A stretch of DNA of 63,711 nucleotides, the filler included, from Reclinomonas americana ATCC 50394 (lineage: Eukaryota), in assembly GCA_048213135.1 (NCBI GenBank). It is 13 parts of 13 records of this genome, joined end to end, with 100 filler letters (N's around TTAATTAATTAA, not from the genome) between each part and the next. Parts side by side here need not be neighbours in the genome. Positions count along the whole stretch, not along the records: positions 53,138 to 59,799 come from AFZH01022628.1; 12 more parts are not named here. One strand, written 5' to 3'. A program made the translations under genes and the position numbers. Positions 1 to 63,711 of this stretch are shown piece by piece. The notes below the pieces were generated by a model. It made no database searches. It was not told the DNA's origin and saw only the letters and a list, made by a program, of their open reading frames with translations. Numbering within the stretch: the first letter of the stretch is position 1; every line of letters starts with the position of its first letter.

Positions 1-4
1 GAAG

Positions 5-451
5 ATGAGTAGCACCTCCGTGGCCCCGTCCAAAGAGGAGGAGAAGCACGACACACGAGTGGAGGCCGCCCAGGCGCAACCGAGTCTGACGTCGCTGCTG
101 TCGACTCCTGGTCTCGGTCACCCGCACCCGCTGCCTGGAGGCGCCGAGTCGCACATTGGGCGCATTCACGGCACCGATATGGGACCGGGGATCGCCGATA
201 TGTACGGCACTCCGATCACACAGGTGCAGGAGCAACAGTCAGACGATCAGCAGCAACAGCAACAGGAGGGCGGCGGCGGCGATGACATGCGCGCCACTCT
301 TGGCACACAGCACATCACCGGCGGGCACTCTGTGGACAACGCGGTTATGAACAAAGCCGCCCTCTTCCAACAGTCGGGCGGTGGTGGCAACCCACTGGCG
401 CACGTGGTGAGTGGCGACGGGCGCGGCGGTGCTCAGCCATACATCACGTGA
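5..451 (+). CDS. Small intronless Gly/Gln-rich hydrophilic (hydrophilin/IDP-like) protein, 148 aa
   Basis: ATG in purine-rich context (AAGATG), high-GC3 codons, no Cys/Trp, poly-Q then GGGGDDMRATLG motif. Confidence 0.6.
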   Translation: MSSTSVAPSKEEEKHDTRVEAAQAQPSLTSLLSTPGLGHPHPLPGGAESHIGRIHGTDMGPGIADMYGTPITQVQEQQSDDQQQQQQEGGGGDDMRATLGTQHITGGHSVDNAVMNKAALFQQSGGGGNPLAHVVSGDGRGGAQPYIT

Positions 452-611
452 GGATTCCGAACAGAATCTCTGAATCTGCACATGAAACTGGTGAAGGGAG
501 TGAAGAATGAAGGAGTCTTTGCGTAAACGATTCCCTTGACCCTTGACAGGATCACAGTCAACATCTGCACGCAAGAGAGAGAGGGGAGAACCGTACATCA
601 ACACACTGACA

Positions 612-1067
612 ATGCAGCAAGGACAAGAGACAACTCAGACGGGACGCGACCGCGGTGGCAAGATGCAGCAGCAACAGAAGCAGCAGGGCAGTGATGTCCG
701 CGGCACCTTCGGCCCCACCACCACCACTGGCCTCGGCGGCTCTGAAATCGCCACTGGTGGTGGTGGCGGCGGTGGCCTCGACAACCCATCGGTGCCCACC
801 AGTGGCATGCGTGAGCGCAGCTCGGAGACCGGTCGCAAGCCGGGCACCGAATTCAAAGATCCGTCGACGCGTGGCGCATTCCAAGAGGCCGCTGGCAGCG
901 ACCCACGTGCCGTGTCCGGACAGGATCCCGGCTCGAAAGAGTGGGGCACGACTGGCGGCAGTGGTGTGAGCGTGCCGCAGACGGCTGGCTCCACGGGCAC
1001 CACAAGTGGCATGGGTGTCGGCACGGGCACGGGAGGAGCCGGCGGTGGTGGCAACCTGGGCCTCTGA
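612..1067 (+). CDS. Small intronless Gly/Thr/Gln-rich hydrophilic protein (~151 aa)
   Basis: ACAATG start (MQQGQETT...), QQQQKQQGSDVRGTFG resembles the motif in the upstream ORF, very Gly-rich. Confidence 0.6.
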   Translation: MQQGQETTQTGRDRGGKMQQQQKQQGSDVRGTFGPTTTTGLGGSEIATGGGGGGGLDNPSVPTSGMRERSSETGRKPGTEFKDPSTRGAFQEAAGSDPRAVSGQDPGSKEWGTTGGSGVSVPQTAGSTGTTSGMGVGTGTGGAGGGGNLGL

Positions 1068-1193
1068 AGAAGCCCACACACTGATACAAGTCCACGTAAA
1101 AAAAATAGAAGGTGAATGAAGAACCCCGACAACTCATACTGCTGGGACAAGTTGTTGTCGTTGTTTTACCGCACAACAATCGCACGCACGCAC

Positions 1194-1361
1194 ATGCAAA
1201 GCGAGGTCCCAGTGCAAGAGACTGTTGGCGAGCAGTCGGAGGGCACTGATGTGGTGCGGGAATATGGAGGCGGTTCTGGAGGAAACAGTGCCGCCACCCA
1301 CGACCGAGATCGCGAGGCGCATGCACAAGCAACATCACCGGAGCAGCAGCAGGAGTTTTGA
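1194..1361 (+). CDS. Small acidic hydrophilic peptide (~55 aa)
   Basis: MQSEVPVQETVGEQSEG...QQQEF; composition like neighbours; alternative upstream ATG at 1116. Confidence 0.4.
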   Translation: MQSEVPVQETVGEQSEGTDVVREYGGGSGGNSAATHDRDREAHAQATSPEQQQEF

Positions 1362-1575
1362 TTGCTGCGTTGTACGTTGAGTGCGACGGGAAGGAGGAGT
1401 GAAAGATCATCGAGTGTACGAAAGGGCGTAATATGGTGGGAAGCAATGGTGTGGTGAGAGGAGCACAAACCTCAAGTGGTGAGTGTTGGGGGAGCGCCTC
1501 TGGTCGTCGCGACAGCGCCATCTCGAGTATTTCTTCCGGCTGACACAACATAGAATTGCACGAGCAAGATAAGAG

Positions 1576-2034
1576 ATGGAAAAGGGACACCCGACAACTG
1601 TGAAAGACGGCGAGCGACTCGGTCTGGTGGGCCGCACGCCGCGACGGGACCCCGCTGACCTGAAGCATCACTCACACACCGAGCCGATGTTGCTGCAACG
1701 ACGCACGAATCAGCGCGAGTTCACCCAGGCACTGGCGCGAGACCCGACCGGCAACATGGAGGAGGACTCGTTCAAGCACAGCGCATCGGAGCAGGTGTAC
1801 GATGCGCTGCTGGCCATGGAGGCCGCAGAGCCGATCAGCAAGATGGTGGTACCGGCAAGTGTTCCCCGCAGTGCGCTGCGCCGCCGTCGAAAGCCGACAA
1901 AATCGGCGGCGTCGGCGGCCACTACCGTTGCGAGCACGACAGGGGAGACCGCGGCCGGTGACAACAAGGAAGCCGCTGACGACGAGGTCGACCAGAACAC
2001 GGAGAGAGTGGCGGCGGGGGTGACACGTGAGTGA
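1576..2034 (+). CDS. Small intronless hypothetical protein, 152 aa
   Basis: AAGAGATG start, high-GC3 codons, basic RRRRKP patch. Confidence 0.55.
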   Translation: MEKGHPTTVKDGERLGLVGRTPRRDPADLKHHSHTEPMLLQRRTNQREFTQALARDPTGNMEEDSFKHSASEQVYDALLAMEAAEPISKMVVPASVPRSALRRRRKPTKSAASAATTVASTTGETAAGDNKEAADDEVDQNTERVAAGVTRE

Positions 2035-2132
2035 GCATTTGATGCACATGGGAAGAAGCAGGGGAATTGATTCGCTGGTATGGTCAAGCTGGCAAGTCTG
2101 TAGGGGAATAAAATACAGAGCAGTGAGAGAGA

Positions 2133-2351
2133 ATGGAGAAGCACGAAGATTCTCTTGTGTCGCCGCACGTGGCCAAAGTGTACGAGAAGGTGCTGAAGGA
2201 GACGGAAACGAAATCCATCGGGCCGGTCGCCGAGGAGCCACTCGGTTTTCAGCCGCTGTCCCTCGCCAAGTCCGCCCCTGCCGACATTGATCCACTGAAG
2301 GCCCAACTGGCACCGGGCAGTGTCGGTGGCCAGGAGGAGGCCTTCAAGTAG
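2133..2351 (+). CDS. Small intronless hypothetical protein, 72 aa
   Basis: GAGAATG start, high-GC3 codons. Confidence 0.5.
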   Translation: MEKHEDSLVSPHVAKVYEKVLKETETKSIGPVAEEPLGFQPLSLAKSAPADIDPLKAQLAPGSVGGQEEAFK

Positions 2352-2524
2352 ACCGCAAGGCCGCGTCGGTTTCGCGAGAATCGATTCCTTCGCGTCACTT
2401 TCGTGGTTGTGCTGTAAAGTCGTTTATCTTTTCTTGCACCTGTCGGGAGAGCAGACATCGTTCAGTACGCGTTTATCACACGAAACACGAGGAGAACGGC
2501 ATTGGAGTGAACGAACCTTAGACA

Positions 2525-2834
2525 ATGTTCCGCAACCTGAACCAGCTGGGCGTCGGCGACGCAAACACCAAGGCGAAGAAGCGCGACGACAATGGCGACG
2601 ACAAGCAACGCAACATCGACAACAACGAGTCGGGCACCGTCGACCGCGACGACTGGCGCAAGAACGGGCGCGGTAGTGAGGGTGAGCGCACGCAATAAAA
2701 TATATATCTGTGTCGAAGAAGGCGTCTTCATTTGCGCCGCCTCTCTCGCTCATCGCTTGACAGTGGCGACCGACACTGTCTGCGTGCCTGGCCGTGATAA
2801 AATCTGCAGCTGTCGCCTCCCGCGTCGCAAGTAG
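2525..2834 (+). CDS. Small intron-containing protein with an EF-hand-like loop (3' end uncertain)
   Basis: Not in ORF track: MFRNLNQLG...NIDNNESGTVDRDDWRK (DxNxSGxVDxxD), followed by a G|GTGAGC donor; downstream exon frame ambiguous. Confidence 0.35.
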
Positions 2835-2940
2835 TGCTCAATGAGCTCGACATCGCGTCGCGCATGCAAATCGCGATATTGCGCGAACTGATCGCGCACG
2901 TACACGAGCAGTGGCGCGGGTAAAGGAGAGCCGAACTGGC

Positions 2941-2942
<2 letters not shown>

Positions 2943-3004
<62 letters not shown>
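2943..3004. repeat. (TG)n(GA)n microsatellite
   Basis: Read directly; near contig end. Confidence 0.95.
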
Positions 3005-3007
<3 letters not shown>

Positions 3008-3027
3008 CTCCACGCAGTCATGAGAAG

Positions 3028-3127
3028 NNNNNNNNNNNNNNNNNNNNNNNNNNNNNNNNNNNNNNNNNNNNTTAATTAATTAANNNNNNNNNNNNNNNNN
3101 NNNNNNNNNNNNNNNNNNNNNNNNNNN
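3028..3127. other. Artificial contig spacer; identical spacers at 4944, 8486, 14119, 18550, 21933, 34467, 40756, 48356, 53038, 59800, 62392
   Basis: 44 N + TTAATTAATTAA (stops in all six frames) + 44 N, 12 copies. Confidence 0.98.
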
Positions 3128-4698
3128 TCCTCCTGCTCTTGTGCCTCCTCCTCTTGCTCCTCCTCCTCTTCTTCCTCTCCGTCATCTTCTTCCTCTCCAT
3201 CTTGCTCCTCCTCTTCTGCAGCTTGTGCTACAGCAACCATGCACAGACAAGTCAAGGAGGAAAAGCTTGTGAGCACGACGACAAATCTGCATGACAACAG
3301 CAGCGCTGCTTGCAACTCACCCCCAGCTGCCCGCACGCGTCGTGGCGGCGCGTTGGAGCACAGATAATGCACAAGTGCAACCACCGATCGAACACGGTCA
3401 CTTCCTCGAGTTGGCAACATCCCGGCCTCGCGCTCGCCGACTGATCCGCGGGCAGCAGGACCAGCTGCAGGGAACTGCTCGACAAGCTCGTCAAAGGGTT
3501 GTCGGACGCCAAAGCCGACCATGAACGCGTCCAATTCTGCGGCATACACGGCAGCTCGCTCTTCGGCAGCGACACCACCGCTTCCGCCATGTCGACGACG
3601 AATGGTGAGGCACTGAAGGTACCGCACGAATCGCGTCCACACTTGCTGAGCGTCACAAGTTGCGTTAAAGGTCGGATGAATCGTGTTCTGAATCGCACAA
3701 CATGCACAGTCAGTCACAATACCCCAACGTTCAAGCACGAGACGCAACAGCAACCGACCAGCAGATCGCGCTCAACATCGTGCAAATCCTGTTCTCCGAG
3801 CAGAATGAGCACTTTCGTTAGAGGCGGTCGGCTCTCGGCGTTGCCGTCTTTGTCGCCAGCAGCGACGGGGGCGGGGGCGGCAGCAGTGGCGGCGGCAGCA
3901 GGGGCGGCAGCAGTGGATGCGACAGCAGCTGCCGAGTCGACATGTACGTCGGTAACGCGAAGTTTGCAACTGAAGCCCTTCTGCTTCTTCGCGCCCTTCT
4001 GTTTTTTCGCCTTAATTCGCACAGTTGGCGGCGTGCCGCGCTCGGCACCGCGTGCGACTGCGCGCCCCTGCGTGTGCTCCGCACCAAGCGATGACTGCGA
4101 AATACTATTGGAGAACACTCGCACGCCATGTAGATGTGCGTTGGAGACACTGCACAATTGCGCAACACAACAGAAAACAGTGAGAAATCAAAACCGTTCA
4201 ATTAATGCACTGCATCGTAGTACGCAACAGCAGCCTGCCATTGTCACCAATGTGGAGAGCGACAAGGAGGTAGCGACCACGGCTATTCCTCGCGAGGAAA
4301 TGCGCCGCGTCAGCCCCACCATCGAAAATAAACCCTCCCAAAGTAATGCTGTACATGGAATGCACAGTCAGACTCTCCACAGCGTGAAGAGCACACATCG
4401 ACGCATCACGATCCCCTCGCGCACCGCACAGAATCGTCGGTGCCGCTCTTTCCGGGGCCGGGAGAGAACGTGACTGCTTTCTCATCAATACGTATTTTGA
4501 CGCGCCGAGGAGTGCCTGGAAAGTTAGTGAGCCCGACTGACACACTGTGTGTGTCAAGTTGGTGAGAATGGGGCAAATGGAAATGCGCTGCGCTAACCAA
4601 TTGCAAGCGTACCCCTTCGATCCTTTCTTCTTGTTTCGCGCGTTGGTTGCGGCTGTCTTGGCAGCAGCACGGCATTCCACTCCAATTTGGTAGACCAT
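3128..4698 (-). CDS. Hypothetical multi-exon protein, acidic tract at truncated 3' end
   Basis: Successive minus-strand ORF segments separated by GT..AG stretches; no recognised domain. Confidence 0.4.
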
Positions 4699-5173
4699 TA
4701 GTTTTATAGCCGTCGGTGTGATCTTCGCGACCGCGACAGGCGACTCGCTGCACGATGCATGAGTCAGAGTGAGAAGAGTTGGACAATGCAAGAAAGCCAC
4801 AAACACTCTCTCACGCTCTTTTCATCCTCTTCCCAGGCATGCAGCAGAGAGTAAATGTTGATATCCAGAAGCGTGGTTGAAGAGATCTAGAACAAAACAA
4901 AGTGACGAGAGAGAGAGAGAGAGAGACATAGAGAGGGAGAGGGNNNNNNNNNNNNNNNNNNNNNNNNNNNNNNNNNNNNNNNNNNNNTTAATTAATTAAN
5001 NNNNNNNNNNNNNNNNNNNNNNNNNNNNNNNNNNNNNNNNNNNAGTCACGACGATGCAAGAGTGGATGATAAAATAAAACCAAAAAAGCGAAAGAAACCC
5101 CTTTAGTGAACAGAAAAAGCACACTACAACCATGCCACCGCCACCCACACCACACCACACCACACTGCGGTGT

Positions 5174-8100
5174 TTAGAAGGCGAACGCCAGCAGCGCGGC
5201 AATGGCCATCAGCACCACAGTCCACAGCGACGAGGTCGCGGCGAAACCGGCACCACCGGTCGTCGACACACGCAGGTTGGCCGACGGGATCGACTGGCCG
5301 AACGAGTTGATGGCGCGCACATTCACCACGTACGGCGTGCCCGGCTGCAGGTTCGCCTGAGTGAACGTGTAGTTGGCACGCGACGACGACGTCGAGTCGG
5401 TGGCGTTCTTGTAGCCGATCACCACGTTGCCGCCGTTCTCCGGGAACGTCTGGATCTGGTAGCTGGTGATCAGGCCGAGACCAGTGTACACCGGGGTGGA
5501 GAAGTTGATGGTGATCGAGGTGTTGGTGTTGGTGCCCTGAGTCGGGGCGGCCGGAGCGGCAGCCTGGCCCGTCTGGGTCAGAGCGCCCTGAGTCGGCGTG
5601 CCAATGTTCCTGTTGGCGGTGCCCTGCGAGCCCTGGCCGAGGCCGACCGTGTTGCCACCGATCAGCACCATGCGGTAGCGCGACGACGGCTTGATCGTCT
5701 GGAACAGCTGCACGCAAGTGCCGGCAATGGCCGGGTTGGTGCCGCTGCCGAGCACAGCAGTGTTCATGCCCAGGCCGTCAGCGGCGGCCGGGTTGCCAGT
5801 CGACGCCAGGAAGCGCGTCGTCCACTGCCAGTACACCAGGTAGTAGGTGGCGGCCGCAGTCGTGCCCGAGCCCACCGCAGTCCACGACACGCGGTACTCG
5901 TTGGCGGCGTAGAAGTCCAGCGACGGAGTGCCAGCAGCCGGCACAATGCCAGTCGTGGTCACCGGCGACGCCTGAATGTAGATCGACAACGAGTTGTTGC
6001 CCGTGCCAATCGAGTTGGTCGCGTTGAGGAAGAAGCGGTAGAAGTTGCCGTTCACCACCGTCACAGACGCCGTGGTGTCGGTGGCACCCAACGCCACACC
6101 CGGGCTTGTAGTCGTAGCCGACGCACCAGTCAGCGACTGGCCAGAGATGGCAGTCGACGCGCCAGTGGCGGTCGTCCACGAGAACGCAATCGCCGTGCCA
6201 GTGTTGCTGGTAGCCGCAAAGTTGGTCTGGTCGTTCGGCACCTGGCCCGTCAGCACGTTGTTGTTGAGGCCGTTGCCGAGGATGCCGTCGCCGAAGGTGG
6301 CCTGAGTGGTCGACGTGCCAATGCCGTTGATGCCGCGCACGTCGATGAAGTAGTTGGTGGCGTCGGTGAGGCCGCGGATCACAGCCTGCTGCACCGAGGT
6401 GGTGTTCTGGGTCAGCGTGCTGGCCGTAGCCGCGCGCCACGACACCTGCCACTGGTTCACGAACCCCTGGCCGCCAGTCTCCTGCGGCTGTCCCCAGCTG
6501 AGCCAGATCGAGGTCGAACGCTTGAGCAGAAGGTTCGACGACAGCGACGTGATGCCGCTCGGGCGCTGCGGCGACGTGGCCGTGGTGATAGTGATGGCCG
6601 ACGCAGACCAGGCAGTCTGGAAGCCGTTGAACGACGCCACGCCAATGCGGTACTTGGTGTTGGAGGTCAGGCCGTTCACCAGCAGCGACGATCGCGAGGT
6701 GGTCGAGCCGAGCGAGCCAGTGAGCTGGGTCACAAAGTTGTCCGGCACGTAGGTGGTCGAGGTGACGTTGTTCAGGTCCTGCACCAGCACCTGCGCGCCG
6801 ACAAAGTTCGCGAAGCCGTCCGAGGTGGCCAGCGAGTACTGCGTGCCCGACACAGTCGACGGGGTCGACAGCGTGAAGGTGGCGTAGCCGGAGCCAGTCG
6901 TGCCAGCCGAGCCGCCAGTGGTCAGAGCCGGCAGCGGGTACGGGCGCACAATCGAGTTGGCAATCTGCGACAGAGTGCCCGACTGAGCACCGTTCTGCGT
7001 CGAGGTCACACCAGAGTCCGAGCGGGTGTTGGTGGCCTGCACGGCGTAGGTGTACGACTTGCCCGGAATGGTCGGGAACGAGAAGTTGGTGGTCGTGGTC
7101 GTCCACGTGTACGTGCGGTTGCAGTTGCTGGTGTTCTGCGTCACAACGTAGCCGTTGATCGAGGTGCCACCAATGCCAATCGGCGACGCCCACGAGATGC
7201 TGGTGATGGTGTCCTGGTAGCAGTTGCCAGAGAAGCCCACACCGAGGGTACCAGCCACAGCAGCGCAGCCGGCGCTCGAGTTGGTGCCCTGCGAGTTGGC
7301 CAGGCCGCCAATAAGCGTCGGGGCGGCCGGGGCAATCGGTGCGTCATCTGTGTGGTGGGGGAGAAGGGAAGCGGTGGATGAGATACTGACATTCAAAAGA
7401 AGCAGATGGTTCCGTGTCTATCTCCCCCTATCCCCTCCCCTCTCCTCTTTCTTTCCCCCTTTCACGCAACTGGTGTTGTGAGTGGTCTGAGTGATCGGAC
7501 CAGCAGCCGTGGCCGAGTTGGTCGACGTGGCGGTGGCGTACACCTGGTACGTGTACGACGTGTTGGCCGTCAGCGTCGTGTCGGCAGTGTAAGCGGCGGT
7601 CAGCGCCCAGCCAGCCGGCAGGTTCACCGTGCCCACAGACACCGGGGTCGCGCTGCCCTGGCCGCGGAAGATCGTGAACACCGTCACCGAGTTGGTGCCA
7701 AAGTTCTGCGGAATCGTCCACTGCAGGAAGATGTTGGTCAGGCCGTACTGCGTCACCACCAGGCTGGTCGGCGGGTTCGGCGCGACGCCGGTGGCAGCCG
7801 GAGTGGTGAAGTTGATCGACGAGCTGAACACGCACGTCACCGGGTTGGCGGCAGTGCCAGCCGGGTTGAAGGGCGACGTCGGGAAGGCAATCGAGAACTG
7901 GTTGCTGGCGCAGATCTGCAGGTTGACCGAGGTGCCAGCCGGCAGGCCAGTCACGTCAATGTAGTAGGTCGACAGGTTGTTGCTCCACGACGCCGCAGCG
8001 CCAGTGCCGTTGGTGGACGGGATGGAGCTGGTGTCAATGTTGACGGCAGAGCCGGCAGTGGCAGCAGTCACCGACGAGGCGCTGGTGGTCGAGTGTACCA

Positions 8101-8485
8101 CACGGTAGGCGCTCAAGTTTGGAGTCGGCGTCGTCACGTTGCCCTGAGTGGCGCTCGAGGTGGCAGTGTTGGAGCCGCCGACGCTGATCGGGGTCGAGAA
8201 GTTGAGGCGCACGCCAGTCGAGAACAGGCGCGAGTACGCCACGTTGGTGGGCGCAGCCGGCACAGAGCCGTTGTTGTCGGTGGTGGCCTGGATGGAGCCG
8301 GCCGCCGAGGCAGTGGTGTTGTTGTTCACAGTGACGCGGATCTTGGTCGTGTACTGCGTGGCAGCCACAAAGTTGTTGGTGGTGCCGCTCACAGTGAAGC
8401 CGGTGATCTGCTGGTAGAAGCCAGAGTTGTACGAGAACAGGCCGAAGAACGAGGTGGCGATGGTGCCAGCGCCAGTCGCACCGGT
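5174..8485 (-). CDS. Fibronectin type III repeat surface glycoprotein with GPI-anchor-like C-terminus (5' truncated; intron 7348-7470)
   Basis: About 8 FN3-like units (PAAPTNV, LQWTIPQ, ISWASP..GY, LTDATNYFIDVRGINGIG, LQPGTPYVVNVRAINSFG); Thr/Ser/Asn-rich; ends GAGFAATSSLWTVVLMAIAALLAFAF; strong codon bias. Confidence 0.85.
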
Positions 8486-8799
8486 NNNNNNNNNNNNNNN
8501 NNNNNNNNNNNNNNNNNNNNNNNNNNNNNTTAATTAATTAANNNNNNNNNNNNNNNNNNNNNNNNNNNNNNNNNNNNNNNNNNNNCCGTTGTGTCGATGT
8601 CGACTTCGACAGCGAACTAGGGGTGCAGCTGTACCCCAGCTGGGGCTGCTGGGAAGCACCCCGTCCCCTTCTTTTTCTGGTCGACTGTACCCCGTACCCG
8701 GTGGACAAAAAAGTACTGCACCCCAGCACCCCTGCGCTGCGTGCCCCCCTCAAATATGCAACGGTCAAATTTTTCGAGGCGTCGTGCGAGAGAAAGAGA

Positions 8800-11311
<2,512 letters not shown>

Positions 11312-11662
11312 AACGTCATCTCTCTGTCTGTGTTCTCTCAATCACTCAATATCCTCTCCTTTTACACACGCGCACACGACACACTCACAAGACAGCGACC
11401 AAAAAGAACCAGTTGCACGCACAGCACACGACAATATTTTCGACAAACATAACACCAACAACACCGACGACAGAGGGGAATGGTCGTGTTGACAACCACA
11501 CACTCAAGTACTCCCTCACGTCGTCAGCCTGTTCCACACAACCACAATAACCCGCATTGCATCGTGCACCATCCGTCACCGGTCCCTCGCCACTCATGAC
11601 TGACATGACCCAACTTCCACCTCTCCTCCTCCTCCACCACCACCTGCTGCTTCCCGCCTGGC

Positions 11663-13061
11663 TTATCCAATGAGAATCTTCGTCTCGTCGAGGAACTTGT
11701 AGGCCGGGATCTCCAGGTTGAACGGAGCCGGGCCCTTGCGGATGCGTCCCGATGTGTCGTAGTGACTGGGAGGGAAGCAGTGAGCACGTGCGGTGCGGTG
11801 TGATGGGAAGGGAAGCAGCAACACAATAAACACACAAACCTGCCGTGGCACGGGCAGAACTGTGTGTGTGTGTGAAGGAAAACAAAATGATCACAATGGG
11901 TGAGCGTCACACTTATCAGAATACATCTCCATCATCACTCACCCAGCCACCAAAGTCACCAGAGCCACCAATGGGCACGCAACCAAGGTGAGTGCACACA
12001 CCGAGGACAATCTGTCGTCGCCACGATTAGTTTTCTATCTGGCGCAGCGACTGGCCACTGCATAGAGAGAAAAACGCACCAGCCACTCGGGCTTGGGGAA
12101 GCGCTCAGCATCAGTTTGCTGGTGGCGCAGTTCAGCGAGCGGAACAGAAGAGGCAGCCTCGATCTCAGCAGGAGTGCGGTGGCGGATGAACACCGGCTTG
12201 CTGCATGACGCGCAGCACGAGGCACATGAGTTACTTCTTCTCCTTCGCACGTTGCAGTTATCCCACTCACCCCCTCCACTTGACAGTCATAGACGAGCCC
12301 TCAGCCAGATTCGCCACATCGACTTCCACAGAGGCCAACGCCAGCACATCAGCCGACGCCGTCATTCTGCAACGACAACCGTCAGTCACAGAGATTGGGA
12401 GACGACGATGCAGAGAGAGACGCAACGTGTAGATAAACTTGAGCACCATGACACGCACAGCAGCCGAGTACACAAAGCGACCAGTGCCGAGCACAAAGTA
12501 CGCAAAGGTGCGCTTTGTCGGATCACCACCACCTGTGCATCAACAGATCAGTCTGCATCATCGTTGTTATGCGCACGTGTGACACACACACACACAGTCG
12601 CAACTCTTCAGGTACGACAGCTGCTGCTCCTTGTTGTAGTAGCCAGTGTCGAGCGAAGGCGCCTGCGTGCTGGTCGCAAAGAATCGCTGACCATCTGAGA
12701 GAGAGCGCGCGCACATGAGGCCAACAGCTCACAACAAGAGCAGACAAGAGAGAAAAGAGACGCAACTGAGCGACGCTGTGAGCACAGGCGACGACGCGTT
12801 CAGTGCACCACGCGGGCGCAGCAAACTGCAACATTGTGCGTGCGTGTGTGAGTGAGCGAGAGAGAGTGCGACATGGAAATGACATGGTGGGGCACACTTT
12901 TGAGCAGACCTCTGTCGCTGCGGCACGGGCACAGGCTCAACATGCGCCGCCTGCGCAGCCAGTGCGGCCGCACCGCGCGCTGCAGGCACGCGGAACGCAG
13001 TGGTGGCCAGACGCGACGCTGAGCCAAACACAGAGCGAACCACTCCTCCAGAGAACACCAT
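11663..13061 (-). CDS. UQCRFS1: Mitochondrial cytochrome bc1 Rieske iron-sulfur subunit, multi-exon, with presequence
   Basis: [77 protein letters not shown]. Confidence 0.96.
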
Positions 13062-13569
13062 GTAAAAACTACGCACATACACACAACACACGACGAGCAG
13101 GTGTCAGTGCACGTGCGGCAGGCACAGCAGGCGAGGTCGGCACACACGCGAACGCACATGTTGTGAAATGATGAAAATTCACTGTCCGCGCGACGTTCTG
13201 CAGGCATTCTCCTGTGCGCGCAGAAAGACTATGCACGCACTCGAGTCGCCAGTGTGTCTGTTTTTGCTGTTGCACGCGCAACTCAAAACGAGAATTTCGC
13301 GCGCGCACAAGACTCGACTTCGACGTCGCAGCTGCTCCACCATTTCAAAAGAATGGAAACGCAGCGCACACTGTGACTATGAAGAGGAAGACAGGGAGAA
13401 GCCGAGGAGGAAGTCTGCGTGAGGCAACCTGCAGTGACTTTCACCGCCCATTCCGCTCATCGGCCAACGCGGACCATTTTTGCCTCACAGTCAAGGGCTA
13501 TTCTCTCTCCCGCTCACTCTCCTTTCTTCTCTTCTCCGCTCTCCTTTTCCCCGCTCTCCAATTTTCCAA

Positions 13570-14018
13570 ATGAGCGCGGCACTTGAGCTGATTCGCCGCA
13601 TGTGGTCACGCGGGCGCTCCTCATCGCCGTCCACACAAGCAACCACTGTCACTGTCGGCACACACGAAGTCGACGAGGAGGAAGAAGAGGAAGAGGAGGA
13701 GGAAGAAGAAGTCGACATTGACGAGGAGGAGGACGATGACATGGTGGACAGCAGTCAGACGGATGATGATGATGATGACGAAGAGCATCCACGGCGTCAC
13801 GCACAACAACAACAGCAGCAACAGCAGCCTCCGCGCACTGTGCGTCGACATCGACATCGTGCCTCTCTTCACCACCATCAGCATCATCATGCGCTTCCAT
13901 TGCCGCCACCCTCGCGTCATCATCACCGCCGGCATGCGGGCAAGCCGCCTCTGCCGCCACCTCTTCCTCCGCCTCCTCCAGTGCCCTCGAAGCCGAGTAT
14001 AGTCGACCTGCGCAAGGT
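13570..14018 (+). CDS. First exon of a low-complexity (acidic, His-, Pro-rich) protein; may continue in the next contig
   Basis: MSAALELIRRMW...KPSIVDLRK then a GT donor before a (TG)n tract. Confidence 0.55.
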
Positions 14019-14024
14019 CTTGTA

Positions 14025-14027
<3 letters not shown>

Positions 14028-14074
<47 letters not shown>
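14028..14074. repeat. (GT)n microsatellite
   Basis: Read directly. Confidence 0.95.
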
Positions 14075-14075
<1 letters not shown>

Positions 14076-14218
14076 CGTGGCGAGGTCGCATCATGACTCA
14101 TACGACTACCACGTGTCANNNNNNNNNNNNNNNNNNNNNNNNNNNNNNNNNNNNNNNNNNNNTTAATTAATTAANNNNNNNNNNNNNNNNNNNNNNNNNN
14201 NNNNNNNNNNNNNNNNNN

Positions 14219-17200
14219 AACTGGAACGCGGCGTGGTGGTGCGTGTGTCATGCCCGCCTCTGTGCCGTCCCTGTTGCTCAACAAGCTTTCTTTCTTGTTC
14301 GCCAGCGGTTCGGGGCAATGAGGTGGACCGGATATTGGATTCGTCGCCGTCGTCGGTGCCGGTGGTCATCACCACCAAGAACATCAAAAAGGGTACTGTG
14401 CACCTGCGACGCAATGGGCGGCTGGTGGAGTTGTCCAGTGCTGCGGTGTTGAAGTTGGTCGAGGCCAAGACCAGTGTCGACGACCCAGCGAACGCCAGCA
14501 GCGCGCAGCCTCTGACGCCGGAGCAGGTGGTGCACATTACGCGCGCCCTTGTTGACTTTCCCGTGGGTGAAGAGCTGTGCGAGGAAGCTGGACGAAAGGT
14601 GTGCGCATTTCTCTTTTTCTCTCCCCTCTCCACCTCCCCCACTCAACGAACATTAGGGGCTGGTGTTCCTCACCCACTGCGGCATCTCGGCTTCGGCGTT
14701 CTCTCGCGGCATTAATATTGGAGATCGCTATCCGAGAGACTCAATTCTCCCGCGCTGGAAGGAGCAGTGTCAGGTGAGCGTTTTTTTCGTCACCGAATGC
14801 ACCACACGTTTTTGGTGTGTCTGACTCACTCTTCCGCAATAGGCATTTTTGTACGCGCGGTTCGCCTCTCTGGCACCAAAGAAGGCCGTGTCGTCTGCCG
14901 AATCTCGTGGCGAGGACATCGACACAGCTGCCGTGTCTCGTACAGCGGCCGCAGCAGATTCATCACCGCCCTCCGCAGCCACTAGTCCCGACAGCAACAG
15001 CATGTCGCTGTTCTCGTCCTTCCCATTCCACGTCAGGAATCCGCTCTGCGGCATCGACGGTGTCAGTTCGCGACCCGCGCACTCACGTTCCATCTCAGTT
15101 CCGATTGTACGCGCGGAGGTGTTGGCGGTGCAACCGAGACCACGGCGACCGCTGTGCGACATGGATGTGGCACGCCAGTTGGCCGGCTTGCCGGTGGAAG
15201 AGCGCGACTCGTCGCAATACGACGACGAATTTGTGGACGACGTCACGGACGACCTGCACACGGAGATGCTACCGTTTGACGATGCGCCGGTCCGTAGTCC
15301 GTACGACTGGAGTGCTGCGCCGTCGCAACTCAAAAGCATGGATTTCGAATGGGACTCTGGGGTGCGTTTTTTCTTCTCCCTGTCTCTGCCGCGTTGTACT
15401 TGTCATTCCTCATCTTCCCTTCTCTCTCTTTTCGCGCAGCGTCAACGCAAGTCGGCGCCCACTCTCTCGTTGTTCGACTTGTTCTCCAGTCAGACTGTGT
15501 CAGACCCGTCGTCCTTGTCCTCCTCCCTCGGGGATGACACGTCGACGGCTCTTGCTCTTGCCGATCAACGCCGCCACACCGTGCTCGTCAATTCTGCCTC
15601 CAGCGACCACATGGCACAGTCGGGCGATCGTCGACCAGACGGCCACGCCGACGACTTTTTGGCCAGTCTCCTCGGCGCAAATGATGTTGAGTTGTGGATT
15701 CTCACTCTCTCAAGAGATGCATGTTTGTCTGTCAGCTGACAGTGCAGCCGTGTGTGTGTATCAGGGTGCGGACACGGATCTGACGGACAGCTCCGGGCGG
15801 CTGTACGCGCGGCATGTACACCGGCGCTCCGGTTCGCTGGAGAACATTGCCGCGTCCCTCAACAGGTCGCGGGCCAGTTCTCTCCAGTCGTCTCTCTCAC
15901 TCGGTGGCTCCTCGTTGGCCTCTAATAATCAACAAGCGCCGGTCGGTGGTGCGGGTGACCCAGTAACTGTGCAGTTGGACACGGCATCGAGTGACGGTCG
16001 GTCACACGTCTTGCTGCTTGCCCGCTTTTGTCTGTCGCGATTGTCGCTGACCGCGCTTCAACGCAGGATGGAATGACTGCTCGCCGGCCGTGAGTACCGC
16101 ACCTTCGCGTGGCAACGGCGACGATGGAGACGGCGAAGTTGAATTTTCTGCATTCGAACGCGAAGTCTGGCAGCAGTTTGAGCAGGACTGGGAGAGCACT
16201 GCACCACCAGCACTGCCGTCTCCATTGACGATTCCATCACCGCCGCCACTGTCACTTGAGACGATGGCTGCGAGCACAGTTGCGAAGCACGCAATGTCGA
16301 CTGCTGTCCGCATCTCCCTCTCACACTCCAATGTTGCGCAGGCACCGGTTCTGCCGAGCGAGACTCCACTACCACTTCCTCAACTATCCGTTCCGGCGAC
16401 GACGACGACCCGTGTACATGTGCACCACAGATCCATCGACTCGATGTCGCAGTCGGCACTCGAGTCCACCACCGGCATGGCGGCCGCGTCCTCGTCCACC
16501 CGAAGTTCTGCGGGTCCATCGCCAACTCCCTCGACTGCGGTTTCGACAGCCGCGTCTGCCGTCGCAACGCCGGCCGGTTCACGCTCACCGTCGCCACCAC
16601 GCACTGGTGCCGCAACTGCACCTCAGCCGACGCCCACGGAAGACGAACAAACGACACCGTTGCAGGATGATGGCTGTGAGAGCGTGGCCGGCGACGTGCC
16701 AGTGCTGATGCAGAGCATGCCCGAGTCCCCTGTCGAACCGACGACGCACCATGCGCCCTTGTATTCATTGCCTGTGCGACGATCGACGCTGCTGGATCGC
16801 TCTGATGCGCTCATTGTGTCCGAGGTGAGCAAGACGCGTCTCCTCATCTGCATCTTCCCAGCACTCTCACACGTTGTTGCTGCCCCGCAGAGTGAAGACG
16901 ACGTTAGCTCGGCAGCCACCACGGCCTCTCTCAAGTTCTTCCCCGCCAGCGACGAGGATCCGCGCGATCCGTGGAGAATTATGCCGAACGAGTTGTACAA
17001 GCCATCTCCGGACGACAGCGACGGCGACACGTCGTCGAGTGAGCGCGTGGGTCGGAGTGCCAAGCGCACAGCTGTGCCGCTGCGCACACGTTCGCGTTCC
17101 TCTTCTCGGGGTCGCTCACGTACCCGTGCGTCTCTGCGACCTACGCGGAATGCGCATTCGCCGTCGCCAGGAAGGCTGCGTCCGGGTGCGATGATTGACG

Positions 17201-18490
17201 ACGGCGTGGACGACGACGACGACGGCGGTGGCGGCGATGATGTCGGTGGTGACGATACTGGCGGCGCTGGTGGCGGCAGTGGCGTGACGGTGGCGGAAGG
17301 TCGGGAATCGCCGCAACTGGCCGCCCGACCGCGCTACCGAGCCTACACCGATACGGTGGCCGAGCAGCGCGATCAAGCCGAGCGACAGCAGACCGCCATC
17401 TATGGCGATCATGGAACCACCACCTCCGTGTCTCCGCCGTCAGCCCCGACCGTGAAGGCCAATGTTCCACCGAGTCTGGCTGCTCGCTTGGCCAGTATTC
17501 CACCACCACCGCCGCCAAAGGTAAGATTTTTCCCGCTTTTATTCAGAAGTCTCGTGACCTGCTCACTCACTCATTACGTTCGCGTCTTTTTGCAGCCAAT
17601 GCTGGCACCGTCTCCAGAAGAGCACCAGGCGCTGATGGAGAGCTTCAACCAGGCGCATGCTCAGGCGTATGCACGGCTGCAGGAGCACGCACATCATCAA
17701 CATCACCGCCCACAGCACCACGTGTATGGCAGACAGCAGCACCAGCAGCATCACCATCAGCAACAGCAGCAGCAGCAGCAGCAGCAGCACCATCATCATC
17801 ATCAGCAGCAACAACAACAACAGCACACACAGCAACAACAGCAGCAGCAGTACGTGACTGCGATGCCGTATGCCTACGGCGCGCCTGCGGGCTACTACAT
17901 GTATGCGCCGAATTCACCGCCGCCAGCATCGTCGCCGGTGAGTCACATGGGTCGCGGCCGTGGGCAGCACCACTCGGCCTCTCCACCACCAGCACATGGT
18001 GGTGGTGGTGGCAGCAGTAGCAGCAGCAACGCGCGGCGACGAGCCAAAAGCGAGCAGCAGTTTCATCGCAAGCAGCAATCGTATCACCACTACAGTGCCG
18101 GCAGTGCGGTGGCCAGCCACCTACCCTTGTCTCCACCACCTCCGCCAATGCCGGTACCACTCTCTCCGTCTACGCCTTCATCCGCGCTCATGACGCCTCC
18201 GCCTCCACCCTACTGCTACTCGCCACCAACCGGAGTCGCCGCCCACATGGGTGGCTACTACGCGCCGCCTGGTGGTGCACCACCGCACTTTATGGTTGCT
18301 CCCGCACTTTCAGCGTCATCGCCGTCGCCACCACCACCACCACTACCGACGGTGCAGCCTTCCGTTGCGGGCTACGGTGCCGTGCCATCACACATGTACG
18401 CCGGATATACGACTACTGCAGTAATGGTATGCGGAATTGTGGTGATTTTTGGTTTGCATTTTCGTCTGTCGGCTTGTCTCACCACCCTGG

Positions 18491-18541
<51 letters not shown>

Positions 18542-18549
18542 GTCGTCGT
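14219..18549 (+). CDS. Large multi-exon low-complexity protein (Ser/Pro/Gln/His-rich), both ends truncated
   Basis: Chain of + ORF segments with GT..AG breaks; poly-Q/H tract 17700-17850; Pro/Tyr-rich tail. Confidence 0.6.
18494..18538. repeat. (CT)n microsatellite
   Basis: Read directly; at contig end. Confidence 0.95.
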
Positions 18550-18802
18550 NNNNNNNNNNNNNNNNNNNNNNNNNNNNNNNNNNNNNNNNNNNNTTAATTA
18601 ATTAANNNNNNNNNNNNNNNNNNNNNNNNNNNNNNNNNNNNNNNNNNNNACACAAAAATGCTATTGTTCATCCATGATCAGTGTAAGTACAGCAGGTGAT
18701 TAGAAAAACCCAAGCGGTGGGCCGCAGCGGTCAGTCAGCGTTGACGCGGAACACGGACGACGAAACCGACCGACGACGCTGTGCGAAGACCGAAAAAAAA
18801 TG

Positions 18803-21800
18803 TCAGCAACTCGAACACCACCACAGCAGACTGCGGTCTCGTCGAACCTCCAAGTCCTGCAACTCGGCGCGCCTCGGTGCACCCACATCGCCACCGTCAG
18901 CCGGTCGGTTCAGAGAGAGACCACGCACACGAGTGGCCACCGTGCCCACTGGTACGTCGGCCACCGGCAGACCAGCACTGCCGCGCGTTCCTCGTGGACC
19001 AGCCAGCAACATATCCATGGCAGTCATGGTCTCCGACACCACCACTGCCGGCGGCGTTGGCGACGGCGATCTGGGAGACCCGGTGACGGCGGTGGGGTCT
19101 GTCACCGACGTCGTCGATGACGTGGGCGACACGACGGATGGGTTGCTGAGGCGCCGTGGGGGCAGCGGCGGCACACCGTTGGCCCGCGGTGATGCATGCG
19201 TCGCTTGCGTTGCCGTCGCCACGTCGGGGACTGCAGTGGCAGGGCGGTCGACAGCCTGTCGTGCTTGATCACAACTGCACACAAACACGTGGGTTGCCAG
19301 CGACACACACATCAATCACAAGTGCAGCGCACAATACCTGTGGGCAATCTGGTGCAAGAGCGTGTCGAGTGTGCGTCGGAGATGCGCAGCAGCTGCATCG
19401 TCTGCAGCACGCCAATGAAAAGAAAGTGAAATTCCAGCCTCGATGGCTTGCGCGCATGCATCTGCTCGTCTCACCTCCAGCGATTGGTGTTGACGACGGC
19501 TGTTGGTGGTGCTTCGCCTCCTCGAGCTTCGCAACCAGAGCGTCCGCTCGCGCACGCTCCGCTTGGGTCTCTCCCGCATGCGAGTCACGTTCCTTCTGGC
19601 ACTGCTCCAGCGCCGCCGTCAGCTCGGCCACACGAGTGCGCTCCGCTTGCAACTCTGCTGCTCGTGCCGTGCGCTCCTTGTCGGTTGACGAGGTCAGGTT
19701 TTGGAACTTGATCTCCCACATCATCTTCTCGTCCATGAGGTTGACAAAGTCGGCGGCCGTCTCTGTCGTCTCGTTGCGTGCCACCTTCAACTGCTGCTGC
19801 AAATCCTGTGACGGCAGAGAGAGAGAGAGAGAGAGATGATGCGTCAGTGCCGTGTGCACTGCACTCTCCATCACCGCTTCTTCCCCACCTCAATTGTGCG
19901 CTGCTGTTCTGCGGCACTGGCCCCGGACGCAGCCTGCGATTGATGTGCCTCTGCCTCTGCCTTCAGTCGATCCACTTCAGCGCGTAGCGTCTGCAACACA
20001 CACGATTCTTAGCAGCTGCGCGAAGAGACTCTCCATTCCGTCCCACACTGCATTTTTAACAGACCTCATTGTCGGACTCCACATCGCTCATGGCTGCTCG
20101 CGTGTCCATCAGCTGCTGTTGCACAGCTCGTGAAGTCGACGACAGCTGCTTGTATTGCTCCTCAAGTTGCTCTGCGAAGCAACCGTGCATCTGCTGTAAG
20201 CAAAGGTCACGTCGTCACCCACATCATTGCCTTCCACGAAACTGTGTGCGGCTGTCTCCTGCTGCAGCTGCTGCTGCAAATGCTCGTCGGCACCGGCAGC
20301 TGTCGTCACAGTCTCCAATTGTGTAGTGAGCTGCGTGTCGATGAGTCCACGAGCGCAGCAGTGACAAGACGTCAACGGCGTGACAGTACGCACCTTGGCA
20401 TTGTCGGCTTTGAGACGATCTCGCTCCTCCTCCAGCAGCGCCGTCGTCTTGGCGTGCTGGGCTTGCAGAGTGTGCAGACCCTGTGCCAGTTGACCCAGTT
20501 CGCGAGTGTGTTCCACTGTGCGTAACAACAACAATAACAACAAAGAGAGTGCGTGACAGTGTCAGTAGTGCTCGGCGACTCATGGCAGACCACAGACGAC
20601 TGCGACGCACATTTGTTGTCTTCCAGGCTCTTGACGGCGCCTCGCAATTTCTCCACTTCAGCAGTCTTTTCAGCTGCTGCGCTCCGAGCTGACGATGAAC
20701 GGTGAGTTGAGGGAGTCGCGCTTGTGCATGCGGACGGCTAGACAAACCTCGCTCGAGATCGGCTTGCAGTTCCGTGACCTGGCGCTCGAGACGTGCACGC
20801 TGTTCACGCTCGGTTGCCAGGGAGGCCTCAAGGGCCGCGACAGCGGAGCTGTCCGCAGATTTTCCACCGGCAGCTGGCGCCGCAGTACCGTCACTCTCCA
20901 ATTCTCGTTGCTCGATTTGGCGTTCGCGCGCACGCAGCGCGGCGTGCATATCCGCCAGCTCCCTGAATGCCGTCGATTAGAAAACATGGCTTTCTCGCTC
21001 CCTCTCAAACACATGCATGCGCTCGCACACACACCTCTGACGTTCTGCCAGCAGTTCGATAGCCGGATCGTCGGAGTTGCCGACAGAGGCCAACTCGCGA
21101 CCGGCCTGCGCCAACGACCGCTCAAAATCAACCTCCTTTCGCAGCAGCGCTGTGCGGCGCTTTTCTAATGCGTTTTCGCGCTGGTCGAGTTCGCGTTCAC
21201 GAGTCTCGATAGCGGCCTCTCGCGTCTCCAGTCGCCGCTGACTGAAAACGTGCACACTCATCTTCAGTTCGTCGCCAATGGAGAGGCGACGATTGACAGC
21301 CTCCTCTTCCACACCCTGTGCCAGAGCGGCGTTACGAGCACGTCCCGCTGCCTTGCTGCCGCTGGAGGCCGACGATGCAGGTGGCGCTGCTGGTGTTGGC
21401 GTTGCGGCGGCTGCTTGAGGTGCAGTCGCAGGTACTGTCGCCGCCGCTGCTGCTGCTGCTGACAATGGCGGTGCTGGTGAGTCGAGCACCAGCGACTTGA
21501 CTTCTGTTGCTGCGTTCGTCGCCACCAGCGGCGTAGCCGGTGTGAGCGGTGGCGGCGGTGGCGTTGGGTCGGGTGAAATGAACTGTTGCTGGTGAACGTG
21601 CTGGTGTGGGGGCGTTTCCAGCACCGGTACAGCGTCGCTCGACCCTGCCGGTGTGCCGGGCGAAGTCGGCGACACGCTCACCACCTCCTCCTCCTCCTGC
21701 ACCTCCTGCCCCTCGCCCTCCTCCTGCTTCCTGCTCTCTTGCGCCTACACAGACAGACAGCAGTGAGTAAAACGACATCACAGGCGTCGCACCTCCTCTT

Positions 21801-21932
21801 CCCGCACACCCGACGCACCACTTCCGCAGCCACAGACGCCTCCGCCGCGACGTGAATCGTCTTGCTCTCCTGCACGTATGCATGAGACACTCATCCTCCC
21901 TGCTCCCTTGTCCAACGCACACACACCTCTGC
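18803..21932 (-). CDS. Pro-rich plus coiled-coil multi-exon protein; probably the C-terminal part of the SH3 gene in the next contig (3' end approximate)
   Basis: Heptad-rich exons (RRLETREAAIETRERELDQRENALEK; DLQQQLKVARNE); same strand as the SH3 exons across the gap. Confidence 0.65.
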
Positions 21933-22032
21933 NNNNNNNNNNNNNNNNNNNNNNNNNNNNNNNNNNNNNNNNNNNNTTAATTAATTAANNNNNNNNNNNN
22001 NNNNNNNNNNNNNNNNNNNNNNNNNNNNNNNN

Positions 22033-22382
22033 TGCTGCTGCGGGTGCGGGTGCTGGCGTCTCCACTGCCACTGGCAACGTTGGTTTGATCACGGGCGGCG
22101 ATGCAGTGACCGCCGCCACCAGCTCCACATAGTGCGTCGGCACGTATCCCTCTCCCGACTGCGAGATGGCCCACAACCAGCCTGTGCCCTCATCCTACAC
22201 ACATACACACACACGCAGTGGGCAACAGCACTGGAGCTGCTCACACAGTCACTCTCACTTATTACCTCGGTGGTGGGCAGACTCAGTGTCTCGCCTTCTC
22301 GCAGAGGCAATGCCGCCGGATCCGCACCGCCATCCCAATCATACAAGGCGCGTGCGCGCAGAAGCAACGCCGCCGAGCTCAT
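22033..22382 (-). CDS. N-terminal SH3 domain
   Basis: ARALYDWDG...LPLREGE...GWLWAISQSGEGYVPTHYVELV (ALYD, W, GxVPxxYV), one intron. Confidence 0.88.
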
Positions 22383-23113
22383 CACACGGAGAATTGATCG
22401 CAGGTTACCGCGGAGACCTCGAGCAGAAATTCACAGCAGGGTTTCACGGGGGGGGGGAGGTCGAAGTATTGATACTTTAAAAGAAATAATGCCCGGCATT
22501 CCGAAGCAAAAAGACATAATGCTGGTCGAGAAAAACATATAATGCCTCGCTGTAAAGTGCCTAGAAACGGCAGGAAACGTGGTTCAATTGCAAATTCGAA
22601 GCGGCTGCCTTTTTGTGCCTAGCATGAACGTGTTGGGGGACCTGACGCAGCAGCTACGTAGGTGACCAGGTTCTACAAGCGTCCGCTGTCCGAGGACAGT
22701 CGACAAGTTGGCTTTGGGGAGAAACAAAGCGTCGAAGTTCACAAGTCAATCTGTCTGATCGATATCGACGGAACTGTAATTCACCGCAGCCCTATTCTGG
22801 GGAGAAAAAATAGCGGCGCGCTCCGCGCGCAACACTTTCATAGAAGTGCTAGTCTTCTTACATAGAGAGGGGGGCGCGCGCGTGCAACTCGACCTTTACG
22901 GCTTCGACGATGTGAAATTACAAGTGTCGCGAAGGCTGCGCTGGTGGTAGACGCAAGCGGACGAGCGTTGGGGTCGCTTGGGCAGCAGGGGCCGAAAAGT
23001 TATAATTCCAGGCCAAAAGAAAAAATGCCGGTCCCAAAAGAAAAATTACTTTGTCCCCCACCCTTTCACGTTTCGTTGTGTTTGTGTACGCGAGTGGGGC
23101 AAATCACACTTTG

Positions 23114-26100
23114 ATGGACGAAGGCGACGCACCCTTGTCGCCCTCTGCGTTCTTTGACGCCGAGGAAGAGGAGGAGGAGGATGAGAGCTTTGATGGGAGC
23201 ATTGACGACGACGAGGAGGATGATGAAGGCGATGATGATGATGAAAGTGTGAGCGAGCTGCAGCAGCAGCAAACAGCAGAGGTCATTGATGTGGACGATG
23301 GGAGCGAGGGGAGTGAGGATGGCGATGAGTATCCGGAGGCCGATGCTGGCAGCGATGAGATGCGCCAAGTGTCGTCTGAGGGCGAGGAGGAAGAGGAAGA
23401 GCAAGAGCAACAGCAGGAGCTCGAGGAGCAGTCGGAGGCCGACAATGAGGGTGATGATGAAGATGAGGACGGCGAGGCGCAGGTGGAGACGATGGCGATG
23501 AAGCAAGCGTCGCCCAAAATGGTATGCCGCCGACACACACATTGCTCGTGTACACTCTCTCGCGCTCACTGCGTGTCGTCGTCTGCAGAGTTCTCGGTCG
23601 CCGGCGAGCCTGCAGCCAGTGCCGCACGACTCGCACCCACTGCCCATGATGCTGCTTTCGCCGCCACCACCACCGCCGCCGCCGCCTCCGCCGCCGCCTC
23701 CACCACCGCCGCCACCCGCACATTCCAGTAGTGATGATGTGTTGTCAGAGTCGCACGGTGGTGCATTTGGCGGCGAGCAGGAGCCGCAAGAGGAGGAGGA
23801 GGTGGTGGAGGAGGAAGAGCGCCACATGGTTTCCACTGGCGCACTGCAAGAGTCGTCGTCGTTGGCGTCGGCGGGCAGCGCGACTCCGTCGACACTCTTG
23901 TCGGCGCTCCAGCTCATGTCGCCGCAGACGCCCATGGCGCTCGACTCACCGTTTGTGTCCGCCAGTCGCCTGCGCACTCGTCAGCACCCTGCTGGCGGCT
24001 CCCCGCAGTTGTCGGCATCGGCGTCGGCACCAGCTGGCGACGGGCACGGTGGCGATTTGGCGTCGCCACTTCTGCTGCCGCGGTCGCCGCAACTGCGCGC
24101 CACCAAGAAGCGTCTGCTTGGCGTGAACTCGGACTCGGACGACGACAGTTCGAGTGACGCCGACTCGCGTGCCCCGGAGGAGAAGAAGCAGCGACACGAC
24201 ACGACGCCGGAGTCGTTGGCCGCCCCCGGTGCGCAGCTGCTGACCGACTCGAATCTGACACAAAGCACGCGACAGTGGGTCGCCGATGCCGAGGTTGGTG
24301 TCCCCCCATTTCTGTTGCTTATTGTTGTGCATTGTGCACTCACACGCACACATCACCAGATGTCACTGGACCGCAACAAGGTCGACGAGGCGGTGCGCAT
24401 TATTGATTTCATTTGCCAGCGCGAGCCCAATTACGTGCCCGCTCTGCTCGTGCGCACGTCCATCTTGCAGCGGCAGGAGAAGTTGGATGGTGAGGCCGCC
24501 TGCCTGCTGTATTTCTTGTGTAACTTCAGTTGCTCATGCAGTGCGGCAGAGGCGCTGGCGGTGCTGGATCGTGTGCTGGTCTTGCGACCGATTGAAGTGC
24601 GTGCACTGATCGGGCGAGGCGTGGTGCTGCGCAAGTTGCTGCGGTTAGAGGAGGCCGTTTCGGCACTCGAGCGTGCGCTGGAATTGGATCCCGATTCGAC
24701 AGCGGCAAAGGCCGAGCTCGCTGTGACATTGACCGACTTGGGAACTAATCGGCTCACTCACGGACTGCCAGAGGCCGGCTACCACATGTATGAGCGTGCG
24801 GTCGAGCTCGATCCGCAGTACGCACCGGCGTATTTCAACATGGGCGTCATGTTGCGTCGGATGCGCGCAGATATGAGTGTGTAGAATGTTTCCTCACGCG
24901 ATTTTCATGTGCAGGCTGTCGGACAGCTCCATCCCCGACGACGCGCAGCGGGCGTACGAAAAGGCAATTGAGATGAATCCGACCTACGTGGAGGCACTCT
25001 GCAATTTGGGTGTGCTGCACAAGAATCGAGGTTTGACGACGCGCAGCGCCTGCCTGCATACCCACCACCACCACCTCGTTTTTCTCACATTTTGACCGCA
25101 TACAGGAATGTTGGAGGAGGCGGTGCAGCTGCTGGAGCGCGCTCTGGTACTCAGCCCGCAAGTGGACTTGGTGCGTTCCAACTTGGCGTTGGCACTCTCC
25201 GATCTGGGTTCAGCAGTCAAGGCCAAGGGCGACGCGGCGCGCGCCCTGAAGCTCTACGAGCGCAGCATTATCGTGCTTCCATCGTTTGCGCAAGCGCACT
25301 ACAATATGGGCGTGTGGTACGCGGAGACGGGCGACTTGCAGAGAGTGCGCTATTGCTCCCCTTGACTTGGTAATCTTTTCGCCTCTTTGACTTTGACTCT
25401 TTTGTGCGCAGGCCACCATGTGCTACCGGCTCGCTGTGCAGTTTGCGCCGGACTACGCCGAGGCCCACAACAATCTGGGAGTGGTCCTCAAGGAGCAGGG
25501 CGACTTGCAGGGCAGCGCCGAGGCGTACCATCGGGCGTTGCGAGCGCACGTGCATCCGCAGACCCTCAACAATCTCGGCGTGCTGTACACTCTGCAAGGA
25601 AATGTTGCGTGGTGGCATCTCCTTGTACTCGCGTATTGTCACGGATTTCCATCACTCACTCCTCACGCAGTACGCCGAGGCTTTCCGCTTGCTGACCGAG
25701 GCTGTGAAACTGGATGAGACGTACGCTGACGCGTGGAACAATCTCGGTGTGCTCTATCGAGACGCAGGCCAGATCTGGGAGGCGATTCGCGCGTACTCGC
25801 GTGCCCTGCAGTACGATCCCGACAGCGAGACCGCTGGTCCGAATCGACTCATGGCCATGAACTGTTGCGTTGCTCTTTGTATCTCGCCACTTGTCAAGGC
25901 GCTAGAGGACTTTCTGACTCTTCCCGCACATGCAGACCTGGATGAGCTGTCAGTCAAGACCATTTTCGATGAGCACAAGGCGTGGGGCAATCGCATGATT
26001 TCGCGGTGCGCGCCGTGCAAATCGTGGCCGAATGCAGCATCGTGTGTGCCGTCGGTGGATGTGCGTCTCTCCTCGATTGATCTCCCTGCAGTCCAGGTCG

Positions 26101-26260
26101 CTCACGGTGTTGATGAGCAGGGTGTGTTGCCGTACGGGCGACCACTGGTAATTGGGTACCTTTCACCCGACTTTTTCACGCACTCGGTATCGTACTTTAT
26201 CCACGCACCACTGCGGTGCCATGACCGTTCGCAGTTCCGCATCATCCTGTTGCGTCATCC

Positions 26261-26332
<72 letters not shown>

Positions 26333-28111
26333 AGCGAGGAACAGACATGCTCACTCGTGCAACAGCTACTCGAATGTCCAATACCCCGACAAGAAGACCG
26401 AGATGTTCAAGTCGCTGGGTCACGAGTGGCGCGACGTTTTTGGCCGCTCGGCTGCTGACGTGTGCGACATGATTCGTGCCGATGGCGTCGACATTCTTGT
26501 CGATCTCGCCGGTCACACGGCGCTCAATCGCCTGGATGTGATGGCCAGAAAACCGGCACCTGTCAGCGTGACGTTGCGTGCTTCTCTTCCCCTCGCGCCG
26601 CTGAGTGATGCAGTGTGCCTCATACACAATGTTGCGCAGGTGGATTGGTTATCCGAATACCACCGGCCTCACCACCGTCGACTACCGCATTACGGATGGT
26701 GTCGTGGATCCAGAGTCGACCGAGCAGCCGTACACGGAGCGACTGTGGCGCATGCCGCGAGCATTCCTCTGCTACACTCCAATCGCCTCACCGCCACCTG
26801 TGTCACCGGTGGGTGCAGACTGAAGTGATGCAGCTCTTGACCCTCCCGCATTCATTCACTCTCTCTTGCTCGCAGGCACCGTATGTAAAGAACGAATTCA
26901 TCACCTTTGGCACCTTCAACAGCGTGGCCAAGATGACGCCACGCGTGCTGCGTTTGTGGAGCCGCGTGACGCTGTCGGTGCCGAAGTCGGTGCGTCGCGT
27001 GCATGCTGGTGACCGCGATCGTGTGTGTGTGGGAGTTGATTTGCTGACTCTTTGCGTTTGTTCTGTAGCGTCTGCTTCTGAAATCCAAGACCTTTGCGTG
27101 TGACAGCGTTCGCGAGCGCATGTGGGAGGCCCTGGAGAGCAGCGGCCTTCCGCGGCATCGCGTCGACCTGCTGCCGCTGCTGCCGGACGCCAAGGATCAT
27201 CTCGATTGCTATTCGTACCTCGACATTTCACTTGACACGTTCCCGTGCGTTCTCCGACAACTCCCCTCACTGTGTTCGTTTGGCTCTTCCGTGTGCTCAC
27301 CGAATGTGACACGCAGGTATGCTGGCACAACGACCACCACTGAGTGCTTCCTCATGAGCGTGCCGGTGATTTCGCTGCGCACGGCGTCGAATCACGCGCA
27401 CAATGTCGGTGCGTGAATGAGACTCACTCCTGTGATCTTCTTTGTATCCACCCTTCACTGATTGTCGAATACCAGGCGCTACTCTTTTGCACCATGTGGG
27501 CCACCCGGAGCTGATTGCCGACTCGGAGGATGAATATGTGCGGATTGCGTGCGAGTTGGCCAACGATGTCGAGCGTCTGCTGCGATTGCGTTCCACATTG
27601 CGGTTCGTGTCACACCATGTGTGCGCGTGTGGTCGGGTTCTGCGCGCTCATCATCACTGCAGCGACGAGTTCTTGGCCTCCTCCCTGTGCGATGCACCGC
27701 TGTTCACTGCCGATCTGGAGGACAGCTACATCCAGATGTGGTCCGAGTACCTGCAGCAGTGGGCATCGCAGGCTGACGCCGAACCAGAACCTGCCGCCAA
27801 TGGCGCAGTTCTCCACCTACCTCTCCGGCTACCCATGCCGCCTCCACCTCCTCCACCGCCGCCACCACCACCACCACCGCCATTGTTTTCGTCGCTCACG
27901 ACGCAGTCGTTCACGGCGGTGAAACGAGCACCCATCATGGCGCCATCGTTGCGTGTGCACACCACACACCACACATCGTGGGCGTTGTTCTTCACTTGCG
28001 ACTAACCTGCACTCGTGCACCAGACCCGACGACGACGTCGACTTGCTGTCCGCCGACTTTAGCAGCGGTGGCGGTGACCCGTTTCCACCATACGACGGCG
28101 ACCAACCATAG
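23114..28111 (+). CDS. SPY: SPINDLY-type TPR + GT41 glycosyltransferase (protein O-fucosyltransferase), multi-exon
   Basis: TPRs (YAEAHNNLGVVLKEQG); [79 protein letters not shown]. Confidence 0.92.
26262..26329. repeat. Intronic (TG)n microsatellite
   Basis: Read directly, inside a SPY intron. Confidence 0.95.
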
Positions 28112-28265
28112 ACAGAAACCCCCGCACAGAAAAAAAAACATAGCTAGTCATAATCCTCCGTCCATGAAGAAAAAAATCGTCACGGCGGACAAGTCCACTT
28201 CGTTTGTTGCAATCACCGACGGACGCCTGTGTGAGAGCATTGAAGACACAAGGAGTTCGCCTGTG

Positions 28266-31200
28266 ATGAGTTCTGCAGCGGCTGGTGGCAGCAGCGGCGA
28301 TGGTGGACCGAGGCCAGCGGGAATGTCCAACAGTGCGCCCTCTTCACGAGCCTCCTCGCGATCCTCGTCGCCAACTCTGGGCGGCAACAGCGCCATGGCA
28401 GTGCTGTCGATCGCCGATCTGCTGCAAGTCGCGGCCATTGAAAACAAGTGGACAGTCGACCTGCTGGAGCACGTCACACGAGTGCTTTCGCGACAGGTTA
28501 CGATCATTCATCATCATCATGCGTGTCCAGTCTCTCTTTTTCTCTTGCTCACACGCACGGTGACACACAGTTCGGCAGTGTTCGTGAGTTGTGCGATCGG
28601 ATTCGCGTGCTGGTGAGCCAGGGAATCGCGGAAGAGTGCCTGCCTCCACTTGTGTTTGAGCAGATTGCGAGTTGTGTTCAGAGCAGTTGTCCATCGCGCA
28701 CCCTCCCTGCTAATGTCCTCGAGAACAGCGGTTGGACGACACGTTCTTGGTCTGCCCATGATGGGTCTCATGCCCTCCAGTGCGTCGTCGTCTGCGCTGC
28801 AACAGCTGGAGCGACCGCGATCGCGACGGTACTCGGCGGCGCGTCGCAGTGCCCTGCTGAGCAGTGGTCAGCTGGCGGATGTCATGCTGGTGGTCAGTGC
28901 CTTCCCAGCAGAGTCGCCTGGTTGTGCGACACCGGACGGGGGTGAGTGTCGCTTTGCGGCCGCGGAGGAGTGGCGCACGGCGGATGCGGTGAGCGAGAGC
29001 GCTGCACCACGGGAGGACTCCAGTCTGCAGTCGCTGGTGAGCGAACTGGCGGTCAAGTTGACGCTCTCCAGCGCACAACAGGACCTCATTCTGTCGGTGG
29101 CCAAGTCGCGGGTTGGTGGCATTTGCGCGAGTGTGGCGTGTTGGCGTCGCTCACCTGTGTTGCTCACTTGCTTCTGTAGTTTGCCACCGCTTCTGAGTTC
29201 CTGCGCGCAAACTGGGACGAGCTGGAGCAGTCTGGCTTGCATCCGTCGCCCGAGGCCGTGTATTGCAAGCCGTTGCCGCCGGTCCTGCTGCGTCGCATTC
29301 GCAGTTGCGATGCGCATGCACTTTCCATGCCCGGCGCCGTGCACTCATTCTCACTGGCGTCTCGCAGAACACCTGACCGACTCGGGAGCATTCGAGGCCG
29401 CTCGTGCCGGTGACTTGGAGGAGCAGGATGCATCGTCGCCAGCCCTCCCGTCACCTCCTCCGATACCCAATGCACAACCAGACTTGAGTGCGTCTTTGGT
29501 GTCGCTTGTGAGTGAGAGTGTCAAATGTGCCTCACTGCTCCTGTCGTCTGCAGGTGATGCCGCGCAGTCGCAACTATTCTTGAACTGCTGTGTGCGTAGT
29601 GTGGCACGACGCACTCTCTCATTCTACCGCGCGTGGGTCTGATCTGCCCTTCCTCCACAGCTGCTCGAGCAATACACAATGGTGTACGACGGATCGATTG
29701 CCGAGTACATCAACAGGTCGCCGTTGGACGCGCACTCGCTGACCGGTGCCGTGCTGCTGCATGTGCTGCCGCCCCACGAGTGCGCCTTGCCACCGTACGT
29801 GATTGTCGCTGCCGAGGCGCGTGATATTGAGACGAACGACACGCTTGTTATTCTGCATGTGCCGCACGACACTGCTGCGCGTCTGCTGACCGAGGAGATT
29901 GGTGCCGGTGCGCTGTGCGTGTGCGTACGATTGCCTACTGGTTCAGAAAAAATAACGGCGATGTTTCTCCTCCAAACAGCGGCGGGCGCTCCACCTTTTT
30001 TCTGGTTCCTCGGCGAGATCATCAATCGGTGTTCGATCCTGTGCAATCTGCGTGAGCCCCGTACCACTCTGGTTGTCTCTGGCGTCCCCAATGTGAGTCG
30101 CTGCTGTGCATGCGCAAGTGGCACAGTGCCTAGTCTCTTACCATGCTCGGCAGCCGGGGTCGCACGACGCCATTCTGAACACACTGGCCCTCTGCAATCT
30201 CCCACTGCCTCGCATCGAGTATTATGACGGTTCGTTGCTTGCAATTATACATGCCACCCCTCTTGTGTGTCACTCAACCGCCACGCGGCGCAGACCTGCG
30301 AGGCGGTGACTGCATCAAGCGGTACATGGCCAGTGAGCAGCGCCTTGTTGCGTCAATCCCTTGTTGCGTTGCATCGGCGGAAGCTCACTGAAGGTGCGGG
30401 GCAGATTGACCTCAATCGATCCGTCAAGTCGGCAGCCATGCGTCTGGCCAAGCCCGGTGCACCGCCACGACCGCGAATATTGTGCGGACACGGACTTCCG
30501 CGGGTGGGTGACTCAGTGCGACCGATTATTAGCAGCTGTCGACGTGTGTTTACCGAGAATCCGTACGACTATCGATTGGTGTTGTTGGGCGAGCGACTGG
30601 AGACGGTGGTGCAGGTACGCGTGCATGTCGTGCGCAGTTTCTTCACGATTCCCTCTCTCTCACATGTCGCTGTGTGCGGGGCACATTCAGGTTCGCACCT
30701 CGACCGGCAGTTATGCGCGGATTGTGGAACGCACCACCACCTACTTGTTCATTGACGTGTTCTGCGACCCGTCGTCGGCGCCGGAGATGTTTGTTCTCGT
30801 GTACTCGGCCTTCGACACGGCGGAGCCAGTCAAAGTGGCGCTCTCGGCCGAGGTGACGATGCAATTTCTTTCCCGCAATCGCAGCGTTGCAGCACTCACA
30901 TACTTCGCATTCACGCGTGTAGGATGCTCCCGTCGGTCGCAGTCACCAGATTCTGTTTCACACACCACTCGAGTTGCTGGAGTTCATGAAGGAGCTGAGT
31001 CTCATGCTGTTCTTGGTCAGCGTACGCGAGCAGGCTGCCGTGTGGTTCCAACTGCACGAGGTGTGTGCGCGTGTATCCGGCCGCGTTGGGAGACCTGTAC
31101 TCACCGAATCACGTCTCCAGTTTGTGATGCGTTCGTTGCAGGGACTCGCCGAAGTCCTGCCGGTGCGTCTCGCTGCCTTTGTTGATAACACGGCATCTGC

Positions 31201-33404
31201 GACAGAGAAGCTCACCATCCTGCAGTGCGACTACCTCATGTTTCTACCGTACACGACGGAGATGATACCGCGCAAGGTGTGTCGTCGTCGGTGCATCCAG
31301 TCCCTTCTCATCCCACAATTGTTGACACCACGTGTGCCATTTTTGCAGACACGCTGGTGGCCATGGCGCGACCCACATCACCGAGGTGGACTGCATTCGC
31401 GTCTCTCACGCCCCAAGACTGCCATGTCGCCGAGTCAAAGCCTGATCGCCGATCTGCTGGACAATCCGGCCAACTTTTCTGTTGCGTGTCACTTTCTTCT
31501 GTCATTGCGATTTGTAGTTTCTCACGAGATGGGGTGCGCCGCTTGTATCAGCGATTCCACGAGGTCGCTGGTGGTACCCAGCTGTACGCCATTCTCGAGT
31601 GGTATCTGCAGCATGCGTGGTTCAGTTCAATATTTGTGCGCAAGCTGCTGCAGAAGAAGCACTCGCAGCCGAAATCCATTGGTCTGTGCAGTGAGCCGGT
31701 TTCGCTGATCGTGATGTTATCTCTCGTACAGCCACTCACATCTCCATCGATGCAGCTGAGTTGGAGGGCTTTGAGGACTTTTCGGTGTTGTGGAACGAGC
31801 AACGATTGACCAAGATCGGAACGCAAATCGAACTGCTGCAGGAGGCCTTCCGCGTGTACCTCTACCTGACCACACCGCCTGTCGATGCTCACGACCAGTG
31901 GACGGTGTTCCTGGTACAGTGTGATTTGGCACAGGCAAATATGGGGGTTGCGTTGTCGTCGGATGTGAAACAAGGGTGTTTCATGTTCCCTGTTGTTCTC
32001 GGATGTCGAGGCTGACTGGCTGTTTTCCCCTCCCGTTCAGCAAGTGGACTGTGAGCAGCACTACTCTCGCCGTGTGGCACGGTGTGCTCGATTGGTGCAA
32101 GAGAAAGCCGGCGAACTCGGCTACTTTAGCGACATTCGTGGCGAGGAGTTTGGTGTGCTGGAGCAGCTATTTACCTCCATGCGCGGCCAGGAGGATTATT
32201 GCGGCACACATGGCTCCGATCAGGCGGTTCGGAATCGCCTGAGTCACCAAGCGAGGAGTTGCGTGTGTGTGAGTGTACCTCAGTGCAGCGTGCGATTCAC
32301 TCACATGGTTCACGACAGTCGACTTGGGTGTGATCAACATTATTCGAGAGGTGCGCTATCGGCTGACACAGGAGGCGCAGTACGTTGGTACGTTTTCGTG
32401 TTCCACTTTGCAGTGCGATGTGTGTACTGATTGGCGTGCTTGCTGCAGTGGTCATTGGTCCGGCAGGAGTTTTGTGGCGTTGCTTTGTGTCGGTGGTGGT
32501 GGTGGTGGCTTCATTCTTGCTGACACTTGCACACAGAGTGGCAAGTCGCAGCTCACACGCTTGTGTGACGTGGACTTTGTACCGATTGATGTCGTGCCGA
32601 CAGATAGCGTTGCGTGCCAGTCGCACCAGTTCACGAAACCGTGCACTCTCGACTGACGTGTTTTTCCTCTGCAGTTCTCAATACATAATCTGCTCCTCGA
32701 TGAGCTGACGGAGGCTCTCACGGTGGCTCTGGTCGACACGCCACCACTGGCCAGTCGCGGCGATTACTTTTGGAATCTGCGGCGAGTAGTCAACGCCGCC
32801 TCCTTTGTGGTGGTGGTGTGGCCCGACATTATCAACAATCCATTCGACGACGATGCCGACACTGACGAATGGCGCCGGTACTTGCAGTATGTTGCGTACT
32901 TTCACTGCCGACCTGCGCGAGTTGTCCACAAGGTGATGACCGCGGTGGTGGTGGTGGTGGTGGGTGCAGTTGTTCCAGTATTTCGACGGCCGTCTGCTGT
33001 GCTTGCTCAACAAAATGGACGAACGTGCACGCCAGTGTTATGTGCGCGGTGAGACGGCGGATGAGATGGCGCAAATGATGCGCGACGTGTATGCCGAGGA
33101 GTCGGCCAAACTCAGCGAGGCGACCAACTGCCCACACATCAGTCGCTTCCTCCGCATGAGCGTGCTCGACGACTCGGTACTGCAACTCAGTGCACCGCGT
33201 GCGACCATGTTTCGTGAGGCCTGTGACCGACTCGTTCGAGAGGTGCGATACCACACCACGCCCTTGCACTTGTTGCTCTCTCTCTCTCTCACACACTCTC
33301 TCTTTTCCCGCGCACAGCACGCTCACCTGCAGGTCGTCGGTCTGTCGCATGTCAAGTCCATCATCACCCAGAGTCTGTTCGCCGTACCGCCAACATTCTC
33401 ATGA
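28266..33404 (+). CDS. Large multi-exon protein with a C-terminal P-loop GTPase-like domain
   Basis: Spliced C-terminus: YVVVIGPAGSGKS (G1), VVPTDS (G2), VALVDTPP (G3-like), LLNKMD (G4), FLRMSVLDDS; N-terminal part not recognised and not every junction traced. Confidence 0.6.
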
Positions 33405-33452
33405 CACATTCGCAAGTGTACAACAACATGTGTAGCTATTCATACAAACACT

Positions 33453-36400
33453 TTACAGGGTCGTATTCAGTCCCGAACTATGCTGCATCACTAGCGTCTT
33501 CATCCGCGACACAGCGTCGGCCACCTGTAATGCGACACGGTCAGCGGCAGGAGAAGTAAGAAGGCAAGTGGAGATCAACAACGACAAACCAATGTGCTTG
33601 CGCCTAATGAATCGAGATCCCGTCGCACCTCGCTCAACATCTCGGGCGACGACACAGACCGAGTCTGTGCATGGTACGAGAGCCCAGATGCCGACCGATG
33701 TGATTGCTGATCCGGCGATCCATCCTGTGACTTTTACGCCAGAATGAGCGACACACAACAACACTCCATTGATTTCAGGTTGCGGCGACTCACGCGTGAC
33801 AGGCTGTGTATGGAAGCGCGATCGGCCTCCAAGGCCTCCACCGACCGGCGCAACAGATCGGCCTCCCGCTGTGTCGTGTTCAGCCGTGATTCCTTCTCCT
33901 CCAGTTCTGATGCAAGCCGTTCCACCTGCAACGTCAGTGCCACGATGCGATCGCGTTCCGCGGCGGCAGAGGTGTCACCCTCACTCTACGCCAGCCGACG
34001 CGTTGAGCAACGAACCAGAGCTGCGCTCACAACTCACAGGGCAACCAACAACAACCACATACCGGGCGAGGTCTCCAGAGAGGTGTCCGCGACGTCTCAT
34101 CCCGCCGACCAGCCAGCTGTCGTCGCAGATCGAGAACTTCGTCGGCCAGTCGGTCGCGCTCGGTGGAAATCTGACAAAGTGTGTGCCACGCACGTCAGGG
34201 AGGACACGGATGCGAGTGCCATCCACATTGTCATACCGCATCGATTCGCCGAATGAAATCCTGCCGCAGCCGTTCCAAACTCGACGAGTACGTCATCGAC
34301 TGCGTCTCTTGTCGCTGTGCCATCTCTTCGTTGGCGGCCTCCAGTGCCTTGACTCTTCTTCGCAGCTCGCCACGTTCAGCGTCCAGACGCGACGTGCGCT
34401 CACCGACCGTAGACTGCGAAACAACACGAGTGTGAGCCAACAGCTATCGATACAGACGCCCGCGGGNNNNNNNNNNNNNNNNNNNNNNNNNNNNNNNNNN
34501 NNNNNNNNNNTTAATTAATTAANNNNNNNNNNNNNNNNNNNNNNNNNNNNNNNNNNNNNNNNNNNNAGAGAGAGAAGGAAAAAGCATGCACGTATCGGAT
34601 ACTCACCGACTCGGCCTTGCCGCGCAGTTCCTGCGAGCGGCGCTGCGTGTTCTCGAGCTCGGCCGCCAGGTGACGCACCTTGGCACGGAGCTCTTCATTG
34701 TCGCGTCGCTGCAGATCCATGTCGGTGAACTCGCGCTCCAATCGCTGCACAATTTGCTCGGTTGAGTCGAGTTTGTCGAGAAGCTGCAACGCACGTGCGC
34801 TGTCAGCACGAGCACCAGAGCGCCACAGAGTGGCGTTCCAGCAAACACACACGCAACTGCCTGATGCGAAGCCACGAGATCAGCGTTCTTGCCCTCCAGG
34901 ACGAGGACCTTGCGCTGTGCTGTCTCCGCCTCCTGCGCCATCTGCGGCAGCGAATGAGACACCACTGTACGGATGTGTGAAGTAAGGCAGCGGAAGCACA
35001 AAAGTACCCGAGTGCGTGCCGTCTCGGCCTCAGTGCGTTGCACTTTGAGTGTCACCAACGAGTGCTCCGTGGCCTCCAACTGCGTCAGCACCTGTGCAGA
35101 TCGGATAGTCCATGTGAAAAATCGTGCCGAGTGCTCGCCTATGCAAGCTGGCACAATCGAATACCTTCTCGCAGTCACTCGTCTTGACGGCCAGATCCAG
35201 TCGCGTTCGACGCAGCTGATCCTCCAGCGACTCAACTGCCGCGTGAAGCGTTCGCACCTCCTGAACCAACTGCACACAACACGGAGTACGTGAGCGCGCC
35301 TTGCACACGCTAGACAAGGAAGCTCACACGCCATGATAACGCACCGTCTCACGCTCGGCGTTGATCTCAGCCGCAGAGCGCTCCGAACCGAGGCGCAACT
35401 GCTCCTCGGCCACACGAAGTTCCTCCGAGGCTCGTTCCAGGCGACGTGACAGCTAACACAGCAGGCAGTGACATGGCGTGAGCTTCACATCTCCGTCCAC
35501 CACAGTGCATCTCTGTAGTTTGCACGCAACTCGGTCGCACTCCGCCTCCTTGTTGCGCAAGTCCGTTTGCAGTCCTTCCACAGTGGTGTCGACAGCACGG
35601 AGCGCAGCTCTGACGTCCTTGAGTTCCGATTGCAACTGCGAAGGCACACAAAGTAAGCTACGTGTATCCTTCTATTGATGGCACAGAGCACGCCACTCAC
35701 CGCGTCGCACTCGTCCTCCCGAGACCGCAGCTCCTCGGCACGCATCGCAGCTTCGGCTTCAAACCGCGAGGCCGCTGCGCGTGCCTTGGCCACCTCGCTG
35801 CGCAGGTGCGCCATCTCCTCTTCATCGCCACCATTGTCGGCGCGCCGCCGTGTTGATCGCTTGGCATTTACCAACTCTGCACGCACATCGGCGAGTTCCT
35901 TGCGCACCTGAAGCAGTGACGAGTCAGATAATGACAAATCGGAATGCATCGATCGTCGGAAATGAGAATCAAACCTCTTCCAGCTCGGCGACAGACAGTT
36001 GCAGTTGACTGCGCGCACTACGCACATCGACGCGCAGCTGTACACAACTCATGTGAGCACGAAAAAAAGAGAGTTACTAGAAATGACGGCGAAGCGACAT
36101 GCCTGCTCGTTTTCGATTTCACATTCATCAGCGCGCTCACTCTCTCCCCTGCAGTCCTGCTGGCTCTGTATTGTGCGATGCTATAAGCGCGGGGTACACA
36201 CACGAGAGCGAGAAAGAGACAGAATGAGTATTGTACCTTGGCCAGCGCTGACTCCAGTGAACTCGCCCGCTCTGCCTCACGTGCAAGCTCTCCTCGCGTC
36301 TATGCACTCCAATAGTGAGACACAGCTGCAATGTAAGAGGACGGTCGCCCTCACACATCACCAACCTGTTCCACAGCAGCAAGTGCCTCACGGAGTTGCT

Positions 36401-39400
36401 CGCGTGCAGCGTGATCATTCGAGGCAGCCTCGGTCAAGCGCGACACCTCCGACTGTGCCTGCTGTAGTGCTTGCTCACGGTCGGCCACCTGCTGCTCCAA
36501 CTCTGCGCAACGTTCTCGATCGCCACGCAGCGTCTGTTGCAACTACGCTCACGGGAAACACACTATCTGTGAGCGCTAATGACGTTGCGGTTGAAAGCAA
36601 CGCCTCTCGCACCTCATCAATGAGCGCCGAACTGGCGGTTGACTTGCGATCGACCTCCTGCCGAAGATCGGCCCGCAGCTGCTTGACAACACAGGGTGTC
36701 AATAAACAAAACAAACAAGACGACATGGACGATGGAGATGTTCACCGTTTCTGCAAGTTCCTGGGCTCCACGGCGCTCGAAGCGAAGCTGAAGCGCGCCC
36801 CACAACACATACAGACATCAGAACACGCAGGCAGACAGACATGCAAGAGATATCAACCTCCGACTACAGCGCACCGTTTCGATGGTTGTCTCACTGTCGC
36901 GCAGCGCAGTGCGAACAGCGGACAGTTGCTGCAGCAGGTCGTGGCGCTCTTCTTGCAGCTACAGCCATCACCCCGAAGGAGTGGTGAGGCAAAAAGAGCA
37001 AAAAATAAAAAATGCACACAATACGCATGACAAGACCTTTTCCACGTCGTCTTGCGCGCTGTTGGCTCGAATGGTCTCACGATTCAACTCGGCTCGCAAC
37101 TGCGCGCACATTAGCCTGGGATATAAACACATGGTAAGACATGCCAACGCAACTCGCTCCAGCAGCAGATCAGTGTCTCTTGTCGACGTGCGTGGCTGCA
37201 ATGGATTGGTGTCAGCGCGCTCTCTCACACGAGACACACAGACAGACAAGGAGCGCAACTTGCGGCGACGACGGAGCACTTGGTGCGGTTCGCCGGTATT
37301 GCTCAGCATTACCTCGCCGCTGCGCACAACAATCAGCACACGGAAGAATTCACCGACTGTCATTCCCCGACCGCAACGCAACAGCCACGGCACTCTGGTG
37401 TGCATCGACGAGCTCTGCCAGCAGAGCATCCAGCATGTCGTCGGTGGTCGCCTCTCGGTTGCGCAAGACACCCAACTGCGCCATGCAATGTGTGAATTCC
37501 ACACAGACAAACTGCTGGTGACACAAGTCGCACCCAACAACACACGTACCGCGCGTGTGAGGCGAGAGTGCGCGACCTGTACTTGAGCCAGCGAATGCTC
37601 CAGCTGCGACCCGAACAAGTGGTGAGCGACGCAAGTGGAATGCAGCACGGCGATCTACGGAAGAAAGCACCTCATCGGCGTACTGCTGCGTGTCGATCAT
37701 CTCCTGCCGCACCTGTTGCTTCGCGCGTGAGACTGACGAACACCAACAAAACTCGGCGATTTGCGTACCCTCGCATACATGGCGTCCTGTGCCTCTTGTG
37801 CTTCGGTGAGAACCTGGCGCAGCGCAGTGAGTCAAGCAGAACGGCCGACGGCATTTCACACAGGTCAAGGTCGACGCACTTGTTCGTGATCACTCTGCAG
37901 CTGCGCCAGTTCTGCGTGTGGCGAGAGCCGACAGAGTTATTCACCACGCATTTGGGGACAAAGAAAGATACAATCAGTGACACACCAGCCTGCCACTTGC
38001 CGCGGTCGCTCTCATATGCCCGTTCCGTGGCTGTCAACTCTGCGTTTTTTTCGAGTATGTGTGAGGAGATCATGCTCGCAGTGCGCGACTGCTTCTCGTA
38101 CGCCACACTAAACTCAGTTCCATCTCCGTGAATCGACTGCGCATCCGCTGCGATTCCGACACCGATCGCTCCAGCAGGCTGCGTGCACTCTCCAGCTCGG
38201 TCACATGGAGTTCCGACTGCAACACAAAGAACAACGCACAGTCAGCACGACGGTCGAGCATGATGAAGCACACACACACAAACGTACCCGTTCGGCCGCG
38301 AGTTGTGCGGCGTTCAGATCGCGTTCCAGAGCGCGACACTTGTCTCGCAGTACCTTCAGCTCGGCATCTTGTTGATCGGTAATGTTCTGCTCGCGCTCCA
38401 AACTCTGTGCACACCCACACACAGTGGTGGTGAGTACGACGACTTCACATGCCAACTCTGACGATGCTGCAGTGTCGCACCTTTTCGAGCTCGGTTGCTC
38501 GCAGACCCAGCCGATCACGTTCCATGGCGACCTCGTCCACTCGACCGCCCAGCGTCTGCTCCAGTCGGAGGCGGGCATTCTCACGCTCCTCGGACAGGCG
38601 CACGGCTGCCACCAGTTCTCCGCGCAACTCCTCGCATTTGGCATCGGCAGCCTCCAACCGACTGTCGCTCTGCTCCGCACGCTCACGCAGCACTTGCACC
38701 TTCTTGTCGGCGGCGGCCAATCCCACCATGAGGGCGTGATTCTCCTGCTCCAGCTGTTTCACCTTTGACAGCGCCTCGTCTCGCTCCTCGGTCACACGGC
38801 GAAGTGACTCGCGCACCGACTGCAACTGCTGCGACGCATCAGCGGCAGCCGCCAAAGCCGCTTCGTCGCGAATCAGCTTCTCAGTGAGCGCGTCCACTGT
38901 CTGCTGCAGCGTCGTCGTGCGCCGCGTATCAATCTCGACGCGAGCGGCGGTCGACGTCAGACGCTCCGTTGTCGACTGCAGCGTGCTCTCCATCTCCGCA
39001 CACCGCGCCTTCCATTCGTGCAACTCTGCGCGACGACCTGGCGAGTGAGCAAATAGAGAAGAAGCTTCGAATCAGAAATAGATAACAACAACGCACCCTT
39101 GGTCAGCGTCTCCACTTCTGACTTGAGTGACGTGGCCCGGCTGACTGCCTGCTCGCATCCGATCTGGGCCTCCGCCAGTTCGGACTTGAGTCGTCCGTGC
39201 TGTGTCTCCTTGCTCACCAGCTCCGCCACCACCTTGTTGTAGCGCTCTTCCAACTGATGCTGCGCCTGCTCAGCCGTCCGAGTGCGGTCCTCCAGCAGCG
39301 ACACCTGGGCGCTGGCATTGGCCAACTCCGACTGCATGTGCGCAAAGTCGTTGCGCATCTGCGCCAGTGTGTTCCTCTCCTCTTCCAGCTCGTCTTCGTG

Positions 39401-40755
39401 CTCACGCAGTTGGATTTCCAGCGTTCGGCGCAGTGCAGACAGGTGCGTGCACTCCTCCTCCAGGGAGTCACGTGCCTTTTCTGCACTGAGCAGGCGACCC
39501 TTTGTAGTGGCATGCTCCTCCTGGAGCACCCGCAAGGCCTCCTGCGACTGCTGCGTGGTCTGCTCCATGCCAGAGTACAAGCCACAGCGCTGAATGAGGC
39601 TGTTCAGCTCCTGCTCACACACACACACACACACACGCCGCATCAGCAACAACCAGGTTGAGTGGGAAGCACGAGGACACTCACTTCGGACTGTTCCGCG
39701 TGCTGCGCTTGCAAGTCGGACAGGCGGCGGCGTATCGACGTCAGCTCGTGCGTCAGTGCGCCACGCGCGGCCGAGGCCTCGTGCAGTGAACTCTTGCAAC
39801 TGGCCAACTCGACGCGAACGTTGCCGAGCTCTTCCTTCAGTTGCCGGTTGGCAGACTCCAGCTCGTTGCGATGCCGCACGTGGTAGTCGTCCGCATTCTT
39901 GGCCTCCTGCGTCTGTGACTCGGCCACTCGCAGCTGCACCACCAACTCATGGTTGCGTGACTCGAGCGATGAAATGGCGGCCGTCAGCTCCTGCACATCG
40001 CGCACCGTGAGAACCACGAAGAAATAAGTGTAATCGTGCACAGAATAAAACGAACCTCCACTCGCTTCTCCACCACCTGCCGTTGCTCGACCGCTCGCTG
40101 CGCCTGCGCGCGATTACGCTCGCTCTCTTCTTGCAGCGGGCGCAATTCGGCAATCACCAGCTCCGCATCGGCGAGCGCCGCTCGTGCCGAGTCACTGGCC
40201 GCCGTCTGCTGGCGCAAGCGGCTCTTGCATTCGTGCAGAGCGGCTTCGCTGCTCTTCACTCGTACCTCGAGATCGACGACGCGGGCATCCTGCTCCTTGC
40301 AGCGCTGCTGCAACTCGGCCACGTGGGTTTCGGACTCAGCGAGGCGTGCAGAGTGCACACTCAGCGACGAGGTCGCCTCGATCAGCTGCATTGACTTGCT
40401 GTTAATCTCGACCTGCGTGGGAGAGAGGCACGGAGATGAGTGGGAGCGAGGCGACACAGCGAAGTGACAGCCGGCACTCAACTCGCAGCCGTTCGGCCTC
40501 CTGACGACACGTCACGCGGTCGGCTTCAATCGCATCCACTCGCGAAGCCAGTCGTGCACGCTCATCAGACAGCTGTGCACGCCGAGACAGACAGAAGAAA
40601 AAACATGTGAGGCCTTGCCTGCTCCCCCGCCTGCTGGCTGGCTCACTGACGCACCTCCTTGATCGACACGGTGAGCGCGTCACGCTCACTCTGCACCTGT
40701 CGCAACTGCACCGCCGACTCCTCCGCTTGCCGCTCGAGGCGCCTGCGAGCCAGCT
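33453..40755 (-). CDS. Very long coiled-coil protein (centrosomal/rootlet-type composition), multi-exon, spans spacer 34467-34566, 5' truncated
   Basis: Many exons with E/R/L/A heptads (LEIQLREHEDELEEERNTLAQMR; ERLASELEEKESRL). Confidence 0.7.
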
Positions 40756-40859
40756 NNNNNNNNNNNNNNNNNNNNNNNNNNNNNNNNNNNNNNNNNNNNT
40801 TAATTAATTAANNNNNNNNNNNNNNNNNNNNNNNNNNNNNNNNNNNNNNNNNNNNACGA

Positions 40860-41884
40860 ATGCCGACTGAGCCAACCCCAGCTGAACGTGCGGCCAGAGC
40901 ACGACAGTCGACCTCTCTGGCCACATATGGACTGGCGAATGCACTTCGCGCCTCCGCAGCTTATGCAACTCTGCGGACAGCAATTGCGCGCAATGTAAAG
41001 ATGGGCCCGTGGAAGGCCACCAGTGGCCTCATCTTGCCTTGTTGCGTGCTGCTGTGAGAGGCGGAGTCTCCTCGCCAGTCAGTCATGTGTGTGTGTGCAG
41101 ATTACTTGAATGCATCGACCAACTTTGTGGATAAGGAAACGGCGCCACTGGTGATTGACGCGTTTGTGGAGTGCCTCAATGGTCCTGTGCGCGAGTACCT
41201 GCGACAGCAGCGATTGAGTAAGCAGCCGGTGTTGTGTGTGGGCATGGAGGTGTCGGGCGGAGTTGAGCAATTCGCGAATTCTTCCTCCGCCACTCTCGAC
41301 GCAGCCTGGCTCACCCTTCTGACAACTGGTAGATGATCGTCAGTCAGCTGGCCTCAGCACGGTCTCCGTTAAATCAGTGGATGGACTTTTGCTACATGCG
41401 AAAGGAGCGCAAGACAACTGGTGCATTGCTGCTGCGATATGTTTGTGTGTGTCCGCCACCGCCACTCAACCCACTGTCGAGCAGGCACCTGTCAGCAACT
41501 GGAGGGACCGAACCAGTTCACCACTCGCAACCCGCATTCTCCGCCACTGAAGGCCGTGTGGGTCGACGATGCGCTGTCGACGGGTACGTCGCTGCTCGAC
41601 GGCATTCGCATCCTCCGCGACGAGTACAACATTCACGTGGTCGCCGCCGTGTACCTCGTCGATCGAACGCGCGACAGAGCCAAACTCGCAGTTGCGCCGC
41701 TCTGTTTGCCACAACACGTACGCACGCACGCACGCTGCTTGCTCATGCGCCAAGTGCACAGGATTTCAAGCAAGCACTCGCCAGCCCGCTCTTTGACAAC
41801 ATCAAGATCTTTTCGCTGTACGACCTGGAGGAAATCGACGTGCTTGTGCCTCCTCTTCCGCCAGCCGGAGGCGCCACAGCATAG
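40860..41884 (+). CDS. Stand-alone orotate phosphoribosyltransferase-like type I PRTase
   Basis: WKATSGLILPYYLN; MRKERKTTG..QLEG flexible loop; PRPP motif WVDDALSTGTS; VYLVDR. Confidence 0.8.
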
Positions 41885-41990
41885 GCGTGAATTCGCATGC
41901 ATCCATCGTCCATCGGAAGGCGATGAGAATCCTCACGAAGGAAATGAACCGCACGAGCAGCGTGTCCTGTTTGTGTGTTTCTTTGTGAGA

Positions 41991-42051
41991 ATGGCGCTCA
42001 AGACACAAGCGTACCAGTTCCGCGGTGTGGAGAGCTGGATCAAGGAGGTTC

Positions 42052-42089
<38 letters not shown>

Positions 42090-43273
42090 ATGCACAAGAC
42101 AAAGAGAGAGGGCAACTGAGTGTCTGTGCATGTGTTGCAGTCACTGGCAACGCACCTGATCGACCCGGGTGCCACACTGTGTGAGCTCAACTGTGGACCT
42201 GGTATGGAGATTGGCAAGTGGCATCGTCGACGCATCGGACGCTACATCGGCATTGATATCCTTGCTGTTGTTGTTGTGTTGTGGATGGATGATGATTGAT
42301 TGATTGATGCATTCATTGTGTGTCTTTGACTCGAGAGAATACATCCGGCGACTGTGTTTGCAGAGGAGGCCGAGCATGTGTGGGAGCAACGCAAGAGACC
42401 ATTCCCCGCCGAGTTCATCGTGTGCGAGCCAACCAATGTGAGCGCGCGCGTGTTTGTGTGCGACAGAGAGACAACTGTTGACGTTGATTTGCTGGGCAGG
42501 AGGCTATGATCAGTGAGGTGGCGCCGCACTTGAGTGCACAGTGCGATGTGGTTGCCGCCTTTCGCAGTGTCAGTCACGCCTTTGCGTCGGAGGCGATGGC
42601 GCGTGCGTTTCTGCAGAATGTGGCCGGCCTGTTGAAACCCGGTGGCTACTTTTTCGGCTACTGCGCCGACTCGTCGCGTATCTGGTGTGTCACTGAGAGG
42701 AGGAGATATGAGTGGAAGGGTCGGCTCACCAAGCATGCGCAGGCTGGAGCTGATTCACCAGAAGCGCGACCTGCGTATCCAAAACGACTTGTTCTCGCTG
42801 CTGGTGCGGGCCGACGCGGGTGCGGTGGATGCCAGTGGTGATTTTGCCGCCTTCGGGGTGGCCATGGATCTGAATGTGAACGGCGAGACGGACACGCAGG
42901 TCGAGTACCTCGTCAACTTTCCGGCCTTGTTTCAGTTTCGTGCGCGCACACTCTCTCCCCCTCCACCATTACCTCACCGTCGACTCATGTCGAGCGCAGA
43001 TTGTGTCGGGAGGTGGGCCTGCGCGTGGTGGAGATCACCAACTTTGAGGAGTTCTACGAGGACCATCAGACGGTGCACGGCGACCTGCTGCACGGCTTCA
43101 ATGTGTTTCCGAAAAACACCGGCCACAAGATCCGCAAGGAGCAAATGGACTTGATCAGCTTGTTCACCACACTCGTGCTGCAGAAGCCATTACCGGCGGC
43201 ACCTGGTGATGTGGACATGGAGGCGGCGCCGCGGGAATGGGAGACGGTGGAATTGCACGAAAAACACAAATAA
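41991..43273 (+). CDS. mRNA cap guanine-N7 methyltransferase family, resembling the plant RNMT2-type paralogue
   Basis: ATLCELNCG...KW...IGRYIGID; FASEAMARAFLQNVAGLLKPGGYFFG..DSSRIW; EYLVNFPAL...GLRVVEI.NF.EFY; LFTTLVLQK. Confidence 0.82.
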
Positions 43274-43368
43274 AGAAGAATAACACTGGGTGCCTACATT
43301 TTGTTGGAAGAAAGAAAGATATCAAAAAAACAAGTACGAAACAACCTCCACGTCCACAGGAACGGGAT

Positions 43369-45786
43369 TTAGCAGAAGACGTTGCGCAAAATGTACTTGA
43401 AGGTCGCAAACAGTCCGAGCATGCGGAAGGCAGTAATGACGCCGGTGGCCTGCGAGGGACGTGAGACACGGGGGGGAGAGAGCGCGCGCGCACTTCTGTC
43501 TGACTGCACTTCACCTGCGCCATGGTCACTCCCATCAACAGCGTGTCCTGGCCAGTCATCCACAGATTCTCGATCGGCGTCTTGCAGTCGAGGCGCTCCA
43601 TGACCTCCCACTTGCTGCTCACACGCGAGCGGGGTGAGCGACACAGAGAGGAGACGCAAATTGTGCGTAGCGGAGACGTACCAGAAGCGCTCAGGTGACG
43701 GGTTGAGGCCAATGGGCGTACCCTTCGACGCGCCCAGCCAGTTCTGAATGCTCAGCGGAGTCGACACATCGACCTGCAGAGGCACAACAGAGAATTCAGT
43801 CGCGAGGTGGTCGACACTGAAGTAGTGGTGGCGGGATTGACGCAACAAAGTCCTCGGCGTCGCGGAGCTGCGGGAAGTGCTTGTACAGCACGGCCAGGCC
43901 CCAGTCACGCCACTCGCGCTTGACGGCCTCGTACTCGGCACCGCGGTGCTGTGCAATACGAAAGAGTGAGCCACCAAACACACCAGCACACAGATCAGTC
44001 GCCTGTTGTCGCTCACCTCTGGCGTCTCGTCCTTCCACTTGAGGAACCACTCGTAGCGGGCGGGGATCAAAATCTGCACCGTGGTCTTGTCGGGGTGGTG
44101 CGTGGCCCAGTCGCGGTCCTTGATGGAGGGGAAGGTGATCATGACGGGTGGGAACTCCACAGGTCGCTCGCGCAGCGGGTCCGCCGAGTCCATGAATCTG
44201 CACCACTACAGGTGTGAGACAGCGTGTATCACACATGTTTCGTTTCTATCAAGGAAACAAACTCACCGGCGCAACGGCGCCACCATGTCGCCGTCGGGTG
44301 TGGTGGGGTAGTGCCACACGTTGGCGTTGGCGAGCTTCAAGCTCTTCTCCGAACCACGGAAACCGGCGTTGATCATGACCATGCCAGGTCCGTCGTCGCA
44401 GCCCGGCAGCTTCAGCGGAATCTTGTTGCGCTCAATGACTGCACGGCGCACAAGGTTGCGGAAGGTCACGTGGTATCCAGCCGAGCTGACGATGTACTTG
44501 CGGGCGTTGATGGTGGTGCCCTCGATGCGCACGCCAGTGGCACGGTTGCTCTCATCCACAATGATCTCGTCGACGCGAGCCGCGCAGAACACTGCACCGC
44601 CAGCATCCTCAATCACCGGCACCAGGGCCGCCGCCATGCTCTCCGATCCACCACGCGGGTAGTATCCACCATAGCGCGGGAAGCCGCGGAAGACTGAGGT
44701 GGCCAGGAAGAACGAGCAGGTGTCCGGCGGAGCGCCAGTGTCCAACCACAAAGCGTTGATGATGGCCACCACACGCGGATCCTTGATGCCGATCTTGGGG
44801 TCGGCCAGACCCTCAGTCGCTACACGACAAGCGCGTGAGTCGGAGAAAACTCCCTCTGTGCGCACACACACACTCACCGGTCTTGGAGGCCCAGTACTCG
44901 AAACCGCCAAGGAAGAGCTTCCAGAAGGGGCGCTGCAGCCACACGGGGAAGGCCTTGCACATGAAGAAGAGGAAGGTGGTCTTCATGAACGAGGTGGAGA
45001 CGCTCATGTAGCGCTCCAGAGCCTCGCGCTCGTGCGGGAACTGGTTCATCAGGTCGGGGATGTGGGCCTCCTTTGGACGAATGTTGAACGGGGTCGACGA
45101 GTCGCCGAGGTACACCTTGTCGTAGATGCCGAGCGGATCATCCTGACCCATCAGCTCCAGCTGGACGGGGTTGTGGCCAATCGACACCTGCAGATCGCAG
45201 TCAGCACCGGCACAACCTCGCCTCCCAGCACCACCGCCGACGCAACATGGAACAGCGGGCCGTGCCACGGCACCGTGTAGTGCAGACCCGAGTCGTACTT
45301 GTAGTTGGCGCCAAGCTCAAACATGTGCGAGCTGCCAAGCGCCGTCGGAAAAACACGTCACGAGTGTGAGAAGTCAGCGAAAAAATGTGGAAACAAGCGA
45401 GAGACAACTCACCCGCCGCCGACTGTGGTCGCATGCTGCTCGAGCACCACCACACGATTGCCAGAGCGCGCCAGAATCGCCGCCGTGGTCAATCCCGACA
45501 TGCCGCCTCCAACGACCACCACATCAACATCCTTTGGCAGCTTGGACGAGTGGAACTTGGTGCGCAGGCGCAGCGGGTTCCAGGCCTTCTTGGGTGGCAC
45601 CGAGCCGCCCACATGCACCACTTCACCATCGCGGTTGCGGTACGGAGCAGCGACCCACACAGCGAGCGCGATCCAGGTGGCGAGTGAGAGCAGAGTGCAC
45701 CATGCGCCCAGCCAGCCCAGGTAGAAGAGGCCGTAGGTGGAGCCTAGAGTGACCACAAAGTAGGCAATCGCCGTCAGGCGGATCAT
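43369..45786 (-). CDS. Retinol saturase / phytoene-desaturase-family FAD oxidoreductase with N-terminal membrane segments
   Basis: KFHSSKLPKDVDVVVVGGGMSGL...VVVLEQH..GG..H.F...YDSGLHY; GGYYPRGG; ITFPSIKD; STPLS; TPIENLWMTGQD. Confidence 0.85.
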
Positions 45787-46047
45787 GTTTCTGTTCTGAG
45801 AGGGGGAGAGAGGAGGGGGGGGGGGGGGGTGGAGTGTGCATGCGATGTGCCATGGCGAGAACAACACACACGCACACACGCACGCACACACACACAGGCA
45901 GTGAGGTGGTGCATTGCACGTGCAAGTGAGTGCACAAAGAGAGAGAGAGACAGTGAGGAGTGACGGTCGTGACGCACCAACGCCGGCGAGACGAGTGATA
46001 CTGGGCGAGGACGAGGACATAAACATTGGCACTTTTTTTTAAACAAC

Positions 46048-47544
46048 TCATGGCGCTTTGGGCGCGAGCTCAAAGAGCATGCGTATTACACCGGTGCGGG
46101 CGAATCCGAGAGGCTCGATCAGCGTGAACATGGCGGCATTGTCGCGTTGCACGGCGAAGAAGGCTTTGCCTTGTGCACTTCGCACGTGATCGCACAGCGC
46201 GCAGAGCACCGCTGTGCCGACGCCATTGCGCCGGTACGCCGGCTCCACGTGTAGCATCCCCACTGTGTTGTCCACTCTGCGTACATATGTGTGGTAAGCG
46301 GCACAGAAACGAAGAGAGGGACATGGACGAGACTTCGAACGCAACTGGTGAAGCACGTATGCAACCAGCTCGTTGGTGGCCTTCAGGCGCATGCTCGACG
46401 TTGGTCCGCGATTAATTAGGTGACGGATCAGTGCCGGTGAGCTGGGATTGCGATACGGCTGTGCGTGCCAGGTACAGAGATGAGAACACCAACAGGTGCA
46501 GGATTCAAGACAGCAGCGTGGCGCACCCAGTTGTCATTGACTTTTCTCCAGTCGTCAACGTGCAACGGGGCTGGCTCGGTGAACAGATGCCTGTCGATCT
46601 GGTCGGGAGCCTGCAGCTTGGAGTCGTGTGGCACGACAATGTCTTCGGAAAAAAGAGCTGACGGTACGTGATGCGTCGGCAGCCGCGTCACGGCCGCCGC
46701 TCGCACAGCCGACGCCAGCGGCTCCTCCATCCACATGAATGAGATGGGCGGCAAGTGTGGCAGCACCTCTGACGGCGCATGACGCACACACAGCTGCTCC
46801 AAGTCTGTGATCATGCATCCAGTCAGTCACACGAGCCACCGCAGCGGGAAACGATGGCGTGCGCACCACGCTCGCTGAGAAAGCCGCGCTCGACCATCGA
46901 CCAAGGATGCCTCTGTGTGACATAGTCGATGACTGCGTGCGCCGTCAGTCGCGTGTGCTCCGGGTCGCGCGCCACCGCCGGCGGCATGTACACCCAGTAC
47001 CGCGGCGACATGAGACTCGACTCCAGACACACAAAGTAACATGACGGCGAGGATGTTGACAGCGAGGGTCGTGCCGTGGCGGAAACATGCACAGCGCGAT
47101 TGATGCCCCCTGCGCGCGCGCGATAGAGGGAGAGAGAGAACAGAGTGAGTTTCAGCATCAGAGTGTGGATTTTGGACGAACGCTGACCATTGTGAAGCAA
47201 GCCGTGTAGTCGCCAGGTCTACTCACAGAGAGGGAGAGGGAGGGAAAGAGCAGGTGAGCGATCACGAGCATGCGAGAGAGTGTGTGTGTCAGTGTGTGAT
47301 CACTGCGCGCAACAGAGAGATGATCATTGAGTCGTTTGTCACCCGGTGTGTCCATTAACAACGTGGCCACCGAGGCAAAGTCGCCAATGTCAGCCGATGG
47401 GCGCGACTGCTGCGGCGCCAGCAGAGTGCGTGTGTGGAACGAGAAGTCGGCTGTCGCTGCTCGTGACTGCGAGAAGAGTGCGAGAAGCGATTGTTCGCCA
47501 CTTGTGACGGCGCTCCCACCCAGCCGCGTGAGGAGTGCCGACAT
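46048..47544 (-). CDS. GNAT acyltransferase (FR47 / glycine N-acyltransferase-like), paralogue 1
   Basis: VNDNWPYRNPSSPALIRHLI; NELVAY; VGMLHVEPAYRRNGVG acyl-CoA motif; DNAAM...LGF; 5 introns. Confidence 0.82.
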
Positions 47545-48213
47545 GTCGAGCAGCGGTGGGGGTGGGGTGGGGGTGAGGTGTCGAGAGGGACTTGTGTGCG
47601 ATGTGCGCAACGAGAGAACAAAATTCGAACACACAACGCGGAAAATTGATTGGTTTTCGTCGATCAACAAAATGGAGCGGATTGGCGAGAATGAGGGCAA
47701 GGATCGCGAGTGCGCTGGCACCTGAAGAGCGCATTGATTATGCGTGCCAAGGAGAATGACGAACAGGCGCTCGGATACCGTTGCGGGTCCGGATATGTAC
47801 AGTTGACAGCCGTTCGAATTCGAGCGAGTGCGTGTCTTGGCGACAACGCAGCGCACGCTGCAGCTTCATGCAAGAAGCGAACTCGAAAGGTCATCATTTT
47901 CCAAGAAGGGATGCACAAGAACACGTGAAGTCAGGAATGTGTTCGAATTCGTTTCGTTTCTTGCTGGCAATTTGCTGCTGTTTCAAGAAACTTATTGGCC
48001 CCAATCGCTGCATATGTCGACGGAGTTCGCGTCTGGTGAGGCCTTCAATTTCTCTTGAATGGAGCATCCGTGAATCCGTATGTTCGACATGCCTCGATCT
48101 TCATGAGATCATGCAGCTTTTGCAAATAGACCATCTTGTATTACTTATACAATCTACAGAGGAACAAAACAAAGGAAACAAAAACACAAGAAGCAGGCAC
48201 TGCACGCTTGCTT

Positions 48214-49088
48214 CTACGACCCGGAGCGGTCGCGGACGCGGCCACCGCGAGCACCGCCAACCCGGCGTACTCCGGATCCCGAGGCGCCGTCGGCATCAGT
48301 GGTGGTGGTGGTCGTGCAGACCGTCGGGAGCTCGCGCTCACGCCGAATGGTCTTCNNNNNNNNNNNNNNNNNNNNNNNNNNNNNNNNNNNNNNNNNNNNT
48401 TAATTAATTAANNNNNNNNNNNNNNNNNNNNNNNNNNNNNNNNNNNNNNNNNNNNATCCCACAGCGCAGTGCCACCACTGCACTGAGTGCACAGCTCGCG
48501 GAGCTGCGACTCCAGCACGTCACGGTTGGCACCGCGCTGCATCGGCGTGAGGCCCATCATCTCCGTGACGGTGGTGTTGAAGCGCACGAGCGCGAGGCTG
48601 TCGCGGTCCGTCATGTACTCCTCCACCACCGCACGCAGCGCCGAGGTCACGGCGCGGATGCGCAAGCCGGCCATAGAGCCAGAAGAGTCGAGGACGGCGA
48701 TCACTCGCAGCGGCAGCTCCGCGGCCTGGCGCTTCTCGCTCACGCGCGTCTTCACGTACGTCTTGCGGTCGGTGACCGTGCCACTGCCGTCAGCGGCAGC
48801 CGTTGCCGTAGCCGTCGCCTTGGGCGATGCCTTCGGTCGCGGAGACGTCGAGGCACTCGAGCCGGCGCCGGTCGATCGCGGCGGCGACGGAGGGGCGGAT
48901 CCGCCCGCCAGCGAGCTCACGTCACCCGGGTGCTTGAAGCCGCACAGGCGCTGCGTGCACTGGTCGCCCTGGCGACACGCGTGCACACGGTCCCATGGCA
49001 GGTGCAGGTAGGCGCAGTCAGCCACGCGGCAGCCACCACGGTGGTAATGATAGCAGGGGAGAGTACTTGTGTTGCGAGCGTTGGCCAT
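48214..49088 (-). CDS. Tandem CCCH zinc finger + vWA domain protein (interrupted by spacer; tail 48214-48355 assigned by inference)
   Basis: CYHYHRGGCRVADCAYLH and CRQGDQCTQRLCGFKH; VIAVLDSSGSM (MIDAS), LALVRFN, GGTALWD. Confidence 0.8.
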
Positions 49089-49472
49089 GGTTGTTGATGT
49101 TGTGGTTGTTGTTGTTGTTGAAATGCTGTATGGAGAGGCGATTAGAAATGGAGGGGGAGAGGAGAGGGAGGTGGGAGGGGTGGTGGTCCGCGCTCACCGA
49201 AGGACGAAGAAAAATGGTATGCGACAACTGTCCCATTCCCGGCTCCTAATGTGACAAATCGGTCAAGCACGAAATCCGGCAAATGGACATGCTGAAAATA
49301 AAGCACCCACCGCCGCGGGGCGGGGCAGATCCTGTTTTGGGTGCTGCTAAGTGTGATAGTGAGAACAGCAACAAAAGGGCAAACGTGCAGTTGCTGCACA
49401 TGTTCGTCTCCACGTACGTAACCAAGCATTCGCAGTTCATTTCCTGCATTCGATCTCACCGCGCGCATTCCT

Positions 49473-50790
49473 TCACAACTTTGCTCTCATGGGCGCCGGC
49501 GCCTTGGGCACCATGCTGAACCACACCCGTGCCACGCCGGTCTTCACGTACCCAAGAGAGCCGGTCAACCCGAACGAGGCCTCATTGTTGTCTTTCACAC
49601 ACCCGTACGGCAGGTGTCTCCGCCGCACTTCTTCAGTGAGACGGCTCAGAATCGCACGACCCAGGCCGTATCGACGGTACGGAGGCTCCACATGACCCAT
49701 GCCGATGGTTCCGTCCAATCTGCACAGCGATAATGCAAGTGGGTTGGCTCACGTGCACTGCGGTGTGGACAACTTGTGCACGCAAGTCGCAACTGATACA
49801 AGGTGAAAGCCACCAACTCGTTGGTCGCCTTCAGTCGCACCGACAATGTGGGAAAGTGCTTGATGAGGTACCGGATCAGTGCCGGCGAGCTGGCGCTGCT
49901 GTACGGCTGTGTGTGCGCGCGTGCGCGTGCATGTGTCAGTGTCGTACACCTACTGTACCACGCGCGCAGGTCGCACTCACCCACTTGTCATCCACCTCCT
50001 TCCAGTCCTCCTCGCGCAGCGGTGCCGGCGGAAGGAAGAGGCGCTCGTCGATTTTGATGTCGCGGAGGGCGATGCTCGGCGGCAAGCAAATATCGTCAAA
50101 CGAACCCGACGAGTCGACCTGATGCGCCGGAAGTCGCTTGAGGAGAGCGGAACAAAGCAGCGAGGCCAGCGGTTCCTCACAGCCCGAGATCGAGATGACT
50201 GGCAGTCCCTGCACGTCTGCAATCGCGATGAATCAGCTGCGTGCAGATGCTTACGCACGCCTGCACACACACACCATCCAACTGCTTCACAAAGCCACGC
50301 TCCACCATCGATGCCGGGTGCCGCTCCATCAAGTAGTCAGCAATTACTGAGGTGATGCGCAGCGCGTCTTCCATGTTCTGCAGCGTGCTCTGCGGCACAA
50401 ACACCCAGTACGAAGCCGACGTCAAGCCCATCTCCACCACCACAAACGTCTGCGCGGCAGCCGTGGTCACAAGGGTTGCGCGACTGACGCCTCCTGCACA
50501 AGCACGCATGCGGATTCGGTCTCACATGCATCATCTTGTTCGCAACAGCAGCAGCGAGCGAATGTTACCAGTGTGCAGCAGACAATGCAGTCGCCATGTC
50601 TGCGCGATCAGAGTGTGAGTGGCGCGCGCATGAGGAGGTGTGGGAGTCACGCAACTGACAGGTGATAGTTGCGCGACTTGTCCGTGGGCGTCTCCAACAA
50701 CGTGGCCACGGCGGCAAAGTCACTCACAGCTGCTGATGGGGTGCGTTGCTCAGGCGACAATAGAGTGCGGGTGGTGCACGATGACGCCAT
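49473..50790 (-). CDS. GNAT acyltransferase paralogue 2, C-terminal PTS1 (-AKL)
   Basis: DGTIGMGHVEPPYRRYGLG; DNNEASFGL..LGY; intron positions shared with paralogue 1. Confidence 0.85.
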
Positions 50791-50847
50791 GGTGACGCGA
50801 GGAGGAATTGACGCGAGCGGGGCAGGACGATCTCGCACCCCTTGTTT

Positions 50848-52166
50848 TTACAACTTGGCTGTTGGTGTCGGGGAGAATTCTAACCACAGTCGCATGGTGC
50901 CCATTTTCACAAAGCCGAGGGTGTCGAGCATGGAAAACGAGGCCTCGTTGCCACTCTTCACGCCGCCGAGCACGGGATGGCCGGCGGCTCGTACCTGGCG
51001 GCACATGAGGTTGAGCGTGGCGCGTCCGAGGCGATGCCGACGCACGTGCTCCTCCACATGCCCCATGCCGATTGTTCCGTCCAGTCTGCAAGCGTGCATG
51101 AGACAAGATAAGAAGGAAGCGAACGACGTTTGCGACCGCACGCAACTGCCGAAGGGTGAACGCGACGAGCTGGTTGTTGGTGCTGGAGCGTACGGAGAGC
51201 GTCGTGGTCGACTGAATGAGGTACCGTATGAGCGCTGGAGAGCTTGCACTGCGGTACGGCTGCGTGCACCCGTGAATGCAAAGCCGGTGCTGCACAGTGT
51301 TGCTTTACAACGTTAACTACGAACCCACTTGTCGTCCACTTCCTTCCAGTCGTCGGTTCTGAGGGGCTCCGGGGGATGGAAGAGGGTGGGATCGATCGGG
51401 TCCACAGCTGGCAGGTCGACACTGGCCGGCACGCACACGTCCTCAAAACGCGACTGATACGAGAGATGCAGCTGGCGGTGCACGTGCGGTGCATGATGCT
51501 TTCGCATCGCCGTTATCAGCAGCGAGCCGAGTGGTTCCTGGACACCCATGAACCCCACTGGAGGAAGCTGATGGGCAGCCGCCTGCGCACTGTCTGCACA
51601 GCTCACGCATGTGGGCTTGTCTCCACTGCTGCCACGTAGGTACGTAGTTGCTCACCGACAAAGCCGCGCTCCACCATGGACGCCGGATGTCGCGCCATGA
51701 CAAAAGCAACAATCGCTCGGGCCACCTCGGCCGTCTGCTCAACGTTGTCCAGCACGCGTTGCGACACGTACACCACGTAGCGGTGCGATGTCAGGCCGGC
51801 CTCCAGCAGCACAAAGCGATGGGTCGTCTTCTTCACAGTGACAAGAGTGGCGCGAGTGATGCCTCCTGTCGCACATGCACAGAGTGATTCAACAAGAAAA
51901 ATTGCAGTGCGTTGATGAGACCAATGCACACCTGTGCGAAGCCAGAAGAACAGGCGCCACGTCTGTGCGCCTCAGCATGAGCACGACTGCGTGAATGTGT
52001 GCGTGCACAAACTTGTGATCGCACACGCAACGGAGGAATGCAAGTTGTCGCGCTCATTCTCTGTCGTCTCCATCAACCGTGCAACCTCGGAAAAACTGAG
52101 GTGCCTCTCATGCGCCTTTAGTGGCCACAGCGCTGTCTCCTCAAAGGCCAACTCCTGTGTGCTCAT
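50848..52166 (-). CDS. GNAT acyltransferase paralogue 3, C-terminal PTS1 (-AKL)
   Basis: DGTIGMGHVEEHVRRHRLG; GNEASF..LGF; ends PTPTAKL*. Confidence 0.85.
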
Positions 52167-52198
52167 CGAGAGGACGGCAAATGTTCGGATCGATCGCT

Positions 52199-53037
52199 TT
52201 ACAATTTCGCTCGTGGCGCACCACCACCACCACCACTGCCCTTCAACGCCATTGTGAACCACACACGCAAACCACCAGTCTTGACAAAGCCAATGGAGCC
52301 AATGAGACCAAAGGAGGCTGTGTTGTCCGGCCGCACGGTGCCGTACAGGAACGGCTGCAACTCGCGCACACGTCGGCTGAGCACATTCAGGGCGGCGCGG
52401 CCGACTCGATGCCGTCGGAAAGCAGGATCCACGTGCCCCATACCGATGCTGCCATCGAGTCTGCGCGCACAGTCAGTGTGGTGCGCGCGTGGGGAGCGAC
52501 AGCAGAAAACCGATGATACAAAACTGACGAAGGGAAAAGGCGACGAGCTCGTTGCTGCTGACGGTACGCACGCCACACGTGACCGTGTGCTCGATGAGAT
52601 GGCGGAGGAGTGCAGCCGTCGTCGCGTCACTGTAAGCCTGCACATGGCGTGAAGGTGAGTAGAGAGTGTGCTGCTGCGATGCGCGCACACTCACGACAAT
52701 GCAGACCCAAGAATCGTTGACTTCTCTCCAGTCGTCCGGCAGCAGCGCGGACGGCAGGTGAAAGAGCTCCGAGTCGAGAGTATCGACTGGCGGCAGCTGG
52801 ATGCTGGTGGGCAGACACACGTCCTCGAACGAATCCCACGACAGCACGCCAATCGACGGCACCCGACGCTGCATGTGCTTGGCCACCATGGAGGCCAGTG
52901 GCTCCTCCATTCCCATGAACCCGATGGACGGGAGCGCCGCCAAGGTCTCTTCTAGCGTACGCAGCTTCTGCAGTGCTGCTCACACGATGGGGTGAGGTGG
53001 AGTGCGACGGAAAACACACACACACACACACAAATTA
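52199..53037 (-). CDS. GNAT acyltransferase paralogue 4 (5' truncated), C-terminal PTS1 (-AKL)
   Basis: GFMGMEEPL; DGSIGMGHVDPAFRRHRVG; ends GAPRAKL*. Confidence 0.83.
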
Positions 53038-53182
53038 NNNNNNNNNNNNNNNNNNNNNNNNNNNNNNNNNNNNNNNNNNNNTTAATTAATTAANNNNNNN
53101 NNNNNNNNNNNNNNNNNNNNNNNNNNNNNNNNNNNNNTGCACTGGCTGGCTGGCTCATCCGTTCCTCACTCATCAATCACAG

Positions 53183-56100
53183 GTCGACAACGCCGATGCC
53201 GTGTTCAAGTTGTGGCGTCACTCGGGCTACGAACCCGGCAAGAAGGTGCCGACGAACTACCCCGAGGAGTATTTCGGCCGCTACACCGTCAAGCAGGAGC
53301 TGATTGTGATGCTCATTGGCCGTCTGCGAAGTGACGACTTGTACCAGCAGACGTCGTACTACCCGAGCCCACACCACCGCTCAGTGGCGCTCGCCACCCA
53401 GGCCGCCATGCTGTACATTTTGCTGTACTTCGCTCCGCACATTTTGAGTCGCGAGGGAGTTGCGTCTCACCCACCCCTTCTCACCTGTGTGTTGGCGCGA
53501 ACGAGTTCCTGACTCGTGTCGCGTGGCGCAGGCTGTCATGCGTGAAATTGTCGACAAGCATTTCCCCGACAATTGGGTCATCTCCTTCTGGATGGGCTAC
53601 ACTGTCGATCTGACCACTGCCTGGGCCGGCTACAAGGCCGCCTCGGATGCGCTGAACAACATTGTGCAGCCGCTGCAGATTCGCGAACTTGGTGCGTGTC
53701 CCCTGGCGAGATGCAGTACTTCTTTCTCTCTGTGTGTGTCTCATTTTGCGCACCAGCCGTGTCACACTGGGACCGCATGGTCTCGCTGCGAGAGGAGGTC
53801 GCTCACTACCTCACGGAGGGCGTGCTGGTGGAGGACTTTGTGCTCGACAACATCAGCCGCATGTTGAACTGCCTGCGCAACTGCAACGTCACCCTCCGCT
53901 GGATCATCATGCACCGCATTTGCGAGAAGAAGAAGATTGCCGAGATCGTGTTGGGTGGCCCCGGTCCGCAGGAGATCCTCGTGCTGCTGCTGAACGTGTC
54001 GCAGTTCGAGTTCCTGTTGCGTGAAATGTTCCAGAAGCTGCTCGACGAGAAGGTCGACAAGTGGACGGCCAACCGTTCGGCGGCCTCGTCCAAGATGTCG
54101 GAGCTGGGTGCGTTGACTTGTGTCGTCTTGCCACCACACCGCCCATCACTCAACATGTACTAACATGCCACGCGCAGCGGACTACTACGGTGGCGAAAAG
54201 GTGCTGTCGGCCAAGAACAAGGACGAGCAGCTGATGAAGTGGTTCCAGGACATTGCACAAAAGATTACAGAGCTGGACTTTGACGACTCCACGCTGGCTG
54301 GCCGCAAGATTCAGGAGCTCATTCGTGCGCTGGAGGAAGTCGAGCAGTTCCACCAAGTGGAGTCCAACCTGCAAGTGCGCCAGCATCTGATCGACACCCG
54401 CGAGTTGCTGCGCAAGATGATCCGCATCGTCAACGTTCGCGAGGAAGTGCTGGTCACTATTGCGCAGGTGCGAGACGAACCATCCCGTGTTTGCATTCTG
54501 CGCAATTGCATGATCATTCACTCGTGCGTGCGAACAGGTCGGCGATATTTCCTACGCCTGGGAGATTATCAACGCGTACGTGCCACTCATGCAGGAAATG
54601 CTCAAGCAGTTGCGTCGCTAGGTCGCCATCTTGTCCTCTCTCCGCTGCCGTCACTGACCCCCAATCCTGCCGCTGCTCATGCAGAGACCCGTACATTGTG
54701 ATCAAGCTGCGCTCCACCTTCCTCAAGCTGGCCTCCATGATGGAGATTCCGCTGGTGCGCATTACGCAGGCCAACTCACCCGACTTGGTCTCCGTCTCGA
54801 ACTACTACTCTGGTGTGTCTGCTACGCGCCCCCCCTTATTTGTGAGGTTGATGTCGGCTGCTGACTCGCGCGCGCTCATGCTGTTGCAGGCGAGCTGGTG
54901 AAATTCGTGCGCCGCGTGCTGGAAATCATTCCGATCAGCATGTTTGAGCTGTTGAAGGAGCTGATTCATCTGCAAACCAACGAAATCCGCGAGTTGCCGA
55001 CTAGATTGCCCAAGGCCGAGTTGAAGGAGTTGCGTTTTTCGTTTTTGAGAAGGCGGGTGAGGGAGCAGTCATCTCACTTGTTGCCGTTCGCAGCTACGCA
55101 CAACTAGAAGAGCGCTATCGCTTGGCCCGATACACCCACCAAATCTCCAAGTTCACGGAAGGCATTCTGGCTATGGAGACAACGCTGATGGGTGTTGTCA
55201 GTGTCGACCCGAAGCAGCTTCTCGAGGACGGTATCCGCAAGGTGTGCATTTTCCCCCTCTCCCACTATGATTGCCCTCGCTTCTGAATTGTGTGTGCTCG
55301 GCAGGAACTTGTGCGCCAGTTGGCCAGCTCGCTGAACCAGATGTTGGTGTTCCGCTCGTCGCGTGTGGACGAGTTCGAAGACCGCCTGCAGCAGCTCGGC
55401 ACGACACTGCGCGGTGTGTTCAAGTCCTTTGAGTACATTCAGGACTTTATCGGCATCTACGGGTGCGTGTGTGTGTGTGCGCTCGTGCATGTGTCTGTTG
55501 TGGTCAACTTCTTCCTCACCATCTTGCTTGCGGTGGACAGTCTGCGCATCTGGCAGAACGAAATGTCGCGCACCATTGCATTCAATGTGGAGCAGGAATG
55601 CAATCGGTACGGAGGCAGAGTGTGCGCTTCATGGACCTCATGTGCCTCACCCGCTCCGCGCCCACAGGTTCTTGCGCACCAAGGTGCTCGACTGGCAGTC
55701 CAAGTACCAGAGCGAAGTGATTCCCATTCCCCGCTTCCCGCCCACCGATGAGTTGCGTCCCCATGCGGCCATCACCTTTTCCCCCGCACGACCTCATGGT
55801 GCCGCCGCTCGTAGACACTCAACCAACTTTATGGGTCGCCTGACGCGCGAGCTTCTCGCGCAAACGGATCCGCGTCGCGTCACATACGTCGACCCCATGA
55901 CTGCCTGGTTCGACAACTCTGGACGGTGTGTATCTCGGATGTTGTCTTTGTTAGTCCTCTGTTCCCCTGTTCCTTTGTGTGTTCTCATCCCGACGAGCAA
56001 CCGTGCAGCGAGATTGTGGGCATCCGCACCTTCAGTCTGGTGCGCAGCAGTGTCGGAGTGTTTGGTCTCAGCGGCGTCGACAGTCTGCTCTCGTTCATGA

Positions 56101-57328
56101 TTGTCGACTGTCTCCAACGCTTCTGCACGCACTACGGCCGTGAGGTGACTTGTTTGGTTGCCTGTGTGTTCGTGTGTGTGTGCCACTGCGCGCGGTCTCA
56201 TCTAGGCAGCGCAGGTGGATCGTCAGCTGAAGGAGCACCTGAAGGCCATCAACGAGATGTGCAACCAGACGAACACGCTCAACATGGAGGGTGCTCGTGT
56301 GTTCTCGCACTCCTCGCACAGACTGCACAAGCAGTTCGGCTTTATCACATGTGCGTTCGATCTTGAGCTTTTTGCTGTTTGACTTGCTGTGTACTCAATT
56401 TTCCCTCTTGCGCAGCTGCCATTTTGTTTGTCGGTCAAGCGCAGTTTATTCGGCGGCACATTGCCAACGAGCTCAATGTTGCGTTCCTGGTTCCCTGCGC
56501 ACCACACAAGTCTGCCTGCTCACTTGTGTGTGCCGACAGTTCCTGTGCAAACTCGACTCAACGTCGCTCTCGTGTGCACTGGATGCCTTCAACATGTCGC
56601 TGATGAAGGACATTCGCGCCCACTACCACAGGTGAGTGTGCCTCCTCCCTCCCCTTCCTGCGTAGAGCTCCCTATTGACAATCCCGCGCGTCAGCCCCGA
56701 CACGTACCACTATCCACCGGAGGAGAACACGCTGCTGTCGGATCTCACCGAGTTGTTCCAGTCGAGTGGCATGGATCCGGCGTTCGCCAAGATCTATATC
56801 ACGCACGACCCGCTGCCGGAGTTTGCGACCATGTTGTCGCTGTATGTGGCCTACCAGTTGTCGCGCATGCAGTATGACCCGCGTCTCGGTACGTTTTGAC
56901 ATGTTGGCGGTGTCTTGGCTGTCTCTTCGTGTGCGTATTCATCACCATTCGTGCAGGAACTCTGATTGTTCGCACCAAGAACGACCAGTTCGACGGCTCG
57001 GTGTTGGCCGCCGGCGTGGCCACGCTGCTCAAGCAGTTCCACTACTCGACCACGGTGGAGTTTGTGACGCTGCTTGGACACCACGTCAAGTGCCTGGTCG
57101 AGTCGGCGCAGGCGCAACCACGGTTTGTGCGCTTCCCCGTCCCGTTGCTCGTAGTGAAAGTGCTGAAGTGTGTTTCGCAGTGATTCCAAGGCACCGGTGG
57201 TGCCGGTCGACGTGACCAACACGCTCGTGTTCCTGGAGCACTTGTGTGAGCTGGCCGGCATTCCGCGCAAGGTGGTGGCCGATGTGATCCCACCAGCAAT
57301 TTTTGACTTGCACACCGCCGCACTGTGA
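53183..57328 (+). CDS. WASHC5: Strumpellin (WASH complex subunit 5), 5' truncated, 18 internal introns traced
   Basis: [101 protein letters not shown]. Confidence 0.95.
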
Positions 57329-57450
57329 GAGTGTGCATTCGTGCTGTTATTTGCTGTCGAGGCGAGCAAACAATACATAACAACATCGTGAAATACATTA
57401 TTCTGATGCAAGGCGCGTGAGGGACGAACCAGCAGCAGCGGACGCCGCGC

Positions 57451-58024
57451 TCAGTCATCACCGTGTGCCGGCAACAGGCCCAACTTCTTGTCAAAGTCAT
57501 CCAAATCGCACTTGACTGTGCGCGCTTCATCGTCTTTTTCACGCTTCTGTGCCTTGAAGTAGTAGCTCCGTTCCCAATACGCAGCCGACACACCAGTGCT
57601 ATCCACCGTCTCCATGGCATCCTCACCTGAGCACACCAATAAGTACACAGAACGAGAAACCTGAAGGAAGCTTGCATGCAGGCAGGAAAAGAAGACAGAG
57701 AAGCTCTCTTTCCCCCTACACGCAACTCATCATGTCGGCCACCTTTCGCCGATTCATATCCGCGCTCGCCACCGTCGACCCGGCCTTGAAGAACTCTGGC
57801 GCATACTCCGACCGCGCATACGCCTTATCGCCCGGTCTGCGCTCCGGCACACCGCCTCGCCGATCACCAACGCGTACCTTTCGCGTCATCGACTCCTCCA
57901 GCACCGACAGACCACTCGACGGCGTCACGGTGCGGATCTTGCGGTCCATGTGCGCCGGATCCATGCTATCAGTCACTGCAGGCAGGAGACGAAGACGAAT
58001 GTCAGCGGCGCGACACACACACAT

Positions 58025-58055
<31 letters not shown>

Positions 58056-58556
58056 CGCGACTTGTTGGGCTCAAGTGCCGCCGCTGTGAGCGGTTCGGCG
58101 GTGGACACGGCGCATAGGTGAGATGCTTGCGATTGTCGGCGCGTGTAAAGGGCACCACTGTGGGCAGAATGCGAATTCCACCGCCTCGAGGCTCCGGAGC
58201 TAGTCGACCACTCAAATGAGCATATACTCTCATGTACACATGCGCATGGATGGAGGCACACTCACCAGAGGGGACCTTGTCAAAGTGCCTGCGCTGTGGA
58301 ATGTTATCCGAGGGGCCTGCCAGTCAACCCGCGTGAGTCACACGCACACACTCTTTCTCTCTACACACAGATGACTCACCGAGCATTGAGCGCTCATCAG
58401 AGAGTGTCGGCAAGATGCCATCCACAGGCGTCAGTGCCATGGCCGATCGTGCTCGTCTCTCATGCAAGTGAAACCGTGATTTCCTGTGCACACAATGAGC
58501 GCGTGACACACACTAAGAGCACACACGCGCATGTGCACATACCCCAAGTCACCCAT
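57451..58556 (-). CDS. SPATS1/SASRP1-like (probably ciliary) protein, multi-exon
   Basis: RGGVPERRPGDKAYARSEYAPEFFKAGST resembles the recalled SPATS1 GIP..PGD.PY..PE.S..F.KAGS motif; C-terminal E..V..LD.F/W helix. Confidence 0.6.
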
Positions 58557-58668
58557 GATGAGAGTCGCGCGTTGAGTGGAGAAACGCCGTGATTGGACAG
58601 TGTGTGACGTGTTTGCTTGATTGTCACACAGCCGTTTTGTTGTTTGTGATTTTTCTTTTTTGTCTTCC

Positions 58669-59799
58669 ATGGCGCACAGTCACGCTCGTGGAGGCCTCGA
58701 CGTGCTTCGCCATGCGCCTGTTGATGCAGCGCATCCGCAGCAGAATCTGGAGGCGCACTTGGTCAGCACTCTGGGGCGACTGATGGAGTGCCGGTCAGTT
58801 GTTGTTTGATGTTGGTGTTGCTGTGTTCTTCTCAGTCTCTCACTGTGTGTGTCTCTCAGTCCACTGGAGCCGGCCAAGTACTTGGACGGCTTCTCGCGGG
58901 CGACCACGCATGGTGGCGCGCTGGTACCGCCTGCTGGTGTCGGTCCAAACGTACTGCCGAGTCAGCAGGAGAAGAAAGAGGTACTTGCTAATTGCACACA
59001 CACACACACGCGCGCGCCTACCTCTTGCACTCACCCGCACACTCCATGCAGGGCCCATCGGTGGACACCACCGAGAGCACCAGCGATCATCAAGCGTACA
59101 TTGAGCTGATTTACGTTGCGTTTTGTCTCTCTCTCTCTCTTACACTCTCTCTTGTCCCTCGTTGCCGACGTGCTCCACTGCGCAGCCGCCGAAGAAGGCC
59201 AAGGAGAAGGCGGCGGAGGGCGGGGAGGACAACGAGGAGGAGGCAGAGGCGGAGGAGGAGAAGAACGAGGGCAATGTGCCGGATGTGGTCAGTGAGCTGG
59301 GCCTGGCGGAGCAGGCGGGCTACGGGCTGCCCCTGGACGAGGTGTACCGCCTGCAGCTGTCGTTGAAGAAGCTGGTGGAGAAGAATCCGCTGGAGAGCGT
59401 GCGCTTCTTTGGCAAGATCTTTGGCACGCAGCGCAACTATTATGTGGTGGAGGCCGTGTACAAGGAGGGCAGCCGTCCGCGCGCCGAGTATCTGCGTTGC
59501 GTGCTGCTGTCGACGATGGGGGGTGCGGGAAAGTGATGGTGTGGCTGACTGCGATTGTTGCAGCGCCGGAGCCGGTGGAGGGCGAGGAGCCACCGGCAGA
59601 GGAGGCGGAGGAGGGTGATGGCGATGCACCTGAGGGCGAGGAGGCTGGCGGCGAGAAGAAGGCATGCACGGCGTCGGTTTCCTTTTCTCCTCTCCACGTG
59701 CGAGTGACGACTGACCGTGTGTGTGTGTGTGTGCAGTCAACAAAGACGCCGCCGGAGGAGAACCTCGGCACGAACCAGTTCCGCTACTTTGTGTGCAAT
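58669..59799 (+). CDS. Flagellar radial spoke head protein RSP4/6 family, 3' truncated
   Basis: EQAGYGL...LSLKKL...VRFFGKIFGTQRNYYVVEA; PPEENLGTNQFRYFVCN. Confidence 0.92.
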
Positions 59800-59899
59800 N
59801 NNNNNNNNNNNNNNNNNNNNNNNNNNNNNNNNNNNNNNNNNNNTTAATTAATTAANNNNNNNNNNNNNNNNNNNNNNNNNNNNNNNNNNNNNNNNNNNN

Positions 59900-61917
59900 T
59901 CTCTCTCTCTCTCTCGCGCGCGCTCACCTCAAGCACTGCCACCTCAATGGGTTTTCCGTGCACGAGGCGCGCTCTTGAGAAGTCCACCTGCACTGTCTTG
60001 ACCATGACGGCAGACTCGGAGACGCCCGGCCCTCCCGATCCAGCAGCCGCAGTGGGTGGTTGATCAGCAGCGACAGTCGTCGTACCACCAGGTGCACCTT
60101 GTCTATTTTTCTCAGACTGCAAGAGATCGACAGACCATCAGCGTCGATTACATCAACAGTGATGATGAAACAAAGGGGCACATCCACAATACCGGTGTCA
60201 TCTTGGACTGATTTCGAACCAGCTCTTCAAGTGCCGCGGCGGGTGTCATCGTGAATAATCCACTGAGGTCAAGAGGACGAGACACTTCATGCAATGCCAG
60301 GAGTGCAATTCGCACCACGGTCCACGGAAGGAGTGGAGCCAAGCTGCTTTCATCAACGAGATGGTACACGAACAGTGTCGTCTGCAAATCAGCAAATCAG
60401 CACACCGCTATGCACCACCTTGAAAACAACACGGATGCAAACACACCTTCTGCTGCGTTCCACCAACAGTTGCTTCGACAGGTACAGCTCGCATCTGCAG
60501 CAATTGTACAGTTGCACCGAATTGCAGCCAGCCATAAACACGTTGCTGGCGCAGCTCTTCGTCGTTCCGCACGCGCTTCGATCGCGCCCACAGTGCGTAC
60601 GCCATCTGCAAGAGAAGTTTGAACTTGTCCGTGTGTTGCTGTTGCTCGTTTGTGGATTTGGCCTTGATCTCGCCGATGAGAACAGAGTTCTCTGGGTCAA
60701 GCCGACGGATTTGCAGGTCCGATCTTGGAGCCGTGAGGCCGTACAACCAAGGAAGTGCCTCATTGCCCAGCACTTGGACAGACTCGTTCGCATGCTGCGC
60801 ACAAAGATGCACTGTGATTGACAAGAGCGAGACGTGCTGCAACTGCTAATCAACGAAGCACTCACCAAACATAAATTCAGCACAGCTGCTGTCGTTAGCA
60901 CTTGAAGAGGCATTTCAGCTAACCCAGCCACCCTGGGCAAGCGTTGCAATAACGTCCACGGGCACCAAGAGCGGAACTCCTGGTATGGGAGCACGCTCTC
61001 CATATTCTGCTCCCACGAATCACGTTGCACGGCGACAGCTGGTCCTGCCACTGGTGCTGGCATTGCATTCGGAGCACCAGTTAGCAGCTGCATTGCCGCC
61101 GCACTACCCAGCACATTCTACCATTAGCGCACGCCACACTCGAGAGCAACGAGTCGATGGAAACAACTCACCATCGCTGGCGGTACACCGCAGCGGTACC
61201 GGCACTGCAACACATCCAACAGTCAGTCACTGCGCCTGTCGAATCAAAACCACCTGAGAGCGGTTCTTGCTTACTGCACCTGTTCTCGAATGCGCTCTTG
61301 ATCGCCTGCAACTCAGGACATGCGTCGATCTGCCACTGGCCATCAGCGGGGAAGTCGGCTCCGCTGAGCACAATTCCAGCTTGTGCAAGGTTAGCATTGC
61401 CATCGAGGGAGAGACCCGAATCGTTGGGAATCCAGCCTGCCACATGATCTACGACACGGCAGAGAGTGAGCGTCGTGAGCGTGCATGCACAGAGTGTTGG
61501 CATAATTTACATAACGATCAATGACGTCGCGTGGGATGGCGTTCTCAAGACGGAGGTTTGAGCGCTCCTTGAACAGCTCTGTCGACACCACACACGACAA
61601 CAACGTCACAGCGTGAGTGTTGTTCGACAACGGGAGAAGAGCGGAGATGAGAGTTGGCGAACCACTTGTTGACAACTCGTCTGATGTTCCTGATATGTGC
61701 GACGAACACATACAAAACAAGTGAGAGAGAGAGAGAGAGACAGAGAGGAGTGAGAGAGATGACTGTGATTGTGCCACGACTGTTGTCACACACACTCACC
61801 CGTGCATTGTCGTTTCTGTGGCGGCTCGTCTTCACCAGTATCATCCTCAGAGGCATCCCGCGCACGCTTCCCACTCACTCCAGCAGCAGCAGACTCGTCA
61901 GGGCTCTCATCTGCCAT
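59900..61917 (-). CDS. Multi-exon PD-(D/E)xK (restriction-endonuclease-fold) protein followed by a possible kinase N-lobe; 3' truncated
   Basis: Spliced model: MADESP..KRAR..KRQ; AEMPLQ; GNEALPW; RSDLQI...VLIGEIK; DKFKLLLQM; VYGWLQFG; later VMVK...IEVAVLE|GTGAGC. Confidence 0.6.
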
Positions 61918-62192
61918 CTGATGAAACTACAGGACAGAAGCGCGAGGCGAGGAAGAACACAGCCCTTGTCGGCTCTGCTGCGTGGAGGACAGAAGGAGAC
62001 ACTGTGTGCACCTGGGCTGCACCGCTCGCTCGTGATAGGAAATCATTATTGCCAAAAAAACAAACATCCACCATGCACTCATTACTTCGCCACCAGCTCA
62101 CAAATGCACCCAAAAAACATCACACAAACGAAGCATGGAACGTTGACAATAGGAAGAGAAGCAGAGAGAGAGAGAGAGAGGAAAGGGAGAGC

Positions 62193-62391
62193 TTACTCCA
62201 GCAGGTCGGCACGCGGAAGGCAGCAGTCGGGAATGCCAAACGCATCGCAAATATCGAGCGAGTACGCGGTGAGGTTGTGTGCAAGCGTCTCGTACGCCTC
62301 CTGATTCAGCCGACCCATTTCCGCACACACCACATTGTTGGCTGCCAAACAGACAACAGAGATTGATATCGGAGAAGAGACGGCAGACAAG
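62193..62391 (-). CDS. C-terminal fragment resembling acyl-CoA oxidase
   Basis: SLDICDAFGIPDCCL resembles the ACOX C-terminal LVDAFGIPD..L motif. Confidence 0.5.
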
Positions 62392-62491
62392 NNNNNNNNN
62401 NNNNNNNNNNNNNNNNNNNNNNNNNNNNNNNNNNNTTAATTAATTAANNNNNNNNNNNNNNNNNNNNNNNNNNNNNNNNNNNNNNNNNNNN

Positions 62492-63711
62492 ATCAGCTTC
62501 TGCGCCTCGGCGTAGAGCGCGCGGCGCTTGGCCTCGTCGACCGTGGCCCTTGCCTCGAAGACGAGCTTGTCGAAGACCAAGTTGTTCCAGCGCGTCTCGT
62601 TCCAGGCGGCGTTGGAGGTGTAGAGCAGCGAGAAAATGGCGTCGGCCGTCGCCTGCATGTTGTAGAAGCCGACATAGAACGAGCCCTTCTTCCAGACCTG
62701 GTCGAGATAGGTCGCGTGCGGCATGGTCTCGACCTTGATGTCGAAGCCGGCGGGCTTGGCCATCTCGCGCAGGGCGACGGCGAGCTGGGTACGCTGGCCC
62801 GGCCGGTCGGAGGCGATCAGCGTCGCCTCCAGCCCCTTCGGATAGCCGGCCTCAGCGAGCAGCGCCTTGGCCTTGGCGATGTCGGCCTTCCTCAGAGGCT
62901 GCTCGGCATAGAAGCGATAGGCCGGGTTGAGCGGGGTGTCGTTGCCGGCCGAGCCGAAGCCTTCGGTGACGAAATCGACCATCGCGGCGCGATCGACGGT
63001 GAGCGCCAGCGCCTGGCGCACGCGCACGTCATTGAACGGCTTCTGGTCGCAGCCGAAATTGACGTTGCAGAACTGGCCCGAGGGCACGCGGAGCGCCTTC
63101 ACGCCCGACGCCTTCTGCAGACGGCCGAACTCGGTTGGCGGGGTGGTGGTGATGAGATCGGTATCGCCCGAGATCAGCGCGGAGGCCTCGGCGCTGACGT
63201 CCGGGTAGACCACCACCTCGATCCGGTCGAGATAGGGCCGCTCCTTGTCGTAGAACGCCTCATTGCGGGCGACGACGATCAGCCGCTCCGGCTCGAAGGA
63301 GACGAGCTTGAACGGGCCGGTGCCGACCGCCTGGCGATCGAGCTTCTCCAGCCCGCTCTTGATCACCGCAGCCGGCACGACCTTGGCGTTGGTATAGGCC
63401 AGCGTCACCGGCAGGTCGGCGAAGGGCGCCGACAGGCTGAAGACGACGGTGGCGTCGTCCTTCGCCGCGACCTTGGCGATCGGCCCGACATTCTGGCGCG
63501 CGGGCGACGCGGTCTTGGCGTCGAGGATCGCCTCGAAGGTCGCGACGACATCGTTGGCGGTGCAAGGGGAGCCGTCATGGAAGGTCAAGCCCTTGCGCAG
63601 GACGAAGGTCCACTCGGCCAAATCGGCGGAATTCGTCCAGGATTCAGCAAGATCGGGCTCGGCGCTCATGTCTGGCTTGAGCCGCGTCAGGCCGGAATAG
63701 AGCAGTTCGGC
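62492..63711 (-). CDS. Bacterial ABC transporter substrate-binding protein, family 5 (Dpp/Opp/Nik-like); both ends truncated
   Basis: PDLAESW..W.F.LRKG..FHDG; GTGPFK; PYLDRI; PFNDVRVRQAL; AKAKALLAEAGY; intronless, higher GC, no microsatellites. Confidence 0.93.

Follow-up and report, generated by a model that had tools for sequence, protein, structure and literature searches.

Two classes of GT-AG donor exist in the introns of the Reclinomonas americana DNA analysed here, and intron length, the branch-like motif and the CAG acceptor are common to both. In class S the G-C-G-U of class C seems to have been displaced into the intron by one base, and the class is strictly conditional on a last exon base other than G. 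Roughly 30-35% of the introns in the window belong to it. The first-pass annotation had already described two donor classes, one of them shifted by one base, and this observation is confirmed. The reading that we prefer, in which the last exon base sets the donor form and class S is read one base out of the U1 register, has in our judgement an equal chance of being right or wrong.

The two donor classes and the introns that define them

One 64-kb window of intron-rich protist DNA, the whole stretch of 63,711 nucleotides, supplied all the data. Each intron was placed on the basis of either homology or frame and coding logic. Homologous proteins were aligned to the DNA permitting only GT..AG introns and giving no preference to any donor motif, and these spliced alignments fixed 37 introns in strumpellin, a SPY-like gene and katanin. 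Together with 43 introns predicted ab initio they form the curated set of 80. The ab initio gene finder recovered only 24 of the 37 validated introns with exact boundaries. A donor-agnostic ab initio parse, which knew only GT..AG, gave 156 introns, and a separate PWM parse was also run, in which several strumpellin boundaries were displaced relative to the homology alignment. The intron length limit in the ab initio parses was 150 or 130; when longer introns were allowed, neighbouring introns were merged. A codon table trained on long ORFs was discarded, being strand-symmetric and dominated by a repeat gene. Several regions lacked support and were left out: the katanin N-terminus (8600-9950), both low-complexity ends of the SPY-like gene (N- and C-terminal), two alignments of strumpellin that span the N mask, and the site at 57102 (a/GTCGGC, the slash marking the exon end). 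The alignments of radial-spoke homologues were inconsistent (scores 225-305) with one exon block recognisable by tblastn, and no validated intron was taken from this gene.

The most frequent donor hexamer of the curated introns was GTTGCG (24/80). When the last exon base was compared with T at +3, 9 of the 44 donors after G carried this T and 35 did not, against 28 and 8 after the other bases (p=3.7e-7). We count 35 introns in class C, 28 in class S and 17 others. A conserved G-T at +6/+7 was found in 27/36 donors after non-G and 0/44 after G (44, 0 and 9, 27; p=6e-14). The 27 include one intron, GTGACGTG at 40515, that has G at +3 and shows the G-T at +6/+7 by chance. The homology-fixed introns taken separately gave 0/20 after exonic G and 14/17 after A, C or T (p=1.1e-7), and the independent ab initio set (n=43) gave 0/24 and 13/19 (p=7e-7). 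In the donor-agnostic parse the register counts were 63 and 4 after G, 57 and 32 after non-G (p=6e-6).

Class S is nearly uniform (n=28: G28 T28 T28 G24 C27 G28 T26), and class C is looser, with G at +3 in 27/35, C at +4 in 16/35, G at +5 in 30/35 and T at +6 in 25/35. Positions +3 to +7 of class S (T G C G T) are the modal bases of class C at +2 to +6, and class S donors match the standard only when they are read one base further in. Among the eight donors after non-G that lack T at +3, four are GTGCG, and after non-G there are about 24 GTTGCG donors against 4 GTGCG. Other features are shared by the two classes: the acceptor has C at -3 in 33/35 class C and 26/28 class S introns, the median length is 70 nt and 68.5 nt respectively, and a YTNAY branch-like motif is present in 36/37 validated introns, as in the major class.

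The donor rule is missing from background GT sites and from the strumpellin genes of other eukaryotes. All the other GT sites carry the shifted pattern equally often whether G (7.9%) or another base (6.1%) precedes them, and the pattern is absent from 12 environmental strumpellin loci treated with the same aligner (59 introns; 3/33). Of the 73 loci found by scanning metagenomes for relatives, none was close (best 55% identity), and they served as negative control. The heptamer GTTGCGT occurs 49 times, 3-fold more than in shuffled sequences (16.47±5.10), none of the 100 shuffles reaching 49, and inside gene spans 43 occurrences are sense and 2 antisense. Nothing relevant on GTTGCG, GUUGCG or GTTGCGT was present among the matches listed in the literature on splice donors.

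Donors in individual genes and the position of the cut

Strumpellin contains five class S donors, all on the plus strand and all GTTGCGT: after A at 53459..53465 (intron 53459-53531), 54609..54615 (54609-54684), 55029..55035 (55029-55093) and 55752..55758 (55752-55814), and after T at 56478..56484 (56478-56539). Two homologues agree on the first four, whereas the last is recovered by one of them (P0002), because the alignment of the other (P0001) stops at 55926; under the GT-AG reading the 56478 junction encodes an aromatic residue, as in the homologue. All five had been proposed beforehand, as five of the six introns after non-G, and the homology alignment bears out both the sites and the proportion. 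The exception is 56351 (+), where GTGCGT follows a T. After exonic G we found 11 class C donors on the same strand (53692, 54108, 54468, 54813, 55242, 55463, 55607, 55926, 56145, 56632 and 56889), which within 53692..56895 are GTGCG, GTGTG, GTGAG, GTACG or GTGAC. The annotation had counted 11 GTR donors among 12 introns after G; in the part supported by homology it is 11/11.

In the SPY-like gene (+), GTTGCGT follows T at 24851..24857 (two to three of three homologues), 25604..25610 and 25864..25870 (2/3 each) and 26249..26255, which opens a 117-nt intron supported by 1/3 homologues and both ab initio parses, and it follows C at 26573..26579 (2/3). Thus, four of the sites listed for this gene are backed by at least two of three homologues and 26249 by one, whereas 27948 is in no parse. 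Katanin has GTTGCGT after T at 10849..10855 (+), with 10/11 homologues, and its AAA domain (10240..10496, +) has three class S variants, t/GTTTTGT at 10240, a/GTTTCGT at 10390 and a/GTTCCGT at 10490, each with 11/11 homologues and all with G-T at +6/+7. Regarding the other katanin sites previously listed, 9860 is called by 2/11 homologues and the ab initio parses, 9738 is a donor in 2/11 alignments, with two different acceptors, as well as in the ab initio parses, and 8919 is in no parse.

The other class S donors were called ab initio. GTTGCGT follows A in the FN3-repeat gene (7464..7470, minus strand; donor-agnostic and PWM parses only), in a coiled-coil gene (35524..35530, minus) and in a SASRP1-like gene (57720..57726, minus). 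It follows T at 30347 and 32891 in an unnamed 19-intron gene (30347..32897, plus), at 41041 in a phosphoribosyltransferase gene (plus) and at 43846 and 45246 in a FAD-oxidoreductase gene (43840..45246, minus), and C in a Rieske/UCR_TM gene (12420..12426, minus) and at 59115 and 59496 in a radial-spoke-head gene (59115..59502, plus), where a Pfam Radial_spoke match lies on the exon between the two donors. A cap-methyltransferase-like gene has GTTTCGT after A at 42935, ending at 42941 (plus). The coiled-coil, SASRP1-like, 19-intron and FAD-oxidoreductase donors were called by ab initio parsing only.

The earlier estimate of about 30 GTTGCG donors in the window is close to ours: the donor-agnostic parse contains 29, all of them (29/29) after non-G, and all parses together contain 37, of which 2 follow G, both called by the PWM parse only. 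Those proposed at 7470, 12604, 32891, 41041, 59115 and 59496 were called by the parse knowing only GT..AG, whereas 32609 and 41691 were called by the PWM parse alone. The GTTGAG donor at 41262 was called ab initio only, and the GTTATGT given at 61515 is a candidate donor on the minus strand (61509-61515).

Regarding the position of the cut, the conserved residues encoded at the junctions support cleavage of class S at H/GT (H being any base but G), as judged from the predicted proteins. Only the GT-AG reading keeps the residues conserved in homologues at 10390 (L; 3/4), 10490 (P; 4/4), 10849 (Y; 4/4) and 25864 (tyrosine; 2/2). A non-GT cut one base off would lose them at these four junctions and was rejected. 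At 10240 both readings give an identical protein and, in all, the shifted cut leaves the protein unchanged at 7/14 validated class S junctions.

How the shifted donors may be read

After an exonic G the donor would be a relaxed G/GU(G/A)NGU, mostly GUGCGU, and after A, C or U a near-invariant GUUGCGU, rarely GUUNNGU. According to the mechanism that we propose, the 5' end of U1 snRNA would pair with class S one base off the usual register, G+1 replacing G-1 opposite C9 and U+3 replacing U+2, with one mismatch or bulged U left over. The later U6/U5 steps would then fix the cut at the sole GU. The agent may be ordinary U1 or a U1 with an altered 5' end. One pair is lost in the shifted register, and therefore all the other positions would have to match, which may be why class S is tight and class C relaxed. 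The four GTGCG donors that follow non-G all retain the complete GTGCG(T/C), as compensation predicts. Pairing of class S in the canonical register is weak (modelled at -1.4 kcal/mol, with G at -1 in 0/28), and a U1 register that is bulged or shifted by one base would suit the motif.

The duplex energies nevertheless set a limit to this mechanism. On the human U1 5' end, H/GUUGCGU forms a weaker modelled duplex (-1.4 kcal/mol) than H/GUGCGU (-2.5 kcal/mol), and a hypothetical U1 made to match GUGCGU keeps this order, at -7.5 and -9.2 kcal/mol. Since H/GUUGCGU is the weaker duplex, a shift of ordinary U1 fails to explain by itself the preference for the extra U. The sequence side of the first interpretation, with G-C-G-U moved inward only after non-G, holds. 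Its mechanistic side would be +1G in place of -1G on U1, or variant U1/U6 snRNAs, or U1C/LUC7, and the simplest form, a shift on ordinary U1, is insufficient alone. Furthermore, a pure shift predicts that the base at -1 in class S mirrors the base at -2 in class C, whereas the counts are A12 T12 C4 G0 and A15 C8 G9 T3, respectively.

A variant U1 therefore remains a serious rival, although we consider it clearly less probable, with something over a quarter of the weight. Either a dedicated second U1 or the only U1, changed at its 5' end, would be fully complementary to GUUGCGU (e.g. A for C at position 8). Class S would then be its canonical, perfectly paired substrate, leaving class C to the other U1. 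Only a complement of GUUGCGU ranks H/GUUGCGU best (-11.8 against -7.1 kcal/mol for H/GUGCGU), the U1 sequences in this model being hypothetical. All seven positions of class S are nearly invariant (C at +5, for example, in 27/28), which resembles full Watson-Crick pairing, and A, which shares the top rank at -1 (12/28), could lengthen the helix. There are precedents in the sections of 10.1101/2022.06.08.495308 used here: Entamoeba has U1 ACAAAC with GUUUGU donors, Mastigamoeba has U1 ACGUAC, and Physarum carries standard and modified U1 copies together. However, according to the same sections, Thecamonas and Mamiellales, lineages with +4C donors, retain a standard U1. The window gave 0 matches to Rfam families, those of snRNAs included. 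A bulge of one U at +2/+3 in the helix with U1, and possibly U6, seems to us improbable, at around half the weight given to a variant U1. G+1 and U+2 would pair normally, one U would loop out and GCGU would pair like +3 to +6, and the missing -1G would be only a side effect of the relaxed selection on donors that follow G. By sequence this is the same as the shifted register, the two Us being identical; in human cells a register with the bulge at +3 (or +2) has been validated (excerpts of PMC4856993), and many donor variants are tolerated after -1G, so that GUUGCGU could be rare there through dilution alone. Nevertheless, a bulge gains no pair over H/GUGCGU and leaves the preference for the extra U after non-G unexplained, and G at -1 is found in 0/28 class S donors although G-1:C9 would benefit a bulged site.

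Other origins are far less probable. That the classes are an artefact of gene modelling, with real donors elsewhere or introns cut one base off as non-GT, is very unlikely, even if the ab initio parse is imperfect and half of the validated class S junctions tolerate the shifted cut: the boundaries agree among two to eleven independent homologues aligned with no preference for any donor, four junctions keep their conserved residues under the GT-AG reading only, the same aligner gave no such pattern in the 59 introns of the 12 other loci, and the heptamer has a 43:2 strand bias. Less credible still is that class S represents copies of a mobile introner-like family bearing its own GTTGCGT end. 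The 5' heptamer is indeed highly uniform, but mean pairwise identity at +8..+37 is 0.262 for class S against 0.261 for class C (maximum 0.53), lengths and 3' ends are as in class C, and the lack of similarity past +7 led us to reject it. A minor-spliceosome origin was rejected as well. U12-type introns are marked by RTATCCTT at the 5' end and a TCCTTAAC-like branch near the 3' end, and the GTTGCGT logo has neither A at +3 nor TCC at +4..+6.

Returning to the shifted register, its extension to a genome-wide binary donor code is slightly less probable than the reading for the window, a little under an even chance in our view. The last exon base would pick the register, about one third of the introns being read at +1, by means of either a U1 with an obligatory C9:G pair or a second U1 complementary to GUUGCGU. 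If this is true, noncanonical-register splicing would here occur naturally and at high frequency, and around 30% of introns on such sites would offer a natural experiment on how U1 measures the 5' splice site and hands it over to U6, on the division of work among U1 variants and on how exon coding constraints shape intron ends. Noncanonical U1 registers are a small share of human sites and are relevant to splice-mutation prediction. A gene finder trained on one donor matrix will get many of this genome's introns wrong.

Comparison with known systems

It is known that -1G and the intronic positions +4..+6 compensate each other in 5' splice sites (e.g. maximal dependence decomposition in gene finders). 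A missing -1G is then offset by a stronger intronic match, and the four GTGCG(T/C) sites among the eight donors after non-G without T at +3 agree with this. However, the known compensation preserves the register, whereas here the lack of -1G is mostly made up for by an inserted base, which would move it.

Similar sites are known in mammals. According to the excerpts of PMC4856993, experiments in human cells have established both the shifted and the bulge +2/+3 register of U1, and validated noncanonical registers of all kinds account for around 1.5% of human 5' splice sites. The mammalian shifted-register sites (Roca and Krainer 2009, as described in those excerpts) likewise have GU with an extra U followed by the usual +2..+6 block, all U1 pairs being moved by one and the cut still falling at GU. 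Nevertheless, they are rare, whereas here 24-28 of the 80 introns have this form and are strictly tied to a non-G exon end, and the shifted block is AAGU in mammals and GCGU here. The bulge +2/+3 sites (Roca 2012; Tan 2016; PMC4856993) likewise have an extra nucleotide at +2/+3 with the downstream part in register, but they are far rarer than class S, and the excerpts of PMC4856993 contain no link with the -1 base.

Among protists, Entamoeba (GUUUGU, U1 ACAAAC) and Mastigamoeba (GUGCGC, U1 ACGUAC) likewise have U at +3 or C at +4, and the sections of 10.1101/2022.06.08.495308 used here explain these atypical donors by a changed U1 pairing region, which means that the U1 5' end can co-evolve with donors. 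The words register, shifted and bulge are absent from those sections. Genomes of the Entamoeba type have one near-universal atypical donor, whereas here two registers coexist and the last exon base appears to choose between them. Class C, with GTGCGT, a CTGAC-like branch and short introns, resembles the introns of Mamiellales, including Ostreococcus with GTGCGTG (excerpts of PMC2483917), as well as the GYGCGY or +4C donors of Thecamonas (10.1101/2022.06.08.495308, same sections). A second GTTGCGT class is not mentioned for either lineage in these portions of the two sources, and it is this second class that sets the donors of the window apart from theirs.

Donor class and the last exon base

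All results were drawn from DNA, protein homology and the literature. Introns were fixed with a custom protein-to-DNA spliced aligner, which admits any GT..AG intron of at least 40 nt and does not score the donor motif. In strumpellin (53.1-57.3 kb, plus strand) two homologues, P0001 and P0002, 48-54% identical to the query exon, gave the same introns from 53459 to 55752, and P0002 extended to 56889. We retained 17 introns and left out three rows, namely two alignments upstream of 53182 that span the N mask, and 57102 (a/GTCGGC). In the SPY-like gene with TPR and GT41 domains (23.1-28 kb, plus) 13 introns were retained from three homologues, leaving out rows at low-complexity ends; at least two homologues stand behind 12 of them and one behind 26249. 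Regarding the katanin-like AAA ATPase (8.6-11.3 kb, plus), 11 homologues from a representative search gave seven consensus introns in the AAA domain (five shared by all 11, one by 10 and one by 7), and no intron consensus in the unconserved N-terminal part, which was left out. The katanin query exon (10087-10389, plus) still held an in-frame 69-nt intron (10240-10308); most matches fell in two stretches, and two proteins (P0008 and P0010) aligned over residues 1-101 without a break (65-69% identity), resembling read-through gene calls made in a related genome.

Among these 37 introns, 20 follow an exonic G, with G or A at +3 in 17 and T in three (GTTTGA, GTTCGT and GTTGGC). The other 17 follow A, C or T (H); T stands at +3 in 14 of them (GTTGCGT in 11, then GTTTTGT, GTTTCGT and GTTCCGT once each), the remaining three being GTGCG(T/C) (Fisher p=5.6e-5). 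Regarding the register, the conserved G-T is at +5/+6 or missing in 20/20 introns after G and is shifted to +6/+7 in 14/17 after non-G (p=1.1e-7). The first-pass annotation had described two donor classes, one with an extra T after a non-G exon end, and this is confirmed here and in the enlarged set of 80 introns described below; its strumpellin count was reproduced as well, except that GTR donors after G are 11/11 and not 11/12. On this sequence evidence, both the standard donors after G (class C, most often GUGCGU) and the GTTGCGT type after non-G (class S) are very probably real.

The rest of the window

The window has a G+C content of 58% and its intron-rich genes are closely packed on both strands; an Rfam scan of it gave no matches. 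Genes were named by Pfam on long ORFs and exons, which also identified an FN3-repeat gene (5.2-8.5 kb, minus), a Rieske/UCR_TM gene (11.7-12.7 kb, minus), a phosphoribosyltransferase, a cap-methyltransferase-like gene, an FAD oxidoreductase, three tandem GNAT/FR47-like acetyltransferase paralogues (49473-53035, minus) with closely similar C-terminal exons, and a radial-spoke-head gene (from 59.0 kb, plus). The FN3-repeat gene (5174-8485) is Ser/Thr-rich, is open on both strands for more than 2 kb and skewed the first codon training. There are 24 masked blocks of 44 N, paired with a 12-base spacing every few kb (e.g. 3028-3071 with 3084-3127, 53038-53081 with 53094-53137); one pair interrupts strumpellin and another the radial-spoke gene. 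In the latter (59046-62390), tblastn with three homologues recognised a sole exon block, 59276-59488, and did not find the remainder downstream, where a minus-strand ORF and a GTTATGT (61509-61515) lie. An intronless 406-codon ORF (62494-63711, minus), open at the window end, matches the bacterial solute-binding family SBP_bac_5 (E=4e-86); it may be a transferred gene, or bacterial DNA attached to the eukaryotic contig. No hexamers in the window are more frequent than CACACA/TGTGTG, and donor placement is ambiguous in 2-base steps for several introns that start within (GT)n, e.g. 44865-44871, 53025-53031 (minus) and 21028-21034.

A Viterbi gene parse, informed by nothing but GT and AG, an acceptor matrix, a branch-like motif and codon usage, called 156 introns; since it recovered 24 of the 37 validated ones with exact boundaries, it is noisy. 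Its top donor hexamer by far was GTTGCG, preceded by non-G in 29 of 29 cases (14 of 14 in an earlier, cruder parse). Introns without and with T at +3 numbered 52 and 15 after G versus 44 and 45 after non-G (p=4e-4), and 37 and 11 versus 32 and 32 without the three validated genes (p=0.006). Outside those genes 43 introns were called identically by the Viterbi and PWM parses, and the shifted register occurred in 0/24 after G and 13/19 after non-G (p=7e-7). The curated 80, which join both sets, comprise 44 unshifted and no shifted introns after G, and 9 and 27 after non-G (p=6e-14). One of the 27, GTGACGTG, has the shifted G-T by chance, and a curated intron inside the bacterial-type ORF (62549-62673, minus) is probably false. 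At some 8,300 uncalled GT sites the shifted pattern has comparable frequencies after G (7.9%) and non-G (6.1%); therefore the association is no general property of the sequence.

Counting both strands, there are 49 copies of GTTGCGT versus 16.5±5.1 in dinucleotide shuffles (0/100 reach 49); within gene spans 43 lie in sense and two in antisense. The hexamer GTTGCG is present 106 times. One or more of the parses use 37 of these as donors, with A16 T12 C7 G2 at -1 and T at +7 in 31; the 69 non-donors have A21 T19 C16 G13 and T at +7 in 18. GTTGCG accounts for 24/80 curated donors and GTGCGT for 12/80. The class S logo (n=28) is G28 T28 T28 G24 C27 G28 T26, with A12 T12 C4 G0 at -1; that of class C (n=35) is looser (+3 G27 A7; +4 C16 A9 T8; +5 G30; +6 T25).

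Position of the cut and pairing with U1

Two readings, an aligner artefact and a general eukaryotic trait, were rejected on other strumpellin genes: with the same aligner, 12 intron-bearing environmental loci (59 introns) had +3 T in 1/26 after G and 3/33 after non-G (p=0.62), their donors after non-G being GTAAGT, GTACGT or GTATGT. A mobile intron family is ruled out by the identity beyond +7 (0.262 in class S, 0.261 in class C), and the class S logo does not match the minor spliceosome. Median intron length is 70 nt in class C and 68.5 nt in class S, C is at -3 in 33/35 and 26/28 respectively, and 36/37 validated introns have a YTNAY motif versus 29% of random 37-mers. Moving the cut inward by one base, so that the G stays exonic, keeps the protein unchanged at 7/14 validated class S junctions; however, at 10390, 10490, 10849 and 25864 it loses residues conserved in 3/4, 4/4, 4/4 and 2/2 homologues, which rules it out, and at 56478 it replaces an aromatic residue, 25604 and 55029 being uninformative. 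Because of this conservation the predicted class S cleavage is at H/GT.

In sequence, class S is class C with the intronic part displaced inward by one base (G/GUGCGU vs H/GUUGCGU); aligned from the first G, GGUGCGU and GUUGCGU differ only at the second base. As judged from the donor sequences, the geometry is that of a shifted register or, equally, a bulge at +2/+3. The shifted geometry and the class frequency proposed in the first-pass annotation hold, which supports its interpretation in part. A helix one pair short would require all its other pairs, which would fit the tight class S logo. Duplexes modelled with the 11-nt human U1 5' end from PMC4856993 gave -7.8 kcal/mol for G/GUGCGU, -2.5 for H/GUGCGU and -1.4 for H/GUUGCGU; a hypothetical U1 matched to GUGCGU kept this order (-15.7, -9.2, -7.5), and class S was the best partner only when position 8 of the hypothetical U1 was A (-11.8 vs -7.1 for H/GUGCGU). 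The order of these energies counts against the simplest version of a shift, as GTTGCG is preferred to GTGCG about 6:1 after non-G. It is likely, on this modelling, either that the C9 pair counts beyond nearest-neighbour energies, e.g. through U1C/LUC7 contacts, or that there is a U1 with a different 5' end. C is strong at +4 in class C and at +5 in class S, which hints, speculatively, at G as the partner base. We give recognition through a shifted U1 helix of one kind or another about an even chance.

Comparison with known systems

According to a preprint (10.1101/2022.06.08.495308), U1 pairing regions are changed in Entamoeba (ACAAAC for GUUUGU) and Mastigamoeba (ACGUAC for GUGCGC), Physarum has mixed U1 copies, and U1 is still of the standard form in Thecamonas and Mamiellales, although their donors have C at +4; the words register, shifted and bulge are absent from that preprint. 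PMC2483917 gives an atypical donor consensus, GTGCGTG, for Ostreococcus. A literature search in splice, intron or donor context found no GTTGCG, GUUGCG or GTTGCGT donor class among the matches listed; a prior description in a genome paper is possible, the best strumpellin relatives being 48-55% identical.

The kind of donor itself is already known: according to PMC4856993, both the shifted register and the bulge at +2/+3 are proven at rare human sites, and validated noncanonical registers are estimated at around 1.5% of sites. Whereas those human donors are rare, here donors of noncanonical-register type would form a major class under a simple exon-dependent rule, and this is what appears to be new.
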